A DNA stretch of 64,000 nt. It comes from an uncultured archaeon. Its GTDB lineage: Archaea; Micrarchaeota; Micrarchaeia; Anstonellales; Anstonellaceae. The position numbers and the translations under genes were made by a program. The notes under the pieces are model-generated. The model saw nothing but the letters and a program-made list of their open reading frames with translations. It was not told where the DNA came from and searched no databases. The stretch spans positions 25,067 to 89,066 of the forward strand of contig CABMCD010000027.1 of the NCBI GenBank assembly GCA_902384555.1, written 5' to 3'. Of the stretch, positions 1 through 64,000 are shown piece after piece (within the stretch, counting starts at the first letter, position 1; each line of letters begins with the position of its first letter).

Positions 1-49
1 AACGACATTTTGCAAAACCGCGGCAGCTCGGATGCGGGCTGAGGCGGAT

Positions 50-916
50 TCAGGCCGGGAATTGCAGCAGCACGATGCCCAGCAGCACCAGGCCCAGCGC
101 GCCCCACTGCCAGGCGCCCAGTTTTTCCTTGTAGGCAAACTTGGCATAGATGGCCGCCACCAGCGGGCTTGAGAAGGAGAGGGCGGCCACGATGCTCACC
201 GGCGCGATCTCCACGCCGAAGTTGAAGGCGAGGGTGCCCAGCGCACCCAGCAGGCCGATGAAGAGAAGAGAGGGCAGCAGCTTTTTGGGCGGCAGGGAGA
301 GGGGAGCTTTGGTCCAGCCCCAGTGCAGGGCGCTGGCCGCCAGCACCCCGCCCTCCAGCATCAAGGCCGAGAGGATGGGGCCGAAGAGCGAGACGGGAAT
401 TTTGAGCAGGAAAAAGACCGCGCCCCACAGCACGCCCGCCACAAGAGCCGGCGCCACGCCGGCCATCATCGAGGGGCCGGAGGCGCGCCAGTGCTTCAAG
501 TCGAAGGAGAGGGCCAGCACGCCCAAAATGATGAGCAGCAGGGCGAAGAGCTGCCCTCCGCTGAAGGATTCGCCAAAGAAAAGGATGGAGAAGAGAACGG
601 TGAAGAGGACCGAGCTGGAGGAGACGGGCGCCACCACCCCGACTTGGCCTGCCTTGACGGCTTTGCAATAGGCCAGCAGCGGAATGTAGGAGAGGACGGA
701 GACCATGCTGGCGATGAGCAGCAGGGAGGCGGAGAAGGGCGCGGGTGGGCGGAAAAAGAGAACGCCCAGCAGGATGGCGCAAATCACCAGGTTGCGGAAA
801 AACACGGTCTTGAAGATTTCGATTTGCCGCACCAGAGGCTGGTAGAGGGCGTTGGCCAGACCGTAGCCCAGCATGGACAAAAGCCCGAAGACGATGCCCG
901 AACCCAGGTCGGCCAT
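50..916 (-). CDS. DMT/EamA-family membrane transporter
   Basis: 10-TM hydrophobic profile with two EamA-like halves. Sequence composition typical of drug/metabolite transporters. Confidence 0.65.
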   Translation of the reverse strand: MADLGSGIVFGLLSMLGYGLANALYQPLVRQIEIFKTVFFRNLVICAILLGVLFFRPPAPFSASLLLIASMVSVLSYIPLLAYCKAVKAGQVGVVAPVSSSSVLFTVLFSILFFGESFSGGQLFALLLIILGVLALSFDLKHWRASGPSMMAGVAPALVAGVLWGAVFFLLKIPVSLFGPILSALMLEGGVLAASALHWGWTKAPLSLPPKKLLPSLLFIGLLGALGTLAFNFGVEIAPVSIVAALSFSSPLVAAIYAKFAYKEKLGAWQWGALGLVLLGIVLLQFPA

Positions 917-925
917 GGCACGACC

Positions 926-1525
926 CTAGAAAAACACGTCCTTTTTCTCAAAGCGCACTTTCGGCCTTGGCGTATCGGCCGCATAGCCCACCGGCACCAC
1001 CACGCTGGGCACGAGGTGCGCGGGCAGATGAAGCACCTTGGAGTATTCGGCCGGAATGAAACCTTCCATCGGGCAGGAGTCGAGGCCCAAGGATTTGGCG
1101 CCGTTGAGGGCGTTGGCCACGGCCAGATAGACCTGCTTCTGCGCCCACGGCAGGCGCGCTTCCGGAGGCATGGAAGAGATGAGGCCGTCCACCATCTTGG
1201 CAAAACCCGCCACGCCCTCGTCAGGAATGCCGGAAGCCTTCATCTTGGAGTAGAGCGCCTTGGCGCGCGCCTCCAAGTCGGTGTCGGCGCAGAACACCAG
1301 CAGGTGCGAGCAGGAGGTGATTTGGGGCTGGTTCCACGAGTGCGGCAGAAGGGCTTGCTTGGTGTGCGCGTCATGGATGACCTTGATGCGCCAGGGCTGG
1401 AGGTTGACGGAGGAGGGGGCGAGGCGCACCATTTCCATCAGCTGGTCCATGAGCTTGTCGTCCACCTTTCTCCCGTCAAAGCTTCGGGTGGCATAGCGGG
1501 CTTTCACGATTTCGGAAAATTCCAT
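926..1525 (-). CDS. NAD(P)H nitroreductase family protein
   Basis: RYATRSF...LAPSSVNLQPW motifs and a ~200 aa length typical of the nitroreductase fold. Confidence 0.75.
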   Translation of the reverse strand: MEFSEIVKARYATRSFDGRKVDDKLMDQLMEMVRLAPSSVNLQPWRIKVIHDAHTKQALLPHSWNQPQITSCSHLLVFCADTDLEARAKALYSKMKASGIPDEGVAGFAKMVDGLISSMPPEARLPWAQKQVYLAVANALNGAKSLGLDSCPMEGFIPAEYSKVLHLPAHLVPSVVVPVGYAADTPRPKVRFEKKDVFF

Positions 1526-1612
1526 GGGAACACCTCAGAGATGGGATGTAACGGGGGCGCGAATTAAAACAATATGCAAAAGCGAAAGGCCGGCATGAAA
1601 GGGACGGGCAGA

Positions 1613-2224
1613 TTATTTCTGCCGCGCGTCCAGCGGATTGCGCAAAAAGGGCAGCGAGGGCGGGAAGTCGGCCAGCAGGTGCAGGGCGTATCCGATGCCG
1701 AAGCCCGCGCTCAGGGGCCAGGGGTTGTCGGAGATGCGGATGATGTGGTTGAGCATGCCCACGCCGCCCATCATCACCGCCGCCGAGGTCCAGTGGTGGA
1801 AGGCGTTCTTGTCCGGAATCCAGGCCACCAGAATCCAGGAGAGCACATAGGCGGCCGCCATCATCGCAATCGCGAGGCCGATTTGACACACGGCCGACGC
1901 GTCAAGGCCGGGAATGAAGCCCGAAATGGCGGCGGCCGGGCAGACCCCCTGCGCCATGGGCCAGAAGACGGGAAAGAGCAGGATGGCGAAGCCCATGAGC
2001 ACGATGAGCACCATGGTCTGAAACGTGGTGCGGATGAATCCGGTGAGCACGTCGATGTCGGGGAAAACCATGCCCGCGAAAAAGCCCACCACGGCCAGCG
2101 TGGAGGCCTCCGCACCCAGGCCGAGGGCCGAGGCGGCGAACAGGATGAAGAAGGGGGCGACGGCGGCCAGCGCGATTTTTCGCACAGTGGGGCCGGGAAC
2201 AAAGGCCGCGCGGGGGGAAATCAT
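1613..2224 (-). CDS. membrane-bound metal-dependent hydrolase-like protein (DUF457/YdjM-like)
   Basis: Multi-TM protein with a HLLADF motif. Start moved to the internal ATG at 2224 (MISPRAA); the upstream extension looks spurious. Confidence 0.45.
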   Translation of the reverse strand: MISPRAAFVPGPTVRKIALAAVAPFFILFAASALGLGAEASTLAVVGFFAGMVFPDIDVLTGFIRTTFQTMVLIVLMGFAILLFPVFWPMAQGVCPAAAISGFIPGLDASAVCQIGLAIAMMAAAYVLSWILVAWIPDKNAFHHWTSAAVMMGGVGMLNHIIRISDNPWPLSAGFGIGYALHLLADFPPSLPFLRNPLDARQK

Positions 2225-2294
2225 GGCTGAATTGGGAAAGAGGCGAATAAAAACAAGGCGGTCGGGAAGAAAATAAAACAGAAAAACGGACGGC

Positions 2295-3161
2295 TCAGTA
2301 GAGCACAATCACCGGCTCGGTGTAGTATCTTGCCGAGCCGTAGCGCACGCGCTTGCGCACCGCGTCGGCCAAAAACTTCCATGCCGTCTCCGGCGTCTCG
2401 TTGAGATAACCGAGGTGGAAGTTGAGGCGGATGATGCGGTTGGGAATCATGTGGCGCGTGGATTTGGGCGGCAGGGGCCGGCCGGCGCGGGCCTCGGCAA
2501 TCACTTCGCTTTTCTTGAAGTTGCGGCGCACCAGCACCGAATAGCCGTTGTCCAGGAAAGAGTCGAGGCGGTTGTCCTCCACGAAGTGCAAATCGCCGTT
2601 GTTGCCGTTGGACTCGAACGCATGGCCGTTTCCGCCCTGCAGCGAGCCAACCAGGCGGCGCTGGTCCTCAATCACAGTGACCAGCTTGCGGTCCGAGGAC
2701 TTGAAGAGGGTGCAGGCATCCGCTTTGCCCTTGCGCTGGACCAGCATGAAGGCGGCCTCGAGATTCTCCAGCGCCTCGGAGCCGGTTTTGAAATCGACCT
2801 TCTCGCCCTTGCCCATGCGCTCGAGCGGCAGGGTCTTGGTGGCGAGGTACCAGCCGCCGATGGTGATTTCGGAGGAGTGGTAGTCCACCACTTGGCACAC
2901 CGAATGCTCGGTCTTGAGCGAGGAGAGCACCGCGCGGCGGTGGTTGCCGTCCAGCACCACATGGTGCTCCTGGTCCACGATGATGGGGTCCACGAGGCGG
3001 CCGAGGTTGAGCATGTTCTCGCGCAGGTTGCGCTCGTTGGCCTCCAGCGTCTGCTCGTGGATTTTCAGCGAGTCGATGGGAAGGATTTGCAAGCGCTCAA
3101 GGATTTCGTCGGCCAGCATGGAAACACCGCAAAAGAGACCGCGTGCAGCGGGGCCGAACAT
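2295..3161 (-). CDS. ParB/Srx-like nuclease-domain protein
   Basis: LQILPIDSLKIHEQTL...VVLDGNHRRAVL, the ParB N-terminal/sulfiredoxin DGxHR motif. The N-terminal 112 aa of the track ORF is low-complexity and likely not translated; start chosen at MFGPAARG. Confidence 0.5.
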   Translation of the reverse strand: MFGPAARGLFCGVSMLADEILERLQILPIDSLKIHEQTLEANERNLRENMLNLGRLVDPIIVDQEHHVVLDGNHRRAVLSSLKTEHSVCQVVDYHSSEITIGGWYLATKTLPLERMGKGEKVDFKTGSEALENLEAAFMLVQRKGKADACTLFKSSDRKLVTVIEDQRRLVGSLQGGNGHAFESNGNNGDLHFVEDNRLDSFLDNGYSVLVRRNFKKSEVIAEARAGRPLPPKSTRHMIPNRIIRLNFHLGYLNETPETAWKFLADAVRKRVRYGSARYYTEPVIVLY

Positions 3162-3246
3162 GGCCCGCGGACTGGGCGTGTCTTGAGTTTCACATTGAAC
3201 CGAGGGATTTTTTAAGGGCACGCTCGTGCGCTTATGCGGTGCAGAC

Positions 3247-3717
3247 ATGGAGAAGAACGGCAACCGCCTCATTCGCATTATCTCCCTGATTTTCACCCTC
3301 ACCATGGGCCTGCTCGTGGTGCTGGGTGCCATGGTGATGATGTTCGGCAATTTCGAGCTGGGCGTCATTCTCTTCATACTGGGGCTGGTGCTGGTCATCT
3401 CCAATGAGAGCATCCTGCCGCGCCTGCGCAAGGTCAAGACCGCCAACCCCAACGTCGAGCCGGGGCTGGTGGAGGAAGTGCTCAACCTCGCCATCATCGG
3501 CTACACGCCCCCGCTCGTGCTGGGCGCCTACCTCTTCTTCGCCTCGCAGGCCGACTTCAAGCTCGTGATTTTCATGGCGGCCAGCTTCACGGTGGTGACC
3601 ATGAAGATATTCGCCAAAATCATGGCCAGCCGCTACATGTACCGGCCGCTGGGCGGCGAGGAAGTGTATTCTTTCCAGCCCCAGCAGCAGGAAGAATACG
3701 CCGAGCCGGGCGTGTAG
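3247..3717 (+). CDS. small integral membrane protein (hypothetical)
   Basis: Three or four predicted TM helices. ATG at 3247 preferred over the GTG at 3226. Confidence 0.4.
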   Translation: MEKNGNRLIRIISLIFTLTMGLLVVLGAMVMMFGNFELGVILFILGLVLVISNESILPRLRKVKTANPNVEPGLVEEVLNLAIIGYTPPLVLGAYLFFASQADFKLVIFMAASFTVVTMKIFAKIMASRYMYRPLGGEEVYSFQPQQQEEYAEPGV

Positions 3718-3762
3718 GGAAAGGCCAGAACGGCCCCGGACGGCCCGGACCCGATTGCTCTT

Positions 3763-5466
3763 TTATCTTCTGCGCCGGCGCTTGAGGTCGCGGGCCAGCT
3801 TTTCGAATTCGTCCTGCATGAGCCTAAGCGAGCGCGAAAGGCGGGATGCGGCCGATTGGCCGGACTGCATCAGGCTGGAACCGGCGCGCGGAACGGACTG
3901 GCCGATGCGCCGGGCGGTGCGGGCCGAGCGCTCCATTCCCTCCCCCGCGAGGCGCATGGTGCGCTGGGTTTCCCGCTCCACCATCCGCGCGCCGGCCGCT
4001 GGAACTTCGGCCAAGCGCTCGGCCGCCCATACCGTGTGCTGGGTGCCCGTCTGCGCGAGATGAAGGCTGGCCTCGCTGAAGTCCATGAGGTGGCGGCCCA
4101 TGCGCCGGCTGGGCTGCGCAGCCAGCACCTCCCACAAGAAGCGCCCGCCGCTCATGCCGCCCTCGAAGGTGTGCTCCGAGAAGCGGGGGAGGAAGTAGGC
4201 GGAGGCGATGTAGCGCGCCATGGCGCTGATGAAAAAGACCGCCAAAAAGGGCGTCGGGTCCAGCGCGCCGGCGTGCGGCCAGACGGCCAGCAGGGCGCCG
4301 CCCAGCAGGGTGCCCAGCAGCATCCCGCTGCCCTTCGAGAGGCCGTAGACGGCCGACTGCGAAGCGCGCGAGGAGGGGTCGGGCATCGAGATGGTGTAGG
4401 TGAGGCAGGCGAGGTCAAAGCCCGACCACGCGAGGCCGGAGAACACCTGCGCGAAGAAAAGCCATTCGAACGAGTGGCCCATCACCCAAAGCATGGCGAC
4501 CGCCGGCACCAGAAAGCCGGTGCCGAACAGCACGGCGCGGTTGCCGAAGCGGTCGATGATTTTTCCCCAATAGGTGTAGAAAAACACCTTGGCCAGCGTC
4601 TGCACCGCCACCAGCACCGACCAGGTGAAGTAGTCGAACTTGAGCACGCTGAGCATGTAGATGTCGAAGAAGGGCGCGGCGATGTAGGTGGCGGTGATGA
4701 GGGCGCTCACATAGAGGCTGAAGCGCCGCCCTTCGGCCAAGCCGGGCGAGGAGAGGTAGGTGCGCCAGTCGGAGGCATGCTGAGGGCCGGATGGGACGGC
4801 CTGCTCGGGGCGATGGTCGGCCATGCGCGAGAGAAACCAGCCCGACACGAGGCGGGCGGCGAGGGCGGTGAGAAAGAGGATGGCAAAGGCCTGCGTGCCG
4901 GGCAGGCCGGCGTGGTCCAGCATCCAGCCGGCGCCCAGCACCGCCAGCATCTGCAGCAGCACGTTGAGCCGCAGGCGGCTGGAGAAAAACGAGCCGCGCT
5001 CGCCGGGCGTCACCAGCTCGGCCATCCACGCGCTCCAGCCGGGATTGAGCATCTGGCCGAACACTTGATAGAGAATGTAGAGGCCCAAGACCGGAAGCAG
5101 GGCGGAGGAGGAGTCGGCCAGCGCGGGGCCGAAGAGGCCGCTGCCGGCGGCCCAAGCCAGAAGGGCAATGGGGATCCAGATGAGGGCTTGCAGCAGCACC
5201 CCAGAGGCATAGACCAGGCGGCGGTTGCGGATGCGCGGCTCGATTGGAAGAACCAGCATCTGCGCCAGCGCGCCGATGAACTGGGGCACGGTTTGGATGA
5301 TGCCCGAAAAACCCGAATCCGCGCCCAGTTTGATGGCGAAAGGATTGACGAAGGTCTCGCCCGCGCCCACCATCACCGACCAGGCGGCGCCGTCCGCCAG
5401 CGAGGCGGACTTGGAGCGCTGGCGCTCGGCCGGAGTATAGCCGTTCTCGTCTCGCGTGTCGCTCAT
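3763..5466 (-). CDS. MFS transporter with long cytoplasmic C-terminal tail
   Basis: 12 TM-like segments. Start at MSDTRDENGY (ATG 5466). C-terminal ~140 aa is Arg/Ser/Ala-rich and non-membrane. Confidence 0.65.
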   Translation of the reverse strand: MSDTRDENGYTPAERQRSKSASLADGAAWSVMVGAGETFVNPFAIKLGADSGFSGIIQTVPQFIGALAQMLVLPIEPRIRNRRLVYASGVLLQALIWIPIALLAWAAGSGLFGPALADSSSALLPVLGLYILYQVFGQMLNPGWSAWMAELVTPGERGSFFSSRLRLNVLLQMLAVLGAGWMLDHAGLPGTQAFAILFLTALAARLVSGWFLSRMADHRPEQAVPSGPQHASDWRTYLSSPGLAEGRRFSLYVSALITATYIAAPFFDIYMLSVLKFDYFTWSVLVAVQTLAKVFFYTYWGKIIDRFGNRAVLFGTGFLVPAVAMLWVMGHSFEWLFFAQVFSGLAWSGFDLACLTYTISMPDPSSRASQSAVYGLSKGSGMLLGTLLGGALLAVWPHAGALDPTPFLAVFFISAMARYIASAYFLPRFSEHTFEGGMSGGRFLWEVLAAQPSRRMGRHLMDFSEASLHLAQTGTQHTVWAAERLAEVPAAGARMVERETQRTMRLAGEGMERSARTARRIGQSVPRAGSSLMQSGQSAASRLSRSLRLMQDEFEKLARDLKRRRRR

Positions 5467-5602
5467 GATAGGGTCGCCGGATGGGAAAACGCGGGCTTGG
5501 AATTTAAAGCGCGCAGGCGCGGGCATCGGAAGGAGCTGAATCCTGCTTCGGGTGTGTGGTTGCATCTTTTTGTTCATTTTGGTATAGATGCATACAAATA
5601 AG

Positions 5603-5620
5603 CACGAATATTTAAATAGG
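5603..5620 (+). promoter_or_regulatory. archaeal BRE/TATA-like element upstream of trpE
   Basis: cgaatatttaaatagg, an AT island in a GC-rich genome, ~45 nt upstream of the trpE ATG at 5663. Confidence 0.45.
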
Positions 5621-5662
5621 TCCGACGGGGAGTTGAATCATCCAAACATTAGGTGCATTACC

Positions 5663-7027
5663 ATGATTCATGAAGAAAGACTGGCCATGTCCATCTCGCC
5701 GGTGGACCTGTTTTCGGCCGTGTGCGAGCGCTGCGACAAGGCCTTTTTGCTCGAATCCAGCGACGGCCCGCAGAAGCTGGCGCGCTTCTCCTTTGTGGGC
5801 TTCGAGCCGGCCAAGCACATCGTGCTCAAGGAGGGGAAGTTCAGCGTGAATGGGAAAGAGAGGGAAGCCGGGAAAAATCCGCTCGCAATGCTCAAGGCCG
5901 AGGTGGGTACCGATGACGACCCCCATGCCGGCCTCACGGGCGGGGCGGTGGGCTACTTTTCCTATGAATACACCCGCTATTTGGAAGCGCTCAAGACCGA
6001 TTTGGCGGACGAGACGGGCTTCCCGGATTTCGAGTTCGGCATTTTCGAGGACGTGGTGGTGTTCGACCACCACGAGGGCGCGGTGCGTTATTTGCACCGC
6101 GGCGAGAGCCGCCTCGAGCGGCTGAAAGAAATGGTGATGGGCGCGTCGTTCAGCCCCGAGCCGATGCAGATGTACAATTCCAAGTGCAACACCAGCCGCG
6201 AGAAATTCTGCCAAAATGTGGAGCAGGCCAAAAAGATGATAGAGGCGGGCGAGATTTTCCAGGTGGTGCTCTCCAAGCGCTATGACGTGAAATATTCGGG
6301 CAGCTTGGTGCCGTTCTACAAAAAGCTCAAGGCCATCAATCCCTCCCCCTATCTCTACTTCCTCAAGTTCGGGGAGCGGCAGGTAATCGGCTCCAGCCCC
6401 GAAAATCTGGTGCGCGTGGAAGGACGGGAGATTACCAGCTTCGCCACCCTCGCCGGCACGCGCGAGCGCGGCAAGGACGTGCAGGAGGACGCGAAGTTGG
6501 AGAAGGAGCTGTTGATGGACGAGAAGGAGCGGGCCGAGCATCTCATGCTGGTCGACCTCACGCGCAACGACGTGGGAAAGGTGGCGGCTGCGGGCAGCGT
6601 GCAGGTGCCCAAACTGATGGAAGTGCACAAATTCTCGCACGTGCAGCACATCGCCTCGCAGGTGAGCGCCACCCTCGCGGAGGGCAAGGATGCCTATGAC
6701 GCGCTGGCCTCCATTCTGCCGGCCGGCACGGTGTCGGGCGCGCCGAAAGTGCGGGCCATGCAAATCATTGACGAACTGGAGGGCGCGCGGCGCGGGCCCT
6801 ATGCGGGCGCGGTGGGCTATTTCTCGGCCAACGGCAATGCGGATTTCGCCATTTCGATTCGCACGCTGTTTGCAAACGGCAAGAAGGCCTTCATCCAGAC
6901 GGGGGCCGGTATTGTGTATGACAGCGTGCCGGACAAGGAATTTGACGAGACGGAGAACAAGGCCAAGGCGCTGCTGCATGCCATGGGCGAGGACCGCTAT
7001 GAGGCGGCCATTGCGGGGAAGAGGTGA
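5663..7027 (+). CDS. trpE: anthranilate synthase component I
   Basis: Full-length TrpE-like sequence with a chorismate-binding C-terminal domain. Start placed at 5663, downstream of the TATA element. Confidence 0.9.
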   Translation: MIHEERLAMSISPVDLFSAVCERCDKAFLLESSDGPQKLARFSFVGFEPAKHIVLKEGKFSVNGKEREAGKNPLAMLKAEVGTDDDPHAGLTGGAVGYFSYEYTRYLEALKTDLADETGFPDFEFGIFEDVVVFDHHEGAVRYLHRGESRLERLKEMVMGASFSPEPMQMYNSKCNTSREKFCQNVEQAKKMIEAGEIFQVVLSKRYDVKYSGSLVPFYKKLKAINPSPYLYFLKFGERQVIGSSPENLVRVEGREITSFATLAGTRERGKDVQEDAKLEKELLMDEKERAEHLMLVDLTRNDVGKVAAAGSVQVPKLMEVHKFSHVQHIASQVSATLAEGKDAYDALASILPAGTVSGAPKVRAMQIIDELEGARRGPYAGAVGYFSANGNADFAISIRTLFANGKKAFIQTGAGIVYDSVPDKEFDETENKAKALLHAMGEDRYEAAIAGKR

Positions 7028-7031
7028 GCCC

Positions 7032-7622
7032 ATGACCAAATTGCTGATAATCGACAATTTCGATTCGTTTACCTACAACCTCTACCAGCGCCTGCGCGAG
7101 CTGGAGTGCGAAGTGGAGGTAAAAAGAAATAACGCCATCACGCTCCAGCAAATCAGGGCCGGGAATTATGACGGGCTCGTGCTCTCGCCCGGCCCCGGCA
7201 CGCCGGAAAAAAAGGAGGATTTCGGCGTGTGCGCGGACGTGATTCGGGAGCTGGGCCCGTCTTCGCCCATTTTGGGCGTGTGCTTGGGCCATCAGGGCAT
7301 CATCCATTCGTTTGGGGGCAAAATCGTGCGCGCGCCAAGGCCGAGGCATGGCAAAACTTCGCAGATTGAGCATGAGGGCAGGGGCCTGTTCGAGGGCCTG
7401 CCCAACCCGCTCACCGTCATGCGCTATCACTCGCTGGTGGGAGAAGAGGCCAGCCTGCCGTCTTGCCTGCGCATCACGGCCCGAAGCCTGGACGACAAGC
7501 AGGTAATGGGCGTGCAGCACGAGAAATATCCCATGTTCGGAGTGCAGTTCCACCCCGAATCCATCATGGCGCAGGATGGGCTTAGGCTGCTGGGCAATTT
7601 CCGGGCCCAATGCAAAAGGTGA
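7032..7622 (+). CDS. trpG: anthranilate synthase component II (glutamine amidotransferase)
   Basis: Class I GATase with GVCLGHQ (catalytic Cys) and an HPE motif. ATG at 7032, 5 nt after the trpE stop. Confidence 0.9.
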   Translation: MTKLLIIDNFDSFTYNLYQRLRELECEVEVKRNNAITLQQIRAGNYDGLVLSPGPGTPEKKEDFGVCADVIRELGPSSPILGVCLGHQGIIHSFGGKIVRAPRPRHGKTSQIEHEGRGLFEGLPNPLTVMRYHSLVGEEASLPSCLRITARSLDDKQVMGVQHEKYPMFGVQFHPESIMAQDGLRLLGNFRAQCKR

Positions 7623-7626
7623 GCGC

Positions 7627-8628
7627 ATGGAATTTCAAGCCATTTTGAACAAGGCCGTCCTGAGCCAAGAGCTGGACGAGGACGAGGCGCGCTTGGCCAT
7701 GCAGCTGATGATGGAAGGCAAAATAGAGAACGAGAAGATGGCGGCCTTTCTCACCGCCCTGAAAATGAGGGGCGAGAGCGCAGGCGAGATTGCCTCCTTT
7801 GCGCGCGTGATGCGGCAGAATGCGCGCACCATCCGCGCAGAGGGCGACTATTTGGTTGATACGTGCGGCACGGGCGGGGATGGAAGGAGCACGTTCAATG
7901 TCTCCACGTGTGCCGCCTTTGTGGCGGCCGGGGCAGGCTGCCAAGTGGCCAAGCACGGCAATCGGGCCAGCTCCTCCAAAAGCGGCAGCGCGGATGCGCT
8001 GGAAGCGCTGGGCGTGAAAGTGGGCCTGGGGCCGCAAGAGTGCGAGAAGCAGCTCCAAGCGATTGGAATCACCTTTCTGTTTGCGCCGGCTTTTCATCCG
8101 GCCATGAAAAATGTGGGGCCCGTGAGAAAGGCCTTGGGATTCAAGACCGTGTTCAACATCTTGGGGCCGCTCACCAACCCGGCCGGCGTGAGGCGGCAGG
8201 TCATTGGCGTCTATGACAAGAAGATGGCGGGCAAGATGGCCGAAGTGCTGCAAAAGCTTGGAGTGGAGCGCGCGCTGGTGGTTTCCTCCGATACGGACGA
8301 GATTTCGATTTCGGACGAGACGCAGGTGCATGAGGTGGAGGGCGGGAAAATCAAAACCTATTCCATTTCGCCTGAAAAATTCGGAATAAAGAAAGCAAGC
8401 TTGGATGAGCTTAAGGCCGATGAGGCCGCGGCAAGTTCCCGCATTATTCTCGAGGTTCTTTCCGGCAAGAGCGGTCCGGCGCGAGATATTGTTTTGCTCA
8501 ATGCGGGGGCGGCCATTTATGCGGCCGGCAAGGCGGACAGTTTGGAAAAAGGCATGGAAATGGCCACGCAATCGATTGATTCGGGTGCGGCCATGAAAAA
8601 GCTTGAGCAAATGAGAAAGTTCGCATAG
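7627..8628 (+). CDS. trpD: anthranilate phosphoribosyltransferase
   Basis: DTCGTGGDG motif and overall TrpD architecture. Confidence 0.9.
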
Positions 8629-8635
8629 GAAGGTT

Positions 8636-10612
8636 TTGCATATGGCCGACATTTTGGACAAATTCATTTCACAGGCGCTGGAAAACGTCCAGAGCGGATA
8701 TTACGAGAGCGTGAAGGAGAAAGCACAGGTGAAGAAAGTCTCGCTGGCCTCGCGCCTTCGCTCCAATCCGTTCTCCCTTATTTCCGAAATCAAGCACGCC
8801 TCCCCGGCCGGGGAATATTCGTTTGAGGGCGTGGATGACCTGAAGATGGCCCGCGCCTTTCAGGAGTGCGGAGCGGACGCCATTTCGGTGGTGGTGGAGC
8901 CCAAGATATTCAAGGGAGATTTGAAGACCGTGGCGGTGGCCAAACAGGTGGGCCTGCCGGTGCTGTTCAAGGATTTTGTGCTGGATGAAAGACAGGTGGA
9001 GGCGGCCAGCCGGGCAGGCGCGGATTGCATGCTCTTGGTTATGCGCGTCATGGACCGCCAGAAATTGGATGCGCAGAAGTTCGTGGAAATGGCGCATGCG
9101 CGGGGCTTGGAAGTGCTGCTCGAATGCTATGATGCGGACGAGATGAAAAGGGCGATTGAAACCGATGCCGATGTGCTGGGCATCAACAACCGGGATTTGC
9201 AAACCCTCAAAGTGGATTTGAAGCGCACGCAGGAGATTGTGGAAAAGTTTGGAGCCAAATTGGACCGGCCCCTCATATCGGAGAGCGGGGTGAAGAGCCG
9301 GGCCGATGCCGAATTTTTGCAGAAATTGGGCGCCAAGGGCATTCTGGTGGGCACGGCATTGTGGACCGCCAAAGACGTGAGGGAAAAAGTGAGGGAGCTT
9401 AAATCCATTTCCTCCAGCCCTGCCCTGCAAAAGCATTTCGGCAGCTTTGGTGGGCAGTATGTGCCCGAAATTCTGGTGCCCGTGCTCGAAGAGCTGGAGC
9501 AGGAATTCGCCAAGGCCATGGCCGACCCCAAATTCCGCTCCGAACTTGAGTATTATCTCACGCACTATGCCGGAAGGCCCACGCCGCTGTATTACGCCAA
9601 GCGCCTGAGCGAGAAGACGGGCTTGAAAATCTATCTCAAGCGCGAGGATTTGCTGCACACCGGGGCGCACAAAATCAACAATTGTTTGGGGCAGGCGCTG
9701 CTGGCGAAAAGAATGGGCAAGACGCGCCTGATTGCCGAAACCGGGGCCGGACAGCACGGCGTGGCGAGCGCCACCGCGGCTGCGCTCTTGGGCCTTGAGT
9801 GCGAAGTGTATATGGGCCGCGAGGATGCCGAGCGCCAAGCCCTCAATGTCTACCGCATGAAACTGCTGGGCGCCAAAGTGGTTGTGGTGGAGGCCGGCTC
9901 GCGCACGCTCAAGGATGCGGTGAACGAGGCCATCCGCGACTATGCGGCCAATTTCAAGAACACGCATTACATGCTGGGCTCGGCCTTGGGGCCGCACCCC
10001 TTCCCCTCTATGGTGGCCGAATTCCAGTCCGTAATCGGCAAAGAGGCCAGAGAGCAGATTTTGAAGGCCGAAGGCCGTTTGCCGGATTATTTGGTGGCCT
10101 GTGTGGGCGGCGGGAGCAATGCCATCGGCCTCTTTGGGGCGTTTTTGCAGGACAAGGAAGTGAAGATGATTGGCGTGGAAGCAGGAGGCTTGGGCATTTC
10201 GAGCGGAAAGCACGCGGCCCGCTTCAGCCAAGACGGCAAGATAGGAATTTTGCACGGCACCAAGACTTATGTGCTCGAAGATAAGTATGGGCAAATTCAG
10301 GACACGCACTCCATTTCGGCCGGGTTGGACTATCCGGCCGTGGGGCCGGCCCATGCCCAGCTCGCGAAGAGCGGACGGGCCAAATACGTGTCCTTGCAGG
10401 ATGACGAGGCGCTGGAAGGCTTCCGGCAGCTGGCGCAAATGGAGGGCATCATTCCGGCGCTCGAATCCGCGCATGCGGTGGGATATTTGAAGAAATTGGC
10501 CAAGGAAATCTCCCCGAATTCGGTCGTGATTGTGAATTTGTCGGGCCGCGGCGACAAGGACGTGGAGCAAATCGCGAGGCGGGAAAAGAAAGAAGAAACA
10601 GGCCAATCTTGA
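8636..10612 (+). CDS. trpCB: fused indole-3-glycerol-phosphate synthase / tryptophan synthase beta chain
   Basis: N-terminal ~260 aa is IGPS-like ([15 protein letters not shown]). C-terminal ~395 aa is TrpB-like ([12 protein letters not shown]...HTGAHKINN...GGGSNA). Confidence 0.88.
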
Positions 10613-10621
10613 TTCGAGGCG

Positions 10622-11410
10622 ATGACCATGATGTTTATTCCATACATTTCCTGCGGCGACCCGGATGTGGAATTCAGCCGAAAGCTGGTGCAGGCCCTCG
10701 CTCCCCACTCCGACCTCATCGAGCTGGGCATTCCCTTCTCCGACCCGCTTGCGGACGGCCCCACCATCCAGGCCGCCTCCTCGCGCGCGCTGGCCGGCGG
10801 CATGAATACCGACAAGGCGTTGGAGATGGTGAAAAAATTGAGGGCAGATGGCGTGAAAACGCCGTTTGTGTTCATGACCTATTACAACGTGATTTATGCG
10901 TATGGAACGGCGCGCTTTATGCAGGCGAGCCGGGAGGCCGGCGTGCAGGGCGTGCTGGTGCCGGACGTGCCCATGGGCGAGGATGAGGAGCTGGAGAAAG
11001 AGGTGGAGAAAAACGGCCTCTTCATAGTCCAGCTCATTGCTACCAACACGCCGGATGAGCGGGCGCGCAAAATATTGCAAAAAGAGGCCGCGGGCTCGTT
11101 CACCTATCTGGTTTCGGTGGCCGGCACCACGGGAGAAAGAAAGAAGGTGGCCGATGAGAGTTTGGAATTTGTTAAGAGAATTCGAAAACTCGCAGCCAAC
11201 AATTCTTCCAACCGCTTGTGCGTGGGCTTCGGCGTTTCGGATGCCGAGGCCGGCAGGCAATTCGTGCAGGCCGGCGCGGACGGCGTCATTGTGGGCAGCA
11301 AGCTCATTTCAATGTACGTGAAAAATATCAAAGACAGAAAGAAAGTGGAGGGCGAAGAGGCCGTTCTGGCCGAAATCGCCCAATTCGCGAAAAGCTTCAA
11401 GCAAGAGTAG
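10622..11410 (+). CDS. trpA: tryptophan synthase alpha chain
   Basis: FIPYISCGDP...ELGIPFSDPLADGPTIQ motifs typical of TrpA. Confidence 0.9.
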   Translation: MTMMFIPYISCGDPDVEFSRKLVQALAPHSDLIELGIPFSDPLADGPTIQAASSRALAGGMNTDKALEMVKKLRADGVKTPFVFMTYYNVIYAYGTARFMQASREAGVQGVLVPDVPMGEDEELEKEVEKNGLFIVQLIATNTPDERARKILQKEAAGSFTYLVSVAGTTGERKKVADESLEFVKRIRKLAANNSSNRLCVGFGVSDAEAGRQFVQAGADGVIVGSKLISMYVKNIKDRKKVEGEEAVLAEIAQFAKSFKQE

Positions 11411-11413
11411 AGG

Positions 11414-12244
11414 GTGCAACCTATGGCTTCAACCATGAAAGACCTCAAGCTGGTGGCCGCTTCGGGCAAGCGCACCGTGGTCAGGGTGGATAAGGTGAAA
11501 ATCGGCGAAGGCCTTGCCCTGATTGCCGGCCCGTGCAGCGTGGAGAGCGAGGAGCAGACGGTCGAGACCGCCAAGGCGGTGAAGGCGGCCGGAGCCGACA
11601 TGCTGAGAGGAGGGGCATTCAAGCCCCGCACGTCGCCTTACGCCTTCCAGGGCTTGGGGCTCAAGGGGCTGAAGATTTTGGAAAAGGCCAAAGAGGAGAC
11701 CGGCCTGCCCGTGGTCACCGAAATCACGGACGCCAAGAATTTGCAGTGGGTGTGCGAGCATGCCGACATGCTGCAAATCGGGGCGCGCAACATGCAGAAT
11801 TTCGCCCTTTTGCAGGAAGTGGGCAAGGCCGACAAGCCGGTGCTGCTGAAAAGGGGCATGTACTCCACCATCGAGGAGTGGCTGCAGGCGGCCGAGTATA
11901 TTCTCAAGGAGGGCAACCCGGACGTGGTGCTCTGCGAGCGGGGCATCCGCACCTTTGAGAAATACACGCGCAACACGCTTGATTTGAGCGCGGTGCCGGC
12001 CGTGCAGGAGCTGACGCATCTCCCAGTCATTGTGGACCCCACGCACAGCACCGGCCGGCCCAGCCTTATTCCGGCCATGAGCCTGGCGGCGGTGGCGGGC
12101 GGGGCGGACGGGCTGATTATCGAGGTCCATCCCAACCCGCCCAGCGCCCTGTCCGATGCCGAGCAGCAGCTCACTTTCAGCCAGTTCGCGGCGGTGGCCT
12201 CAAAAGCGCGCCAGCTGCACAAAGCGATGCAGGGATTGCAATGA
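11414..12244 (+). CDS. 3-deoxy-7-phosphoheptulonate (DAHP) synthase, short type I-beta
   Basis: [12 protein letters not shown]...[11 protein letters not shown] motif shared by DAHPS I-beta and KDO8PS. Position at the head of the aro cluster favours DAHPS. Confidence 0.75.
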
Positions 12245-13272
12245 AGGAAATGACGCTCCGAGCGCAAAGCGGGACCACCCGCATACTACTGGATGCGAAG
12301 CTGGAGGACTTGTCCAAGCACGTGCCCCCCAAAACACAGGCCGTGATGGTGGTGGATGCCGAAGTGCTTAGGCTTCACGGCCCGCGCCTGCCCAAACTGC
12401 CAGTCATTTCCATCGAGGCCACGGAGGACAACAAGAGCCTCGACACCATCTGCAAAATCTACGAATTCTTCATGCAGCAGGAGCTGGACCGCACGGGATT
12501 TGTAATCGGCATTGGCGGCGGCATCGTGTGCGACATGGCCGGCTTCGCGGCTTCCACCTACATGCGCGGCGTGCCGTTTGCCTACGCGCCCACCACGCTT
12601 CTGGCGCAGGCCGATGCGTCACTGGGCGGCAAGACCGGCGTCAATTTGCAGGGCTACAAAAATCAGGTCGGGACATTCTGCCAGCCAAGCTTTGTGCTCA
12701 TGGACCTCTCCGTTCTCAAGACCCTGCCCGGGCCGCAAGTGCGGGACGGATTTGCGGAAATCATCAAGCACGCCGCCATTGCGGATGCGCAACTGTTCGA
12801 AATGCTGGAGAAGAACGCAAAAGATGCGCTTGTGCTGGATGAGAAGGCGCTGCGCGCCATTCTGCTCCGCTCGCTGGCCGTCAAGATTTCCGTTGTGGAA
12901 AAAGACGAGAAAGAGGCCGGCGTGCGCCGGCTGCTCAACTTCGGGCATACGCTGGGCCATGCGATTGAGAAAACGCAGCAAAAAAGCCATGGGCAGGCCG
13001 TGGCGATTGGGATGGTGCTGGCGGCCAAGATGTCGGTGGAAAGAAAGATGATGAAAGAAGGCGAGTGCAAACGGCTGATTTCGCTTTTGCGCGCGTATGG
13101 CCTTCCGACCGAATTGGATGGACGGCCGGATGCCCTGCTGCAAGCCGTAACGCACGACAAGAAAAGGGCGGGCGCAAGCCTCCATATGGTGCTGCTGGAA
13201 AAAATCGGGCAAGCTAAAGTGGTGGCAGTGCAAATGGACAAACTAGCGGGAGATTTGCATGATTTGCGTTAG
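12241..13272 (+). CDS. aroB: 3-dehydroquinate synthase
   Basis: [20 protein letters not shown]...[12 protein letters not shown], the DHQS metal/NAD-binding motifs. Confidence 0.85.
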
Positions 13273-15271
13273 CCTCATCGGCCCCACCGTGCGCGACTGT
13301 TTGGCCCAGCTGAAAGAAGTTTCGCTGGCCGAAATTCGGATGGATTTGATTTCGGATTTGGATGAGGGGGGCGTGAAGAAAATATTTTCAAGCCCGGTCA
13401 AATTGATTGCAACCTGCAGGCCGAAGGACAAGGAAAACAAGCAACAAAACGCCCGGCGCGAGCAACTGCTTCTTCTGGCCATTTCCGGCGGGGCGGCCTT
13501 TGTGGATATTGAGCTGGAGTCGCCGGCCGAAATGAGAAGACGAGTGGCGGAAGCGGCCAAAAAGGCCGGATGCAAGGTCATTGTTTCGCATCATGATTTC
13601 GAAAAAACCCCCATGCGGCAGGAGCTGGCCGGGATTAAGGCCCGCTGCCTTGAAGAGGGGGCCGATGTGGCGAAATTGGCCTGTATGGCCAGAAGCGAAG
13701 AGGACGTGCAGCGAATGCTGGATTTGTGCGACCCGCGCACCGTGGCGATTGCCATGGGTCCGATGGGAGTGGAAGCCCGGGCCAAAATTGTTTCATTGGG
13801 CAGCCCCTTCACCTTTGCCGCCTTTGATGAAAAGAGCGCGGCCGCGCCGGGGCAGGTGGGCAGAGAGAGGATGGAAAAAATGATGCAAGAGACCGGGAAG
13901 GCCGCGAGGGACGGGAAAACGACGGAGAACGGGGAGCACCCGGCTTCACGCACCCCCATTTTGCTGGCCGTCAGCGGCAATCCGGTGCATCACAGCCAAA
14001 GCCCGGCCCTGCACAATGCGGGTCTGGCCAGCTTGGGAATAGAAGGCGCCTACTTCCGCCTGCTGGGCGGCGATGCGGCCGAGGTGCTGCGCACCGCGCG
14101 GGCGATGGGCTTGCGCGGCCTGAGCGTGACCTCGCCCTTTAAGGAGGAGATGGCGCACTTGGTGCATGAATTGAACGGCGCGGCGCGTGAGCTGGGGGCA
14201 GCCAATACCGTGGTGCTGGAAAAAGGAAAGGCCGTTGGATACAATACGGATGGGTTGGGCGTGAGCGGCCCGCTGGCGGCGGCCGGCGTGTCCCTTTCGG
14301 GCGCACGGGCAGTGGTGGTGGGCTCGGGCGGGGCGGCCAAGGCGGCCGTGCTGGCCTTGCAGAAAGCGGGCGCGAGTGTGGTGATGGCCAACCGCACGGT
14401 TGCGAAGATAGAGGCATTTGCCAAGAAATTTGGATGTGAGACCTGCACGCTCGAGCCGGCCGAGCTGGGGCCGAAACTGGCGCAAGCGAGCATACTGGTG
14501 TCTTGCACCAGCACCCATGAGCGCTTCATCGAGCCCAGCCTGCTGCATTCGGAGTTGGCGGTGCTGGATGCGCATTACACCAAACCCACTGCACTGGTGG
14601 CCGATGCGAAGGCGGCCGGATGCAAAATCGTGTCAGCCCAAGACTGGCTGCTCTACCAGGGGCTGGAGGCCTTCCGGCTTTTCACCAAGAGAGAAGCCCC
14701 GGCCGAGGCCATGCGGCAAGGCGTGCTATCGGCCCAGCAGGCCGGACCCAAGCAGGCCAACAAGATTGCCCTTATCGGAATGATGGGCTGCGGCAAGAGC
14801 GCGGTCGGCAAGAGGCTGACCGACGGAGCCGGGCTGCGGCTGGTGGAAATGGATGCCGAGATTGAGAGAAAGGCCGGCAGGCGCGTGGCTGAAATATTTG
14901 AAAAAGAGGGAGAAGCGAAATTCAGGCAAATGGAATCCGCCCTGCTAAGCGAGCTGGCGGGGCGCAAAGACAAGTTCGTGGTGTCCTGCGGGGGCGGCGT
15001 GGTGCTCGACGAGCGCAATGTCGAGCTGTTGCAGACGCATTTCTACACCGTGTGGCTCTGGGCGGACGAGGAGGACATTTTGGCCCGCGTGGGCTCGAAA
15101 ACCAGCCGGCCCCTGCTCAACCGGCCCGACAAGCGCGAGGCCGTGCGCCGCCTGCTGGAGGAGCGCAAGGTGCGCTATGCGTCAGCCTGTGATTTGGCCA
15201 TCAGCACCCAAAACCGGACGCCCAAGAAAATCGCCGAGATGATTGCTCATGAAATTGGTCTTGCCAACTGA
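13259..15271 (+). CDS. aroDEK: trifunctional 3-dehydroquinate dehydratase (type I) / shikimate dehydrogenase / shikimate kinase
   Basis: N-terminal type I DHQase (SHHDF, Lys in KLA). Middle AroE (AVSGNPVHHSQSPALHN, GSGGAAKAA). C-terminal bacterial P-loop AroK (IGMMGCGKSAVGKRL). Confidence 0.85.
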   Translation: MICVSLIGPTVRDCLAQLKEVSLAEIRMDLISDLDEGGVKKIFSSPVKLIATCRPKDKENKQQNARREQLLLLAISGGAAFVDIELESPAEMRRRVAEAAKKAGCKVIVSHHDFEKTPMRQELAGIKARCLEEGADVAKLACMARSEEDVQRMLDLCDPRTVAIAMGPMGVEARAKIVSLGSPFTFAAFDEKSAAAPGQVGRERMEKMMQETGKAARDGKTTENGEHPASRTPILLAVSGNPVHHSQSPALHNAGLASLGIEGAYFRLLGGDAAEVLRTARAMGLRGLSVTSPFKEEMAHLVHELNGAARELGAANTVVLEKGKAVGYNTDGLGVSGPLAAAGVSLSGARAVVVGSGGAAKAAVLALQKAGASVVMANRTVAKIEAFAKKFGCETCTLEPAELGPKLAQASILVSCTSTHERFIEPSLLHSELAVLDAHYTKPTALVADAKAAGCKIVSAQDWLLYQGLEAFRLFTKREAPAEAMRQGVLSAQQAGPKQANKIALIGMMGCGKSAVGKRLTDGAGLRLVEMDAEIERKAGRRVAEIFEKEGEAKFRQMESALLSELAGRKDKFVVSCGGGVVLDERNVELLQTHFYTVWLWADEEDILARVGSKTSRPLLNRPDKREAVRRLLEERKVRYASACDLAISTQNRTPKKIAEMIAHEIGLAN

Positions 15272-16499
15272 AATAGACGGCCAAGTGCCGGCCCCCCCGT
15301 CCAAAAGCCAGATGCAGCGCGCGGTGGCCATCGGCAGCCTAAGCGAGGCGCCCCTCACCATCACCAATCCCGATTTCAGCGACGACTCGCAGTCGGCCAT
15401 GAGCGTGGTGGAAGGGCTGGGAGCCAAAGTCGAGCGCCAATTTGGCGGGCCGGAAGCAAACGTCAGGATTACCCCCGGTGCGGGCCTGGCGCAGCACACC
15501 CTCAACTGCGGCCAGTCGGGCCTGTGCATGCGCCTGTTTCCCTCCATTGCGGCCCTGCAGGACAAGCCCTTTACATTTACGGCAACCGGCGGGCTGAACA
15601 CCCGCCCAGTGGGCATGCTCTCCGACGCGCTCAGCCAGCTGGGAGCCGAGAGCCACTGCAAAAATGGACTTCCGCCCCTGAGCGTGCAGGGCCCGCTGCG
15701 CGGCGGGAATGCGGTGATGGATGCCTCGGTCTCGTCCCAGCCCCTGAGCGGGCTGCTGCTGGCACTGCCGAAAGCGCAGGCCGATTCGCATGTGGAGGCG
15801 CGGGGCCTGGAGAGCAAGCCCTATGTGCGCATGACCATGCAGCTGGCCGCCAAATTCGGAGTGGAAATCGGGCATTCGGAGAATTTGGATGCGTTCGACA
15901 TTCCGGCCCGGCAGCAGTACCGGGGCGGAAGCTATGAGGTGGAGGGCGACTGGTCGGGCGCCTCGTTCCTGCTGGTGGCCGGAGCGGTCGCGGGCCGGAT
16001 GGCGGTGGAGGGGCTGGATGCCGATTCGCTGCAGGCCGACCGGGCCATTCTCGATGCGCTGCGCCTTGCGGGCGCAAACGTGAAGGATGGCCCGAATTCG
16101 ACCCGAGTGGAGCGTGGCGAGCTCCAGGCGTTTGAATTCGACCTCACCCAATGCCCGGACTTGGCGCCCCCGCTGGTGGTGCTGGCCGCCTACTGTCCGG
16201 GCACCAGCATTTTGCGCGGCACCCGCCGCCTGCGCTTCAAGGAGAGCGACCGGGCGGCCGTGCTCAAGGAGGAGTTCGCCCATTTGGGCGTGCGGGTGGA
16301 GACGGAGGAGAATGAGATGAGAATATTCGGAGGCGCGGTGCGCGGCGGAGAGGTGGATTCCAACGGGGACCACCGCATCGCCATGAGCGCGGCCGTGGCC
16401 GCGCTGGGCTCGCAGGAGGGCGTGAGGATAAAGAACGCGGCCTGCGTCTCGAAATCATTCCCGTCATTTTTCGAGCGTTTGGAGGAAGCGAGGGCGTGA
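15243..16499 (+). CDS. aroA: 3-phosphoshikimate 1-carboxyvinyltransferase (EPSP synthase)
   Basis: PPSKSQMQRA...LGAKV motifs and full-length EPSPS. Confidence 0.9.
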   Translation: MLMKLVLPTEIDGQVPAPPSKSQMQRAVAIGSLSEAPLTITNPDFSDDSQSAMSVVEGLGAKVERQFGGPEANVRITPGAGLAQHTLNCGQSGLCMRLFPSIAALQDKPFTFTATGGLNTRPVGMLSDALSQLGAESHCKNGLPPLSVQGPLRGGNAVMDASVSSQPLSGLLLALPKAQADSHVEARGLESKPYVRMTMQLAAKFGVEIGHSENLDAFDIPARQQYRGGSYEVEGDWSGASFLLVAGAVAGRMAVEGLDADSLQADRAILDALRLAGANVKDGPNSTRVERGELQAFEFDLTQCPDLAPPLVVLAAYCPGTSILRGTRRLRFKESDRAAVLKEEFAHLGVRVETEENEMRIFGGAVRGGEVDSNGDHRIAMSAAVAALGSQEGVRIKNAACVSKSFPSFFERLEEARA

Positions 16500-16535
16500 A
16501 GGAAGAAGCCGGCGCAGGCCGGCGAACGGGAGGTT

Positions 16536-17588
16536 ATGGGCATGAACACGTTTGGAAGTTTGTTCCGCGTATCGGTTTTCGGCGAATCCCACGGCCCGGC
16601 AGTGGGCGTGCTGCTGGACGGCGTGCCGGCGGGCGTGAGCTTGAGCGAGGCGGACTTTTCCGCTGATATCGGGCGGCGCAGGCCCGGGGCGAGGGGCACC
16701 ACACCGCGCGTGGAGGCGGACGAGCCCGAGCTGATGAGCGGCGTGTTTAATGGCAAGACCACCGGCGCGCCCCTGCTGATTATGTTCCACAACGGCAACG
16801 TGGACTCCAAGCCTTACGAGAAATTGAAAAACACGCCCCGGCCCGGACATGCGGACCTGACAGCCAGCCAGAAATTCGGCGGGTTCAATGATTACCGCGG
16901 AAGCGGGCATTTTTCCGGCCGGCTGACGCTGTGCCTGGTGGCGGCCGGCGTGGTGGCCAAGAAAATGATGGCTGGAGCGGGGGCGGAAGAGGCCGGACGG
17001 CGCGGGGCCGGAGCCGGAGAGGGCATCCGGATTGAGGCCCGCCTCGTTTCGGCCGGCGGCTCGGCCGACGTCCAGTCTGCGGTCGAATCCGCCATGAAAG
17101 ACGGCGACTCGGTAGGGGGCGTGGTGGAATGCAAAGTGTCCGGCCTGCCAACCGGGCTGGGCGAGCCCTTCTTTGACTCGGCCGAGTCGCTCATCAGCCA
17201 CATCGCGTTCGCCATTCCGGCCGTGAAAGGGGTGGAATTCGGCACGGGGTTCGCGGCCGCAAAAATGAAGGGAAGCGAAATGAACGACAGCCTCGCGGAT
17301 GCCTCGGGCCGCACGCGCACCAATAATTCGGGCGGCATCAACGGCGGCATCACCAACGGAAACGAGCTGGTGGTGCGCATCGCCGTCAAGCCCACCTCCA
17401 GCATTGCCCGGGAGCAGGAGCTGCTGGACGTCAAGAGCGGCGAGAAAAAGAAGGCCAGTATAGCGGGCCGGCATGACGCCTGCATCGCCTTGCGCGTGCC
17501 GGTGGTGCTGGAGGCGGCCGTGGCGATTGCGCTGGCCGACCTGATGGCGCGCGAGCAGAAAGTGAAGCGCGTGCAGGCCCGGGCGTGA
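16536..17588 (+). CDS. aroC: chorismate synthase
   Basis: FGESHGPAVG...RPGHAD...GRHDACIALRVPVVLEAA, the conserved chorismate synthase signatures. Confidence 0.9.
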   Translation: MGMNTFGSLFRVSVFGESHGPAVGVLLDGVPAGVSLSEADFSADIGRRRPGARGTTPRVEADEPELMSGVFNGKTTGAPLLIMFHNGNVDSKPYEKLKNTPRPGHADLTASQKFGGFNDYRGSGHFSGRLTLCLVAAGVVAKKMMAGAGAEEAGRRGAGAGEGIRIEARLVSAGGSADVQSAVESAMKDGDSVGGVVECKVSGLPTGLGEPFFDSAESLISHIAFAIPAVKGVEFGTGFAAAKMKGSEMNDSLADASGRTRTNNSGGINGGITNGNELVVRIAVKPTSSIAREQELLDVKSGEKKKASIAGRHDACIALRVPVVLEAAVAIALADLMAREQKVKRVQARA

Positions 17589-17630
17589 TGAAGAGAAGAG
17601 ATTAATAATTCCGGGAGGGAAAAGACAGCC

Positions 17631-18821
17631 ATGCAATTCAAGACCGGGCAGACGGCCGCACAGGAGGGCTTTTTGGAAAAGCCGCTTCTGGTGGAAAACG
17701 CCCCCATGCGGCAGGGCGGCGAGCTGCTGGAGAGCGTGCGCAGCGGCCAATACCTGCTGCAGCTGCAGACCCGCATCCGCGAATACGCGCCCGGCTATGC
17801 GCAGGACCCCCGCGCGAAGAGGCTGCTGGATTATCTTTCCAAAAATGCGGACGCGCTCTCGCAGGAGTTTGCGGCCCGCTGCACGGACGGCTCCATTAAA
17901 TACGAAATCCGCAGCCCGCAGGATTTGGATTTCGCCTTCGGCGTGTTCGTGGGGGCCAAATTCAGCTATGCGGATTTGGAAAAGAAGGGGCCGCTGCAAT
18001 ACCCGAAAATAACCGAGCTGCCGTCCCAAAGCGACCTGGCAGGGGGGCCGGCCGGAAGCTATGACCCGAAGAAAGGGCCTCAAGCGCGCAACCACTACAA
18101 CCCCGAAGCCCACGAAATCGCGATTGAGCGCTATGACTGGGGCGCGGAGCGCGACTGGAAAATCGCGCCGCTTGTTTTCGGCATCGGACTGGGGGCGCAC
18201 GAGCATGCCCACGCCCGCCCGAAGATGACCGGCGCGGCGGGCCGCATGGTGGGCGAATACGGCGCCTATGTGGCGCAAAGCGGATTCGCGCCGCCGCTGC
18301 TCAAGGAGGACGCGGCCGCGATTGAAAAGCGGTTCGACTCCCCGGCCGGCATCCGCGACCTCGCCAAATACGGCGGAAAATTCGCCGGGCTGGACGAGGA
18401 GACGCTCAAGGGCCTGCGGGGCGAATACCTCGCGTTCGCCCTCGGCCCGTTTCTGAAAAAATCCGGCCTTGACGCGTCCGCCCTGAAAGTCGACTCCTAT
18501 TCCGAAGTGACCATCGGCGGAATCTACGACATGCTCACGAAATACAGAAGCGGCCAGATTGCGGATGTCGAGATGATGAAAATAGAGGCGCTGGTGCGGA
18601 TGGGGCTGGACGTGGACAACGAGCCGGACCGCTTCGAGCAGGCCCGCGCGGTGCTGGACAAGATGGAGACCGCCAAATGGACGACGTTTGGGGAATTTCT
18701 GGACGCGTTCTGGAAAGCGGCCAAGGCCGAGTTCAAAAGCTCGCCGAAATTCGAGAAACTGGGCAAGGATTTCACCCTGCTCGATGCCCGGATTTGCGCC
18801 GCAGACGCTGGAGTGGCGTGA
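17631..18821 (+). CDS. hypothetical protein
   Basis: 396 aa ORF with non-biased composition and a GGGAGGG-like RBS upstream of its ATG. No recognisable motif. Confidence 0.5.
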   Translation: MQFKTGQTAAQEGFLEKPLLVENAPMRQGGELLESVRSGQYLLQLQTRIREYAPGYAQDPRAKRLLDYLSKNADALSQEFAARCTDGSIKYEIRSPQDLDFAFGVFVGAKFSYADLEKKGPLQYPKITELPSQSDLAGGPAGSYDPKKGPQARNHYNPEAHEIAIERYDWGAERDWKIAPLVFGIGLGAHEHAHARPKMTGAAGRMVGEYGAYVAQSGFAPPLLKEDAAAIEKRFDSPAGIRDLAKYGGKFAGLDEETLKGLRGEYLAFALGPFLKKSGLDASALKVDSYSEVTIGGIYDMLTKYRSGQIADVEMMKIEALVRMGLDVDNEPDRFEQARAVLDKMETAKWTTFGEFLDAFWKAAKAEFKSSPKFEKLGKDFTLLDARICAADAGVA

Positions 18822-18845
18822 GAAAAAGAGAGGGCAGGAAAGAAA

Positions 18846-20138
18846 CTAGAAGTCGATTCTCTCCATGCCCATGAAGTCCTGCAAGGGCTTGGGAATGGCC
18901 ACGCCCGACTCGTCTTGGTAGTTTTCCAAAACAGCGATGAGCGTGCGCCCGACCGCGAGGCCGGAGCCGTTGAGGGTGTGGACGAATTCGTTCTTGCCGT
19001 CGCGGCGGAACTTGATTTGCGCGCGGCGGGCCTGGAAGTCGGTGCAGTTGGAGCAGGAGGAGATTTCGCGGTAGGTGTCCTGTGAGGGGAGCCACACCTC
19101 GATGTCGTAGGTCTTGGCGGACGAGAAGCCCATGTCGCCGGTGCACAGCTGGATGGTGCGGTAGGGCAGGCCGAGGCCTTGGAGCACCGACTCGGCGTCG
19201 TGGGTGAGCGATTCGAGTTCGTCGAACGAGCGCTCGGGCAGGCTGAATTTCACCAGCTCCACTTTCATGAACTGGTGCTGGCGAATCAGGCCCTTGATGT
19301 CTTTTTGGTAGTTGCCGGCCTCGCGCCGGAAGCAGGGCGTCAGGCCGCAGTATTTGAGCGGAAGGGCGGTTTCTTCCAGCACTTCGCCGGCATGCAAATT
19401 CGTGAGAGGTACTTCGGCCGTGGGAATGAGCCACAAACCGTTTGGCTTGACGCCTTGTCCGTCCCATTTTTCATCCGTTTGGTAAAGGTCGGCTGCGAAC
19501 TTCGGCAGCTGGCCGGTCCCGACCATGGTTGGAGTGTTCACAAGCAAAGGCACGGCCGCCTCCCGGTAGCCGTTGAGCTCGTGCAGGCCCAGCATATACG
19601 CGGCCAGCGCGCGCTCCAGCTTGGCGAGGGCGCCGTACAGCACGGTGAAGCGCGAGCCGGAGAGCTTGACGCCGCGCTCGAAGTCGAGAAGCTTGGGGAA
19701 AATTTCGTAATGGGGCTTGGTGTCGGCCGAGGTCCGCTTGGGTTCGCCCCATTTGCGCACTTCCGCATTGTCTTTCTCGTCTTTTCCATCCGGCACCGAC
19801 GCGTGCGGCGTGTTGGGCACGGTAAGAAGAATGGATTCCATCTGCTTTTCCAGATTGGCGGCTTCCTCGTCCAGCACCTTGATTTTGGCCGCCAGCTCCT
19901 GCGTCTGCTTGATGATGGGGGCGATGTCCTGCCCGGCCTTTTTGGCGGCGTTGATTTCCATGGACAGTTTGTTGCGCTCGGCCTTCAGTTTGTCGCCCGA
20001 GGACTTGACCTGCCGCCAAGTGGCGTCGAGCGAGAGAATTTCGTCGATTGGGGAGATGGGCGCGTGGCGGCGGCGCAGGGCGGCCTTGAAGGGCTCGGCG
20101 TCGGTGCGAATCGCTTTGAGGTCGAGCATGGAAATCAC
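18846..20138 (-). CDS. serS: serine--tRNA ligase
   Basis: N-terminal coiled-coil arm plus class II core motifs (FRREAG, GSGLAVGRTLIA). ATGA overlap with the upstream gene. Confidence 0.9.
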   Translation of the reverse strand: MISMLDLKAIRTDAEPFKAALRRRHAPISPIDEILSLDATWRQVKSSGDKLKAERNKLSMEINAAKKAGQDIAPIIKQTQELAAKIKVLDEEAANLEKQMESILLTVPNTPHASVPDGKDEKDNAEVRKWGEPKRTSADTKPHYEIFPKLLDFERGVKLSGSRFTVLYGALAKLERALAAYMLGLHELNGYREAAVPLLVNTPTMVGTGQLPKFAADLYQTDEKWDGQGVKPNGLWLIPTAEVPLTNLHAGEVLEETALPLKYCGLTPCFRREAGNYQKDIKGLIRQHQFMKVELVKFSLPERSFDELESLTHDAESVLQGLGLPYRTIQLCTGDMGFSSAKTYDIEVWLPSQDTYREISSCSNCTDFQARRAQIKFRRDGKNEFVHTLNGSGLAVGRTLIAVLENYQDESGVAIPKPLQDFMGMERIDF

Positions 20139-21040
20139 GCGACAAGTTTCTGTTTGAGCTGCGCGATTAAATCATCGCCTATGCGCTCCTGCGCCTCGAT
20201 GGTGGAGGCCGCGACGTGGGGCGTGAGCAGGACATTGTCCAGTTTGAGCAGCGGGCCGGTGTAGGGCTCGGCCGGATAAACGTCAAGAGCGGCACCCGCG
20301 AGCTGGCCGGACTGCAGGGCGGACACCAGGGCCGCCTCGTCAATGAGAAATCCGCGCGCCGTGTTGATGACATAGCTGCCCGGCTTCATCTTGGCAATGC
20401 GCTCGGCATTGAGGATGGCCGGCGAGCCGGCCGGCATGGAGGCGTGCAGCGAGACGATGTCGCACAGGGGCAGCAGCTCGTCCACGGTCGCGTAATGGGG
20501 ATAGGAGACGTCTGAGGCCTTCTTGGGGTCGGTGTAAATCACGCGCATGCCCATGGCCACCGCCTTGGCGGCCACCAGGCGGCCGATGCGGCCCATTCCG
20601 ATGAGGCCCAGCGTCTTGCCCGAAATCTCGCGGCCCACGCAGGCCTTTTTGTCCCATATGCCGACCTTCATGGCCGCGTGCGCCCGGCCGAAGTGGCGCA
20701 GGAGCGCAATCATCATGCCAACCGCCATCTCGGCCACCGCGTTGGAGGAGGCGCCGGGCGTGTTGAGCACCGCAATGCCCTTCTTCTCGCAGGCGGCCTT
20801 GTCCACGTTGTCCAGCCCCACGCCGGCGCGGGCCACGATTTTGAGCTTGGAGGCCGGCTCGAGCAGCGCCTCGGTCACCTTGGTGGCCGAGCGCACAATC
20901 AGCACTTCGGCGTCCGCCAGCTCCTGCTTGAGGTTGGCGGGCGTGAGCACCACCGGGCCCAAGGCCTGGATGCCCTCCACCACGGAGGGCTCCATGTTGT
21001 CGGCAATGACGATTTTGCTGAAAGAGGGCATTGCAATCAC
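20135..21040 (-). CDS. D-isomer-specific 2-hydroxyacid dehydrogenase (phosphoglycerate dehydrogenase-like)
   Basis: GLIGMGRIGRLVA NAD-binding motif and catalytic Arg/Glu/His. Adjacent to a class V aminotransferase and serS. Confidence 0.8.
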   Translation of the reverse strand: MIAMPSFSKIVIADNMEPSVVEGIQALGPVVLTPANLKQELADAEVLIVRSATKVTEALLEPASKLKIVARAGVGLDNVDKAACEKKGIAVLNTPGASSNAVAEMAVGMMIALLRHFGRAHAAMKVGIWDKKACVGREISGKTLGLIGMGRIGRLVAAKAVAMGMRVIYTDPKKASDVSYPHYATVDELLPLCDIVSLHASMPAGSPAILNAERIAKMKPGSYVINTARGFLIDEAALVSALQSGQLAGAALDVYPAEPYTGPLLKLDNVLLTPHVAASTIEAQERIGDDLIAQLKQKLVA

Positions 21041-21124
21041 CTGAGAGTTTTACGAAAATGTGAAGGCAGAGGCGGTTTATAACACGCACGGGCGGAGGCA
21101 GAAAGCTTAATATGGATTCCAAAA

Positions 21125-31700: not shown

Positions 31701-33142
31701 TCAAGGCGCCCGCGACTGGGGCGGAAGGGGAAGTTGGCGGCGGGACGGAAGGGACGGGCGGACCGACGAATGGGATCGGGCCGAAGGCCGCGGGTGGGAC
31801 GGAAGAAGCAGGCACCGGACAACAGACGAGCATTGATGCCGGATACTGGAGGAACGGCCAGCCGCGGATGAACATCGGCGGGCAGGACGGGATTCCGGAC
31901 GGGCAATATGTTCTCTTTGAAAACAAGAGGGGAAAGGGAAAGCGATGGGTACTGGCCAACGAAGACGGCAAAACGGAGGAGCTGCAAGACCCCAAAATTG
32001 GCCAGAAGCTGGACCAGTTGTGGAAAAAGAACAAGCCGGCGCCGGAAACGGAAACAAACGCGACAAAAAGGACCATGGCGGATGACATCTTCTCCGCCCA
32101 AGTGGGGCCGGCTGAAATCGAATTCGCGGGCAAGATAAAGAGCCTGTATGAGAAAGCACTTAACACCAAGACAGATGTGGAACTGCAAGGAATTCTGACA
32201 GAAATGGAAACGCTCGTCTCGTCCGAGCCGCTGACGCCAAGCAGGATGAAAGCGGCGGCAGAGGCGCTCGGCATTGATGCGGGCCGGATGAACGCTCTGG
32301 AGCAGAACTTGGAGGTGCTTTGGCCCATCTGCGACCGCTTCTCGGACGCCATGATGGCGGGCCAGGCCGAAATGGGCGGAAGCGGGACGACCTGCATCTA
32401 CTTGGGCCGGGACGGTTGGGCCATGATGTTTGCCCATGCGCTCAAGACCGGCAACGCGGACGGAAGCATCCGCTCGCTGGTGTTCACGCGCGACATGATG
32501 GAAGTAGGCGAGGGAGAAAGCCATGCCGGGCCTTCCGGTGCGCCGGCCCCGTTCAGCATACAATACCGGACACTGCGCCGCGGGGCTTTCAACTCGAATC
32601 CGGTCGGACAGGCAGATTATGCCCTGAAAACCTCTGAGTTCATGGACAAGTATACGGCTTGGTTCGGCAAACAGTGTGAAAACGAGGGATTCCGCAATGA
32701 AGTCGTGAAGGTGTATGATTACATCAAGGCGAACGGGTCAGTGAAGACCGATGCGCAGGGGCGCATCGTCCCGCAGAACTTTTTGGTCGCCGACATCGGG
32801 TTCATTTCGTTCCCCCCGTTCATCAAGAGCGTCATTGAGTACGGGGCCGTGCATGTGGACGGCCTTCCGGCCGGACAGGTGAAGGGAGGCGTGATGTATT
32901 ACCAGACGGCGGCCGGATTCGAATATCTGCCCAATGTCCGCAAAGCCGACGGCTCGGACGGCTCCGGCTTGGCGAGCGTGAGTAAGGTTGAAAAGAAGAG
33001 GCTGGAACCAGTCAACTTCAGCGAACCGGTGTCCCAAGTGGACGCCCAAGGAAACGCGGTGCTGGACATCGGCCCCCGGCGCGCATCCGATGCGCTGTTC
33101 TTTTATTTGATGATGGGCAAAACCATGCAGGATGCGAAGTGA
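25706..33142 (+). CDS. giant multidomain protein (2478 aa) with predicted TM hairpin, internal repeats, caspase-like His/Cys dyad, coiled coil and GHKL/histidine-kinase-type ATPase domain
   Basis: Uninterrupted 7.4-kb ORF with complex composition. HATPase_c boxes around aa 1885-1985: N-box AVGNLCSNAERYG, G1 VMDDGPGF, G2 QVGLSTVKL. HG...SC dyad at aa 1482 and 1524. Two hydrophobic helices around aa 656-730. Confidence 0.8.
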   Translation: MFVLQMGALKPDASNQPASGGADALFSSSSFAQMLKAALYNMDMIGGGQVRLTPLLPTFGAQEQQEALQKVLDGMGRNDVAVEVRDQGLYLRKLPPKQNEDVVLTHVQPGTTFPFRFPPVDPGMRVEDVLDAVLTQQLGPRMAAMDPAQAEDLKQIYGTLAERYRDDPTHEHRVDVTMGEDGKWKAAEVQAVPVPMGAKEAMEQFRAKPGVESALDAIRAVKTEMDGKKTTGAGQKKYDSSLRQQYLLPILSALTPQERTELVQKIGTDPRFEREEKDYLRQQLAKTSSYVQGKPALLKLGAGLKGLDLPELQERMKRTVDIYLSSPGSNLGTAAAQTFNKLFADALGKCTSVEQYRQVVQYGFSLVSGTYLQKITYDKGEKKGQLVIDIEQMAKQGMGGPNMQGAVRSEQMLAFLTGKYNEMKDELESEARFSYARAMNISSYRLTYQNGKPVLEPNPDIPAGPLSPYAPANLAKNMPKDPAARENYLQTKINEMQALESRSRLQRVMGYEQPLTVTEGGGTRHVPGYMDLVNDPHFLADGGLRMNWNGDARKRADVGFFLLNSAFAAEQTADSYAAAPGSERGVARLRQIAKAYQQLEKDFKAGKLDIVDALDGARDLQKQFDATMQKLPQDLFVAGGHATLFGMEVDSEFFRWTVANKAAIGTVVFTGMSLIPGGQIGSAIGFTYMAANDIYEGIRSGNAEQIIMGSAMLLPFAGTAMMARAGRLAEVGEAAGALRWTRAGTAASRTGEVVLYAGMGKGAWEIYKGINEGYFSYSSDIGSIGSLVLPVGIMHTAKALKTKTVSGKAEVKGETAKVPAEVKEEPGTKTQMPAPNEVETKTASLETGKTGTAVAGLDVDAAKRPLSQLGANKTTDAAANKGAEETTALPTEVEARQWEVFREFCIKAAEDYAQYEREHPDVNETDPLNNTPASVLSKNYDQLVELAKTNELAAMKLQWLTKYSPDFFQSADGGRVRQLVLAGQDNPLLMEVARDLAWRRPQLLDPASLAVVLNESGQATARIMQGGGKFDYPLALHIFSVNPALLAEEAPMQALLKWAHNSRDPAAFRLIDRLVNDPGLPQARESLYKAFDAMTFHELDVRNPAAQKFEGTENLLRRFDRWRDDLGTQPRPVLTAEEQAQWNAVELLLSDVGKFEATYTDPASPLADPINRLPPELFSKNYVRLLELCKESEYGPQILSILIRRTPEIFDDPGHRRMRQLLGAAEDSPRLWDAVAELAGERPDLFNDQSIGQLFSNYPADQAPMWLVSKLAKSQPWLMGGERAMDALLRFNAFDEAGLVLRTLNNSHATNAFCLAAWQELPFLQSLTFRDVHSMFEPLKNYEPFPGNKYPYQEVPELLRSMQSLEARSPGAVADLYNGFGIRRFDRYSAEEMAQQHDNQQYAQQSGQAPQTDKPVLLWITAVNDHNGVFATHSGKIQNLKNDFNVIYVEAGNKLELASRFGRTLRAYNPDNQPVTVAVNMHGSGFSGELGSGRHGDLNTGDVILNRNYDPYLPAGSAVLWISCKLGQEGGLAHKFMQKYDKYFVTGFDGSTGFDNINYMGKSKGYFEFDITPNRSDVRVISSEPPTPEVKTGKAAATGNAYEPAAQITPEQTNPVAAEKTAAGVAAEGEAPKLSEKQMEEQAILHDAKNAVVACDTPTKALQMYLDAFAESPERTALEGNLSALEADISIINQGFDKLSNLSDPAYRAKLEKQKADISGQLGEIGPDYREEAQKKLDQINRDLADLDDPDYRERLTADLRVRSRQVEAKMKEVNLEVDRLMNANSLSEADAADIGMFNNGLRNNGADLHGALGELRALDETGVHQPEVGEYNIVAAVRNYFKSASKSGSKFGANVSVLEVGPDGTRREAGDHFTALYDPTLLRRAVGNLCSNAERYGNSKAWMEVEITPTEVRIRVMDDGPGFRPQDVGRAFDFKSGIENYGNKKSSQVGLSTVKLDVEKMGGTVAITDGPQLGGGPTTVEIRLPRGKGVEGETGAEIKAPATGAEGEVGGGTEGTGGPTNGIGPKAAGGTEEAGTGQQTSIDAGYWRNGQPRMNIGGQDGIPDGQYVLFENKRGKGKRWVLANEDGKTEELQDPKIGQKLDQLWKKNKPAPETETNATKRTMADDIFSAQVGPAEIEFAGKIKSLYEKALNTKTDVELQGILTEMETLVSSEPLTPSRMKAAAEALGIDAGRMNALEQNLEVLWPICDRFSDAMMAGQAEMGGSGTTCIYLGRDGWAMMFAHALKTGNADGSIRSLVFTRDMMEVGEGESHAGPSGAPAPFSIQYRTLRRGAFNSNPVGQADYALKTSEFMDKYTAWFGKQCENEGFRNEVVKVYDYIKANGSVKTDAQGRIVPQNFLVADIGFISFPPFIKSVIEYGAVHVDGLPAGQVKGGVMYYQTAAGFEYLPNVRKADGSDGSGLASVSKVEKKRLEPVNFSEPVSQVDAQGNAVLDIGPRRASDALFFYLMMGKTMQDAK

Positions 33143-33146
33143 TTGG

Positions 33147-33506
33147 ATGAAAAAAATGAACTTCGGCAAAACTGGCGCGGATGCAACCCATGATGTTGGG
33201 GTGGGTGCCTCCAAAACGCCCTTGGAGAAGAGCCCTATGAAATCCTTCGAATGGCCGGTGCGGGACAAGCAGGATTTGGAGCGCGTGCTGTCGGCGGTTT
33301 TGAATGCCGCGAAGGAGAAATTCGGCCCCAAGCTCAACCAGTCGAGCATCATGGGGGACAAGATTACGATGATTTACAGCGAGTTGGGAGGGGGGGCATA
33401 CCTCAGTGTGGCCTATGACGCCGCCGCCCAAAGGGCGACGGTGAAATGCGTCGACACCCCGCCCGGCATGTTCGAATCCATAAAAGCGGAAATCGAAAAG
33501 GCGTAA
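33147..33506 (+). CDS. small hypothetical protein, translationally coupled to the giant gene
   Basis: Candidate starts at 33132, 33147 and 33156 overlap or abut the giant-gene stop at 33142. 119 aa with no known motif. Confidence 0.4.
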   Translation: MKKMNFGKTGADATHDVGVGASKTPLEKSPMKSFEWPVRDKQDLERVLSAVLNAAKEKFGPKLNQSSIMGDKITMIYSELGGGAYLSVAYDAAAQRATVKCVDTPPGMFESIKAEIEKA

Positions 33507-33512
33507 ATAGGC

Positions 33513-34496
33513 TTATTCTTCCAAAACGGCGGGCTTGGTGGCCTGCGAAAAGGACAGCAGCCGGTCTGCCGTCTCCACCAAAAGGCCGAAGTTGTCGACC
33601 GAGTGGAATTTCGACGGGATGCCGGAAAGCCCCCCGTGCGCGCCGGAGAGCGCGCCGGCGATGGAGGCGATGGTGTCCGAATCGCCGTTGTCCACATTGG
33701 CGGCCGTGACCACCGCCCGCTCGAAATCGTTGAAGTCCAGGGCAAAGCAGAAGACCGCGTAGCCCAGCGTCTGCACGGCCGAAGAGCCGGTGCCCAGTTC
33801 GGCGGCCGCGTGGTCGGCGTCCGACGATTTTGCGAGCGCGAGGGCTTTCTGAATCTGCGCGGCAAGGTTGGGGTCCCGCACGCTGGAAAGCGCCTTGGAA
33901 ATGGCGGAGGGGCCGTCCAAGCCGTGATGCACGAACAGGTTGACGAGGCCGGCCACGAAGGCGGCTGCGTCCTGCGTGAGGATGGAATTGTGCGTCGGGA
34001 TGCTGGAGAAGCGGGCCTGCTGGACCGCCTCCCCGTAGTCCTCGAAGAAGATGCCGACCGGGGAGGCGCGCATGGCCGAGCCGTTGGTCTTGGCGTCGGC
34101 TTTGCCGCTCTCGTAAGGTGATACGCCCTGCTTGAGCCGCTTGATGGCCTGTATGCTGGTGCGGCCGCCGTAAAAACCGTAGCGGTCGGCCATGTCCATG
34201 AGCTTGATGGAGAAGTCCTTCAGGTCGAGAAGGCCCTTGTCGACAAGGGACTGGGAAAGCGCCAGCGTCTGGTAGGTGTCATCCGTGTATTGGCCGGCCT
34301 TGAGGTGGGAGGACCAGTAATGGGTGGATGGGGGGGTCTGGAAGCTGTGCACCGGGCCGTTGAAATACTGCCCGAACAAGGCTCTCGGAACCCGCTCAGT
34401 GGGCATTCCCAAAGCGTCGCCAACGGCGACGCCCACGAGGGTTCCCCTCGCCTTGTCGGCGCGCCTGGAAACGCCTGAAAACTTCGCATTAAGCAT
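33513..34496 (-). CDS. ADP-ribosylglycohydrolase family protein
   Basis: GVAVGDALGMPTE...TDDT...GSAMR motifs (the binuclear Mg site of the ARH/DraG family). Confidence 0.85.
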   Translation of the reverse strand: MLNAKFSGVSRRADKARGTLVGVAVGDALGMPTERVPRALFGQYFNGPVHSFQTPPSTHYWSSHLKAGQYTDDTYQTLALSQSLVDKGLLDLKDFSIKLMDMADRYGFYGGRTSIQAIKRLKQGVSPYESGKADAKTNGSAMRASPVGIFFEDYGEAVQQARFSSIPTHNSILTQDAAAFVAGLVNLFVHHGLDGPSAISKALSSVRDPNLAAQIQKALALAKSSDADHAAAELGTGSSAVQTLGYAVFCFALDFNDFERAVVTAANVDNGDSDTIASIAGALSGAHGGLSGIPSKFHSVDNFGLLVETADRLLSFSQATKPAVLEE

Positions 34497-34500
34497 GGAA

Positions 34501-34545
34501 TTATTTATACATGAGTATTTATAAAATATAACTAAATAAAGCCCC
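34501..34545. promoter_or_regulatory. AT-rich promoter island (TATA-like) upstream of the ADP-ribosylglycohydrolase gene
   Basis: ttatttatacatgagtatttataaaatataactaaataaa immediately upstream of the minus-strand ATG at 34496. Confidence 0.4.
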
Positions 34546-34802
34546 CTCTGACGAAGCGATTGAAGGCCCAGACGGGACCACCTCCCAGATTCGTTTGGAG
34601 GAGCCGGCGGCGGTCAGGTCGGTGATGGCGCGGGTGCAGTCGATTTTGCGCATATCAGGAATTCGAATTTCAAGTTAATAAGAGCGGCTTTAAGCCGGAA
34701 CATATTCATTTCATCCGCCCCCTCTCATATCGACGTGAATTGGCCGGCGGTTCCGGCGGCTTTTTTATTCTCCGGTTTCCTCAAGCGCATGCGTTGATTG
34801 TT

Positions 34803-35780
34803 ATGGCGGATTCTCCCATCTATGACGTGCTCGTGATTGGCGCCGGCTGCGGCGGCTGCTCGGCGGCCATGTACGCGGCGCGCTTTGGAATGAAGGTGCT
34901 GATGCTCGGCGAGCTGCCGGGCGGCACCATCACCCAGACGCACGTGGTGGAAAACTACCCCGGATTCGAGACCATCACCGGCCTTGAATTGGGCGAGCGG
35001 CTGCTCAAGCACGCGCAGGCCTATGGCGCGGAACTGAAGATGGAGAAGGCGCTCAAGGTGGAGAAAAAAGCGGACGGAACGTTCGCCACGACTACCGATG
35101 CCGAGGCCACCTACCTCTCGCGCACCCTCATCGCCGCCACCGGAGCGGAGTGGAAGAAGCTGGGCGCGCCGGGCGAAAAAGAGTACGCCAACAAGGGCGT
35201 GCACTACTGCGCGCTCTGCGACGGCTCGTTCTACAAGGGCAAAACGATTGCCGTGGTGGGCTCGGGCGATTCGGCCGCGAAAGAGTCGCAGCTGCTGGCC
35301 GAATACGGCGCGCATGTCTATGTCTTTGTGCGCGGCCATGAGCTGCACGGCGAGCCCATCAACAACAAGCGCGTGGCCGCCAACCCCAAAATCACCGTCT
35401 TTACGGACGTGCAAATCCGGGAGATTGCCGGCCAGCCGAAAGGCAAGATGACGCACCTGAAACTGACCAAGCCCTGCGCGCCGATGGTGAAGCAGGCGGA
35501 CGGCTCGCTCAAGCCGGGCCAGCCGACCGATTCCTTCCCGGCCGACGCGCTCTTCGTGCTCATCGGCCACTCGCCGCTCTCCATCCTGCTCAAAGAAATG
35601 GGCGTCGAGCTCAACGCGCGGGCGGAAGTGAAGGTGGACCGGCTGATGCGCACCAACATCGAAGGAGTGTATGCGGCCGGCGACGTGAACGATTCGGAGT
35701 TCAAGCAGGCGATTGTGAGCGCATCGGACGGCGTGGTGGCCGCCTACTCGGCGCATCAGCTGCTGGAAAAAAAGAAATAA
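34803..35780 (+). CDS. trxB: thioredoxin-disulfide reductase
   Basis: VIGAGCGGCSAA FAD motif, CALCDG redox-active disulfide and GSGDSA NADPH motif. Start at MADSPIYDV. Confidence 0.85.
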   Translation: MADSPIYDVLVIGAGCGGCSAAMYAARFGMKVLMLGELPGGTITQTHVVENYPGFETITGLELGERLLKHAQAYGAELKMEKALKVEKKADGTFATTTDAEATYLSRTLIAATGAEWKKLGAPGEKEYANKGVHYCALCDGSFYKGKTIAVVGSGDSAAKESQLLAEYGAHVYVFVRGHELHGEPINNKRVAANPKITVFTDVQIREIAGQPKGKMTHLKLTKPCAPMVKQADGSLKPGQPTDSFPADALFVLIGHSPLSILLKEMGVELNARAEVKVDRLMRTNIEGVYAAGDVNDSEFKQAIVSASDGVVAAYSAHQLLEKKK

Positions 35781-35814
35781 TACGCTTTTAAGTTTCCGCC
35801 CGCCTGCACGGGCC

Positions 35815-36504
35815 ATGCGCGCGCAAACCTCGGCCGAATGGGCCTTCATTCTGGGCGTGGTGCTCACGGCCGCCCTGCTGGTGCTGGCCACCTCCAGCCT
35901 GCTGCCCGCCGGCGTGGGCGGGCGGGTTCAGGTTCAGGACTCGGTTGCGTATTGGGGCTCGCAGGCGCGGCCGCTGGAAGTGGCCGGCTGGCAGATGGAG
36001 GCCACCGGAGCCAACCTCACCGGCGCCAACCTTACCCTGGTGTTCGCCAATGCCGGCACCGAACAGGTGCGCATCCGCAAAATCATGCTCGCGCCCGGCT
36101 CGTTCACCCAAGTCTACAACGCCTCCGGCACAAGCCTGGGAACGGCCGACGCGCTGGACATCCTGCTGCTGCCCTCCGACCGGCTGACGCTGGTGCTGAG
36201 GCAGCAAGCCGGGGCCGCAGGCGCCTACGCCGTCCCGCCGCTCTACACCCTCAACCTCACCATCACCTATGACGGGACGTTCCCCTCCATGGTGGAGAGC
36301 GGGCGCGTGCCGCTGGCGGGCGAGGCCAAGGTCATCGACCAGGCCGAGGGCATCCCCTGCCGCACCAACGGCGACTGCGCGTCCGGCTACTGCCACGACA
36401 CGGGAGGTGGCAAGATTTGCGTGGAATGTATCGCCAACGGCCAGTGCTCGTGCCCGCCCCCCAAGAACGCGACCTGCGTCAGTTACGCCTGCCAGTGCAC
36501 TTAG
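35815..36504 (+). CDS. pilin-like surface protein with class III (archaeal prepilin-type) signal peptide and Cys-rich C-terminus
   Basis: MRA|QTSAEWAFILGVVL with Gln+1 and Glu+5 then a hydrophobic helix. NLTGANLT, NAS and NLT sequons. C-terminal CRTNGDCASGYC...CVECIANGQCSC knot-like block. Confidence 0.6.
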   Translation: MRAQTSAEWAFILGVVLTAALLVLATSSLLPAGVGGRVQVQDSVAYWGSQARPLEVAGWQMEATGANLTGANLTLVFANAGTEQVRIRKIMLAPGSFTQVYNASGTSLGTADALDILLLPSDRLTLVLRQQAGAAGAYAVPPLYTLNLTITYDGTFPSMVESGRVPLAGEAKVIDQAEGIPCRTNGDCASGYCHDTGGGKICVECIANGQCSCPPPKNATCVSYACQCT

Positions 36505-36636
36505 GCGGGGCCAAGAAGCGCCGCTTTGGCGGACAAAAGCGGCCGCGTTGCGGGGCTTGAGGGCCCGAATTTATTCTTTTTTGCGACGGAGGGCCGAGGG
36601 CAGGCTTTTAATCCCTTTTGGCGAGTAGGTGGCCGT

Positions 36637-39600
36637 ATGGGAGAAGAAGAGAGAAGGGGCGTGAGCAGCGCCGAATTCCTGGCCCTGGCGGCCATCCTTT
36701 TCGTGGCGGCGCTGGTGCTGTCCCAGCTGCTCGGCATCCTGCCGCTGCAGGGCGTCCTGTTCTCGCAGTCCAGAACCTATTGGAACGCGCAGGCCTATCC
36801 GCTCAAAATCACCGACTGGGCGCTCTTGGTGGCCAACGGGACGGGCGGAGACGGCATCTACCGCACCGAAGCCAATCTCTCCATGGTGCTGCTCAACCCC
36901 ACCACCAGTCCGCTCACCATGCAGGCCATCAGCATCGGGCCGGGCAATTTCAGCCAAGTATATGATTTGGACACCCACCAATGGCTGGGGCCGGCGAACC
37001 AGCTCAACATCCGCATCGAGCCGGGGCAGAAGAAGGGGCTCATCGTCCAGCACTGGCGGCTCGGCCCGCCATCCAGCGCGCCGCTGGCCGAGCGCTTCGA
37101 GGCGGACCAGGAATACCAGTTTGACGTGCAGTTCACCTATGCCGGGCGGCTCGAATCCGATTCCGCGCAGACGGCCGCCGGACAGGGCGGCATCCTTACC
37201 CTGCAGCACGGCAGCCTGCCGCTGGTGGGCCAGACGCGCTATGCCGGCATCCCCAGCGGCGTGTGTCCGAGCGGCACGAGCTATTGCGCGGACGGGAGCT
37301 GCTGCGGGGCCGGACAGTGCTGCGGCGGGACGTGCAAGCTGCCCTCCCAATACACCTGCGACGCCTCGTGCACCTGCTGCCCCCTGAGCCAGACGCCGTG
37401 CAACGGCGTGTGCTGCCCCTCCAGCCAGATTTGCGTGAACGGCGCCTGTCAGGCCCCGAACTGCACGTCTCCCTCGTTTGCCTGCGGCCGCTTCTGCTGC
37501 CCCGACAACTACTATTGCGCCAATGACAGCACGACCGATTACGGACAGGCCTGCGTGCGGATATGCAAGAGCCCCACCAACGGCACGTGCGGGCAGTGGT
37601 GCTGCCCCGACGACCAGACCTGCAACTTCGCAGGCGCCCCCTCCATCGACACCGCCTGCGCGCCCACCTGCGCCCCGCAGGTGCAAACCAGCTGCCTGGG
37701 CCCCAACTGGACGGCGAACTGCTGCGAGAACGTCAGCAGCGTCGTCTGCGCCAACGCGTCGGGCACCTGCTGCGACCTCAACGTGGGCATGGCCTGCAAT
37801 TTCCTCAACTCCAGCGGCAACTTCACCGCCTGCTGCAACAAGACCAACCAGCAGTGCACCACCGGCGGCTGCTGCTCCAATCCGGGCGGGGCCTGCACCA
37901 CCAACGCGGACTGCTGCGACGGCTGGGGCTGCAGCAACGGCGTGTGTTCCAGCTGTCCCGCCGGCTGGAGCGCCTGCTGCGCCCAGCCCACGCTGCTGTG
38001 CAACTTCAACCTCTCCAACCCCGACCCGATTTCCTCGCGCAACTGGAACCCGGGGCTCTATCAGGACTGCTGCCAGCACAACCTCGACAATAACGGCAAC
38101 TACATCAACGAGAGCTGCCAGGGCAACTGGTTCGACGGCACCCGCTTCTGGTACGGCTGCCCCCCGGACAACATGCTGACCTCCACCTGCCTCAACGACA
38201 CGGCTTGTGCAAGGGGACCCTACTGGTACAACTACACCAATTACTCCACCGACGGCGTGATATACCGCCCGTGGCCGGCCGGATGCCCCTCCTTGAGCAG
38301 CGGCGGCTACCCCAACAACAGCGGCTGCTGCATCAACAACACCTGGGACTACTGCAACCCGGCAGAGGGCGTGTACTGCTGCCCCGGAACCTACTGCGGC
38401 CCGGACAACAAGTGCACCTATCCCTTCACCTGCCCCTCCAACACCGTCTACATCGACAACGGAGACCATGTGGACAACTACTGGGACTGCTGCCCCAGCG
38501 GCAACGTGAGCTGGCAGAACGCCACCACGGCCGTGTGCTGCCCCAACCCCAGCCTCATGAAAAGTTTCTACGACCCCAACACCGGAGCGCTCTACAGCCG
38601 CTGCTGCAACTCGGCCAACGACACGCTGTGCGGCGCGAATGGCGTGTGCTGCCCCGCCGGCCTGTGCGACGAGGTGAGCGGAACCTGCTGCGGGACCGGC
38701 ATGACGGTGTGCCAGACCGGCTACAATGCCAACATCTGCTGCAACAGCACCACCAGCAACTGCGTGCCCAACAACGGCCCGCGCAGCTATGGCGCGTATT
38801 CCGCCTGCTGCCCCAAGGGCGCGAACGGCAACCAGACCACCTGCGCCAACGGGGCCTGCTGCGACACCACCACCAGCGGCATGGTGTGCACCGGCGACGG
38901 CTGCTGCAACACCACCAGCGGCTCGGGCTATGAGATTTGCAGCGACCAGAACGACACCTGCTGCGGCCCCAGTCCGACCCGCGAGTGCAAGAACGAGCTC
39001 AGCTATACGGGAGGCTACCCGGTGGCGCTGATGGGCAGCGTCTGCTGCGCGGGCGACCAGGTGGCCTGCCAGAAGCAGTGCTGCTCCTCGGAATCCAACT
39101 GCATCCCCGCCAAGTGCCCGAGCATCAACGAGTCGGGCAGCCTCGTCATGCTGGACTGCAGCCCCAAGTGCTGCGAGAACTACAAGGGCACCCCGCCCAA
39201 TCCGCAGCTGTGCGGCAACACCACCTGCTGCTATGGCGCCAGCAGCTGCCTGCAGCCCTCCGACGGCAGCAGCCCGCGCTGCTGCCCCTCGCCCGATTTC
39301 GGCTCCACCCCCGTGCTGTGCGGCGGCACGGGTGAATGCTGCGACGTGGCGGGAGGCTCGGTGTGCTTCGGCACGGTGTGCTGCCCCCCGCCCAACAACA
39401 CGGCCTATTGCGCCGGCAACAACCAGTGCTGCAACCAGAGCTGCTCGCAGCCCGGCAACGTGTGCTGCTCGGGCGGCGGCGGGCCGACGCCGGACTCCTT
39501 GGGCAACTACCACTGCTGCCCGGCGCCCAACAACACCGCCTATTGTCTGGGCAACGGCATGTGCTGCAACGAGAGCTGCAAGGCGGGCGACCTGTGCTGC

Positions 39601-40872
39601 ACCTCGCCCACCAAAGAGTCGGCGCAGGGCCCGCTGGGCGACTACCGCTGCTGCCCCGACGGCAAGACCGAGATTTGCACCGGCGACAACACCTGCTGCG
39701 ACCACTGCACGGCCGGCACCGACGGCAAGACCTACTGCTGCCCGGCGCCCAACAACAAGATATACTGCGCGGGGGCCAATGGGCAGGGAGCCTGCTGCGC
39801 CAGCCCCACTTGCACCCCCGGAACGGACGGCTATAACTACTGCTGCGCGGCGCCCAACAACGTGAGCTACTGCCCCGGCAGCCCGCAATGCTGCTCCCAG
39901 AACTGCATCGACGGGCACTGCTGCCAGGACACCCCGCCGGACGCGGACCCGAACGGCAACATGTACAGCGTCGTCTTCTGCGCGGGCGACAACCAGTGCT
40001 GCGGGCACACCTGCTCGTCCGGGCACTGCTGCCCGTTCGATACGCATGGAAACCTGCAGGACTATGTGAACGGCCAGTGCTGCCCAACGGACCAGAAATA
40101 CTATGACTCGAGCGCCGGAAAATACCTGTGCTGCAGCGGGTCACTGTGCAACGGAGAGTGCTGTCAGGCGAGCGGGAAGGTTTGCACGACATATACAGGT
40201 TTGGACGGTAATCCGCACAGCACCTGTTGCCCGCCCGGCCAAGTGGCGGATGCCAGCGGCGTGTGCTGCGACTCTAAAGACCGAGTGGACATTGGCGGCG
40301 TCCTGACCTGCTGCCCGGCCGCCCAGCAATGCCCGGCCGGTGCTCCGACACAGTGCTGTCCGAGCGGACAGAGTTGTGCAACGTATTCGGATTCGTTTGG
40401 AAACCCACAGACTAAATGCTGTCCCGTCGGCCAGCAGGCCTTGGAGGGAAGCGGCCAATGCTGCGACCCGGCCAGCATCCAAACCGTCAACGGCAACCAG
40501 ATTTGCTGCGACGGCTCCGGCCTCAGCGCCTGCATGGTGAACAATGTCGAGGGCACCCCCAATCCCTTCTGCTGCCCGCTGGATGGAAATGGCCAGTGCA
40601 TCATGTCGGTTTGCGGCGGAGCCTGCTGCGACGAGTCCATCGACCCCATAACCAAGGCGCCGCGCAACGTCTGCCACCGGGAACTGACCCCGCCGCAATG
40701 CCTGCCGGGCCTGACATATGACCCCGGACACACCTGCCCCACCCCGCCCAACCCGCCGGGGTCGGTATATTGCGGCAGCGGCGGCATGACCGGAAGCACC
40801 GGATACTGCTGCCCGCCCGGAACCAACTGCTCAGACCCGAATCTGGACCTGAAGAGCTGTATAGTCCAGTAG
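36637..40872 (+). CDS. giant cysteine-rich (about 16% Cys) pilin-like surface glycoprotein, paralog of the upstream gene in its N-terminal domain
   Basis: Start at MGEEERRG|VSSAEFLALAAILF (class III signal-like). The N-terminal ~230 aa aligns with the upstream gene (YWxxQAxPL, IxPGxFxQVY). The following ~1200 aa is dominated by CC dipeptides and repeated CCPxPNNTxYCxGN modules. Confidence 0.75.
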   Translation: MGEEERRGVSSAEFLALAAILFVAALVLSQLLGILPLQGVLFSQSRTYWNAQAYPLKITDWALLVANGTGGDGIYRTEANLSMVLLNPTTSPLTMQAISIGPGNFSQVYDLDTHQWLGPANQLNIRIEPGQKKGLIVQHWRLGPPSSAPLAERFEADQEYQFDVQFTYAGRLESDSAQTAAGQGGILTLQHGSLPLVGQTRYAGIPSGVCPSGTSYCADGSCCGAGQCCGGTCKLPSQYTCDASCTCCPLSQTPCNGVCCPSSQICVNGACQAPNCTSPSFACGRFCCPDNYYCANDSTTDYGQACVRICKSPTNGTCGQWCCPDDQTCNFAGAPSIDTACAPTCAPQVQTSCLGPNWTANCCENVSSVVCANASGTCCDLNVGMACNFLNSSGNFTACCNKTNQQCTTGGCCSNPGGACTTNADCCDGWGCSNGVCSSCPAGWSACCAQPTLLCNFNLSNPDPISSRNWNPGLYQDCCQHNLDNNGNYINESCQGNWFDGTRFWYGCPPDNMLTSTCLNDTACARGPYWYNYTNYSTDGVIYRPWPAGCPSLSSGGYPNNSGCCINNTWDYCNPAEGVYCCPGTYCGPDNKCTYPFTCPSNTVYIDNGDHVDNYWDCCPSGNVSWQNATTAVCCPNPSLMKSFYDPNTGALYSRCCNSANDTLCGANGVCCPAGLCDEVSGTCCGTGMTVCQTGYNANICCNSTTSNCVPNNGPRSYGAYSACCPKGANGNQTTCANGACCDTTTSGMVCTGDGCCNTTSGSGYEICSDQNDTCCGPSPTRECKNELSYTGGYPVALMGSVCCAGDQVACQKQCCSSESNCIPAKCPSINESGSLVMLDCSPKCCENYKGTPPNPQLCGNTTCCYGASSCLQPSDGSSPRCCPSPDFGSTPVLCGGTGECCDVAGGSVCFGTVCCPPPNNTAYCAGNNQCCNQSCSQPGNVCCSGGGGPTPDSLGNYHCCPAPNNTAYCLGNGMCCNESCKAGDLCCTSPTKESAQGPLGDYRCCPDGKTEICTGDNTCCDHCTAGTDGKTYCCPAPNNKIYCAGANGQGACCASPTCTPGTDGYNYCCAAPNNVSYCPGSPQCCSQNCIDGHCCQDTPPDADPNGNMYSVVFCAGDNQCCGHTCSSGHCCPFDTHGNLQDYVNGQCCPTDQKYYDSSAGKYLCCSGSLCNGECCQASGKVCTTYTGLDGNPHSTCCPPGQVADASGVCCDSKDRVDIGGVLTCCPAAQQCPAGAPTQCCPSGQSCATYSDSFGNPQTKCCPVGQQALEGSGQCCDPASIQTVNGNQICCDGSGLSACMVNNVEGTPNPFCCPLDGNGQCIMSVCGGACCDESIDPITKAPRNVCHRELTPPQCLPGLTYDPGHTCPTPPNPPGSVYCGSGGMTGSTGYCCPPGTNCSDPNLDLKSCIVQ
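39360..39910 (+). repeat. tandem coding repeat modules (CCPxPNN[TKV]xYCxGxxxCCxxxC) within the Cys-rich gene
   Basis: At least four copies visible at about 39375, 39511, 39733 and 39838. The tgctgc hexamer is highly recurrent. Confidence 0.6.
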
Positions 40873-40969
40873 AGGCGTTGGAAGCGGGGCCTTTTTATAT
40901 GAAAATTTGAGCAATTTTTCCTAGGCGCGAGGGGTAAAGCTTATATAGTTTGCCGGGGCCTATAAAAAC

Positions 40970-42460
40970 ATGAAATCCCCTATTCCGACCACCAAAAACA
41001 ACGTTGTGCGTGAAGCCGGCCTCAAGGTCGGCGAACTTGGAAAAGACGTCTTGAATTTCGCCACGGCGAATCCGGGCAAGACGGCGGCAGGCGTGGCCTT
41101 TGTGGCCAAGCTCCTGACGCCGGACGTGGCTTCGGCGCAGGACCCCTCGATTGTCAACATCACCCGCGTGGATGGCGCCATCAACAAGGTCATTCCCTTT
41201 GAGGGCGGCACTTACAATATTGTCGGCACGTCCAGCACCGTCACCAAGACCATGTCGCTGGACTCGGTTTACCTGTGCCAGACGGTGGATTTGAATTCCT
41301 CGTCTTCCTTCAAGTTCTTCGGGAACTTGGAAGTGAAGGTGGCCGGCTACGACAACGGCGTGCTGACGCTCAAGCCCGTCAAATCCGCCTATGGAACCAT
41401 CCAAATCCAGAACGGCGACAAGCACGGCGAGTGGACGTTTGAGGTGGCGGAGCAGTCGGCTTCGGTCCTCAAGCTGCGCGCGGTTGCGACCAACCAGACC
41501 GTGAAGCAGGGCGACACCCTGCGCGGCCCGGCGGGCAGCATTGACCTGACCAACGTGCCGTCCCCGGCCTATACGCAGGCGATTATCCGCTCCATCTCGA
41601 ACACGACCATTCCGACTGACCAGGGAGACGTGACGATTGCGAACGGCTTCAAGATTCAGATTGTCCGCGACAGTTTGGCGAAGAACCCGGTGAAGAATGA
41701 CTTCTATGTTTTGAATGGGTCTGGAACCACTGTTATCGGCGAGTTTGTAGTGGACCCCGGCACCAAGAAGGGCTACTACAAGGACACCACGGGCACGACG
41801 GAGTTCAAGAAAAACAGTACTCCGGCAGTCAGTATTAGCGCAACCAATGCCATTAATGCGGCTGGAAAGAGTGCGGATAGTAAACCTATTGTTCAACACT
41901 CGATAAAATTCGATAACACCAGTTCAGACCGCTTGATGTTTGCTATCCAAAATGGCGAGATAGTTAGCCAAACATTCGATTTGGTTCACTCGACAATCAA
42001 GGGTACTACCGTGATTGACTCCCTTATGCAGTCCGGCCTGCTCTCCTACCTCGACCCCGTCTCCAACTTCAAGGACACCGTCGTCACGGGCCAGAACGGC
42101 AAGCTGGAAGTCGTCATCGCCTACAACGGCAACGACCCGCGCAACAACGTCCAGCTCGTGCTGGGCAAGCCGGACTCCAGCGTCACGGACGTGCGGGAGG
42201 GCCCGGCGGGCGCCATCCACGCCGACATCCGCGTCTACCCCAACCCGATTGCGGACCGCGTGATGAACGTCGAGCTGCCTCAGGCCGTTGAGAAGGACCG
42301 CAAGTTCTACATCTACACCCAGCTCGGCCAGCAGGTGGGCGAATTCACCATCCCGGCGGGCGAGCAGGTCGGCCATGTCTTCCTCAAGGACCTGTCCACG
42401 GGCACCTACTTCGTGACCGACGGCAAGCGCGGCCTGCCGATTGTGGTGTTCGACAACTGA
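40970..42460 (+). CDS. secreted/surface protein with N-terminal anchor helix and T9SS-like (Por_Secre_tail-type) C-terminal beta-sandwich domain
   Basis: C-terminal RVYPNPIADRVMNV...FYIYTQLGQQV...GTYFV...KRGLPIVVFDN matches the Bacteroidota C-terminal sorting-domain pattern. Many NxS/T sequons and an N-terminal hydrophobic helix. Confidence 0.6.
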   Translation: MKSPIPTTKNNVVREAGLKVGELGKDVLNFATANPGKTAAGVAFVAKLLTPDVASAQDPSIVNITRVDGAINKVIPFEGGTYNIVGTSSTVTKTMSLDSVYLCQTVDLNSSSSFKFFGNLEVKVAGYDNGVLTLKPVKSAYGTIQIQNGDKHGEWTFEVAEQSASVLKLRAVATNQTVKQGDTLRGPAGSIDLTNVPSPAYTQAIIRSISNTTIPTDQGDVTIANGFKIQIVRDSLAKNPVKNDFYVLNGSGTTVIGEFVVDPGTKKGYYKDTTGTTEFKKNSTPAVSISATNAINAAGKSADSKPIVQHSIKFDNTSSDRLMFAIQNGEIVSQTFDLVHSTIKGTTVIDSLMQSGLLSYLDPVSNFKDTVVTGQNGKLEVVIAYNGNDPRNNVQLVLGKPDSSVTDVREGPAGAIHADIRVYPNPIADRVMNVELPQAVEKDRKFYIYTQLGQQVGEFTIPAGEQVGHVFLKDLSTGTYFVTDGKRGLPIVVFDN

Positions 42461-42530
42461 GCTTCTTTTCTTTTTCAAATTGGCCGCCCGCAAAAACGGC
42501 CTTTTTCTGATTTTTTTCTTTTTCAAAAAA
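42461..42530 (+). terminator. hairpin plus T-tract terminator region
   Basis: ggccgcccgcaaaaacggcc hairpin followed by ttttt and further T-runs between two plus-strand genes. Confidence 0.45.
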
Positions 42531-42546
42531 AACCGAGGCCGAGGAT

Positions 42547-43923
42547 ATGACGTTCAAGGCACCCATCCGCGCATACGTCATGGCCCTCAGCTTTTTGGCC
42601 CTCACCACCGCCTGCGGCATCCTGCCCAAATACGACGTCACGCCCGTGAACCGGCCCAAGGTGACGGACAGCCGCTCCAAATGGATTGGCGAGCGCATGG
42701 ACAGCATCTTGGCCGGCAAAGCCACCCTGAATGACATCACCCGCACGCTGGGAATCGGGACCAACGGCATGCGCGAGGTGAACGGCGGCGTGACCGACCA
42801 GTGGGTGGCCGCGCAGGCATGGGCGAACGGGCAGAAATACAAAAAGGAAGTGCTGGAAGCCGCTTGGAAGGATTTTGAGAACTATTGGAACGACAAGCTG
42901 TCGCTGAGGGTGCTGGGCGCCTGGGCGACGCCGCAGGACGTGAGCTTGAAGCAGTTCCTGCGCATGCAGGACAGCCTGTACGCCGGCGGGTTCAGCCGAA
43001 TCAGCGGAAAAGAGATGGGCGCCAAGCTGGACCGGGCCGCTTGGAAGAAGATACAGAATTCGCATCTCAAAGATTACCCGCTGGCCTGCGCATTCTATTT
43101 TGTCGAGGATTATATCGCCTGCAACGGCACGTGCTCAAACGGGCCCAAGCTGGACGCCGCGCTGGCCGCCCACGAGGCCTTCTGCAGCAAGGTGGTGCTG
43201 GACGGCGCAGCCGAAGTGCTGCATTTGAGCAACAACGGCGAGAACATCCTGAGGCGGGAGGCCAAGACCGAGCTGGACAGCATGGTGGCCTACCAGAATT
43301 TCGGCCACCGGGCCCTCTTCTATCCGGCGCACGTGTGGTTTCTGGCGAAAGCGGCTAGGGCCGGATATTACTTGTGGCAGGGCAGCGGGCAGAAGGATGC
43401 GGCCGGGCGGGACAATGACGGGCGGGACGCGTTTTTGGACAGCATCCAAACCAGCCAAAAACCCCTCTTCGTGGCCGTCGACGGCCACGGCCAGCCGGAC
43501 GAAATCAGCGTCTCCACCGACGCAAAATACACGCTGGCCAAGCTGGAGCTTGGGCCGCTCTACCGGGCGTTCAAGGCGAGGGCCCGCTCGGCGCGCGGAC
43601 AGCCGACCACGGCCATGATTTTCTCCTGCTATGACCATGATTTCGTGAGTGCGCTGCTCGGGCAATGGCGGGCGGATGCCGACCTCAAGAACGTCGAGCC
43701 GCCCGATTTCGTGGTGTTCTCCCGTCCAGGGCAGGAAACGCAGGGCCTGCCGACAAGCGTTTTGAGCGCCATGGCCGAGCACGTGCAAGGCCCCATAACC
43801 GGAGGAGACCTGATGCGCTGGCTGCAGGGCTTCAATTTCGCGCAGGATGAGAAGATAAGGCCGGCGTTCTTTTACGCGCCGCAGCAAGCGCCGGTGCAGG
43901 TGAGCGAATACGGCCAGCGCTGA
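42547..43923 (+). CDS. lipoprotein with C-terminal caspase-like (HG...SC) domain
   Basis: Lipobox LALTTAC|G after a signal helix. FVAVDGHGQPDE...AMIFSCYDHDF with ~47 aa spacing resembles the caspase/clostripain catalytic dyad. Confidence 0.55.
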   Translation: MTFKAPIRAYVMALSFLALTTACGILPKYDVTPVNRPKVTDSRSKWIGERMDSILAGKATLNDITRTLGIGTNGMREVNGGVTDQWVAAQAWANGQKYKKEVLEAAWKDFENYWNDKLSLRVLGAWATPQDVSLKQFLRMQDSLYAGGFSRISGKEMGAKLDRAAWKKIQNSHLKDYPLACAFYFVEDYIACNGTCSNGPKLDAALAAHEAFCSKVVLDGAAEVLHLSNNGENILRREAKTELDSMVAYQNFGHRALFYPAHVWFLAKAARAGYYLWQGSGQKDAAGRDNDGRDAFLDSIQTSQKPLFVAVDGHGQPDEISVSTDAKYTLAKLELGPLYRAFKARARSARGQPTTAMIFSCYDHDFVSALLGQWRADADLKNVEPPDFVVFSRPGQETQGLPTSVLSAMAEHVQGPITGGDLMRWLQGFNFAQDEKIRPAFFYAPQQAPVQVSEYGQR

Positions 43924-44050
43924 GGAGGAAAACGGGCCGGAAGCGGCCCGCTTCATTTATATAGTTTATCAAACAGAGGAGACTCACTTCTCTTTGCCGG
44001 CACGAGGCGAGCCGGAAAGCGGATATAGCGTTTTGTCTAGGTGATTTTGC

Positions 44051-44695
44051 ATGGACAACGAGGCCATTTTGCAGGAAAAGATGAAAGCGCTGAAAACCGG
44101 CACCACCACCGTGGGCCTCACGTGCAGCGACGGCGTCATCCTGGCCTCGGACCGCCGGGCCACCATGGGCTACTTCATCGCCTCCAAGGACGTTCAGAAA
44201 GTGTTCCAAATCGACGACAAAATCGGCATGACGGTGGCCGGTTCGGTGGCCGACGCCCAGTTTCTGGTGCGCCTGCTGCAGGCCGAGTGCCGCCTCTACC
44301 GCCTGCGCCACGGCAAGCCCATGAGCACCAAGAACGCGGCGCAGCTGCTGGCCAACATGATGTTCCAAGTCAAGTATTTCCCCTACTGGGTCCAGCTCAT
44401 CGTGGCCGGATACGACGAGAAGGCGGAAATCTACTCGCTCGACCCCTTGGGCGGCGTGACGGAGGAGAAATACACCTCCACCGGCTCGGGCTCCCCCGTG
44501 GCATATGGTGTCATTGAGGAGGGCTACAAGACCGGCGGCGCCATCAAGGACAATGCCCCGGTGGCGGCCAAGGCCATCGCCATGGCGATGCGCCGCGACG
44601 CGGCCACGGGCGAATACGTCGACGTGGTGACCATCACCAAGTCCGGCTTCAAGCGCCTGGAGAAGAGCGAAGTCGTCAAGATGGTCGAGAACTAA
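44051..44695 (+). CDS. psmB: 20S proteasome beta subunit (archaeal type)
   Basis: Propeptide then GTTTVGLTCSDGVILASDRR with the Thr1 nucleophile context. ~210 aa Ntn hydrolase. Confidence 0.9.
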   Translation: MDNEAILQEKMKALKTGTTTVGLTCSDGVILASDRRATMGYFIASKDVQKVFQIDDKIGMTVAGSVADAQFLVRLLQAECRLYRLRHGKPMSTKNAAQLLANMMFQVKYFPYWVQLIVAGYDEKAEIYSLDPLGGVTEEKYTSTGSGSPVAYGVIEEGYKTGGAIKDNAPVAAKAIAMAMRRDAATGEYVDVVTITKSGFKRLEKSEVVKMVEN

Positions 44696-44820
44696 AAAAG
44701 AAAGCCGAAAGACGATAGGTAATCCTGTCCAGTTATTTTCAATTATTTTGGGAGGCCTGCACAGGGGCCCCAAATCCCCGGTGCAGCTTAGCCCAAATCA
44801 TATTCAGAGAGGTTTTTGAA

Positions 44821-46713
44821 GTGGAATTCAAGGAAATTGAGAAAAAGGCCAACGAAATCGTGCCGGCCGAGTGCAAGCTCACCAAAGTGGACGCCGAAGG
44901 GCTCGACGTCGTGCTCTACCTCAAGGATTTGAAGGCCTTCTATGCGAATGACCAGCTCATCCGCAAGCTGGCCGGCTCTTTGCGCAAGCGGGTGCTGATT
45001 CGCGCCGACCCCTCCGCCCTTCAGGGGGCGGAAGAGTCGCTCAAAGCGATTCGTGAAATCGTGCCGCAGGACGCGGGCGTGGCCGACGTGCGCTTTTCGC
45101 CCGAATTCGGCGAGGTGATGATTGAGGCCCTCAAGCCCGGCTTGGTCATCGGCAAAGGCGGCTCCACGCTCAAGGCCATTGTGGAGCAGACCGGCTGGGC
45201 GCCGCAGGTGCAGCGCCAGCCCACCATGGTGTCCTCCACCGTGAAAGGCGTGCGCTCCTCGATGGTGAAGGAGGCGGCCGCGAGAAAGAAATTCCTCCAG
45301 TCCTTGGGCCGCAAAATCTGCGGGCCGAGCGTCAAGTCCGACTATGTGAAAGTGACGGCCTTGGGCTGGTTTCAGGAAGTGGGCCGCTCCTGCGCGCTGG
45401 TGGAGACGCCGAACACGCGCATCCTCATCGACTGCGGAGTCAATGCCGAATCGTTTGAGCCGGCCAAGGCCTATCCCTATTTGTCGGCCATGAAGCTGGA
45501 ACTGGACAAGATTGACGCCGTGGTGCTCACGCACGCGCACTTGGACCACTGCGGCTTCGTGCCCTACCTCTACGCTTACGGCTATGACGGGCCAGTGTAC
45601 TGCACCCCGCCCACGCGCGATTTGATGGTCCTCTTGCAGATGGACTTCATCAATCTGGCGGCGCGCCAAATGGACGGCAACCCGCCCTATGGAGTCAAGG
45701 ACATCCAGAAGCAGCTGGCCCACACCATCTGCTTTGACTACGGCGAGGTGATGGACATCTCGCCCGAAGTGAAATTGACCTTCTACAATGCCGGCCACAT
45801 TCTGGGCTCGGCGCAGGTGCACCTGCACATCGGCGACGGATTGCACAACCTGGTGTTTTCCGGCGACATCAAGTACGGATTTACCCGCCTCACCGACCAG
45901 GCGGCCACGCAGTTCCCGCGCCTCGAAACCCTGTTTATGGAGTCCACCTACGGCGGGCGCAATGACGTCATGCCCAGCCGTTTTGATTCCGAGAAGCGGC
46001 TCACGGATTTGGTCAAGAGCGTCATCACGCGCAGGGGCAAGGTGCTCATCCCCGTATTCTCGGTGGGCCGCTCGCAGGAAATGATGATGGTGCTCGAAGA
46101 ATTTGCCGCGCGCAACCCGGACCTCAACTTCCCCGTGTACATCGACGGCATGGTGCTGGAGGCCTCGGCGATTCACACCGCCTACCCCGAATATTTGAGG
46201 CACAACATCCAGAGGCGCGTGTTGTCCAACGACTCGCCCTTTGAATCGAAAATCTTCGTGCCGGCCAAGGGCGAGCGCAAGGAAGTGGTGGAGGGCGACC
46301 CGTGCGTGGTGCTGGCGCCGTCCGGCATGATGACCGGCGGGCCGGTGCTGGACTACTTCCGCATGATGGCCGACGACCCCAAGAACGCGCTGCTGTTCGT
46401 GGGCTACCAGTCCTCGCTCTCGATTGGGCGCAAAATCCAGCGCGGCGTGAAGGAGATTCCGGTGGCCGGCGACGACGGGCGGGCCAGTTCCATCAAAATC
46501 AACATGGAAGTGTGCACCGTGGAGGGCTTTTCGGGCCACTCCGACCGCAACCAGCTGATGCACTTCGTGAAGGCGATTCGGCCCTCGCCGCAGAAGGTGT
46601 TCACCCTGCATGGCGACGAGAACAAGTGCGAGGATTTGGCGCGCTCGATTTCGAGGGCCTACAACGTCGAGGCCAGAGCCCCGATGGACTTGGACTCGAT
46701 TCGGCTGCGCTAA
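44821..46713 (+). CDS. archaeal CPSF1/FttA-like ribonuclease (KH domains + metallo-beta-lactamase + beta-CASP)
   Basis: N-terminal KH (VIGKGGSTLKAI), HAHLDHCG MBL motif, beta-CASP region and C-terminal RMB-like segment. GTG start. Confidence 0.88.
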   Translation: MEFKEIEKKANEIVPAECKLTKVDAEGLDVVLYLKDLKAFYANDQLIRKLAGSLRKRVLIRADPSALQGAEESLKAIREIVPQDAGVADVRFSPEFGEVMIEALKPGLVIGKGGSTLKAIVEQTGWAPQVQRQPTMVSSTVKGVRSSMVKEAAARKKFLQSLGRKICGPSVKSDYVKVTALGWFQEVGRSCALVETPNTRILIDCGVNAESFEPAKAYPYLSAMKLELDKIDAVVLTHAHLDHCGFVPYLYAYGYDGPVYCTPPTRDLMVLLQMDFINLAARQMDGNPPYGVKDIQKQLAHTICFDYGEVMDISPEVKLTFYNAGHILGSAQVHLHIGDGLHNLVFSGDIKYGFTRLTDQAATQFPRLETLFMESTYGGRNDVMPSRFDSEKRLTDLVKSVITRRGKVLIPVFSVGRSQEMMMVLEEFAARNPDLNFPVYIDGMVLEASAIHTAYPEYLRHNIQRRVLSNDSPFESKIFVPAKGERKEVVEGDPCVVLAPSGMMTGGPVLDYFRMMADDPKNALLFVGYQSSLSIGRKIQRGVKEIPVAGDDGRASSIKINMEVCTVEGFSGHSDRNQLMHFVKAIRPSPQKVFTLHGDENKCEDLARSISRAYNVEARAPMDLDSIRLR

Positions 46714-46737
46714 AAAAAAGAAAAAATCCGTTTGTTT

Positions 46738-47265
46738 TTACAAGGCTTCTTTTACGGCTTTCATTACGGCCTCGTAGTTGGGATGCGTGCCGGTTTCTTT
46801 CACATACTCCACGTGCACCAGCCTGCCGTTCGAATCAACCACGAATACGGCCCGGCCCAGCAGGCGCACCTCTTTGATGAAGGTGCCCCACGCCTTGCCG
46901 AAATAGGCGTGCTGGTGGTCGGAGAGGAAGTGGGCGTTGGCCGGCGGGGCCTTGCCGCAGAAGCGATACTGGGCGAAGGGCAAATCCATCGAGACGGTGA
47001 TGAGCGCCACCTTGCCCTCCATCTTGGCGATTTCCTCCTCAAAGCGCTTGGTCTGCGCCGAGCAGACGCCCGTGTCGAGCGAGGGGACGGAGGAGACGAT
47101 TTTGACGGGGGCGTGAATCGAGGAGAAGCGCACCGCCTTGAGGTCGGAATTGGTGGCCTCGAAATCGGGAGCCGGGTCGCCCACCTGCAGGTGCGGGCCG
47201 ACCTGCGTCATGGGGTGTCCACCGAAAATGACGGCTTCCTTGCGCTCGTATGCCATAAGTATCAC
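46738..47265 (-). CDS. tpx: thiol peroxidase (Tpx-type atypical 2-Cys peroxiredoxin)
   Basis: SVPSLDTGVCSAQ peroxidatic Cys motif and resolving Cys in YRFCGK. Confidence 0.8.
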   Translation of the reverse strand: MILMAYERKEAVIFGGHPMTQVGPHLQVGDPAPDFEATNSDLKAVRFSSIHAPVKIVSSVPSLDTGVCSAQTKRFEEEIAKMEGKVALITVSMDLPFAQYRFCGKAPPANAHFLSDHQHAYFGKAWGTFIKEVRLLGRAVFVVDSNGRLVHVEYVKETGTHPNYEAVMKAVKEAL

Positions 47266-47356
47266 CAGCGGGCTATGGGACTTATGAGTTATATATCATG
47301 AGGTCAGAGGTTGGCTCTGGGCAGGAGTTATATTCTTTTATTGGCCATAGAGCAGC

Positions 47357-49621
47357 ATGGCCAAAATCCTCATCACCTCGGCGCTTCCCTATGTCAATAA
47401 TGTGCCCCATTTGGGCAACCTGATCGGGTGCGTGCTTTCCGCGGACGTGTTCGCCCGCTTCTGCCGCTCGCGTGGCTATGAGACGCTCTATATCTGCGGC
47501 ACCGATGAATACGGCACCGCCACCGAAGCCAAAGCGATTGAGGAGGGCGTAAGCCCCCGCGAGATTTGCGACAAGTACTTCAAAATCCACAAATCCATTT
47601 ACGAGTGGTTCAACATCTCTACGAACCGCTTTGGCCGCACGTCCGACCCGATTCATGTCCAGCATACGCAGGACATCTTTTTGGAATTGCACAAGAACGG
47701 GATGCTGCTGGAAAAGGAGGTCGAGCAGCCCTATGACCAGAAGGTGGGGCTTTTCTTGGCCGACCGGTTTGTGACCGGCATCTGCCCCCACTGCGGCTCG
47801 AAAGACGCGCGCGCCGACCAGTGCGACAAGTGCGGCAAATTATTGACCTATTCGGAATTGGGGGAGCCCAGAAGCAAACTGACGGGCACCACGCCGGTGC
47901 TGAAGAAAACCAAACACCTCTTTCTGGATTTGGCCCAAAGCCAGCCTCGCTTGGAAAAGTGGATTGACGGCATTGAGAAAGAGGGGCGCTGGTCGGCCAA
48001 CACCTTGGCGATTGCCCGCTCGTGGCTGAAAGAGGGCTTGCAGGCGCGCTCGATTACGCGGGATTTGAAGTGGGGCGTGCCGGTGCCGCTTAAGGGTTGG
48101 GAAAACAAAGTGCTTTATGTGTGGTTTGACGCCCCGATTGGATATGTGTCGATTACGGCCGGACTGACCGACAAATGGAAAGAGTGGTGGTTGGCTGGAA
48201 ACGAGGCGCCTGGCTCGCCGTCTGAAGTGCGCCATTACGAGTTCATCGGCAAGGACAACGTGCCCTTCCATGCGATTATCTTCCCGGCCATGCTTATGGG
48301 CACCCGGCAGCCCTGGACGCTTCCCCACTACATTTCATCTACCGAATTCCTCAACTATGAGGACGGCAAGTTCTCCAAAAGCAAGGGCGTGGGCGTGTTC
48401 GGCAATGACGCGGTGGAGAGCGGCATTCCGGCGGACGTGTGGCGCTATTATTTGCTGGCCACGCGCCCGGAGTCGGCGGACGCCACCTTCTCGTGGGACG
48501 AATTCGGCACGAGGCTGAACAAGGAACTGCTGGGCAACTGGGGCAATCTGGTGAACCGCACGCTGGTGTTCCTGACGCAGAATTACGAGGGCGTGGTTCC
48601 GGCTCCGGAGGAGTTGAGCGAGGAGGACGAGGCGTTTCTGGCCGATGTGAAAATCAGATTGGAGAGGGAGGCCGATTTGCTGGAAAAAGTGCAAATCCGC
48701 GCCGCCGTTCAGGAGTTCATGGGGGCCGCTTCGGCCGCCAATGCCTATTTGCAGGCGCAGGCGCCCTGGAAGAGCGTGCGCGAGAACCCCAAGCGGGCGG
48801 CTGCGGCGCTGTATTGTTTAGCGAATGTAATCCATGATTTGGCCATTGCCTCCGAGCCGTTCTTGCCTTCCTCTTCAGCCAGCGTGGCGAGGCAGTTGGG
48901 CGTGAAATTGGGCACGTGGAAAGATATTGGCCAGCGCCAGGTGGCGGGCGGGCACCATATCGGGCCGGCCGAGCATTTGTACAAGCCGCTGGACACGAAG
49001 GCGCTGGCGGGTTTCAGGGAGAAATACGCCGGAAGGCAGAAGAAAGAGGGAGAGGAAAAAGGCGGCAAAACCCCCGGCTCGAAAACCCCGGGCTCCTCCC
49101 CGGCTTCGGCCCCGAAAAAATCGGCTCCGGCAGCCCCGGTTGCCCCCCTTTCTCTTGAAAATCTGCAATTGGAAGTCGGGCTCATCGAATCGGTGGAGCG
49201 CCACCCCAATGCCGAGAAGCTGTATGTGGAAAAAATCATTCTCGCAAACGGCGAAATCCGCACCATCTGCTCCGGACTGGTTCCCTACATGAAGGAAGAG
49301 GAGCTGGAGGGACGCGCGTGCGTGGTGGTCAAGAATTTGAAGCCCGCCAAATTGAGGGGCGTGGAGAGCGCCGGCATGATTTTGGTGGCCGAGGAGGAGG
49401 GCGGGAAATTGGAGCTGATTATGCCCCCCGCCCCGGCCGGCACGCCGGTGCAGTTCAAGGGCATCACGCCAAATAGCCAGCCCCCGGCCATTTCGATTGA
49501 CGAGTTCTTTACGGTGCAGCTTACCGTGAAGAAGGGGGCCGTGTATGCCAACGGGCACGAACTGCTGGTGGACGGCCATGCGCTCAAAGTGCAGAAAGTG
49601 AGCGAGGGGAAAGTGAGTTAG
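47357..49621 (+). CDS. metG: methionine--tRNA ligase with C-terminal tRNA-binding (EMAP/Trbp111-like) domain
   Basis: PYVNNVPHLGN (HIGH-like), zinc knuckle CPHCGS...CDKCG, KFSKS (KMSKS) and a C-terminal OB-fold appendix. Confidence 0.9.
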   Translation: MAKILITSALPYVNNVPHLGNLIGCVLSADVFARFCRSRGYETLYICGTDEYGTATEAKAIEEGVSPREICDKYFKIHKSIYEWFNISTNRFGRTSDPIHVQHTQDIFLELHKNGMLLEKEVEQPYDQKVGLFLADRFVTGICPHCGSKDARADQCDKCGKLLTYSELGEPRSKLTGTTPVLKKTKHLFLDLAQSQPRLEKWIDGIEKEGRWSANTLAIARSWLKEGLQARSITRDLKWGVPVPLKGWENKVLYVWFDAPIGYVSITAGLTDKWKEWWLAGNEAPGSPSEVRHYEFIGKDNVPFHAIIFPAMLMGTRQPWTLPHYISSTEFLNYEDGKFSKSKGVGVFGNDAVESGIPADVWRYYLLATRPESADATFSWDEFGTRLNKELLGNWGNLVNRTLVFLTQNYEGVVPAPEELSEEDEAFLADVKIRLEREADLLEKVQIRAAVQEFMGAASAANAYLQAQAPWKSVRENPKRAAAALYCLANVIHDLAIASEPFLPSSSASVARQLGVKLGTWKDIGQRQVAGGHHIGPAEHLYKPLDTKALAGFREKYAGRQKKEGEEKGGKTPGSKTPGSSPASAPKKSAPAAPVAPLSLENLQLEVGLIESVERHPNAEKLYVEKIILANGEIRTICSGLVPYMKEEELEGRACVVVKNLKPAKLRGVESAGMILVAEEEGGKLELIMPPAPAGTPVQFKGITPNSQPPAISIDEFFTVQLTVKKGAVYANGHELLVDGHALKVQKVSEGKVS

Positions 49622-49652
49622 GGCAGAGAGGAGAGCAGAGGCCGGACGGCCT

Positions 49653-50870
49653 TCAGTGCACGGCTGCCATCGCTTCCCCGGCATCTGACTTGGAATCCGG
49701 CACCCCCTTGAGCTTGGGCCGGGCGAAGAGCACGAAGAAGAGCGCATAGCTCAGGATGACGGCCGCCATGGCGAGGAAGGGATAGCGGTGGTCGATGCCA
49801 TAGAGCGCGCCGCCCACCAGCGGGCCGACCAGCTGGCCGGAGGACTGGAAGGAGGACACCAGCCCCATCACGCCGCCCCTTTTTCCGCCCACTTTCTTGC
49901 TGATGAGCGAATTCACGGACGGGAACACCAGCGCGTTGCCGGAGATGAAGATGGCGATGGGGATGAGGATGGTGAGCCAGTCGTGGGTGAAGGCGAGGAG
50001 CAAAAAGCCGCTGCCCGAGAGGGCGAGGCCGGCCGGGATGGAGACCAGCTCGCCGTATTTGGAAATGAGGTAGTCGCCCGCGAACTGCATCAGCAGCACC
50101 AGCACGCCGATGTAGGTGAAGAGCAGGCCGATTTGGGCCGAGCCGAAGCCCATGCGCTCGGAGGTGAAGAGGGCGAGGGTGGCGTCGAGGCCGCCGAACA
50201 TGAAGGCCACCATGAAGGTGCCCATGAAAAGGAAGAGCAGCGGCGAGGCAAGGTGGGACAGCAGGCCGGCCTCCTGCGCCACGATGTCGCGGCCGGAGGG
50301 CTTGGCGGGCGGCTCCTGAACAAAGCGCCAGACGCACAAGAAGTTGATGGCGGCCATGACGGCGGAAAGCAGGAAGGCGGCCTGCACCGAGATGCCGGCC
50401 GCGAGGCCGCCGAAGGCCGGGCCCATGATGAGGCCGAGCGAGAAGGCCATCGACACCATGTTCATGGCCCGCGAGCGCTGCGCCTCGGTGGTGAAGTCGG
50501 CGAGCAGGGAGAGGCAGGCGGGGAAGATGGCGGCGGCCGAGATGCCCTCGATTGCGCGGCCCACGAAGGCCATTTCAAGCGAGTTGGTGGCCGCAAAAAG
50601 CAGGTAGCCGAAAGCAAAGCCGGCCGTGCCGATGAGCAGGATGCGCTTGCGCCCCCAGCGGTCGGCCAGCTTGCCCATGAGGGGGGAGAAGAGCAGGCTC
50701 ATGGCCGCGAAGGTGGCGGTCAGCATCCCAAGCTCGGCCGGTTTGGCGCCGTGCGCGAGGGCGTAGAAGGGGAGGATGGGCAGGATGACGCCGAAGCCGA
50801 AGGCTACCATGAAGAGCGTGAAGAGCGTGGCGATGACGCCGGGGGTGGCGAGGATATCCTTGAACGACAT
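49653..50870 (-). CDS. MFS transporter
   Basis: 12 TM segments. Start at MSFKDILATP (ATG 50870) because the longer ORF would overlap the tRNA-Cys. Confidence 0.7.
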   Translation of the reverse strand: MSFKDILATPGVIATLFTLFMVAFGFGVILPILPFYALAHGAKPAELGMLTATFAAMSLLFSPLMGKLADRWGRKRILLIGTAGFAFGYLLFAATNSLEMAFVGRAIEGISAAAIFPACLSLLADFTTEAQRSRAMNMVSMAFSLGLIMGPAFGGLAAGISVQAAFLLSAVMAAINFLCVWRFVQEPPAKPSGRDIVAQEAGLLSHLASPLLFLFMGTFMVAFMFGGLDATLALFTSERMGFGSAQIGLLFTYIGVLVLLMQFAGDYLISKYGELVSIPAGLALSGSGFLLLAFTHDWLTILIPIAIFISGNALVFPSVNSLISKKVGGKRGGVMGLVSSFQSSGQLVGPLVGGALYGIDHRYPFLAMAAVILSYALFFVLFARPKLKGVPDSKSDAGEAMAAVH

Positions 50871-50894
50871 GGCGTAGCCTCTAGGCATTTGCAA

Positions 50895-50965
50895 GCCGAG
50901 TGAGGGAATCGAACCCCCCTAATCCGCTCTGCAGGCGGATGCATAGCCTCTCTGCCAACTCGGCG
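50895..50965 (-). tRNA. tRNA-Cys (anticodon GCA)
   Basis: Hand-folded cloverleaf. Acceptor GCCGAGU/ACUCGGC, anticodon stem UCCGC/GCGGA with loop CUGCAGA, T-arm GGGGG-UUCGAUU-CCCUC and a 4-nt variable loop. 71 nt, CCA not encoded. Confidence 0.8.
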
Positions 50966-50987
50966 CCGTATGATTTCTATCCCCATC

Positions 50988-51005
50988 CTAACTTTATAAA
51001 GTTAG
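50988..51005. promoter_or_regulatory. perfectly palindromic TATA-like element (ctaactttataaagttag) between divergent tRNA-Cys and a membrane-protein gene
   Basis: 18-bp perfect palindrome centred ~31 nt from the tRNA 5' end and ~30 nt from the plus-strand ATG at 51026. Confidence 0.45.
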
Positions 51006-51025
51006 GGAGAGTGGGAACGGCCAGT

Positions 51026-51709
51026 ATGGACTCAAGCTTGCAGACGGCCTGGAACACCCTTTCCGCATTCTATTCGAGCGGGGAGAGCAGCCTGGGCGCC
51101 GAGACCATGCAGTCGCTCACCATCGCGGCGGGCGTGGTGGCCTATGCGTGGCTGGTCGGCAAATTCTACCACATCCTCTCGCACCGCGAGATTTTCCGCA
51201 TGCGACAGCGCATGCTGGCCGGCGAGGAGCTGCCCCCCGGATTTTTGGACTATCTGGCGCTCATACTCAAATACACGATTCTGTTTCCCCTGGTGGCCCT
51301 GAGCTGGACCGTCATCCTCACCGTGTCATTGACATTCCTCTCCAAGCTGCCGGCCCCCCAAATCGCCATCGTGTCGCTGGCCATGGTGGCGGCCACGCGC
51401 GTGCTGGCCTACCTCAACCAGCACACCTCCGAGGACGTGGCCAAGCTGCTGCCGCTGGTGCTGCTGGGCGTGGTGCTGGTGGACCCCGGCGCGTTCGATT
51501 CGGGTGCGCTTTTGGCGCGCTTGGGCGAGCTGCCCGGCCTGATTTGGAGGCTGGCGCCGGCATTCGGGACGCTTCTGCTGCTGGAGTGGGGCCTGCGCCT
51601 CGGCCTTTCGTTCAAGCGCATGCTCTTCCCTTCTGCCGAGGCGACGAGCGGGGACTCGGATTTGGACCGGCTGATGAAGCACTACCGGCCGCCCAAGGAA
51701 GAGGATTAG
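51026..51709 (+). CDS. integral membrane protein (hypothetical)
   Basis: Start at MDSSLQTAW. Five or six TM helices. The N-terminal extension in the ORF track overlaps the tRNA-Cys and is rejected. Confidence 0.5.
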   Translation: MDSSLQTAWNTLSAFYSSGESSLGAETMQSLTIAAGVVAYAWLVGKFYHILSHREIFRMRQRMLAGEELPPGFLDYLALILKYTILFPLVALSWTVILTVSLTFLSKLPAPQIAIVSLAMVAATRVLAYLNQHTSEDVAKLLPLVLLGVVLVDPGAFDSGALLARLGELPGLIWRLAPAFGTLLLLEWGLRLGLSFKRMLFPSAEATSGDSDLDRLMKHYRPPKEED

Positions 51710-51777
51710 GGCGGACCTAGAAAAAGCGGCCGGGGCGGATAAGGATATAAAGCGTCCCGGCGTAAAATACTTCATCT

Positions 51778-51900
51778 GCCCTGGTAGTCCAACCTGGATA
51801 GGACGCGAGCCTCCGAATGGCAAGTGCTACCTTAAGCACGAGTGCGAGTAGCCTGAATAGGTGAAAGCTCACGATCCGGGTTCAAATCCCGGCTGGGGCG
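51778..51900 (+). tRNA. intron-containing tRNA, probably tRNA-Arg (anticodon CCG)
   Basis: Acceptor GCCCUGG/CUGGGGC, D-arm GUCC-AACCUGGAUA-GGAC, anticodon loop CUCCGAA, T-arm CCGGG-UUCAAAU-CCCGG. ~49-nt insert 3' of the anticodon loop with an internal hairpin. TATA ggatataaag 26 nt upstream and a T7 tract downstream. The anticodon stem has one C-A mismatch as folded. Confidence 0.55.
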
Positions 51901-51915
51901 AAGCTTTTTTTCGCG
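51901..51915 (+). terminator. oligo-T terminator after the tRNA
   Basis: aagctttttttcg immediately 3' of the tRNA discriminator base. Confidence 0.5.
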
Positions 51916-51992
51916 GAGCGAAAAAAACCTTGGAAAAAGAACTATCGTCGGCAATGCCCGAATGATACTCGGGGGCGTTGAAAGAAAAAAAA

Positions 51993-52253
51993 TCAGCGCT
52001 TCTTGCCCTTCTTCTCCAGTTTGGCCACTTTGGTGCGCAGCTGGGCCACTTCCTTTTTGGAGGCAAAGGGCAGCTTGGCCATCTTGGCGTTGAGCAGCGC
52101 CATCAGCTTCTCATTCTGCCGGCGCATGGAGGAGAGGAGCGCCTTGGCTTCCTTGCCGGTCAGGTAACCCACCTTGACCGCGTGGGCGGCCATGTGCAGC
52201 GAATGGGCGGCCGTGCGCCCCGCTTTCAGGCTTTTTTTCAGGAATTTTCGCAT
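51993..52253 (-). CDS. small basic hypothetical protein (86 aa)
   Basis: Lys/Ala-rich, helical. Lies 10 nt downstream of the UbiB-like gene on the same strand. A poly-T tract (A-run on plus at 51975-51990) follows its stop. Confidence 0.4.
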   Translation of the reverse strand: MRKFLKKSLKAGRTAAHSLHMAAHAVKVGYLTGKEAKALLSSMRRQNEKLMALLNAKMAKLPFASKKEVAQLRTKVAKLEKKGKKR

Positions 52254-52263
52254 GTTTTCACCT

Positions 52264-53943
52264 CTACTGGCGGATAATCGATATGGTGAGCCAGAGGAAG
52301 AGCAGGGCGCTCAGGCCGAAACCCACGACCGAGAGGGGCAGGCCGAGGATGGCTGGCCCGCCGCCGACCGCGGCGGCCAGCATGGAGGAGCCCATGATGA
52401 GGGCGGCCGCGAGCAGCGCAACGGAGAGCTTGTTGCCGATGCGCTCCAAATCGCGGGTGAAGACGTCGAGATTCTTGTGCTCGAATTCCAGCTTGAGGCG
52501 GCCCGACTGCAGGGTGTGCACCAGATGGCGCAAATCGGATGGAAGGTCGTGGGCGAAGCGGCTGAAGTCGATGAGGTATTCGCCCAGCAGGGCCGAGACG
52601 CTCTTGAGTTTCGGCGTGCGGCGGACGACCGCCTGCTCGGCGTAGGGGGTCAGCACCGCCAGCACGTTGAAGCGCGGGTCGAGGCGCACCGCGTCGCCCT
52701 CGATGATGAGCATCGAGCGGCCCAGCATCACGAACTCGCGCGGCACGCGCAGGTGGTGGCGGCGCATCAGCTCAATGAGGCGGGAGAAGAGGGCGCCGAT
52801 GTCCAGCTCGGCCAGCTCGGCCCCGTAATAGGATTCCATCAGGTCGAGCACGTCGTAGCGCAGGACGCGCCGGTCGACGTTCTCGTCGAGGAGGTTCATG
52901 TAGTCGAACTGGCGCAGCAGGCCGTCCACGTCGTAGCGGATGATGAGGGCGAAGCAGTGCATGAGGTCGGTCATCAGCGCCGGCTCGATGCGGCCCACCA
53001 TGCCGAAGTCCAAAAAGCAGATGCGGTTTTTGGGCAGCAGCAGGATGTTGCTGGGGTGCGGGTCGGCGTGGAAGAGGCCGCTCACCATCACCTGGCGGAA
53101 GTAGGCGTCCACGAGGCGGCGGGCCACGAGGCGCTTGTTGAGATGGCGCACGGTCTTGCGGGCGGAGAAGATGTCCTGCAGCGAGGGGGCGTGCACATAC
53201 TCCATCACCAGCACCTGCTCGCTGCAAAGCCCGGCGTGCACGCGCGGGATGTGGATGGCGGAATCGGACTTGAAGAACTCGGCGAACTGCTGCGCATAGC
53301 GGACTTCGCGGCGGTAGTCCAGCTCGCGATTGATGGCGCGCTCGAACTCGGTGATGATGGAGGGCAGGTGGATGCTGCGCGACTCGGGGGAATGGGCCGA
53401 GAGCTGGGAGGCCAAAAAGCGCATGATTTGCACGTCCTCGCGCACCTGCTCCACGATGCGGGGGCGGCGGACCTTGACCACCACCTCCTCGCCGCTCTTG
53501 AGGACGGCGCGGTGCACCTGCCCGATAGAGGCCGAGGCGAAGGGCTTTTTGTCAAAGGACTTGAAGAGCGCCGGGATGGGCTTGCCCAAATCGGACTCGA
53601 TAATCCCCTTCACCTCCTCGTAGGGGAAGGGCGGGACCTTGTCCTGCAGTTTGGAGAGCTCCTCGGAGAATTCGGAGCCCACCAAATCGGGGCGGGTGGA
53701 GAGGATTTGGCCGAACTTGATGAAGGTGGGGCCCAGCTGCGCCAGCACCTCGCGCGAGCGGACCGGCAGGTCGACTTCGGAGAGGTCGGGCTCGGTGGTG
53801 GAAAGCCGGTCGAGGAGGGGCAGCTGGTGCGAGAGGCGCATGCGCGCCACCATATAGCCAAAACCCGAAGAGGCCAATACCGCGAGGATTTCGCGCAGGC
53901 GCTGCGCCGAGCGCGTTTTGGCTCCTATCCCGAACGGGTCCAT
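52264..53943 (-). CDS. ABC1/UbiB-family atypical protein kinase
   Basis: ASASIGQVHRAVL, HADPHPSNILL and ICFLDFGMVGRIEP motifs. Two C-terminal TM helices. Start at MDPFGIG (ATG 53943). Confidence 0.8.
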   Translation of the reverse strand: MDPFGIGAKTRSAQRLREILAVLASSGFGYMVARMRLSHQLPLLDRLSTTEPDLSEVDLPVRSREVLAQLGPTFIKFGQILSTRPDLVGSEFSEELSKLQDKVPPFPYEEVKGIIESDLGKPIPALFKSFDKKPFASASIGQVHRAVLKSGEEVVVKVRRPRIVEQVREDVQIMRFLASQLSAHSPESRSIHLPSIITEFERAINRELDYRREVRYAQQFAEFFKSDSAIHIPRVHAGLCSEQVLVMEYVHAPSLQDIFSARKTVRHLNKRLVARRLVDAYFRQVMVSGLFHADPHPSNILLLPKNRICFLDFGMVGRIEPALMTDLMHCFALIIRYDVDGLLRQFDYMNLLDENVDRRVLRYDVLDLMESYYGAELAELDIGALFSRLIELMRRHHLRVPREFVMLGRSMLIIEGDAVRLDPRFNVLAVLTPYAEQAVVRRTPKLKSVSALLGEYLIDFSRFAHDLPSDLRHLVHTLQSGRLKLEFEHKNLDVFTRDLERIGNKLSVALLAAALIMGSSMLAAAVGGGPAILGLPLSVVGFGLSALLFLWLTISIIRQ

Positions 53944-54055
53944 AGGGAGGACAAGGACGAGGAGGTTAAAAATCCGCTGGCTTGAGGGGAGATGGAAAAG
54001 GGGTCCGAGAGGAGAGGTGGAAAGGAGGAGGGCGGGGGCCGCTTGGGCTTGATTT

Positions 54056-54412
54056 TCATTTTTTATGGATATGCTCGGCCAGCACTTGCTTGAATTCCGG
54101 GCTGGAGACAAAGTAGCGGACCAAGCTCTTCACCGGGGCCTGGCTGGAGGGGTTGTCTTTATCGAAAGCGATGGCGGTCTGGCCGTCGACTTTCTTGAAA
54201 TGGGAGAGGCCGTCGCCCGCATTTTGCATGAAAAATTTCACCCAGTCATTGGTGCTGGCGGGCGGCGGTGAAGAGGACAGGCGGGGGATGATGGAGCTTT
54301 CGGTGATTTTGATAAGCTGGGGAAGATTGGCTTGGACAAGGCTTGCGCGGTTGTGGATGCGGCTGTTGGTGGAAATGATGATTTTCCGGATATAGGGCGA
54401 AGCTTCGCGCAT
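54056..54412 (-). CDS. hypothetical protein (weak)
   Basis: 118-aa ORF between the reductase and kinase genes. N-terminal part is low-complexity, so the true start may be the internal MQNAGDG. Confidence 0.25.
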   Translation of the reverse strand: MREASPYIRKIIISTNSRIHNRASLVQANLPQLIKITESSIIPRLSSSPPPASTNDWVKFFMQNAGDGLSHFKKVDGQTAIAFDKDNPSSQAPVKSLVRYFVSSPEFKQVLAEHIHKK

Positions 54413-54423
54413 GAAATCATCTT

Positions 54424-55707
54424 TTAGGGCAGCAGCAGCTTGAGGTAAAAGAGCGGGTCGGCCACCTGCTCTTTTTTCTCATCCGAGCCCAGCATGTCGA
54501 TAATCATCTGCCGGAAAGCCGGCTTGCTGGCCGCCTTGCCGATGAAGAGGTTGAGCAAGAATTTGCTGCGCGAAGCCTGCTGCAGCTTGTAGGAAGTCTG
54601 CATTTCGGGCCGAAGAAGCGATTCCACGGAAGACGTGTAGTGCGCGAGCGCGGATGCCGAAAGAGGCGCATCGCCGGCCTCCTTTCCCAGCGCCGCGTCA
54701 ATCGCTTGGGCCGCGAGGCGGCCGGAGGAGAGGGCGTTTCCTACGCCCTCGCCGGAGAAGGGGTCCACCAGAGAAGCGGCATCGCCGACCAGCACCCAGC
54801 CGGGGCCGGAGGAGGCGCGCACATAGGAGCCGTTGGGAATGGTCCAGGCGCCGATTGAGCCCTCCAGTTTCGCATTTGAAAAGCGGGCGGCGAGCTGGGG
54901 GTGCTGGGCGATGGCGTCGGTCAGCACCTTGTTGGGGTGCTTGCTGCGCTTTTTCACGTCGGATACCAGAATGCCCAAGCCCACGTTGGCGGTGCCGTCG
55001 CCCATGGGGAACACCCATAGATAGCCGGGCAGCACCTGGTCGATGAAGAAAAGCTCGATGTGGTCGCTAAGGCCGGCCACGCCGCTCCAATAGCCGCGAA
55101 TCGCCATGAAGGTGTGCTCGGGCGGCACGGGGGGAAGCGAGAGCGAGCGGGCGATGACCGAGCCGGAGCCGTCGGCCCCCACCAGCACGCGGGCGCGGTA
55201 GGTGCGCTCGTGGTTGAGAGGGGGAGCGGCCGTGGCGCGGTCGGCATCGCAGCCGCTGACGCCGCACACATTCCCCTGCGCATCGCGCTCGAGGGAGCGG
55301 ACGGCAAAATTTTCAATCAGCGTAATGGTGGGCTCGGATTTGGCCGCCTGCTGCAGAATGGAGTCGGTGGATTGGCGGCGCAGGCAGTAGCCGGCGCAGT
55401 CCAAATCCCGCGCATTGGGGAATGGCACGCGCACCTCCTTGCCGGACGGGGCCACCATCATCAGGCCGTTGATGACGCCGTGCGCCGGCTTGGTGAGCTG
55501 GGAGAGCAAATCCAGCTCGCGCAGCACGCCAATCGACTTGCCCGACACGGCGTCGCCGCACACCTTCTCGCGCGGCAGGCGGGCCTTGTCCAGCAGCAGC
55601 ACCTGATGCCCCGCGCGGGCGAGGAAAAGGGCGGTTGAGCAGCCGGAGGGGCCGGCGCCGACCACGATGGCGTCATATAGAATGTCGGCTGAGGCGGAGG
55701 AATTCAT
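54424..55707 (-). CDS. FAD-dependent geranylgeranyl reductase family protein
   Basis: YDAIVVGAGPSGCSTA Rossmann motif, GDAVSG, GDAASLVDPFSGEG. Start at MNSSASADILYD (ATG 55707). Confidence 0.8.
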   Translation of the reverse strand: MNSSASADILYDAIVVGAGPSGCSTALFLARAGHQVLLLDKARLPREKVCGDAVSGKSIGVLRELDLLSQLTKPAHGVINGLMMVAPSGKEVRVPFPNARDLDCAGYCLRRQSTDSILQQAAKSEPTITLIENFAVRSLERDAQGNVCGVSGCDADRATAAPPLNHERTYRARVLVGADGSGSVIARSLSLPPVPPEHTFMAIRGYWSGVAGLSDHIELFFIDQVLPGYLWVFPMGDGTANVGLGILVSDVKKRSKHPNKVLTDAIAQHPQLAARFSNAKLEGSIGAWTIPNGSYVRASSGPGWVLVGDAASLVDPFSGEGVGNALSSGRLAAQAIDAALGKEAGDAPLSASALAHYTSSVESLLRPEMQTSYKLQQASRSKFLLNLFIGKAASKPAFRQMIIDMLGSDEKKEQVADPLFYLKLLLP

Positions 55708-55799
55708 CAAAATGACCGATAATAGGAGGGATGCAAAAAATAAATACCCGCGCATCGCGGCCCATGATGAATAATAAGCCTCTGCACGCATAGAGAGGC

Positions 55800-56933
55800 A
55801 TGGAACCGACGACCGAGGGGGGAAACCCCCCCAGCCGCCAAGCGATAATGGAGCGCCTGTGGAAGATGCCGCCCCGCCCGCTGGCGCGGGGGGCGTGGCT
55901 GTGGTGGTTTTGGCTGTTTTTCATCCATGACGAGCAGACGCACAAGACGGGCAAATGCCGCCAAATCATGATTTTATGGTCGGTCAAGCCCGAGCGGCGC
56001 ATCAGCTGCAACGGCCTGGAATTGGGCGTCCCCAAGCCCGTGAGCGGGGGGGAGGGCCGCTGGGAGCTGCAGGGGGCGGCGGCGGCGTGGTATTATGACG
56101 GCCAGCGCATGCACGAGAATTTCGTGCTGGAGCCCAGCAAAATGAGACTGGATGCGCGGGAGCGCAGTTTGGAGGCGCCGGGAAAAACGCCCAGCAAATT
56201 CTGGCAAGAGGGTGAAGAATTCATCACAAGCATTCAGGCACAAGGCATTGAGTTCGAGCTGAGGGCCAAACAGACGGATTTCAGCCCGGTGCTGGGACCG
56301 ACGGAGGGAAGCTCGCCCATGCCGCTGGGCATGGAAGTGGCCGGCACGCGTTTGGAGCGCATGGAATTGGGCGGATGGGAGAAGGGGGCGGACGGCAAGC
56401 GCAGGAAGATTGTGGGAACGGCGTATTTGCAGAAAATCCTCCTGGCCGCCCCGCCGCCGCAGTGGTATTGGGGGATTTACCATTTCGCGGACGGCAGCAT
56501 GGCCACCTATATGCAGGCTTATGCCGGGCGGGCCATGCTGGCCGACAACATGTGGCCGCACCGCAAATTGAGAAAGCCAAGCGTGTCGCTCAAAGAGGAC
56601 ATGCTGGTGTATCATGCCCCAAGCGGGCGGGTGTTCGAGGGGCATCAGCTGACGGTGAAGCCGCGCGAGGGACGGGAAAAGAACTGCTGGGCGCACGCGC
56701 TGCATGCGCGGGGGCCGGACTTCGAGCTGGAGGGCGAGGCGGAAGGCTATGCACACGCCTGCTGGTCGTTCAAAAAGCCGCTGGGCGGGCATTTGCCGGC
56801 CTGGAGCACCTTCCGCTACAACGAGTACCCCTCCGTGCTCAAGCGCCTGCGCATCAAAACAGCGGACGGGGAGAGCATGGTGCTGGAAAACGGTTGGGGC
56901 AATATGGAAAACGCGTGGGGATTCATCCTCTAG
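55800..56933 (+). CDS. Trp-rich hypothetical protein
   Basis: 377 aa, balanced composition. AT-rich promoter-like block (aaaaataaata) ~55 nt upstream, shared divergently with the reductase gene. No confident motif. Confidence 0.5.
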   Translation: MEPTTEGGNPPSRQAIMERLWKMPPRPLARGAWLWWFWLFFIHDEQTHKTGKCRQIMILWSVKPERRISCNGLELGVPKPVSGGEGRWELQGAAAAWYYDGQRMHENFVLEPSKMRLDARERSLEAPGKTPSKFWQEGEEFITSIQAQGIEFELRAKQTDFSPVLGPTEGSSPMPLGMEVAGTRLERMELGGWEKGADGKRRKIVGTAYLQKILLAAPPPQWYWGIYHFADGSMATYMQAYAGRAMLADNMWPHRKLRKPSVSLKEDMLVYHAPSGRVFEGHQLTVKPREGREKNCWAHALHARGPDFELEGEAEGYAHACWSFKKPLGGHLPAWSTFRYNEYPSVLKRLRIKTADGESMVLENGWGNMENAWGFIL

Positions 56934-56936
56934 GCG

Positions 56937-64000: not shown

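What the first reader, a model, noticed from the sequence alone, without database searches (positions are those of the whole stretch)
5663..17588. 12-kb aromatic amino acid super-operon with two unusual gene fusions and bacterial-type enzymes in an archaeon
Fifteen catalytic activities are encoded co-directionally with short gaps or overlaps: trpE, trpG, trpD, a TrpC-TrpB fusion, trpA, DAHP synthase, aroB, an AroD(type I)-AroE-AroK triple fusion, aroA, aroC. The TrpC-TrpB fusion is not the common TrpC-TrpF arrangement. The AroD-AroE-AroK fusion resembles a fragment of the fungal AROM polypeptide and uses bacterial P-loop shikimate kinase rather than the archaeal GHMP-type kinase. It also uses DAHP synthase rather than the archaeal ADH-synthase route. 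No trpF (PRA isomerase) is present in the cluster.
Basis: partly seen in the sequence, partly recalled or inferred. Interest (0 to 1): 0.55.

Follow-up and report, generated by a model that had tools for sequence, protein, structure and literature searches.

The report
Micrarchaeal tryptophan-shikimate operon with fused genes
This is a real ten-gene operon for making chorismate and tryptophan in a small DPANN (Micrarchaeota) archaeon; its two gene fusions and its missing trpF gene are typical of that lineage rather than unique, so it is a tidy but largely ordinary find.

Summary
Observation confirmed. Window 5663-17588 (+) holds ten tightly packed or overlapping genes: trpE, trpG, trpD, trpC·trpB (fused), trpA, DAHP synthase, aroB, aroD·aroE·aroK (fused), aroA and aroC. 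That is 13 catalytic domains, not 15. Both fusions are uninterrupted ORFs with their catalytic motifs intact.

- **Host:** it is a Micrarchaeota (DPANN) archaeon.
- **Lineage pattern:** at least six other Micrarchaeota MAGs carry all or part of the same trp–aro cluster. All steps are seen: trpC|trpB separate or fused, and aroD|aroE·K or aroD·E·K. The fusions are therefore lineage-typical end-to-end joins of neighbouring genes.
- **TrpC·TrpB:** this fusion already has an NCBIfam model.
- **AroE·AroK:** this fusion is published for Methanomicrobiales.
- **AroD·E·K:** the triple fusion is rare but not unique. There are at least 14-17 clusters at 50% identity among 1.84 billion representatives, from both bacteria and archaea.
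- **AROM comparison:** the domain order is D-E-K, not the K-D-E of AROM.
- **DAHP synthase:** its closest solved relatives are, from memory, archaeal enzymes.
- **trpF:** it is absent from every related operon fetched and from this window. Its genome-wide absence in a related Micrarchaeon is already published, with promiscuous HisA proposed as the substitute.

Interest is low to moderate. The only open point is who isomerises PRA.

The parts
5467..5662 (.). Divergent intergenic region between an MFS transporter gene (- strand) and trpE. It contains a TATA-box-like TTTAAATA at 5611-5618, about 45 nt upstream of the trpE ATG.
   Evidence: Sequence read; MFS Pfam hit. The promoter role is inferred from resemblance to a consensus only.
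5663..7027 (+). trpE, anthranilate synthase component I
   Evidence: Chorismate_bind 5e-90; TIGR01820 TrpE-arch 487 bits; start choice.
7032..7622 (+). trpG, glutamine amidotransferase component II. It lies 4 nt after the trpE stop and is preceded by GAGGTGA.
7627..8628 (+). trpD, anthranilate phosphoribosyltransferase
   Evidence: TIGR01245, 425 bits, above cutoff.
8642..10612 (+). trpC·trpB fusion (656 aa). The IGPS domain spans about nt 8705-9400, a linker of about 10 residues ([11 protein letters not shown]) follows, and TrpB1 spans about nt 9434-10612.
   Evidence: Motifs seen: EIKHASP, KDF, GINNRDL and ESGV for IGPS; HTGAHK (PLP lysine) and GGGSN for TrpB. The 656-aa product is the deposited protein P0119.
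10622..11410 (+). trpA, tryptophan synthase alpha
   Evidence: TIGR00262, 248 bits.
11423..12244 (+). Type I-beta DAHP synthase without a regulatory domain. It starts 3-12 nt after the trpA stop, so no separate promoter gap exists between the trp and aro genes.
   Evidence: best PDB matches 1vs1 at 5e-101 and 1zco at 3e-92.
12241..13272 (+). aroB, 3-dehydroquinate synthase. Its start overlaps the DAHP synthase stop in an ATGA.
   Evidence: TIGR01357, 340 bits.
13259..15271 (+). aroD·aroE·aroK triple fusion (670 aa).
- Type I dehydroquinase: aa 1-208, nt 13259-13882
- Low-complexity linker: aa ~209-233
- Shikimate dehydrogenase: aa 234-492, nt 13958-14734
- Short linker
- P-loop shikimate kinase: aa ~501-666, nt 14759-15256
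   Evidence: His112 and the Schiff-base Lys139 align with the plant DHQ-SDH. Columns that are invariant or at least 90% conserved: S246, S248, K295, N316, N329, D331 and Q467 (dehydrogenase); G510, G512, K513, D532, R556, G578-G580, R617 and R636 (kinase). The protein equals NCBI VVB57388.1.
15249..16499 (+). aroA, EPSP synthase. It overlaps the end of the triple fusion by 23 nt.
16536..17588 (+). aroC, chorismate synthase
   Evidence: TIGR00033, 354 bits.

Best explanation
This is the aromatic amino-acid operon typical of the Micrarchaeota lineage (NCBI phylum Microcaldota, kingdom Nanobdellati; commonly grouped with DPANN).

**Transcription (inferred).** There is probably one transcription unit, starting at a TATA-like element upstream of trpE.

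**Pathway encoded.**
- The full canonical shikimate pathway: PEP + E4P -> DAHP -> DHQ -> DHS -> shikimate -> S3P -> EPSP -> chorismate.
- The tryptophan branch except PRA isomerase: chorismate -> anthranilate -> PRA ... CdRP -> IGP -> indole -> Trp.

**Origin of the fusions.** Both multi-domain genes arose by end-to-end joining of genes that were already neighbours, through loss of a stop codon at a 1-nt gap or a 4-nt overlap.
- trpC + trpB became trpC·B.
- aroD + the older aroE·K fusion became aroD·E·K.

**Consequence of the fusions (inferred, not shown).** The fused proteins keep all catalytic residues. They most likely serve fixed stoichiometry, co-expression and proximity of consecutive steps. 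The triple fusion covers shikimate steps 3-5. The other fusion tethers IGPS to the tryptophan synthase complex.

**The PRA isomerase step.** It is supplied in trans, most likely by a HisA enzyme with promiscuous or PriA-like activity. A canonical trpF elsewhere in the unsampled genome is less likely.

**Shown versus inferred.** Gene identities, intact fusions and lineage conservation are shown. Operon transcription, enzyme activity, benefit of proximity and the HisA substitution are inferred.
For: **Identity and intactness**
-.

**Host**
- Every named best hit to aCPSF1/FttA is Micrarchaeota or Micrarchaeia, up to 81% identity for named hits and 91% for unnamed ones.
- TrpB groups with DPANN TrpBs.

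**Conserved cluster and intermediate states**
- L088: trpEGD-trpC|trpB-trpA ... DAHPS-aroB-[D·E·K]-aroA-aroC-pheA-tyrA-aminotransferase. trpC and trpB are separated by 1 nt.
- L005: trpEGD[C·B]A-DAHPS-aroB-aroD|[E·K]-aroA. aroD and aroE·K overlap by 4 nt.
- L004: [C·B] and [E·K] fused, with aroD placed elsewhere.
- L001: DAHPS-aroB-[D·E·K]-aroA-aroC.
- L007 and L009: aroD|[E·K].

**Linkers**
- Linkers between the same domains vary from about 3 to 30 residues among orthologues.

**Phylogeny**
- A neighbour-joining tree puts the window's E·K part inside a Micrarchaeota clade, next to P0002. Both E·K and D·E·K forms occur in that clade.

**trpF**
- It is absent from all related operons fetched.
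- The supplement of PMC8561730 states that no PRAI signature exists anywhere in the related MAG LFW-121_3. It proposes HisA or PurF promiscuity.
- The same paper reports a histidine pathway in that group.
Against: - No transcript or enzyme data exist.
- Only 64 kb of the genome is visible, so a canonical trpF elsewhere cannot be excluded for this organism.
- The PRAI profile used was built from only two sequences.
- The trees are neighbour-joining without support values. Fused and unfused forms are intermixed, so the number and direction of fusion and fission events is unresolved.
- pheA, tyrA and the aminotransferase that follow aroC in relatives are missing here. An unrelated 396-aa ORF sits in their place.
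Confidence: 0.8

Rival explanations
1. The fusions are assembly or sequencing artefacts: an indel removed a stop codon in a metagenome-assembled contig, and the genes are really separate.
For: - The contig is a MAG contig.
- In some relatives the same genes are separate, with only a 1-nt gap or a 4-nt overlap, so a single indel could mimic a fusion.
Against: - Independent, divergent assemblies carry the same fusions: C·B in about 10 clusters at 53-68% identity, and D·E·K in L001 (51%) and L088 (42%).
- The fused forms have real linker peptides of variable length rather than a frameshifted overlap.
- Both ORFs are deposited as single proteins.
Confidence: 0.03
2. The cluster is a recent acquisition from Bacteria, so the fusions reflect a bacterial donor.
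For: - The P-loop SKI kinase is the type usual in Bacteria.
- In the neighbour-joining tree the Micrarchaeota E·K clade is sister to a group containing a Marinimicrobia E·K and D·E·K proteins, one of which sits in a clearly bacterial context (L089).
- The DPANN TrpB cluster sits next to Nitrospirota, NC10 and Aquificota sequences at 65-68% identity.
Against: - The cluster is shared by Micrarchaeota whose proteins are only 40-68% identical and whose local GC ranges from 41% to 62%. It is therefore old in the lineage.
- GC across the operon (0.57-0.65) matches the rest of the window.
- The best solved relatives of the DAHP synthase and of TrpB are, from memory, archaeal proteins.
- AroE·K also occurs in Methanomicrobiales.
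- An ancient transfer of parts, in either direction, remains possible.
Confidence: 0.15
3. A canonical trpF exists elsewhere in this genome. This is the situation in haloarchaea, which from memory split the genes into trpCBA and trpDFEG operons. On this reading nothing is unusual about the missing step.
For: - Only 64 kb of a contig of at least 101 kb is visible.
- trpC-trpB-trpA adjacency without trpF is a known archaeal gene order; trpCBA is named in haloarchaeal papers listed.
Against: - No PRAI signature was found in the whole related MAG LFW-121_3 (PMC8561730 supplement).
- None was found in the window or in about 150 kb of related Micrarchaeota loci.
Confidence: 0.25
4. The tryptophan branch is incomplete and non-functional for de novo synthesis. 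The organism would salvage an intermediate or rely on a host.
For: - DPANN archaea are often host-dependent auxotrophs (PMC8561730 introduction).
- One step lacks a gene.
Against: - All other trp genes are intact, have their catalytic motifs and are conserved in order across the lineage. That argues for selection on a working pathway.
- CdRP and PRA are unstable phosphorylated intermediates that are unlikely to be imported (general biochemical knowledge).
Confidence: 0.08

Closest known systems
Aromatic trp-aro clusters of other Micrarchaeota MAGs (GCA_016212525.1, GCA_018304295.1, GCA_902386385.1, GCA_023248665.1)
   Same: - Same gene order: trpE-G-D-C-B-A then DAHPS-aroB-(D)-E·K-aroA-aroC.
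- No trpF.
- Same fusion partners.
   Different: - The window combines both derived states (C·B and D·E·K).
- It has almost no gap between trpA and the DAHP synthase (3-12 nt, against about 220-320 nt or an inserted gene in relatives).
- It lacks the pheA-tyrA-aminotransferase tail.
- It lacks the conserved 166-aa divergent upstream gene.
Bifunctional DHQ dehydratase-shikimate dehydrogenase (plant DHQ-SDH, PDB 2gpt; AroD·E of Planctomycetota, Acidobacteriota and some methanogens)
   Same: - Type I dehydroquinase followed by shikimate dehydrogenase in one chain.
- It is the best solved match (8e-50, aa 21-486).
- Catalytic His and Lys are conserved.
   Different: - The window's protein carries an additional C-terminal shikimate kinase.
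- In Planctomycetota the kinase is usually a separate adjacent gene.
AroE·AroK fusion (Methanomicrobiales cluster 319 in PMC11237513; also Marinimicrobia and some Clostridia)
   Same: Shikimate dehydrogenase followed by a P-loop kinase in one chain, in an archaeon.
   Different: - The window's protein has an N-terminal dehydroquinase added.
- Identity to the Methanomicrobiales proteins is only about 35%, and they form a separate branch in the neighbour-joining tree.
Fungal pentafunctional AROM (Aro1)
   Same: It contains the same three activities, and D-E adjacency is shared. AROM chains match the D-E part.
   Different: - AROM order is AroB-AroA-AroK-AroD-AroE (established knowledge), whereas here it is D-E-K with aroB and aroA as separate genes.
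- The fusion is independent, not a fragment of AROM.
NCBIfam NF010375 (PRK13802), bifunctional IGPS / tryptophan synthase beta; Lawsonella-type proteins
   Same: Same domain order, IGPS then TrpB. The profile aligns over aa 23-645.
   Different: - The score is 601 bits against a curated cutoff of 1386.
- Lawsonella-type fusions are 50% identical and branch apart from the DPANN TrpBs.
- This points to an independent fusion.
PriA / promiscuous HisA substituting for TrpF (Actinobacteria; Plach et al. 2016, cited in PMC8561730)
   Same: A tryptophan pathway complete except for trpF.
   Different: - No hisA is visible in this window.
- The substitution has not been demonstrated in any archaeon and was not tested here.

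Membership tests
Canonical shikimate pathway (DAHP synthase route) | DAHP synthase and AroB-type dehydroquinate synthase are present, instead of ADH synthase and DHQ synthase II | tested here: met
   PF00793 at 2e-85 and TIGR01361 at 405 bits (above cutoff); TIGR01357 aroB at 340 bits (above cutoff).
Canonical shikimate pathway (DAHP synthase route) | All seven steps are encoded | tested here: met
   DAHPS, aroB, DHquinase_I, shikimate dehydrogenase, SKI, EPSP synthase and chorismate synthase are all present.
Complete trp operon (trpEGDCFBA) | All seven trp functions are present, including PRA isomerase (PF00697) | tested here: not met
   No PRAI domain in any scanned ORF of the window, nor in the six-frame profile search.
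NCBIfam NF010375 bifunctional IGPS/TrpB | IGPS domain N-terminal to TrpB in one polypeptide | tested here: met
   IGPS at aa 24-255 and TrpB at aa 267-648 of one ORF.
NCBIfam NF010375 bifunctional IGPS/TrpB | Score at or above the curated cutoff (1386 bits) | tested here: not met
   601 bits. The architecture is the same but this protein is not a member of that equivalog.
Fungal AROM pentafunctional polypeptide | Five domains in the order AroB-AroA-AroK-AroD-AroE in one chain | tested here: not met
   Three domains in the order D-E-K; aroB and aroA are separate genes.
AroD·AroE bifunctional enzymes (plant DHQ-SDH type) | Type I dehydroquinase with catalytic His and Schiff-base Lys, fused upstream of shikimate dehydrogenase | tested here: met
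   Alignment to 2gpt, with His112 and Lys139 conserved. The dehydrogenase columns S246, S248, K295, N316, N329, D331 and Q467 are at least 90% conserved.
AroE·AroK fusions | Shikimate dehydrogenase followed by a P-loop shikimate kinase with a Walker A motif | tested here: met
   SKI at 1e-42. G510, G512 and K513 are invariant; D532, R556, G578-G580, R617 and R636 are at least 90% conserved.
Archaeal GHMP-type shikimate kinase | GHMP kinase fold (PF00288 / PF08544) at the kinase step | tested here: not met
   The kinase domain matches SKI / AAA-type P-loop families only.
Micrarchaeota trp-aro cluster | Host markers of Micrarchaeota on the same contig, and conserved gene order with other Micrarchaeota | tested here: met
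   FttA best hits; synteny with L001, L004, L005 and L088.
PriA-type bifunctional HisA/TrpF | A HisA homologue with demonstrated PRA isomerase activity in a genome lacking trpF | not testable with these tools
   No hisA lies in the window. The rest of the genome is not available and the activity needs an assay.

The most novel reading that the evidence does not exclude
Micrarchaeota that carry this operon have no TrpF homologue anywhere in their genomes. PRA isomerisation would then be done by something not yet recognised: an archaeal PriA-like HisA (the milder version), or a new activity of an operon protein such as the TrpC domain or an unrelated enzyme (the stronger version).
Probability: 0.1. 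Interest if true: 0.65.

Novelty: new member of a known kind. Interest (0 to 1): 0.3.

Why it matters
**Biosynthetic autonomy.** The operon adds to the evidence that some DPANN archaea are biosynthetically self-sufficient rather than obligate auxotrophs.

**Stepwise gene fusion.** The Micrarchaeota loci offer a clean natural series of fusion states: trpC|trpB to trpC·B, and aroD|aroE·K to aroD·E·K. This could be used to study what fusion does to pathway enzymes.

**A compact enzyme.** The triple enzyme performs shikimate steps 3-5 in one polypeptide and could be of use in pathway engineering.

**The open question.** The one real unknown is the missing PRA isomerase, which is missing across the lineage. 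That gap has already been noted in print for a related genome.

Tried and rejected
- **Exact look-up of the window's contig.** The D·E·K protein is known (VVB57388.1) but its locus is not on record. The source study could therefore only be guessed. Prokka-style names and ENA accessions resemble the PRJEB21808 MAGs of PMC8561730; this is not verified.
- **Apparent triple fusions in the genome scan.** The genome-contig scan suggested many 'triple' matches in Planctomycetota. ORF inspection showed these are AroD·E plus a separate adjacent aroK. They were rejected as triple fusions, although one true planctomycete triple fusion exists (P0317).
- **A possible TrpF stand-in upstream of trpE.** The PRAI profile gave a marginal hit (E = 0.07) to a conserved 166-aa gene upstream of trpE in relatives. 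It was followed up. The protein is too short for a TIM barrel, looks like a small regulator and is absent from the window. It was rejected as a TrpF substitute.
- **The ORF after aroC.** The 396-aa ORF has no Pfam hit and no homologue in relatives' loci. There is no evidence that it belongs to the pathway.
- **Literature.** Searches for a described TrpC-TrpB fusion or AroD-E-K fusion found none; only the related fusions are described.
- **Contig chimerism.** This was rejected on uniform GC and on archaeal markers on both sides of the operon.

Full report
**1. What is in the sequence**

The + strand between 5588/5663 and 17588 carries ten consecutive ORFs. Pfam and NCBIfam identify them without ambiguity:
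- trpE
- trpG (the GATase domain starts at residue 119 of the longest ORF, so the real start is ATG 7032)
- trpD
- an ORF of 656-658 aa with an IGPS domain (aa 24-255) followed by a full TrpB (TIGR00263, aa 267-648)
- trpA
- a type I-beta DAHP synthase
- aroB
- a 670-aa ORF with type I dehydroquinase (aa 3-208), shikimate dehydrogenase (aa 234-492) and P-loop shikimate kinase (aa 509-665)
- aroA
- aroC

With the most plausible starts, the genes are separated by 3-36 nt or overlap by 4, 14 or 23 nt. The trpA stop and the DAHP synthase start are only 3-12 nt apart, so the trp and aro halves have no room for a separate promoter.

The 196-bp region upstream of trpE is shared with a divergent MFS transporter gene. 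It contains TTTAAATA at 5611-5618. This is a TATA-box-like element by resemblance only.

The count is 13 catalytic domains in 10 genes rather than 15 activities.

**2. Are the fused proteins intact?**

Yes. Residue roles below come from established knowledge of these enzyme families.
- The TrpC part has the IGPS motifs EIKHASP, KDF, GINNRDL and ESGV.
- The TrpB part has HTGAHK, which contains the PLP lysine, and GGGSN.
- The dehydroquinase part aligns with the Arabidopsis DHQ-SDH (2gpt), with the catalytic His (H112) and the Schiff-base Lys (K139) in place.
- In an alignment of fused relatives, the known dehydrogenase positions S246, S248, K295, N316, N329, D331 and Q467 are at least 90% conserved.
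- In the same alignment, kinase positions G510, G512 and K513 (Walker A) are invariant. D532, R556, G578-G580, R617 and R636 are at least 90% conserved.

**3. Who is the host?**

The window encodes aCPSF1/FttA (44821-46713) and a tRNA with a long intron, so the host is archaeal. Every named best hit to FttA is Candidatus Micrarchaeota or Micrarchaeia, at up to 81% identity for named hits and 91% for unnamed ones.

NCBI now calls this phylum Microcaldota, in the kingdom Nanobdellati; it is commonly grouped with DPANN. The closest TrpB sequences are also Micrarchaeota and other DPANN. The D·E·K protein is already in NCBI as VVB57388.1, annotated only as 'Shikimate dehydrogenase (NADP(+)) [uncultured archaeon]', on a 100,976-bp contig.

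**4. The cluster and its fusions are lineage-typical**

Contexts of homologues show the same operon in other Micrarchaeota MAGs, in every intermediate state:

| Locus | Assembly | Arrangement |
|---|---|---|
| L088 | GCA_016212525.1 | trpE-G-D-trpC\|trpB-trpA, one inserted gene, then DAHPS-aroB-[D·E·K]-aroA-aroC-pheA-tyrA-aminotransferase; trpC and trpB separated by 1 nt |
| L005 | GCA_018304295.1 | trpEGD[C·B]A-DAHPS-aroB-aroD\|[E·K]-aroA; aroD and aroE·K overlap by 4 nt |
| L004 | GCA_902386385.1 | [C·B] and [E·K] fused, aroD on the other strand |
| L001 | GCA_023248665.1 | DAHPS-aroB-[D·E·K]-aroA-aroC |
| L002 | 1.3-Mb Micrarchaeia contig | trpEGD[C·B]A alone |
| L007, L009 | Micrarchaeota | aroD\|[E·K] |

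Linkers between the same domains differ in length (about 3-30 residues) and in sequence among orthologues. This is what stop-codon loss between adjacent genes produces, and it rules out an assembly artefact.

A rough neighbour-joining tree of the E·K part puts the window next to P0002 inside a Micrarchaeota clade that contains both E·K and D·E·K forms.

**5. How rare are the fusions overall?**

*TrpC·TrpB*
- It occurs in about ten related clusters at 90% identity, those with a name being Micrarchaeota. It also occurs, independently, in Lawsonella-type actinobacterial proteins (50% identity, a separate branch).
- NCBIfam already has a model for this architecture, NF010375. The window's protein scores 601 bits against a cutoff of 1386, so it shares the architecture but is not a member of that equivalog.

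*AroE·AroK*
- This fusion is abundant. Most of the best 150 representatives are proteins of about 430-460 aa with this architecture.
- It is published for 42 of 55 Methanomicrobiales (PMC11237513). I confirmed it in Methanolinea, Methanoculleus and Methanospirillaceae loci.

*AroD·E·K*
- The word-index search found only two other examples.
- The exhaustive search of 1.84 billion representatives found 14 full-length single-stretch examples, plus 3 probable ones, among the best 150.
- These include another Micrarchaeon (P0239) and a planctomycete (P0317). They also include a bacterium with an aro operon (L089) and a further archaeal-looking genome (L090).
- P0093, found, sits in a bacterial context.
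- In most Planctomycetota the arrangement is AroD·E plus a separate adjacent aroK.
- I found no paper describing the D·E·K or the archaeal C·B architecture.

The triple fusion is therefore rare and recurrent, not unique.

**6. 'AROM-like' and 'bacterial-type'**

The best solved match of the triple fusion is the plant bifunctional DHQ-SDH (8e-50). AROM chains match only the D-E part. In AROM the kinase precedes the dehydroquinase (order B-A-K-D-E, established knowledge), whereas here it follows the dehydrogenase. The protein shares activities with AROM but is an independent fusion.

The DAHP synthase is closest to PDB 1vs1 and 1zco. From memory these are the Aeropyrum pernix and Pyrococcus furiosus enzymes. 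TrpB is closest to 1v8z, which from memory is P. furiosus TrpB1. Many archaea use the canonical DAHP route (established knowledge), so that feature is not anomalous.

The neighbour-joining tree places the Micrarchaeota E·K clade next to a group that includes a Marinimicrobia sequence and a D·E·K protein in a bacterial context. An old inter-domain transfer of the aroE·K unit is therefore possible, but it is neither resolved nor polarised.

**7. The missing trpF**

No PRAI or HisA-type domain is found in any scanned ORF of the window. I built a PRAI profile from two TrpC·TrpF·TrpB proteins. It finds nothing in the six-frame translation of the window or of seven Micrarchaeota loci.

None of the related operons has trpF. 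The C·B fusions (635-709 aa) have no room for a third barrel.

The supplement of Vázquez-Campos et al. 2021 (PMC8561730) states that the related Micrarchaeon LFW-121_3 has every Trp enzyme except TrpF. It reports no PRAI, MF_00135 or TIGR01919 signature anywhere in the predicted proteome. It proposes promiscuous HisA (or PurF) as the substitute. The main text reports aromatic amino-acid and histidine biosynthesis in that group.

The gap is therefore real, lineage-wide and already noted in print. Which enzyme fills it is untested.

**8. Mechanism, with what is shown and what is inferred**

*Shown*
- The gene identities.
- The intact fused ORFs.
- Conservation across the lineage, with intermediate states.

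*Inferred*
- A single transcript from a promoter upstream of trpE.
- A functional canonical pathway from PEP + E4P to chorismate and on to tryptophan.
- Fusions that fix 1:1 stoichiometry and bring consecutive active sites together. D-E-K covers steps 3-5. IGPS tethered to TrpB sits beside TrpA, which consumes its product.
- PRA isomerase supplied in trans, most likely by HisA.

**9. Verdict**

This is a correct and careful observation of a real operon. Its supposedly unusual features are either typical of Micrarchaeota, already catalogued, or recurrent elsewhere. I class it as a new member of a known kind. Interest is low to moderate, carried mainly by the unresolved PRA isomerase step and by the natural series of fusion states.

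Noticed in passing
window 25706-33142 (+) and 36526-40872 (+): Two giant ORFs of 2478 aa and 1448 aa. The first has only an HATPase_c domain at aa 1879-1987. The second has no Pfam hit.
   Followed up: no
window 40970-42460 (+): A 496-aa ORF with a weak C-terminal Por_Secre_tail match (a type IX secretion sorting domain; 29 bits against a cutoff of 27). This domain is normally found in Bacteroidota and is odd in an archaeon.
   Followed up: no
window 51778-51900 (+); 35476-35552 (+); 50894-50964 (-): A tRNA gene with an intron of about 50 nt was found by Rfam but missed by ARAGORN. A tRNA-Leu(CAA) was found by ARAGORN but not by Rfam at gathering score. tRNA-Cys was found by both.
   Followed up: no
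window 18846-23018 (-): Seryl-tRNA synthetase, a D-2-hydroxyacid dehydrogenase and a class-V aminotransferase lie together just downstream of the operon. This may be a serine-related group next to the serine-consuming TrpB.
   Followed up: no
window 17631-18821 (+): A 396-aa ORF lies 42 nt after aroC on the same strand. Its composition looks protein-like, but it has no Pfam hit and no homologue in relatives' loci. Relatives carry pheA-tyrA-aminotransferase at this position.
   Followed up: partly
L005:6057-6557(-), L004:4579-5079(-), L002:6320-6838(-), L009:~1798-2379(-), L088:1-177(-): A conserved protein of about 166 aa with no Pfam family on record is divergently transcribed from trpE in five Micrarchaeota loci (32-73% identical). 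It may be a regulator of the operon. It is absent from the window, which has an MFS transporter there instead.
   Followed up: partly
proteins P0241 (932 aa) and P0272 (770 aa); P0164 and P0170: Longer fusions exist in public data. P0241 and P0272 carry AroE·K at the N-terminus plus 340-500 extra residues of unidentified content. P0164 and P0170 are TrpC·TrpF·TrpB triple fusions.
   Followed up: partly
L090 (GCA_053535615.1) 3073-10070: An archaeal-looking 1.2-Mb contig carries a split transketolase, an FXD-domain DAHP synthase, aroB, a transaldolase and a 689-aa AroD·E·K. This cluster links the pentose-phosphate supply of E4P to the shikimate pathway.
   Followed up: no

Follow-up and report, generated by a model that had tools for sequence, protein, structure and literature searches.

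A predicted modular pilin-like surface protein with a giant cysteine-rich extension in Micrarchaeota

Two tandem genes of a tiny symbiotic-type archaeon of the Micrarchaeota (DPANN) encode proteins that in sequence and predicted structure resemble archaeal type IV pilins: a basic leader, a glutamate at position +5, a helix of ~22 residues and a predicted beta-sandwich of ~165 residues. The larger product, ORF2, is read here, with modest confidence, as a surface protein of modular, type IV pilin-like build with a class III signal, working as a stalk or adhesin; ORF1 is its small paralogue. The long extension of ORF2 is predicted to be, and probably is, a disulfide-stiffened, glycosylated surface stalk or adhesin. 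A first-pass annotation of this DNA had described the type as one not seen before in archaeal type IV pilus-like systems. This stands for the pilin-like module, for which neither an annotation nor a paper was found in the databases and literature searched, and does not stand for its components, since CC-repeat extracellular proteins and pilin-fused large adhesins are already known (PMC8179133, PMC4858521). The novelty is in the combination and in the module.

Two tandem genes

Both open reading frames are present on the forward strand of the window, the 64-kb stretch of DNA analysed here, where the first-pass annotation had placed them; ORF2 is 1411 residues long rather than ~1412 (Table 1). 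An identical 1411-aa protein is recorded at NCBI as 'Uncharacterised protein [uncultured archaeon]'. Upstream of the ORF2 ATG lie a Shine-Dalgarno-like GGTGG and a TATA-like TTTTAAT, and an alternative TTG start at 36526 adds only a non-conserved extension. The codon-position GC of ORF2 is 0.50/0.59/0.88, with a third position like that of real genes of the window, and homologues of full length exist. The Cys-rich frame is therefore real, and a frameshift artefact is ruled out.

The tandem paralogy proposed earlier is borne out by BLASTP: in an N-terminal domain of ~200 aa, ORF1 and the first 262 residues of ORF2 align with 26% identity (E 4e-19). The motifs YW..QA.PL, NL[ST] and PG.F.QVY, described at the time as common to the two proteins, are found in both. 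ORF1 has orthologues at two related loci, L001 (172 aa, lacking the Cys knot) and L008.

Table 1. Features of ORF1, ORF2 and the adjacent genes (nucleotide positions in the window; residues of the respective product).
Feature	Position	Strand	Residues and details
Thioredoxin-reductase-like flavoprotein	34740..35780	+	Pfam Pyr_redox_2 1.4e-43; 34 nt upstream of ORF1
ORF1, small pilin-like paralogue	35815..36504	+	229 aa
ORF1 N-terminus			3-aa leader MRA; predicted cleavage A3/Q4; hydrophobic helix, residues 4-28
ORF1 beta-sandwich domain (predicted)			residues ~38-175
ORF1 C-terminal Cys knot	36355..36501	+	residues 181-229; 10 Cys at 182-228
ORF2, modular pilin-like protein	36637..40872	+	1411 aa; ATG at 36637, stop at 40872
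ORF2 class III-type signal	36637..36735	+	leader MGEEERRG, residues 1-8
ORF2 pilin-like beta-sandwich domain (predicted)	36754..37251	+	residues ~40-205
ORF2 Cys-rich region	37264..40860	+	residues 210-1408; 194 Cys, 59 CC, 31 sequons
ORF2 best-conserved Cys-rich core	37699..38076	+	residues 355-480; CAN[LA][ST]GTCCD ... CCDG
ORF2 aromatic/Asn-rich insertion	38077..38325	+	residues 481-563; 14 W/Y/F, 5 Cys
ORF2 degenerate tandem repeats, 32-45 aa	39280..40026	+	residues 882-1130
ORF2 CC-x(12-20)-CC repeats	40027..40626	+	residues 1131-1330; galaxin-type pattern
Downstream secreted protein, putative partner	40970..42460	+	496 aa; C-terminal Por_Secre_tail-like (PF18962) beta-sandwich, Pfam E 1.4e-6

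The class III signal and the pilin-like domain

The N-termini read as first described, MRA/QTSAEW in ORF1 and MGEEERRG/VSSAEF in ORF2 (slashes mark predicted cleavage). In both proteins a short leader, with [KR]-[GA] as its last two residues, precedes a hydrophobic segment of ~20 residues. In ORF2, cleavage is predicted between G8 and V9, which places E13 at +5, and the hydrophobic helix extends to about residue 33; an AlphaFold2 (AF2) model has a helix at residues 11-31. The predicted beta-sandwich that follows holds the family-invariant S45, Y48, W49, P-like 55 and N80. The predicted fold of a helix plus a beta-sandwich gives weak matches to archaeal pilins.

The claim of a class III-type signal fits both proteins and also the statistics of their family, although ORF1 and ORF2 themselves fall below the cut-off of the Pfam model Class_IIIsignal (PF04021). 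The N-domain family shows the strict class III (prepilin) pattern [KR]-[GA]/Q-x-x-x-E, followed by the hydrophobic helix. Of 117 short members, every one has G or A at -1 and E at +5, 115 have Q at +1 and 92 have K or R at -2; the leader has a median length of 7 aa, and the 17 residues from +6 to +22 are 90% hydrophobic. PF04021 matches 78 of these 117 at E <= 0.01. ORF1 scores 13.5 bits against a gathering score of 23.7 (E 0.074), ORF2 has no match to this model, and its +1 residue is V where the family has a near-invariant Q. The lack of a Pfam score above threshold in either protein and the V at +1 of ORF2 count against a pilin-like reading.

A family of modular proteins

Word-index searches proved insensitive, with ORF1 retrieving itself alone and an N-domain profile retrieving 2 proteins, and an exhaustive HMMER search was used instead. 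Run with the profile against the full library, it gave 302 matches, 51 of them at E <= 1e-10, most being proteins of 150-200 aa that cover profile positions ~3-180 alone. The family thus amounts to ~300 protein clusters. Members with a source name are mostly from Micrarchaeota, including groundwater Micrarchaeota, and every one is annotated "hypothetical protein"; the domain signature S-x-x-Y-W ... P ... N-L-[ST] belongs to no curated family in Pfam and NCBIfam searches. Another Micrarchaeota genome carries a tandem array of four small Class_IIIsignal genes from this family.

In other giant proteins the same N-domain bears CARDB arrays (Pfam 9e-52), Ig/BNR-like repeats, or Gly-rich or Cys-rich regions. 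This is the arrangement of modular pilins, in which one carrier is joined to a distinct C-terminal module that varies among relatives. The giant occurs as one copy per locus across many genomes. Homologues with a source name are labelled Micrarchaeota, Micrarchaeia or Anstonellaceae, with the sole exception of one 'Marsarchaeota' label. The Tardisphaera paper associated with that label, in which one pilus-like appendage is reported, is not relied on here.

The Cys-rich extension

The cysteine content of ~16% reported earlier is correct for the C-terminal 1206 aa of ORF2 (16.1%) and too high for the whole protein (13.7%), which has 194 Cys. Its 59 CC dipeptides compare with 31.0 +/- 4.6 expected from 1000 shuffles (maximum 46), a 1.9-fold enrichment, whereas CxC occurs once against 31.1 expected; CxxC occurs twice and CCC never. 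The number of Cys is even, the spacings of 4-9 residues are the usual ones in disulfide-rich modules, and His makes up only 1%. The Cys pattern is thus non-random, and it is also conserved. Across five homologues, 112 of the 194 Cys (58%) are invariant compared with 29 of 1012 other residues (3%), a contrast that overestimates Cys conservation since alignments of Cys-rich sequences anchor on Cys. Taken together, the CC enrichment, the near-lack of CxC, the even count and the invariant Cys support a predicted disulfide scaffold. The protein changes quickly: ORF2 shares 30-43% identity with its homologues, compared with 88-91% for aCPSF1 of the same loci, a fast divergence that would be typical of exposed proteins.

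The abundance of N-x-S/T sequons noted in the first pass also withstood counting. ORF2 has 34, compared with 16.5 +/- 3.5 expected and reached in 0 of 2000 shuffles, and ORF1 has 5 compared with 1.1 expected. This twofold enrichment in ORF2 supports the prediction of an extracellular, glycosylated protein. Sequon numbers vary across the family, with 3 in homologue P0005 and 6 in P0013; that the enrichment is not family-wide, and that the model of the Cys-rich region is of low confidence, speak against a glycosylated stalk.

Several parts can be told apart within the extension (Table 1). The core is kept even in P0005, a distant homologue from a 41%-GC genome, and supplied the most conserved pattern in the alignment, CA[NT][LA][TSD]GTCC, for the genome scan. 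The aromatic/Asn-rich insertion (alignment columns ~640-760) is missing from four aligned homologues. The degenerate repeats are of the type CCP-x-PNN-x-x-YC-x5-CC-x3-C-x6-CC, and a DNA repeat family, D2, has 66-nt units at 39379, 39514, 39646 and 39841 with 62-82% identity. ORF1 does end in a Cys knot as described, with 10 Cys within residues 182-228; the knot has faint hEGF and Nodulin_late matches alone (E 0.07-0.19).

Searches for known domains returned little. Pfam and NCBIfam gave nothing for ORF2, and Pfam at E <= 10, run on the whole protein and on four sub-segments, gave no family, Granulin and Galaxin_repeat included. A profile of the Cys-rich part had no match among PDB sequences. 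The structure prediction suggested in the first pass, made for residues 860-1150 from a 5-sequence alignment, is of low confidence (pLDDT 51) and is used here for nothing past its short beta hairpins; Foldseek found it no significant neighbour in the PDB, the best being furin-like/EGF rods at E >= 0.7. Since the model is of low confidence and lacks a significant structural neighbour, the picture of a hairpin ladder is drawn only from the Cys pattern. Profile positions ~700-1048 draw two CC-repeat proteins from other kingdoms at E 1e-11 to 1e-19, P0035 and P0046, a nematode protein and a metagenomic protein with a bacterial-type signal peptide. P0046 has a Galaxin_repeat match below threshold (18.7 bits compared with 28). 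These matches span the repeat pattern alone and may be compositional. The 'cysteine-rich repeats' of a 2026 preprint (10.64898/2026.06.07.730663) are a different repeat.

Genomic neighbourhood

The Por_Secre_tail-like gene lies 3′ of the giant gene at loci L001, L002, L003, L004 and L010, which include distant 41%-GC genomes. The lineage is not known to have a type IX secretion system. The thioredoxin reductase upstream of ORF1 is adjacent also at L001, L003/L005, L007 and L008 but not at the distant loci L004 and L010; this adjacency is confined to close relatives with ~90% identical housekeeping genes, and a functional link was rejected as unproven.

No pilus ATPase, platform protein or prepilin peptidase is encoded within the window, nor within +/-10 kb at the five related loci that share the Por_Secre_tail-like gene, which counts against a pilin-like reading. 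Micrarchaeota genomes do encode two type IV pilus (T4P) systems and a FlaK-like peptidase (PMC5498576), and Micrarchaeota cells bear thin pilus-like filaments (PMC11329633).

Comparison with known systems

With archaeal class III/type IV pilins (PF04021), ORF1 and ORF2 have in common the leader, the G or A at -1 and the hydrophobic helix, and the family also has small members in tandem arrays; the predicted helix-plus-beta-sandwich build may be shared as well. Q at +1 is shared by ORF1 and nearly all short family members; it is also found in Epd-type pilins of Methanococcus, which are cleaved by EppA (PMC4858521 and general knowledge). The differences are the sub-threshold Pfam scores, the V at +1 of ORF2, the distance of both genes from pilus machinery and the uncurated domain signature.

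Bacterial modular type IV pilins include PilB (vWA module) and PilC (lectin module) of Streptococcus sanguinis, and CofB; they are located at pilus tips and mediate adhesion (PMC8179133). The N-domain family resembles them in combining one carrier with several payloads (Cys-rich, CARDB, Ig/BNR), and by analogy a tip location and an adhesive role would be expected for ORF2. It differs in being archaeal, in its pilin fold class and in a payload that is a repeat stalk without a recognisable domain. At ~1200 aa this payload exceeds the extreme case of 860 aa among the bacterial proteins (PMC8179133). Makarova, Koonin and Albers (2016; PMC4858521) described large proteins with a class III signal and conserved Cys, seen as adhesins or minor pilins and expected to have stabilising disulfides, which are encoded within the T4P loci of Thermoproteales or Euryarchaeota. 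ORF2 is similarly large, with a class III-type signal and many conserved Cys, whereas its family is centred on Micrarchaeota and lies outside T4P loci, and a content of 16% Cys with CC repeats is not described for those proteins.

In granulin, CC pairs form a disulfide ladder that joins stacked beta-hairpins. ORF2 and granulin/epithelin (PF00396) both have CC pairs 5-8 residues apart, and H/Y-CCP recurs in ORF2, but the Cys spacings of ORF2 do not form the granulin 12-Cys module C-x5-6-C-x5-CC-x8-CC-x6-CC-x5-CC-x4-C-x5-6-C. Galaxin, a coral skeletal matrix protein, is an extracellular glycoprotein with 12-13% Cys, tandem repeats with evenly spaced CC pairs, a net acidic charge and low conservation outside the CC arrangement (PMC2726143). 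ORF2 resembles galaxin (PF24748) in Cys content, CC-pair repeats, acidic charge and low non-CC conservation. The galaxin-like pattern, CC-x12-20-CC, is limited to residues 1131-1330, and the Pfam model of these repeats (~30 aa with two CC motifs each) has no match in ORF2. Most of ORF2 is instead CC-C-CC with an extra single Cys, its repeats are fused to a pilin module, and it is archaeal; the resemblance is probably convergent. Granulin, which the first pass had proposed for comparison, gave no match, and neither did galaxin. The first-pass statement that adjacent Cys cannot disulfide-bond to each other is not strictly true, as cyclo-cystine loops at the di-Cys motifs of galaxin have been discussed (PMC2726143).

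Proposed function and alternative explanations

The pilin module of ORF2 bears a 1200-aa payload, predicted to be extracellular and built of degenerate CC...C...CC units. Cleavage behind A3 of ORF1 and G8 of ORF2 would be the work of a prepilin peptidase whose gene lies in another part of the genome. The helix so exposed would stay in the membrane or become part of a type IV pilus-like filament core. A filament could fit ORF2 only at its tip; display at the cell surface would be the other placement. The conserved Cys would form a disulfide ladder between adjacent short beta-hairpins, giving a stiff stalk that withstands proteases, acid and heat and is decorated by N-glycans, while hypervariable loops between the fixed Cys would provide a binding surface. 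ORF2 could then be an adhesin or a recognition stalk with a host cell or a substrate as its target, probably working with ORF1 and the conserved downstream Por_Secre_tail-like protein.

A different use of the same signal would make ORF2 a membrane-anchored envelope or sheath protein with no part in a pilus, the class III signal serving for delivery and anchoring only, as in Sulfolobus bindosome proteins, and the Cys-rich stalk spanning or building the envelope as an S-layer-like element or spacer, perhaps with the Por_Secre_tail-like protein. Some surface proteins unrelated to pili do carry class III signals, the sugar-binding proteins of Sulfolobus among them, a point against the pilin-like reading, and archaeal T4P loci hold large Cys-bearing S-layer-like proteins (PMC4858521). 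The lack of T4P machinery nearby, the pairing with a secreted beta-sandwich-tailed protein across distant genomes and the single giant copy per locus also fit an envelope component. Yet the N-domain past the signal is common to hundreds of pilin-sized proteins of ~175 aa, found in tandem arrays like pilin sets, and rapid divergence with swappable payloads (CARDB, Ig) suits an adhesin more than a lattice former; we regard an envelope role as unlikely. Release as a secreted matrix, biofilm or antimicrobial protein of galaxin or granulin type seems improbable. The pattern is like that of di-cysteine repeat proteins, and the profile draws such proteins from a nematode and a metagenome, one with the sub-threshold Galaxin_repeat match, but ORF2 itself matches neither Pfam family even at the relaxed threshold, the cross-kingdom similarity is limited to the repeat pattern and could be an effect of composition, and cleavage of a class III signal leaves the hydrophobic N-terminus in place, which keeps the protein in a membrane or filament (general knowledge; PMC8179133).

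Metal binding or sequestration, metallothionein-like or through the metal-sulfur clusters that the first-pass annotation had offered as an alternative, might be suggested by the Cys content of the region and by the metal-rich acidic settings of some relatives (PMC5498576 background). It is disfavoured because CxC and CxxC, the usual metal-chelating spacings, are almost absent, and was rejected on these motif counts. The scarcity of His, the even Cys count with its disulfide-type spacings, the sequons predicting an exposed glycoprotein and the occurrence of family members in groundwater Micrarchaeota also point away from such a role, which we consider highly improbable.

Within the preferred reading of ORF2 as a stalk or adhesin, a more specific and rather doubtful version can be formulated. 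ORF2 might be a host-recognition device of DPANN Micrarchaeota, a pilus-tip or surface 'antenna' with hypervariable loops on a fixed disulfide scaffold, working with the Por_Secre_tail-like partner, whose diversification would set which host can be attached. If true, variant Cys-scaffold surface proteins would have a counterpart in archaea.

Significance

Cryo-tomography has revealed filaments and contact structures of DPANN archaea (PMC11329633, PMC5498576). The N-domain family is a concrete candidate for how these archaea recognise and hold hosts. In many Micrarchaeota its pilin-type carrier module bears a payload, whether Cys-rich, CARDB or Ig, that is giant and evolves fast, and the family carries the idea of the modular pilin, documented so far for bacteria, over to archaea. 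As a protein material, too, the Cys-rich payload is unusual, with ~97 potential disulfides per 1200 residues and no Pfam domain or structural relative, and could interest work on protein stability in hot or acidic settings.

The two genes and their transcription

Two adjacent genes described in the first-pass annotation are present in the ORF list: ORF1 encodes a small pilin-like protein, and ORF2 a giant one that combines a shared N-terminal domain (the N-domain) with a Cys-rich region. NCBI lists an identical 1411-aa protein, encoded on a contig of 100,976 bp and entered as 'Uncharacterised protein [uncultured archaeon]'. A frameshift artefact had been raised as an objection to the Cys-rich product; the frame is genuine, since its third-position GC (0.88) is similar to that of other real genes in this 62%-GC window and it aligns end to end with four full-length homologues of 1263-1392 aa. 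All 194 Cys of ORF2 (13.7% overall) lie within residues 210-1408, so the 16% originally ascribed to the whole protein holds for its C-terminal 1206 aa (16.1%). The C-terminus of ORF1 forms a putative knot with 10 Cys at residues 182-228.

An A/T-rich TATA-like box is located ~25-30 nt before each ATG: CTTTTAAG for ORF1, TTTTAAT for ORF2 and TTATATA for the gene downstream. T-runs are found 3' of ORF1 and of ORF2. Because each gene has its own box and the first two are followed by T-runs, our reading of the sequence suggests that the three may be expressed from separate short-leader transcripts, not as one operon.

Positions of genes and segments (window coordinates unless a related locus is named)
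Feature	Location	Strand	Remarks
ORF1	35815-36504	+	229 aa, ORF list
ORF2	first ATG 36637, ORF end 40872	+	1411 aa, ORF list
N-domain	ORF2 residues 1-205		shared with ORF1
Cys-rich core	ORF2 residues 355-480		kept even in most distant homologue
Aromatic/Asn-rich insertion	ORF2 residues 481-563; 38077-38325	+	14 W/Y/F, 5 Cys, several sequons
CCPxPNNxxYC-x5-CC-x3-C repeats	ORF2 residues 882-1130		five or six diverged units, 32-45 aa
CC-x12-20-CC repeats	ORF2 residues 1131-1330
TATA-like box stretches	35780-35815, 36600-36637, 40872-40970		sequence reading only
Por_Secre_tail-like partner	40970-42460	+	directly 3' of giant gene
Partner in L001	8108-9821		after giant gene
Partner in L002	14361-17798		after giant gene
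Partner in L003	14235-15995		after giant gene
Partner in L004	10148-11842		after giant gene
Partner in L010	13697-15718		after giant gene

A shared N-terminal domain of probable pilin type

ORF1 aligns with the first 262 aa of ORF2 at E 4e-19, which bears out their proposed paralogy. A HMMER profile built from ORF1, residues 1-1150 of ORF2 and four homologues was searched exhaustively against 1.84 billion representative proteins, and retrieved 302 proteins at E <= 1e-3, most of them 150-200 aa long and covering profile positions about 3-180 only. In an alignment of 117 of these proteins, a leader of median 7 aa ends in K/R at position -2 (92/117) and G/A at -1 (117/117), and is followed by Q at +1 (115/117), E at +5 (all members) and 17 residues that are 90% hydrophobic. 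In ORF2 and its nearest homologues, the +1 residue is V. The Pfam family PF04021 ('Class III signal peptide') is matched at E <= 0.01 by 78 of the 117; ORF1 stays below threshold (13.5 bits against 23.7) and ORF2 gave no match in the Pfam scan. This strict signature, together with the family's matches to PF04021, supports the class III-like N-termini originally claimed, and ORF1 and ORF2 are the sole ORFs of the window with the motif.

Past the helix, S, Y-W, P and N positions are invariant or nearly so across the family, and correspond to no curated family in Pfam or NCBIfam. Four small members stand in tandem in another Micrarchaeota genome, an arrangement typical of pilin sets. These lines of evidence are weak singly; jointly they make it highly probable that the N-domain is an archaeal type IV pilin-like module. 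This array of four small class III signal genes (in L012) adjoins 4.4 kb without a called gene (5104-9547), which may be an intron-bearing rRNA gene; its 253-aa ORF (7340-8101) looks, by its sequence, like a LAGLIDADG-type homing endonuclease.

The cysteine-rich region

The Cys pattern of ORF2 is far from random. The CC dipeptides and N-x-S/T sequons to which attention had been drawn both exceed expectation, with 59 CC against 31.0 +/- 4.6 in shuffled sequences (maximum 46 in 1000) and 34 sequons against 16.5 +/- 3.5 (5 against 1.1 in ORF1). CxC occurs once (31 expected), CxxC twice and CCC never. The degenerate unit is CC-x(4-9)-C-x(4-9)-CC, and the repeats of residues 882-1130 are also visible in the DNA as 66-nt repeats of 62-82% identity.

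This Cys scaffold is conserved around hypervariable loops: in alignments that themselves anchor on Cys, 112 of 194 Cys positions are invariant across five homologues as against 29 of 1012 others, and pairwise Cys conservation is 65-74% as against 11-18% identity elsewhere. The four homologues in the alignment all lack the insertion at residues 481-563, which may be a loop specific to this lineage that binds a glycan or ligand. Nothing in Pfam matched the Cys-rich region, even segment by segment at E <= 10, nor did a profile search of PDB sequences. An AF2 model of this part (low confidence, pLDDT 51) contains short beta hairpins, and yielded no significant structural neighbour in Foldseek.

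The profile also draws in CC-repeat proteins (E 1e-11 to 1e-19), from a nematode and from a metagenome, the latter with a bacterial-type signal peptide; one has a sub-threshold Galaxin_repeat match. We take the likeness to reflect convergent evolution of di-cysteine repeats, not homology. Overall, ORF2 is probably an extracellular disulfide-bonded glycoprotein.

Modular architecture and possible function

The N-domain carries varied payloads. It precedes six or more CARDB domains in P0029 (Pfam 9e-52; CARDB also in P0032-34), Ig/BNR-like repeats in P0116, Gly-rich regions in P0026 and other Cys-rich repeats in P0009, 11, 13, 14, 15, 21, 25, 27 and 36. Bacterial modular pilins, which are located at pilus tips and have a role in adhesion, follow the same logic of carrier and effector modules (PMC8179133). 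In archaea, large proteins with class III signals have been put forward as adhesins or minor pilins, and type IV pilus components stabilised by disulfides are also described (PMC4858521; bioRxiv 10.64898/2026.04.22.720090).

In the proposed mechanism, a prepilin peptidase would cleave the N-terminus of ORF2, and the helix would then be anchored in the membrane or filament core. The Cys, roughly 194 in number, would be oxidised to a ladder of inter-hairpin disulfides, giving a stiff, N-glycosylated stalk with an adhesive or recognition role, possibly towards a host cell. The 64-kb window and the regions flanking five related loci contain no gene for a prepilin peptidase, a pilus ATPase or a platform protein. 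The Micrarchaeota genome Mia14 encodes two type IV pilus systems and one FlaK-like peptidase, key components being common to many Micrarchaeota (PMC5498576), and cells of this group bear thin pilus-like filaments (PMC11329633).

We only tentatively place ORF2 at a pilus tip as an adhesin or host-recognition protein, as opposed to an envelope component; a protein of the envelope or sheath, using its class III signal merely as an anchor, appears unlikely. Release as a matrix or antimicrobial CC-repeat protein is considerably less likely still, and a metal-binding Cys-rich region is the least plausible, since CxC and CxxC hardly occur and the His content is low. For the combined proposal of a pilin-like module, an extracellular disulfide-bonded glycoprotein and a pilus-tip adhesin or host-recognition factor, the balance is slightly favourable. 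Disulfide-stabilised proteins joining a pilin module to a large adhesin-like payload are of a known kind. The new element is a 1200-aa, 16%-Cys CC-repeat payload without family assignment, structure or annotation, of which the searched literature makes no mention. The finding would weigh more if the host-recognition reading were confirmed.

Distribution and gene neighbourhood

The N-domain family is undescribed and centred on Micrarchaeota: source-named members are all 'hypothetical protein' from Candidatus Micrarchaeota, Micrarchaeia or Anstonellaceae, except for one MAG labelled Marsarchaeota. The L001 MAG (GCA_023488825.1) is labelled 'Candidatus Marsarchaeota' in NCBI, and for aCPSF1 and the proteasome its genes share about 90% identity with their counterparts in the window. 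As Micrarchaeota-labelled MAGs (L005, L007, L008) give similar values (85-89%), at least one of these labels is likely to be wrong.

In the window, a thioredoxin-reductase-like gene (TrxR) comes first, followed by ORF1, ORF2, the gene of a secreted protein whose end is Por_Secre_tail-like, a gene for a 458-aa protein, and those of the proteasome beta subunit, aCPSF1 and MetRS; most of this arrangement is kept in close relatives (L001, L002, L003/L005, L007, L008). Conservation is uneven along the locus, with identities of 88-91% for aCPSF1, 85-91% for the proteasome, 69-77% for TrxR and about 50% for ORF1, and a sharp drop to only 30-43% at the fast-diverging ORF2. The distant 41%-GC genomes L004 and L010 have other flanks (ribosomal proteins, RtcB), and their giant gene is still followed by the partner gene; in L004, two further small pilin-like genes follow the giant gene. 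Since the pair is kept where other neighbours differ, it is likely to be functional, and such a pairing is undescribed. The adjacency of TrxR is not demonstrably functional. A tRNA-Leu(CAA) called by ARAGORN (35476-35552, +) is probably a false positive, as it lies wholly inside the well-supported TrxR-like ORF (34740-35780).

The partner proteins are secreted, 500-670 aa long, and have little in common save a C-terminal tail of about 90 aa, the Por_Secre_tail (T9SS type A sorting-like) domain. We know of no type IX secretion system in archaea.

Upstream in the window, a 2478-aa ORF (25706-33142, +) has HATPase_c (residues 1879-1987) as its sole Pfam match; in L003 and L005, a 361-aa stretch 48% identical to it precedes the giant gene, and L003 has a 1192-aa HATPase_c protein in that position. 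Elsewhere the window carries genes for Trp and shikimate biosynthesis, for tRNA synthetases and for transporters. A long co-directional run (5588-17588, +) encodes anthranilate synthase, TrpD, fused IGPS-TrpB, TrpA, DAHP synthase, DHQ synthase, a fused DHQase-shikimate dehydrogenase-shikimate kinase, EPSP synthase and chorismate synthase, an aromatic amino-acid set that is unexpectedly complete for a DPANN/Micrarchaeota-labelled lineage.

Follow-up and report, generated by a model that had tools for sequence, protein, structure and literature searches.

A tandem array of cysteine-framed modules within the Cys-rich region of a giant pilin-like protein from Micrarchaeota

The window analysed here is a stretch of 64,000 nucleotides from an uncultured archaeon, and the segment under study lies within one large gene on its plus strand, the product of which (NCBI VVB57404.1) is labelled 'Uncharacterised protein [uncultured archaeon]'. 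The protein contains 194 Cys (13.7%), 59 CC pairs and 34 N-glycosylation sequons, and no match was found for it in Pfam, NCBIfam or PDB sequences. The mechanical ORF opens at TTG 36526; the giant protein and its orthologues have their start in common at the ATG of 36637, with M1 invariant in the alignment. In our best reading, the segment is part of a Cys-rich stalk of ~1,200 residues in a single-copy, secreted protein of 1,411 aa from Micrarchaeota (DPANN). The features of the locus are as follows.

35815..36504, plus strand: small paralogue P0005, 229 aa, with N-terminus MRA/QTSAEW (class III-type), a beta-sandwich domain as in the giant, and 10 Cys in its 53-aa tail
36571..40047, minus strand: antisense shadow ORF of 1,158 aa, Ala/Gly/Val/Arg-rich, not a gene
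36605..36611, plus strand: CTTTTAA, a TATA-box-like heptamer read from the sequence, ~29 nt 5' of the giant ATG
36637..40872, plus strand: giant Cys-rich pilin-like protein gene, 1,411 aa plus stop
36637..36792, plus strand: N-terminal segment MGEEERRG, VSSAEF... and hydrophobic helix (aa 10-52), a putative diverged class III (prepilin-type) signal peptide
36805..37242, plus strand: beta-sandwich head domain, aa 57-202, common to the small paralogue and more than 500 archaeal proteins, mostly of 150-200 aa
37252..40869, plus strand: Cys-rich region, aa 206-1411, with 59 CC-initiated units in a chain, mostly CC-x4-9-C-x3-8

Syntenic orthologues are present in four genomes (Micrarchaeota MAGs), with the locus order TrxR - [small paralogue] - giant - [Por_Secre_tail proteins] - proteasome beta - FttA, and neighbouring small paralogues also occur in locus L001. 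An exhaustive HMMER search with the head/N-domain profile returned 542 relatives, mostly of 150-200 aa, and about a dozen giant clusters at 50% identity were counted among the best 150 of them. The relatives of the giant come from Candidatus Micrarchaeota MAGs, and its carriers are only a few tiny symbiotic archaea of this group. Thin filaments resembling pili have been observed on Micrarchaeota, which are ectosymbionts (PMC11329633), and the expression of N-glycosylation genes by a Micrarchaeon is known (bioRxiv 10.1101/2021.04.28.441871). The Cys content was found to be 12.4-14.3% across all giant relatives, and in the orthologue alignments 77-99% of Cys are conserved against 30-76% of other residues. 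Between P0002 and P0003, 182 of 183 Cys are kept (99%) as compared to 76% of other residues, and the dN/dS was 0.30 for the Cys-rich part and 0.21 for the head domain. The giant gene is real and under constraint.

The N-terminus reads MGEEERRG/VSSAEFLALAAILFVAALVL with a predicted cleavage after Gly8, and E13 is invariant in alignments A1 and A2. The short charged leader, small -1 residue, Glu near +5 and hydrophobic helix of ~20 aa that define such signals are all present. The AF2 model of this part (pLDDT 82.7) showed an N-terminal helix (helices 10-33 and 37-52) and a beta-sandwich, which is the pilin 'lollipop' of a beta-rich globular head after an N-terminal helix. The class III signal family PF04021 (Class_IIIsignal) was matched by 34 of 57 N-domain relatives at E <= 0.01 (best E = 3.4e-7); the syntenic orthologue P0004 (24.1 bits) and the relative P0011 (25.1 bits) exceeded its gathering score of 23.7 bits, and P0005 was sub-threshold (E = 0.074). 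Unlike PF04021 proteins, the window protein (RRG/VSSAEF) carries a diverged signal with V for Q at +1 and gave no match at E <= 1, and it is through homology to family members that we place it, putatively, in this signal-peptide class. The likeness to PF04021 and type IV pilin-like proteins lies in the short charged N-terminus, the Glu at ~+5, the hydrophobic helix and the beta-sandwich, in the family consensus ..[RK]GQ..E[YF]L.., in the pilin size of most relatives (150-200 aa) and in the small paralogue directly upstream. In contrast to archaeal type IV pilins, it has a Cys-rich extension of ~1,200 aa (13.7% Cys overall) and its gene is outside any pilus-assembly locus. Class III signal proteins are processed by a prepilin peptidase (PibD/FlaK/EppA) and assembled by an ATPase and platform protein of the FlaI/FlaJ type; a scan of the larger window ORFs and of the related loci identified none of the three. 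Class III signal peptides are exemplified by the Epd minor pilins of Methanococcus, and the sugar-binding proteins of the Sulfolobus bindosome carry one on a large non-pilin cargo. A keyword search of two archaeal pilus surveys (PMC4858521; bioRxiv 10.64898/2026.04.22.720090) found no description of a Cys-rich pilin extension of ~1,200 aa.

The Cys-rich region contains six to seven tandem CC-x7-9-C-x3-6-CC-x2-3-C modules at 39379-40092 with 6-8 Cys apiece, four of which are of the "CCxxPNN" subtype.

39379..39513, plus strand: module R1, aa 915-959, CCPPPNNTAYCAGNNQCCNQSC and a CC sub-unit; sequons NNT and NQS
39514..39648, plus strand: module R2, aa 960-1004, CCPAPNNTAYCLGNGMCCNESC and a CC sub-unit; sequons NNT and NES; nearest copy to R1
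39649..39735, plus strand: module R3, aa 1005-1033, CCPDGKTEICTGDNTCCDHC; Cys framework kept, without PNN or sequon; 62% copy
39736..39840, plus strand: module R4, aa 1034-1068, CCPAPNNKIYCAGANGQGACCASPTC; PNN-type without sequon
39841..39918, plus strand: module R5, aa 1069-1094, CCAAPNNVSYCPGSPQCCSQNC; sequon NVS
39919..40092, plus strand: degenerate modules R6 and R7, aa 1095-1152, CCQDT...FCAGDNQCCGHTC and GHCCPFD...GQCCPTD

The initial annotation had claimed at least four copies of a CC/PNN module at 39360-39910, and the claim was borne out at the DNA and protein levels. A repeat search gave the DNA family D2, with four 66-nt copies at 39379, 39514, 39646 and 39841 (82, 62 and 74% identical to copy one; spacings of 135, 132 and 195 nt), and the top in-frame pair of 66-nt windows was identical at 54 of 66 positions as compared to 42.1 ± 1.2 (maximum 45) in the codon-shuffled coding region. 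When 22-aa windows were scored with BLOSUM62, the module pairs reached 118, 95, 92, 90 and 80 against a shuffled maximum of 53.8 ± 4.4. With Cys-Cys matches zeroed, the scores were 64, 62, 46, 45, 41 and 40 against 31.7 ± 3.8 (maximum 39) in shuffles where every Cys was held in position, and thus the periodicity goes beyond what composition or Cys spacing would give. Seven tandem modules at aa 910-1152 (nt 39364-40092) and an additional outlying copy at aa 719-745 were recovered by an iterated HMM; the array runs past 39910, the end first proposed, to ~40092. The repeats are confirmed as real, with similarity far above the composition, codon-usage and Cys-framework controls. The array is absent from the Tandem Repeats Finder output, its copies having diverged too far.

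The sequon that had been assigned to every copy is present at the PNN site in three of the four PNN-type copies (NNT, NNT and NVS) but missing from the third (..PNNKIY..), and a second sequon occurs in copies 1 (NQS) and 2 (NES). The TGCTGC richness of the DNA holds, as 182 of 194 Cys codons are TGC and the gene has 55 in-frame TGCTGC; of the 98 TGCTGC in the whole window it contains 56. Long shadow ORFs, ascribed earlier to the repeats, do exist (the antisense ORF of 1,158 aa), but we infer that they stem from the gene-wide codon composition (sense-frame GC3 of 0.88) and not from the repeats per se. The codon-position GC of this antisense ORF is without the high-GC3 pattern of the window's real genes.

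The Cys-rich region has 59 CC dipeptides as compared to 31.1 ± 4.6 expected, with an even number of Cys per module in our own count of the segments and no CCC run in the stalk segments, and the modules are probably disulfide-stapled. The AF2 model of aa 893-1165, obtained from a 6-row alignment (pLDDT 68.8 overall and 73-85 across most of the first ~170 residues), showed with moderate confidence short beta-hairpins in succession, and the stalk in this model looks like a hairpin chain. Granulin/epithelin (PF00396; zebrafish granulin AaE, PDB 6cku), a stacked beta-hairpin fold with laddered disulfides, offers a likeness in its vicinal CC pairs 5-10 residues apart, in the short beta-hairpin stacks predicted for the stalk and in the aromatic residue or His ahead of CCP ([HY]CCP). 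The window pattern is CC-C-CC-C, whereas granulin has four consecutive CC pairs with flanking single Cys; the window modules are also archaeal, apparently N-glycosylated and number dozens of units. Accepted granulins match PF00396 and have the 12-Cys pattern C-C-CC-CC-CC-CC-C-C; the repeat region has neither, and it matched no Pfam family, granulin included, even at E <= 10. The hhalign comparison with human granulin A gave a probability of 5.8%, with the weak alignment falling on R6/R7 (39919..40092). The top Foldseek matches of the stalk model were weak (follistatin, E = 0.021; EGFR family, E > 1). Like the follistatin, furin-like and EGFR Cys-rich arrays of secreted glycoproteins, in which small disulfide-knotted modules follow one another in an extended chain, the stalk would be a modular chain, but it differs from follistatin/EGFR arrays in its Cys spacing and has no significant structure or sequence similarity to them (TM about 0.15).

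The sequon number of 34 was found to be twice the shuffled expectation of 16.8 ± 3.6 (z = 4.8; at least 34 in 0 of 2,000 shuffles). An equal excess was found in P0002-P0004 and the small paralogues, and it was absent in the distant giants P0011, P0019, P0025 and P0028. These sequons suggest that the protein is extracellular and glycosylated. The window protein has no sequon in aa 1076-1396, and this sequon-poor C-terminal quarter is also seen in P0002, P0022 and P0024; the identity between P0002 and P0003 is 54-74% in most C-terminal windows and ~90% in the head. An S-layer identity was considered and rejected. Archaeal S-layer proteins are recognised by PF05123/TIGR01564 domains and few sulfur-containing residues, and the Micrarchaeota S-layer protein SLP_Mh has these domains and almost no sulfur-containing residues (bioRxiv 10.1101/2021.04.28.441871). 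The window protein resembles SLP_Mh in phylum and as a large, presumably N-glycosylated surface protein, but it has no Pfam/NCBIfam match, PF05123 and TIGR01564 included, and 13.7% Cys, and the S-layer protein of the phylum is a different gene.

Repeat-number variation between strains had been proposed for the array, by which recombination or slippage would shift the module number and vary the surface, as in contingency genes. It is a tandem array with a 24-nt exact repeat common to two units (39512 and 39734), its inter-Cys loops change faster than the Cys framework, and module subtype counts differ among ~40%-identical orthologues: the PNN-type has four copies in the window protein, one each in P0002 and P0003 and none in P0004, which by eye apparently has five copies of another module found twice in the window protein. 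We nevertheless consider this reading very improbable and the strain-level claim was not upheld. The array copies are old, with 62-82% DNA identity, 67% over the full 135-nt units 1 and 2 and no exact direct repeat longer than 24 nt, and TRF reports no array. The 7 gaps between P0002 and P0003 (79.6% identical) are all shorter than 8 aa, so that no module-sized indel is present, and a dN/dS of 0.30 indicates purifying selection. Furthermore, aa 915-1303 align with the corresponding array of P0025, a distant relative (composition-corrected E = 2.6e-7), which places the array, on alignment, before the split of the two lineages. The near-identical units and copy number varying between close relatives that mark hypervariable contingency genes were thus not seen; no strain-level relative occurs in the collections searched, where the 90% cluster is a singleton and metagenome scans gave no match. 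What stands of the expandable glycosylated Cys scaffold is that it is modular, Cys-framed and sequon-rich, glycosylation being read from the sequons, and that module complements differ among distant orthologues, so that the scaffold grew and shrank over long evolutionary time. The repeats probably arose through ancient internal duplication, with just one more recent event apparent, in copies 1 and 2 (17 of 21 core positions identical in R1 and R2 as compared to 11-14 for other pairs and the orthologues' module); the modules would then serve as structural spacers and not as a rapidly variable tract. That the repeats and ORF are an artefact of GC-rich DNA might be thought from the numerous long overlapping ORFs on both strands, and its probability is negligible: it is already refuted by the synteny kept in orthologues, the dN/dS of 0.2-0.3 with 99% Cys conservation, the sense-frame GC3 of 0.88, the 542 N-domain relatives and repeats above codon-shuffled controls.

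We consider it fairly probable that the protein serves an episymbiotic archaeon as a stalk or adhesin, glycosylated, stapled by disulfides and anchored in the membrane or a pilus. The class III signal peptide, hydrophobic helix and beta-sandwich head would amount to an archaeal type IV pilin architecture, by which the N-terminus could anchor the giant in the membrane or place it in a pilus-like filament, as one of the minor or tip subunits. The Cys-rich part would fold extracellularly as a long row of beta-hairpin mini-modules, with as many as 97 disulfides as cross-links and granulin-like laddering via the CC pairs, and N-glycans would cover the stalk except for its C-terminal quarter. The outcome would be a stalk resistant to acid and protease, the sequon-poor distal end of which touches a host cell or surface. 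A structural envelope part held by the N-terminal helix, such as a spacer or strut reaching from the membrane to the S-layer, or a glycocalyx fibril, is a distinctly less likely reading. The single conserved copy in a housekeeping locus with no pilus genes nearby, the constant length and Cys content across the family, the heavy sequon load and the 20-25 nm pseudoperiplasm beneath the Micrarchaeota S-layer (bioRxiv 10.1101/2021.04.28.441871) agree with it, but the family is patchy (the dozen or so giant 50%-identity clusters among the best 150 of 542 relatives), the described S-layer protein is different and sulfur-poor, and the more variable, sequon-poor C-terminal quarter suits an exposed end used for interaction more than a buried strut. 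Very improbable is a metallothionein-like extracellular sink, in which 194 thiols, many in vicinal CC, chelate Cu/As/Cd/Fe in acidic metal-rich water. Besides the Cys content of 13.7%, it could draw on the several relatives from Micrarchaeota, whose first description came from acid mine drainage (PMC11329633), and on the adjacent thioredoxin reductase gene kept in three of four loci; that enzyme is, however, cytoplasmic, synteny of close relatives is weak evidence, and non-acidic Micrarchaeota MAGs hold relatives too. With a secretion signal and many sequons, the protein would expose its thiols to oxidising conditions outside the cell, neither CxC nor CxxC dominates, and the even Cys per module, strict framework and variable loops, as in disulfide-rich domains, together with the predicted beta-hairpin modules and granulin-like match, argue against the sink.

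Giardia VSPs and ciliate surface antigens are Cys-rich variable surface proteins, and this concept underlies the earlier idea of variation. With ~12% Cys, a Cys framework that recurs and loops that vary, they resemble the window protein. They have CXXC motifs and large switching gene families, whereas the window protein has CC motifs and, unlike VSPs, is one giant per syntenic locus with conserved position and purifying selection.

A second CTTTTAA is found at 35785-35791, ~27 nt 5' of the small paralogue ATG. The two heptamers, which we take to be TATA-box-like from general knowledge of archaeal promoters, suggest separate promoters and near-leaderless transcripts for the giant and the small paralogue.

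The giant, a Cys-rich pilin-like protein (VVB57404.1, P0001; 1,411 aa with 194 Cys; 36637..40872, plus strand), is encoded within a longer open reading frame that begins at a TTG, but the NCBI record has the protein begin at the ATG at 36637, a start that the orthologues share. The gene has a GC3 of 0.88, and the long ORFs in other frames, which the initial annotation had called spurious, do exist as ORFs and are shadows of this single genuine gene. The lesson for annotation is that many long ORFs in a neighbourhood can be shadows of one real gene. The TGCTGC-rich character noticed earlier was also confirmed, TGC being used for 182 of the 194 Cys codons, with 55 in-frame TGCTGC. The window carries archaeal markers (FttA/aCPSF1 with a KH domain, geranylgeranyl reductase and a probably intron-containing tRNA), and its remaining content is housekeeping genes of the shikimate and tryptophan pathways, MetRS and SerRS. 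Annotation assigns the relatives of the giant to MAGs of Candidatus Micrarchaeota or Micrarchaeia, and a single NCBI record reads Marsarchaeota.

Features at the giant locus
34740..35780, plus strand, thioredoxin-disulfide reductase gene, just upstream of the pilin-like pair
35476..35552, plus strand, tRNA-Leu(caa) called by ARAGORN inside the thioredoxin reductase ORF
35815..36504, plus strand, small paralogue P0005 (229 aa) with the giant's class III-type N-terminus and beta-sandwich
36526..40872, plus strand, giant-containing ORF from the first TTG
36571..40047, minus strand, antisense shadow ORF of 1,158 aa
40970..42460, plus strand, Por_Secre_tail (T9SS-type C-terminal sorting) domain protein or proteins, directly 3' of the giant

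Only three full-length close relatives of the giant were found among 5.8 billion clusters, and these are its orthologues: P0002 (41.5% identity) and P0003 (40.4%), both by pairwise alignment, and P0004 (37%). The gene order at the four loci is thioredoxin reductase – (small paralogue) – giant – (Por_Secre_tail proteins) – proteasome beta – FttA, where the bracketed genes are present at some of the loci and the thioredoxin reductase adjacency is missing in L002. Between P0002 and P0003, dN/dS was 0.30 for the Cys-rich part and 0.21 for the head domain, and Cys was kept at 182 of 183 positions against 76% for other residues; on these comparisons the gene is under purifying selection. Scanning JGI metagenome contigs for exact 22-mers and for a protein pattern recovered no closer, strain-level relatives, and the giant's 90% cluster has a single member. 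The Micrarchaeota MAG WY5.bin156 has two head-domain genes (L003 8001-8833 and L005 8001-8291, with 61% and 57% identity to the head of the giant), each truncated by a contig end, on contigs with a reported coverage of ~1.7x.

The repeat search of the window returned four 66-nt DNA copies starting at 39379, 39514, 39646 and 39841, spaced by 135, 132 and 195 nt, the last three having 82, 62 and 74% identity to the first. Among in-frame 66-nt windows the top pair was identical at 54/66 positions, against 42.1 ± 1.2 (maximum 45) in the codon-shuffled coding region, and pairs of 22-residue windows scored 118, 95, 92, 90 and 80 against a shuffled maximum of 53.8 ± 4.4. When Cys-Cys matches were ignored and shuffling was restricted to non-Cys residues, the real pairs still scored 64, 62, 46, 45, 41 and 40, against 31.7 ± 3.8 (maximum 39). 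Because these scores lie above both the DNA and the protein shuffles, the periodicity of the array is real and goes beyond compositional bias. An iterated HMM delimited seven tandem modules (R1-R7) at aa 910-1152, corresponding to nt 39364-40092 and thus extending past the end first assigned to the array (39910), together with a single outlying copy at aa 719-745. Tandem Repeats Finder gave no array at the module period, and the longest exact repeat was 24 nt.

The picture of a modular, sequon-bearing Cys scaffold was right. The sequon ascribed to each copy is present at the PNN site in three of the four copies of the CCxxPNN (PNN-type) subtype and absent from the third (PNNKIY). R1 and R2 are identical at 17 of 21 core positions, and every other pair, including the orthologues' copy, at 11-14; from these counts R1/R2 look like the sole pair resembling a later duplication. 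The scaffold had also been considered expandable, with repeat numbers varying between strains. Over long time scales this stands, since the four orthologues have four, one, one and no PNN-type copies; at the strain level it is not supported, as the units have diverged and P0002 and P0003, which are 79.6% identical, align without any gap of at least 8 aa. Repeats, therefore, do not necessarily mean hypervariability. A further module, C-x-x-P-N-x-T-C-G-x-x-CC, was counted by reading the sequences rather than by a tool, with five copies in P0004 and two in the window giant.

The array is part of a longer chain of 59 CC-initiated units (aa 206-1411), mostly CC-x4-9-C-x3-8, in which CC dipeptides occur at twice expectation and CCC runs are absent. 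The Cys content is 12.4-14.3% in all giants, and the CC-C-CC-C double unit to which the initial annotation drew attention recurs across the family, forming tandem arrays at aa 915-1130 of the giant and at aa 668-855 of the distant giant P0025. Composition-corrected blastp aligned aa 915-1303 of the former with aa 668-1031 of the latter (E = 2.6e-7, computed for a 1e9-residue database), and therefore the array is ancestral; this kinship is shown by blastp and not by the bias-corrected iterated module HMM, which recognises the module only in P0001-P0003. The AlphaFold2 model of aa 893-1165, built on a six-row alignment (pLDDT 68.8; 73-85 across most of the first ~170 residues), predicts a series of short beta-hairpins. 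Foldseek of this model against the PDB gave no significant match, the top ones being follistatin (E = 0.021, TM 0.16) and EGFR Cys-rich domains. No family was assigned to the whole giant by Pfam or NCBIfam, or to the repeat region by Pfam, and searching PDB sequences with the repeat region and the N-domain profile gave nothing credible; the lone match, a nanobody at E = 0.23, was dismissed as chance. A Cys framework that has neither a Pfam model nor a solved homologue may thus be a new repeat fold. The stalk resembles granulin-type hairpin stacks, for which sequence methods give no support for homology, and more loosely the Cys-rich module arrays of eukaryotes; by the tests run it is a member of neither. 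A 2026 preprint on 'cysteine-rich repeats' deals with eukaryotic proteins whose Cys spacing is unlike that of the giant.

The N-terminus, which reads MGEEERRG followed by VSSAEFLALAAILFVAALVL, places the giant among archaeal class III signal peptide/type IV pilin-like proteins. The wider family was reached by scanning exhaustively with HMMER, where a profile (A1) made from the first ~200 residues of giants and small neighbours matched 542 proteins, the majority of 150-200 aa; a word-indexed search with the N-domain profile gave three matches only. Pfam Class_IIIsignal was matched by 34 of 57 sampled family members, and the giants P0004 and P0011 exceed its gathering score. The profile gave no match for the window giant itself, whose putative place in PF04021 rests on homology and not on score. 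The AlphaFold2 N-domain model (pLDDT 82.7, 57-row alignment) has a long N-terminal helix at aa 10-33 and 37-52 and then a beta-sandwich at aa 57-202, a predicted layout that is that of type IV pilins. The same head was seen in proteins of other archaea (P0030-P0033, P0027, P0045 and P0051), fused to very different long tails that consist of repeated Ig-like modules, CARDB-like by eye, or Gly-rich tracts; this head domain therefore seems to serve generally to anchor large cargo at the surface.

The giant has 34 sequons against 16.8 ± 3.6 expected (z = 4.8), and a similar excess was found in P0002-P0004 and the small paralogues and was absent in several distant giants. Thirty-three of them lie upstream of a sequon-free stretch of 320 residues (aa 1076-1396; 39865..40825). 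P0002, P0022 and P0024 are likewise poor in sequons in the C-terminal quarter, which is where P0002 and P0003 differ most. This more variable and, by its sequons, less glycosylated quarter is a candidate interaction end.

DPANN archaea including Micrarchaeota need physical host contact, and the contact molecules are largely unknown. The conserved and clearly secreted giant family, with its pilin-type anchor and exceptionally Cys-rich, probably disulfide-stapled and glycosylated stalk, is a concrete candidate for this role. We infer disulfide formation, glycosylation, anchoring and function as follows. In the best-supported picture the giant is exported, and its N-terminus would anchor it in the membrane or, with the giant as a minor or tip subunit, in a type IV pilus-like filament; the Cys-rich part would form an extended, disulfide-stapled, N-glycosylated stalk in which the flagged modules may be structural spacer units. 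Packing a filament in which every subunit carries a 140-kDa extension would be difficult, and we therefore prefer to see the giant as a minor or tip subunit, or as a membrane anchor of the bindosome type, rather than as a major pilin. No pilus-assembly genes were found near the locus among the window ORFs scanned or at five related loci. Our confidence is fairly high in the structural description and moderate to low in an adhesin or stalk function. How an organism whose genome is very small could oxidise nearly a hundred cysteine pairs extracellularly is a question that this raises.

Micrarchaeota have been observed attached to host archaea, and thin pili-like filaments were seen (PMC11329633). 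The S-layer protein characterised in Micrarchaeota is poor in sulfur and distinct from the giant (bioRxiv 10.1101/2021.04.28.441871); identity of the two was rejected from that paper. At keyword level, such giants are not described in archaeal pilus surveys (PMC4858521; bioRxiv 10.64898/2026.04.22.720090) or, in the text covered, in Micrarchaeota surface papers; within that scope, the very Cys-rich repeat stalk would be new and the pilin-type anchored surface protein is of a kind already known. A wider reading, which we consider unlikely, is that the giants form a class of surface appendage so far undescribed in archaea, in which a pilin-type N-terminus displays a ~1,200-residue rod. The ~60 beta-hairpin units of this rod, CC-stapled by up to 97 disulfides, would have a fold that is absent from the PDB, and the rod would serve as a host-contact or attachment fibre of Micrarchaeota, with the conserved downstream T9SS-type sorting-domain proteins as partners in the same surface system.

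Por_Secre_tail proteins lie directly downstream of the giant also in the close genomes L001 (9282-9821) and L002 (14361-17798), and a distant Micrarchaeota genome has a match flagged as weak (L006 13697-15718). This domain is typical of Bacteroidota. The small paralogue P0005 ends in a tail of 53 aa that contains 10 Cys; P0006 (172 aa) and P0007 (200 aa), the counterparts of P0005, lack this tail. A CTTTTAA heptamer, which we take to be an archaeal promoter element, precedes the ATG by ~27-29 nt in the small paralogue and in the giant alike, and the stop codon is followed by an oligo-T run; this suggests that the two genes may be separately promoted, with near-leaderless transcripts. The thioredoxin reductase is adjacent in three closely related genomes only (the window, L001 and L004) and absent in L002 and the distant loci. 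The adjacency may be coincidental synteny or tied to the handling of a 194-Cys protein, and given this limited distribution a functional link was considered and is not claimed. The tRNA-Leu(caa) called inside the reductase ORF is probably a false positive, as it has no Rfam confirmation.

Other features of the window
8636..10612, plus strand, IGPS (TrpC) and PALP (TrpB-like) domain fusion
13259..15271, plus strand, 670-aa fusion of dehydroquinase, shikimate dehydrogenase and bacterial-type shikimate kinase
25706..33142, plus strand, 2,478-aa ORF with HATPase_c (aa 1879-1987) as sole Pfam match
51778..51900, plus strand, probably intron-containing tRNA of 123 nt, found by Rfam and missed by ARAGORN

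The 2,478-aa ORF may be a further lineage-specific giant protein; an HATPase_c protein of 1,465 aa was observed in the same neighbourhood on the P0004 contig. It is unusual for a DPANN-affiliated genome to encode the full pathway for aromatic amino acids.

Follow-up and report, generated by a model that had tools for sequence, protein, structure and literature searches.

A C-terminal domain homologous to that of type IX secretion cargo recurs as an exchangeable module on predicted exported proteins of Micrarchaeota

The C-terminal domain (CTD) of type IX secretion system (T9SS) cargo is regarded as a hallmark of Bacteroidota/FCB outer-membrane secretion. The system itself occurs only in diderm bacteria of the FCB group (PMC5445135). 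What, then, is such a domain doing at the end of a gene in archaeal DNA? The gene in question lies at 40970..42460 of a 64-kb window (the whole stretch of DNA analyzed, 64,000 nucleotides; all features given here are on the forward strand), and its open reading frame and family matches describe a 496-aa protein of secreted or surface type with a T9SS type-A CTD. Our best explanation, to which we give a rough probability of 55%, is that it encodes an exported Micrarchaeota surface protein whose tail, homologous to T9SS CTDs, has been kept as an exchangeable module, and whose body carries an imported patch.

The host is an archaeon of the Micrarchaeota (DPANN), a tiny symbiont. The window contains the archaeal marker genes FttA, a proteasome subunit, geranylgeranyl reductase, and an intron-containing tRNA, and its FttA is 88-91% identical to those of Candidatus Micrarchaeota MAGs. 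These markers and identities bear out the archaeal host assumed in the original prediction. The contig derives from an uncultured archaeon metagenome and the gene contains a patch of odd composition, so that contamination, with a bacterial gene misjoined onto an archaeal contig, deserves mention. We regard such a chimera as extremely improbable. With the patch excluded, the GC content at third codon positions (GC3) of the gene equals that of its neighbors, and the same syntenic position holds CTD genes in independent assemblies from other samples. The gene is also framed by putative archaeal-type signals. A TATA-like box (TTATATA, 40943..40949) about 27 nt before the ATG suggests transcription from an archaeal promoter of its own into a leaderless mRNA, and the T-rich intergenic tract 3' of the stop codon (42461..42546) is likely to be an archaeal oligo-T terminator.

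By sequence, position, and predicted fold, the tail (aa 422-496; 42233..42457) is a genuine homologue of T9SS type-A CTDs. Its membership in this family had been predicted from the sequence, and it holds against both curated models, by small margins only: residues 422-483 score 29 bits with PF18962 Por_Secre_tail (gathering cut-off 27; E 1.4e-6), and the tail scores 23.7 bits with TIGR04183 of NCBIfam (cut-off 23). A profile built from the target tail and its nearest relatives matches the solved T9SS CTDs 8glj_D and 8glk_D end-to-end (E 7e-7). The AlphaFold (AF2) model of residues ~420-495 has seven strands at a pLDDT of ~90, and Foldseek places this predicted tail with the CTDs of mirolase (8qb1_A; probability 1.00, TM 0.67) and FspA (8glj_D; probability 0.97, TM 0.65). 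Five residues are near-invariant across 35 aligned CTDs (P424, N425, P426, G453, and G478). The target keeps the PNP in strand 1, the conserved Gly, and the GxY near the end; its terminal basic motif is weak (VVFDN), the last strand being without the usual Lys/Arg-rich ending. The position is equally characteristic. Nearly all of the 236 matches found among 1.84 billion representatives cover residues ~405-496 alone, and in the best 50 CTD matches checked the alignment ends 0-14 residues before the C-terminus of the subject. The domain forms the extreme C-terminus of the target (422-496 of 496) and of all Micrarchaeota relatives examined. A search of a 5.8-billion database with a profile of the CTD alone returned five short proteins only.

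Beta-sandwich folds are widespread, and the fold search also returned FN3 and Cel9A Ig-like domains. Together with the marginal PF18962 and TIGR04183 scores of this one sequence, they are what can be said for convergence, in which an Ig-like domain would have no relationship to T9SS CTDs. We find convergence very improbable, and it is already disfavored by the end-to-end profile match to solved CTDs, by the shared PNP, G, and GxY positions, by PF18962 scores that reach 52 bits in relatives, and by a full-length homologue, P0008, on a bacterial contig with other CTD proteins. The fold search with the full-length model was swamped by spurious multi-Ig alignments.

P0008 also bears on where the gene came from. 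It is a distant homologue of both body and tail (hhalign probability 97.3%, E 2.4e-11, 383 columns), and its contig encodes a TonB-dependent receptor and further CTD proteins, that is, it belongs to a diderm bacterium. Another distant full-length relative, P0014, lies on a low-GC archaeal contig with archaeal GatD and GatE. The tails of P0008 and P0014 score 48-50 bits with PF18962. Because a full-length homologue occurs on a diderm bacterial contig, the sequence comparisons make it plausible that an entire T9SS cargo gene crossed between domains of life, as the original prediction of a horizontal origin had suggested. The T9SS CTD domain is abundant in Bacteroidota, and from this abundance we infer that transfer ran into Archaea.

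The N-terminal part of the protein probably serves as a Sec signal peptide with no strong anchor. Over aa 1-57 (40970..41140), where pLDDT is low, the target begins MKSPIPTTK, in keeping with the MK(S/T)xIPT start that the alignment shows it to have in common with its homologue P0002, and then has ~21 inserted aa that are absent from P0002. The hydrophobic stretch TAAGVAFVAKLL is weak and precedes a cleavage-like site, ASA/QD. The stretch reaches a 13-aa Kyte-Doolittle maximum of 1.56; for most relatives compared the value is 1.6-2.0, and for two it is lower, but the start codons of both may be miscalled. Signal peptides are clearer in P0002, P0004, P0008, and a 510-aa protein of locus L023, and the weak stretch of the target aligns with these clearer, cleavable signals; the N-terminal anchor helix originally proposed is not supported. 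Export of the target protein is not certain, because its signal peptide is weak and contains the 21-aa insertion. The claim of many NxS/T sequons fares no better: the target has 7, compared with 5.05 +/- 2.03 in shuffled sequences (P 0.22), which is no more than chance allows. The N-terminal region is followed by an all-beta body domain (aa 58-236; 41141..41677), which is confidently modeled and for which no close structural relative was found.

Across this archaeal clade, the tail recurs as a C-terminal module that can be exchanged between proteins. Related Micrarchaeota carry it on five or more bodies that are unrelated to one another, in every case at the C-terminus. Eight complete Micrarchaeota CTDs were scored, the target included, and seven of them reach the PF18962 cut-off (27-52 bits); a 585-aa protein of locus L021 (26.4 bits) and a more distant L008 protein (18 bits) fall below it. 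The target tail shares 40-50% identity with those of P0005, P0006, P0007, P0012, and P0017, proteins with bodies that show no relationship to the target body. With P0002, the homologue of that body, the identity between tails is just 23%. The tails of P0005 and P0006 are near-identical, yet the bodies differ. At the level of sequence, tail and body phylogenies disagree; an 80-aa CTD is too short for a robust tree, and the matches among the representatives carry no taxonomy.

CTD genes occupy a variable locus flanked on one side by a gene for a giant Cys-rich, pilin-like protein and on the other by a proteasome-FttA-MetRS block. In the window, the giant gene (36526..40872) precedes the CTD gene. 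Its product is rich in Cys (194 in 1448 aa) and in sequons (34 observed against 16.9 +/- 3.9 expected), and its N-terminus, with the motif RRG/VSSAEF, resembles that of class III type IV pilins. A 229-aa paralogue of its N-terminal region, with a pilin-like signal (MRAQ/TSAEW), is encoded at 35815..36504. A homologue of the giant gene precedes the CTD gene in three of four related CTD-bearing loci (L003, L021, and L023); in the fourth, L001, the contig begins too near the CTD gene for the upstream neighbor to be judged. The CTD genes themselves vary. L003 has the giant gene followed by a 589-aa CTD protein, and L021 has it followed by CTD proteins of 555 and 585 aa, upstream of proteasome-FttA-MetRS. 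L023 contains two Cys-rich and CTD pairs plus a third CTD gene, and L001 the homologue P0002 with two CTD fragments. Broken CTD genes or fragments are present in L001 and L023. The CTD gene is absent at the locus in L004, so the CTD module is dispensable. With the exception of the giant gene and housekeeping genes, neighboring genes differ among the loci examined, and a 458-aa neighbor of the target has no homologue in any related locus. A word-indexed protein search found one homologue only, a scan of GTDB genomes for family members or a donor of the patch found no relatives, and a scan of JGI metagenomes for the same returned the L001 contig alone.

Is the tail a relic? In that case the gene would have come from a T9SS-bearing bacterium, and the CTD would be a neutral, functionless beta-sandwich carried along with it. 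The idea has some basis. No T9SS core component (SprA/Sov, PorV, PorU, or PorK/L/M/N) was found among the ~40 proteins of the 64-kb window scanned against Pfam. The target tail is diverged, at 29 bits compared with the 48-50 of P0008 and P0014, and its last strand is missing the usual basic residues; the locus without a CTD gene and the broken copies in L001 and L023 point the same way. However, the tail persists at the extreme C-terminus of unrelated bodies in several genomes, and it moves between bodies. Its codon composition is fully ameliorated, with a host-like GC3 of 0.85-1.0. Furthermore, the sequences indicate that the tail is under purifying selection: its dN/dS is 0.22-0.50, overall no higher than in the two body regions compared (0.29-0.48), dS being near saturation in some pairs. 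We therefore judge a vestigial tag unlikely, although it is the strongest of the competing accounts. The original choice between a vestigial tag and a convergent Ig-like domain thus gives way to a third description, in which scores, profile match, and recurrence indicate a tail that is homologous and does not behave as a relic.

The body contains a patch of strikingly different composition. This 218-nt tract (41808..42025; aa ~280-352) coincides with the hypervariable segment of the family. The GC dip originally reported here is real: in 200-nt windows, GC falls to 0.42 at 41801-42050, the lowest value in the 64 kb (mean 0.617, sd 0.052). What does not stand is its use as a marker of a recently acquired gene or tail, given the GC3 of the tail. 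The dip is due to third codon positions and is sharply bounded, with a GC3 of 0.33-0.53 between flanks of ~0.9. Its 60-codon GC3 minimum of 0.417 is the lowest of 39 genes (mean 0.825, sd 0.084), and no other trough of this kind lies within a gene. In comparison with L029, the closest relative, nucleotide similarity ends at window position 41790, and amino-acid identity to L029 is 65-95% outside the patch and 35% within it. The patch is collinear with the homologues, with no insertion.

We consider it most likely, from sequence comparison, that the patch is a tract imported by homologous recombination from a lower-GC relative. Genomic GC is 50 to 62% in the clade and 33 to 44% in more distant Micrarchaeota, so lower-GC donors exist. 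No donor was found in GTDB genomes, JGI metagenomes, the window, or the related loci. A similar dip could come from local functional constraint: the tract might hold a promoter, internal or antisense, might encode a small RNA, or might group rare codons that slow translation between domains. AT-ending codons are indeed rare where genome GC3 is ~0.85, the patch sits between the confidently folded N-domain and a conserved SGLLSYL...YNGNDPRNN block, and the failure to find a donor in the databases and loci searched also fits. Yet at this position the L001 and L029 homologues do not fall below their own flanks to a similar extent, and the patch borders match the points where identity to the closest relative collapses in both nucleotides and protein, a pattern suggestive of replacement. 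There was no Rfam match, and a scan for sigma-70-like promoters and intrinsic terminators, which is not tailored to Archaea, found none. Constraint is thus an improbable source of the dip. A diversity-generating retroelement (DGR) target was also considered and rejected: neither the window nor the related loci compared hold a second copy of the patch that could be a template repeat, and the window proteins scanned include no reverse transcriptase.

These observations are consistent with the following sequence of events, under the reading of a tail kept as an exchangeable module. A whole T9SS cargo gene would have been transferred into Archaea, after which the tail was kept and may have spread by recombination. 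The protein would cross the single membrane by its N-terminal Sec-type signal. With neither an outer membrane nor a T9SS, the tail would work as a folded C-terminal beta-sandwich, and might retain the protein at the surface by docking to the S-layer, a glycan, or the adjacent giant pilin-like protein; such retention or docking is pure inference. Alternatively, the tail may be merely a stable stalk and a conserved 3' handle for the swapping of bodies. Finally, the 218-nt patch would have replaced a hypervariable, probably exposed, segment of the body by homologous recombination.

The architecture resembles that of T9SS cargo in several respects. In a working T9SS, the CTD directs transport across the outer membrane and is cut off by PorU, and the cargo is joined to anionic LPS. 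As in the type-A CTDs of Bacteroidota (FspA, 8glj_D; endonuclease I, 8glk_D; mirolase, 8qb1_A), the domain comprises ~75 C-terminal residues, is predicted to form a seven-strand beta-sandwich with the PNP, Gly, and GxY motifs, and comes after a variable passenger and, at the N-terminus, a probable signal peptide. The differences are the archaeal host, the window without T9SS genes, the last strand without a Lys/Arg-rich ending, and the near-threshold scores. In the cultivated Micrarchaeon, an S-layer overlies the cytoplasmic membrane, which revises an earlier proposal of two membranes (10.1101/2021.04.28.441871). Given such a single-membrane envelope, the T9SS-free window, and the weak terminal motif, the target tail is not expected to act as an outer-membrane translocation signal in this host.

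Could it still be a true sorting signal, read by some archaeal protease, transpeptidase, or receptor in a CTD pathway independent of T9SS? The tail would then be cleaved or docked, and the cargo attached to the S-layer, a glycolipid, or the giant pilin-like protein. The strictly C-terminal position, the CTD subtypes common to unrelated bodies, the purifying selection on the tail, and the fact that CTD genes, in the window and in three of the related loci, neighbor a gene for a giant pilin-like surface protein would all suit such a signal. Against it, no candidate partner was found at the loci examined, where neighbors vary (the giant and housekeeping genes excepted) and the 458-aa neighbor is without homologues. 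We consider a dedicated pathway of this kind improbable. A related proposal, that the CTD has been repurposed as a T9SS-free sorting or docking signal with an archaeal partner at a locus of cassette-like body and patch swapping, we advance only speculatively and as improbable in its entirety; the partner might be the S-layer or the giant Cys-rich, pilin-like protein encoded alongside.

Archaea have C-terminal sorting signals of their own. The PGF-CTERM signals of archaeosortase A, and those related to them, consist of a short motif, a transmembrane helix, and a basic tail. Like these, the CTD is a C-terminal element common to many surface proteins of one lineage; unlike them, it is a soluble beta-sandwich ending in GLPIVVFDN, without a hydrophobic helix. 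An archaeosortase substrate was ruled out, as the C-terminus (...TDGKRGLPIVVFDN) belongs to a beta-strand, has no hydrophobic helix, and gives no NCBIfam match to signals of this type.

The locus as a whole resembles cassette-type variable surface loci. It combines conserved flanks and a conserved 3' module with middles that are unrelated or hypervariable between close relatives, and it shows tandem duplications, broken copies, and a mosaic tract within a gene. It differs from such loci in that the window and related loci yielded neither a silent cassette array nor an invertase nor a DGR template repeat, and in that the variation here is observed between genomes. Proteins with the same Pfam/TIGRFAM annotation, predicted to be extracellular, are on record from other archaeal MAGs; an example is a C25 peptidase of the Thermoprofundales, with an annotation line reading Por_Secre_tail (PMC6461988). 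Our literature search for T9SS or Por_Secre_tail with DPANN, Micrarchaeota, or Archaea yielded incidental annotation lines only, and no analysis of the recurrence, locus structure, module exchange, or selection of archaeal CTDs.

A T9SS-type tail that is kept, shuffled, and apparently selected in an archaeal lineage expected to have a single membrane and no T9SS suggests that this domain can have a life independent of its secretion system. It also means that CTD annotations in metagenomes do not suffice to infer a T9SS. The case offers a concrete example of plausible interdomain transfer of a cargo gene. If the tail has indeed been repurposed, swapped bodies and patches would change what the surface of the symbiont binds. 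DPANN archaea rely on contact with host cells. Thus, this variable locus, with its giant pilin-like protein and CTD-tagged partners, is a candidate for a role in host recognition.

The C-terminal tail of the target protein (496 aa; ORF 40970-42460, forward strand) belongs to the T9SS type-A CTD family. Residues 422-483 passed the cut-offs of both PF18962 (Por_Secre_tail; 29 bits against 27) and the NCBIfam model TIGR04183 (T9SS type A sorting domain; 23.7 bits against 23), as the original prediction had proposed, while the rest of the protein, here called the body, matched no other family in Pfam or NCBIfam. Since these margins are thin, homology was tested by independent means. A profile built from the target tail and its eight nearest relatives matched two solved substrate CTDs within T9SS translocon complexes end to end (8glk_D and 8glj_D; E = 7e-7), and its matches also included the mirolase CTD (8qb1) and CTD-bearing enzymes of Bacteroidota. 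In the AlphaFold2 model, residues 421-495 form seven strands with a pLDDT of ~90, and Foldseek paired this tail with 8qb1_A (probability 1.00, TM 0.67) and 8glj_D (probability 0.97, TM 0.65). Five residues (P424, N425, P426, G453, and G478) are near-invariant among 35 aligned tails. The profile matches, the modelled fold, and the conserved residues thus all argue against a structurally convergent Ig-like domain, which had been offered as an alternative.

The host of this tail is archaeal. The window encodes FttA/aCPSF1, a proteasome subunit, a geranylgeranyl reductase, and a tRNA with a ~52-nt insertion; its FttA is 88-91% identical to those of Candidatus Micrarchaeota MAGs, and a database entry identical to the target, encoded by a contig of 101 kb, is named “Uncharacterised protein [uncultured archaeon].” An exhaustive profile search over 1.84 billion representatives recovered only four relatives of the body (P0002, the fragment P0003, P0008, and P0014) and about 230 proteins that matched the tail only. 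The best tail matches were Micrarchaeota proteins, and seven of eight complete Micrarchaeota CTDs, including the target, reach the PF18962 cut-off (27-52 bits); weaker tails are those of a 585-aa protein at the related locus L021 (26.4) and of a more distant protein from L008 (18). Databases already contain archaeal proteins annotated with a T9SS-type tail, among them one named in a paper on Thermoprofundales (PMC6461988). We found no analysis of such tails in archaea in the literature searched.

The gene frame around the target recurs in related loci. In the window, the order is TrxB-like, small pilin-like, giant Cys-rich pilin-like, CTD gene, orphan 458-aa, proteasome, FttA, and MetRS. Homologues of the giant gene lie directly upstream of CTD genes in three related loci: L003, with a different CTD protein of 589 aa; L021 (GCA_027348265.1), with CTD proteins of 555 aa and 585 aa; and L023 (GCA_041643025.1), with two Cys-rich and CTD pairs, one of them broken, plus a third CTD gene. 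The L023 pair is tandemly duplicated (2303-10247) with a HepT/nucleotidyltransferase toxin-antitoxin pair between the copies, and one of the CTD genes is broken into two parts of 338 aa and 170 aa. Locus L001 carries P0002 and two CTD-only ORF fragments (3084-3353 and 5122-5409) on either side of an inserted AAA_14/AbiEii/DUF6577 block. In L004, from a close relative (88% identity in FttA), the proteasome gene comes immediately after the giant gene (4810-9838), and thus the CTD gene is a presence/absence polymorphism at this locus.

The giant gene (36526-40872, forward strand) is a 1448-aa ORF with a likely start at M38, and its product contains 194 Cys (13%) and internal repeats of the CCPAPNNTAYC type. 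Its N-terminus (RRG|VSSAEF followed by a hydrophobic stretch, Glu at +5) resembles a class III type IV pilin signal, although the protein has no match in Pfam or NCBIfam. Homologues sharing this N-terminus occur in L003, L004, and L021, and further Cys-rich homologues in L023. Just upstream, a 229-aa protein with a pilin-like signal (MRAQ|TSAEW; 35815-36504, forward strand) shows homology to the N-terminal part of the giant proteins and is therefore a small paralogue. The target is not enriched in NxS/T sequons (7 against 5.05 +/- 2.03), whereas the giant protein has 34 against 16.9 +/- 3.9 expected; nor is the N-terminal anchor helix claimed for the target evident.

Tails have been exchanged between bodies. 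The target tail is 40-50% identical to those of P0005, P0006, P0007, P0012, and P0017, whose bodies are unrelated to its own, but only 23% identical to that of its body homologue P0002. P0005 and P0006 differ in body and have near-identical tails; P0002 and P0004, too, differ in body but belong to one tail subtype (54% identity), and their genes occupy equivalent positions, with AAA_14 following in each case. Nei-Gojobori dN/dS, for which dS is partly saturated, was 0.22-0.50 for CTDs against 0.29-0.48 for bodies. Such exchange and such ratios are unlike a decaying relic, and the suggestion of a vestigial tag is thus disfavored.

The GC dip reported within the target is real but confined to a patch of the body. 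GC falls to 0.42 in the 200-nt window at 41801-42050, the minimum of the 64 kb (mean 0.617, SD 0.052), and the tail itself, with a GC3 of 0.85-1.0, is not compositionally foreign. The effect sits at third codon positions (GC3 0.33-0.53 at residues ~286-345 against 0.8-1.0 on either side), with sharp borders at ~41808 and ~42025. The 60-codon GC3 minimum of 0.417 is the lowest of 39 genes (mean 0.825, SD 0.084); the next-lowest values come from upstream ends of the analysed stop-to-stop frames, which likely lie partly 5' of real start codons. An insertion was rejected, as P0002, the only close full-length homologue (40% identity), is collinear with the target through the patch. The closest known relative, the 939-nt metagenome fragment L029, is 76% identical at the DNA level as far as gene position 821 (window 41790), where similarity ends; protein identity per 20-aa block drops from 65-95% to 35% in the patch and recovers at SYLDP...NF.DTV. 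The patch thus coincides with the hypervariable segment of the family. The L029 reading frame shifts at nt ~285-297, through a sequencing error or because the fragment is a frameshifted pseudogene. Neither the window nor the retrieved loci contain a second copy of the patch, so a DGR-type template is ruled out as its source. The simplest reading is that the segment was replaced through recombination with a lower-GC relative, because genomic GC, 50 to 62% in the clade, reaches 33 to 44% in more distant Micrarchaeota. Scans of GTDB genomes and JGI metagenomes found no donor.

Several other features of the window were recorded. The orphan between the CTD and proteasome genes (458 aa; 42547-43923, forward strand) has a lipobox-like LTTAC near its N-terminus; it matches no family, and none of the related loci encodes a homologue. 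The tRNA with the insertion, an intron, was found by Rfam (123 nt, 41.3 bits; 51778-51900, forward strand) and missed by ARAGORN, while an ARAGORN tRNA-Leu (35476-35552, forward strand) is probably a false positive, since it falls within the TrxB-like ORF and Rfam does not confirm it. A 2478-aa protein (25706-33142, forward strand) has HATPase_c (residues 1879-1987) as its sole recognisable domain. DPANN-type genomes are usually poor in biosynthesis genes, which makes the tryptophan and shikimate cluster at 5588-18278 notable; it includes IGPS+TrpB (8636-10612) and dehydroquinase-shikimate dehydrogenase-shikimate kinase (13259-15271) fusions.

Body and tail have probably moved together between domains. 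P0008 matches the family profile across 383 columns (residues 69-483; hhalign probability 97.3%, E = 2.4e-11), and its contig (34-37% GC) encodes a TonB-dependent receptor as well as additional CTD proteins, which points to a diderm, Bacteroidota-like bacterium; P0014 lies on a contig of 33% GC that also encodes archaeal GatD and GatE. Given where the domain is abundant, the transfer likely ran from bacteria to archaea, though this is not proven. No T9SS components were found among the ~40 window proteins scanned, and the cultivated Micrarchaeon is reported to have an S-layer on top of its cytoplasmic membrane, an older two-membrane proposal having been revised (10.1101/2021.04.28.441871). Where there is no outer membrane to cross, the tail cannot work as a translocation signal. 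A dedicated archaeal reader for it is an unsupported possibility. As a C-terminal beta-sandwich, the tail may serve in surface retention or docking of the protein; alternatively, it may be a stable conserved module that would also supply homology for body swapping.
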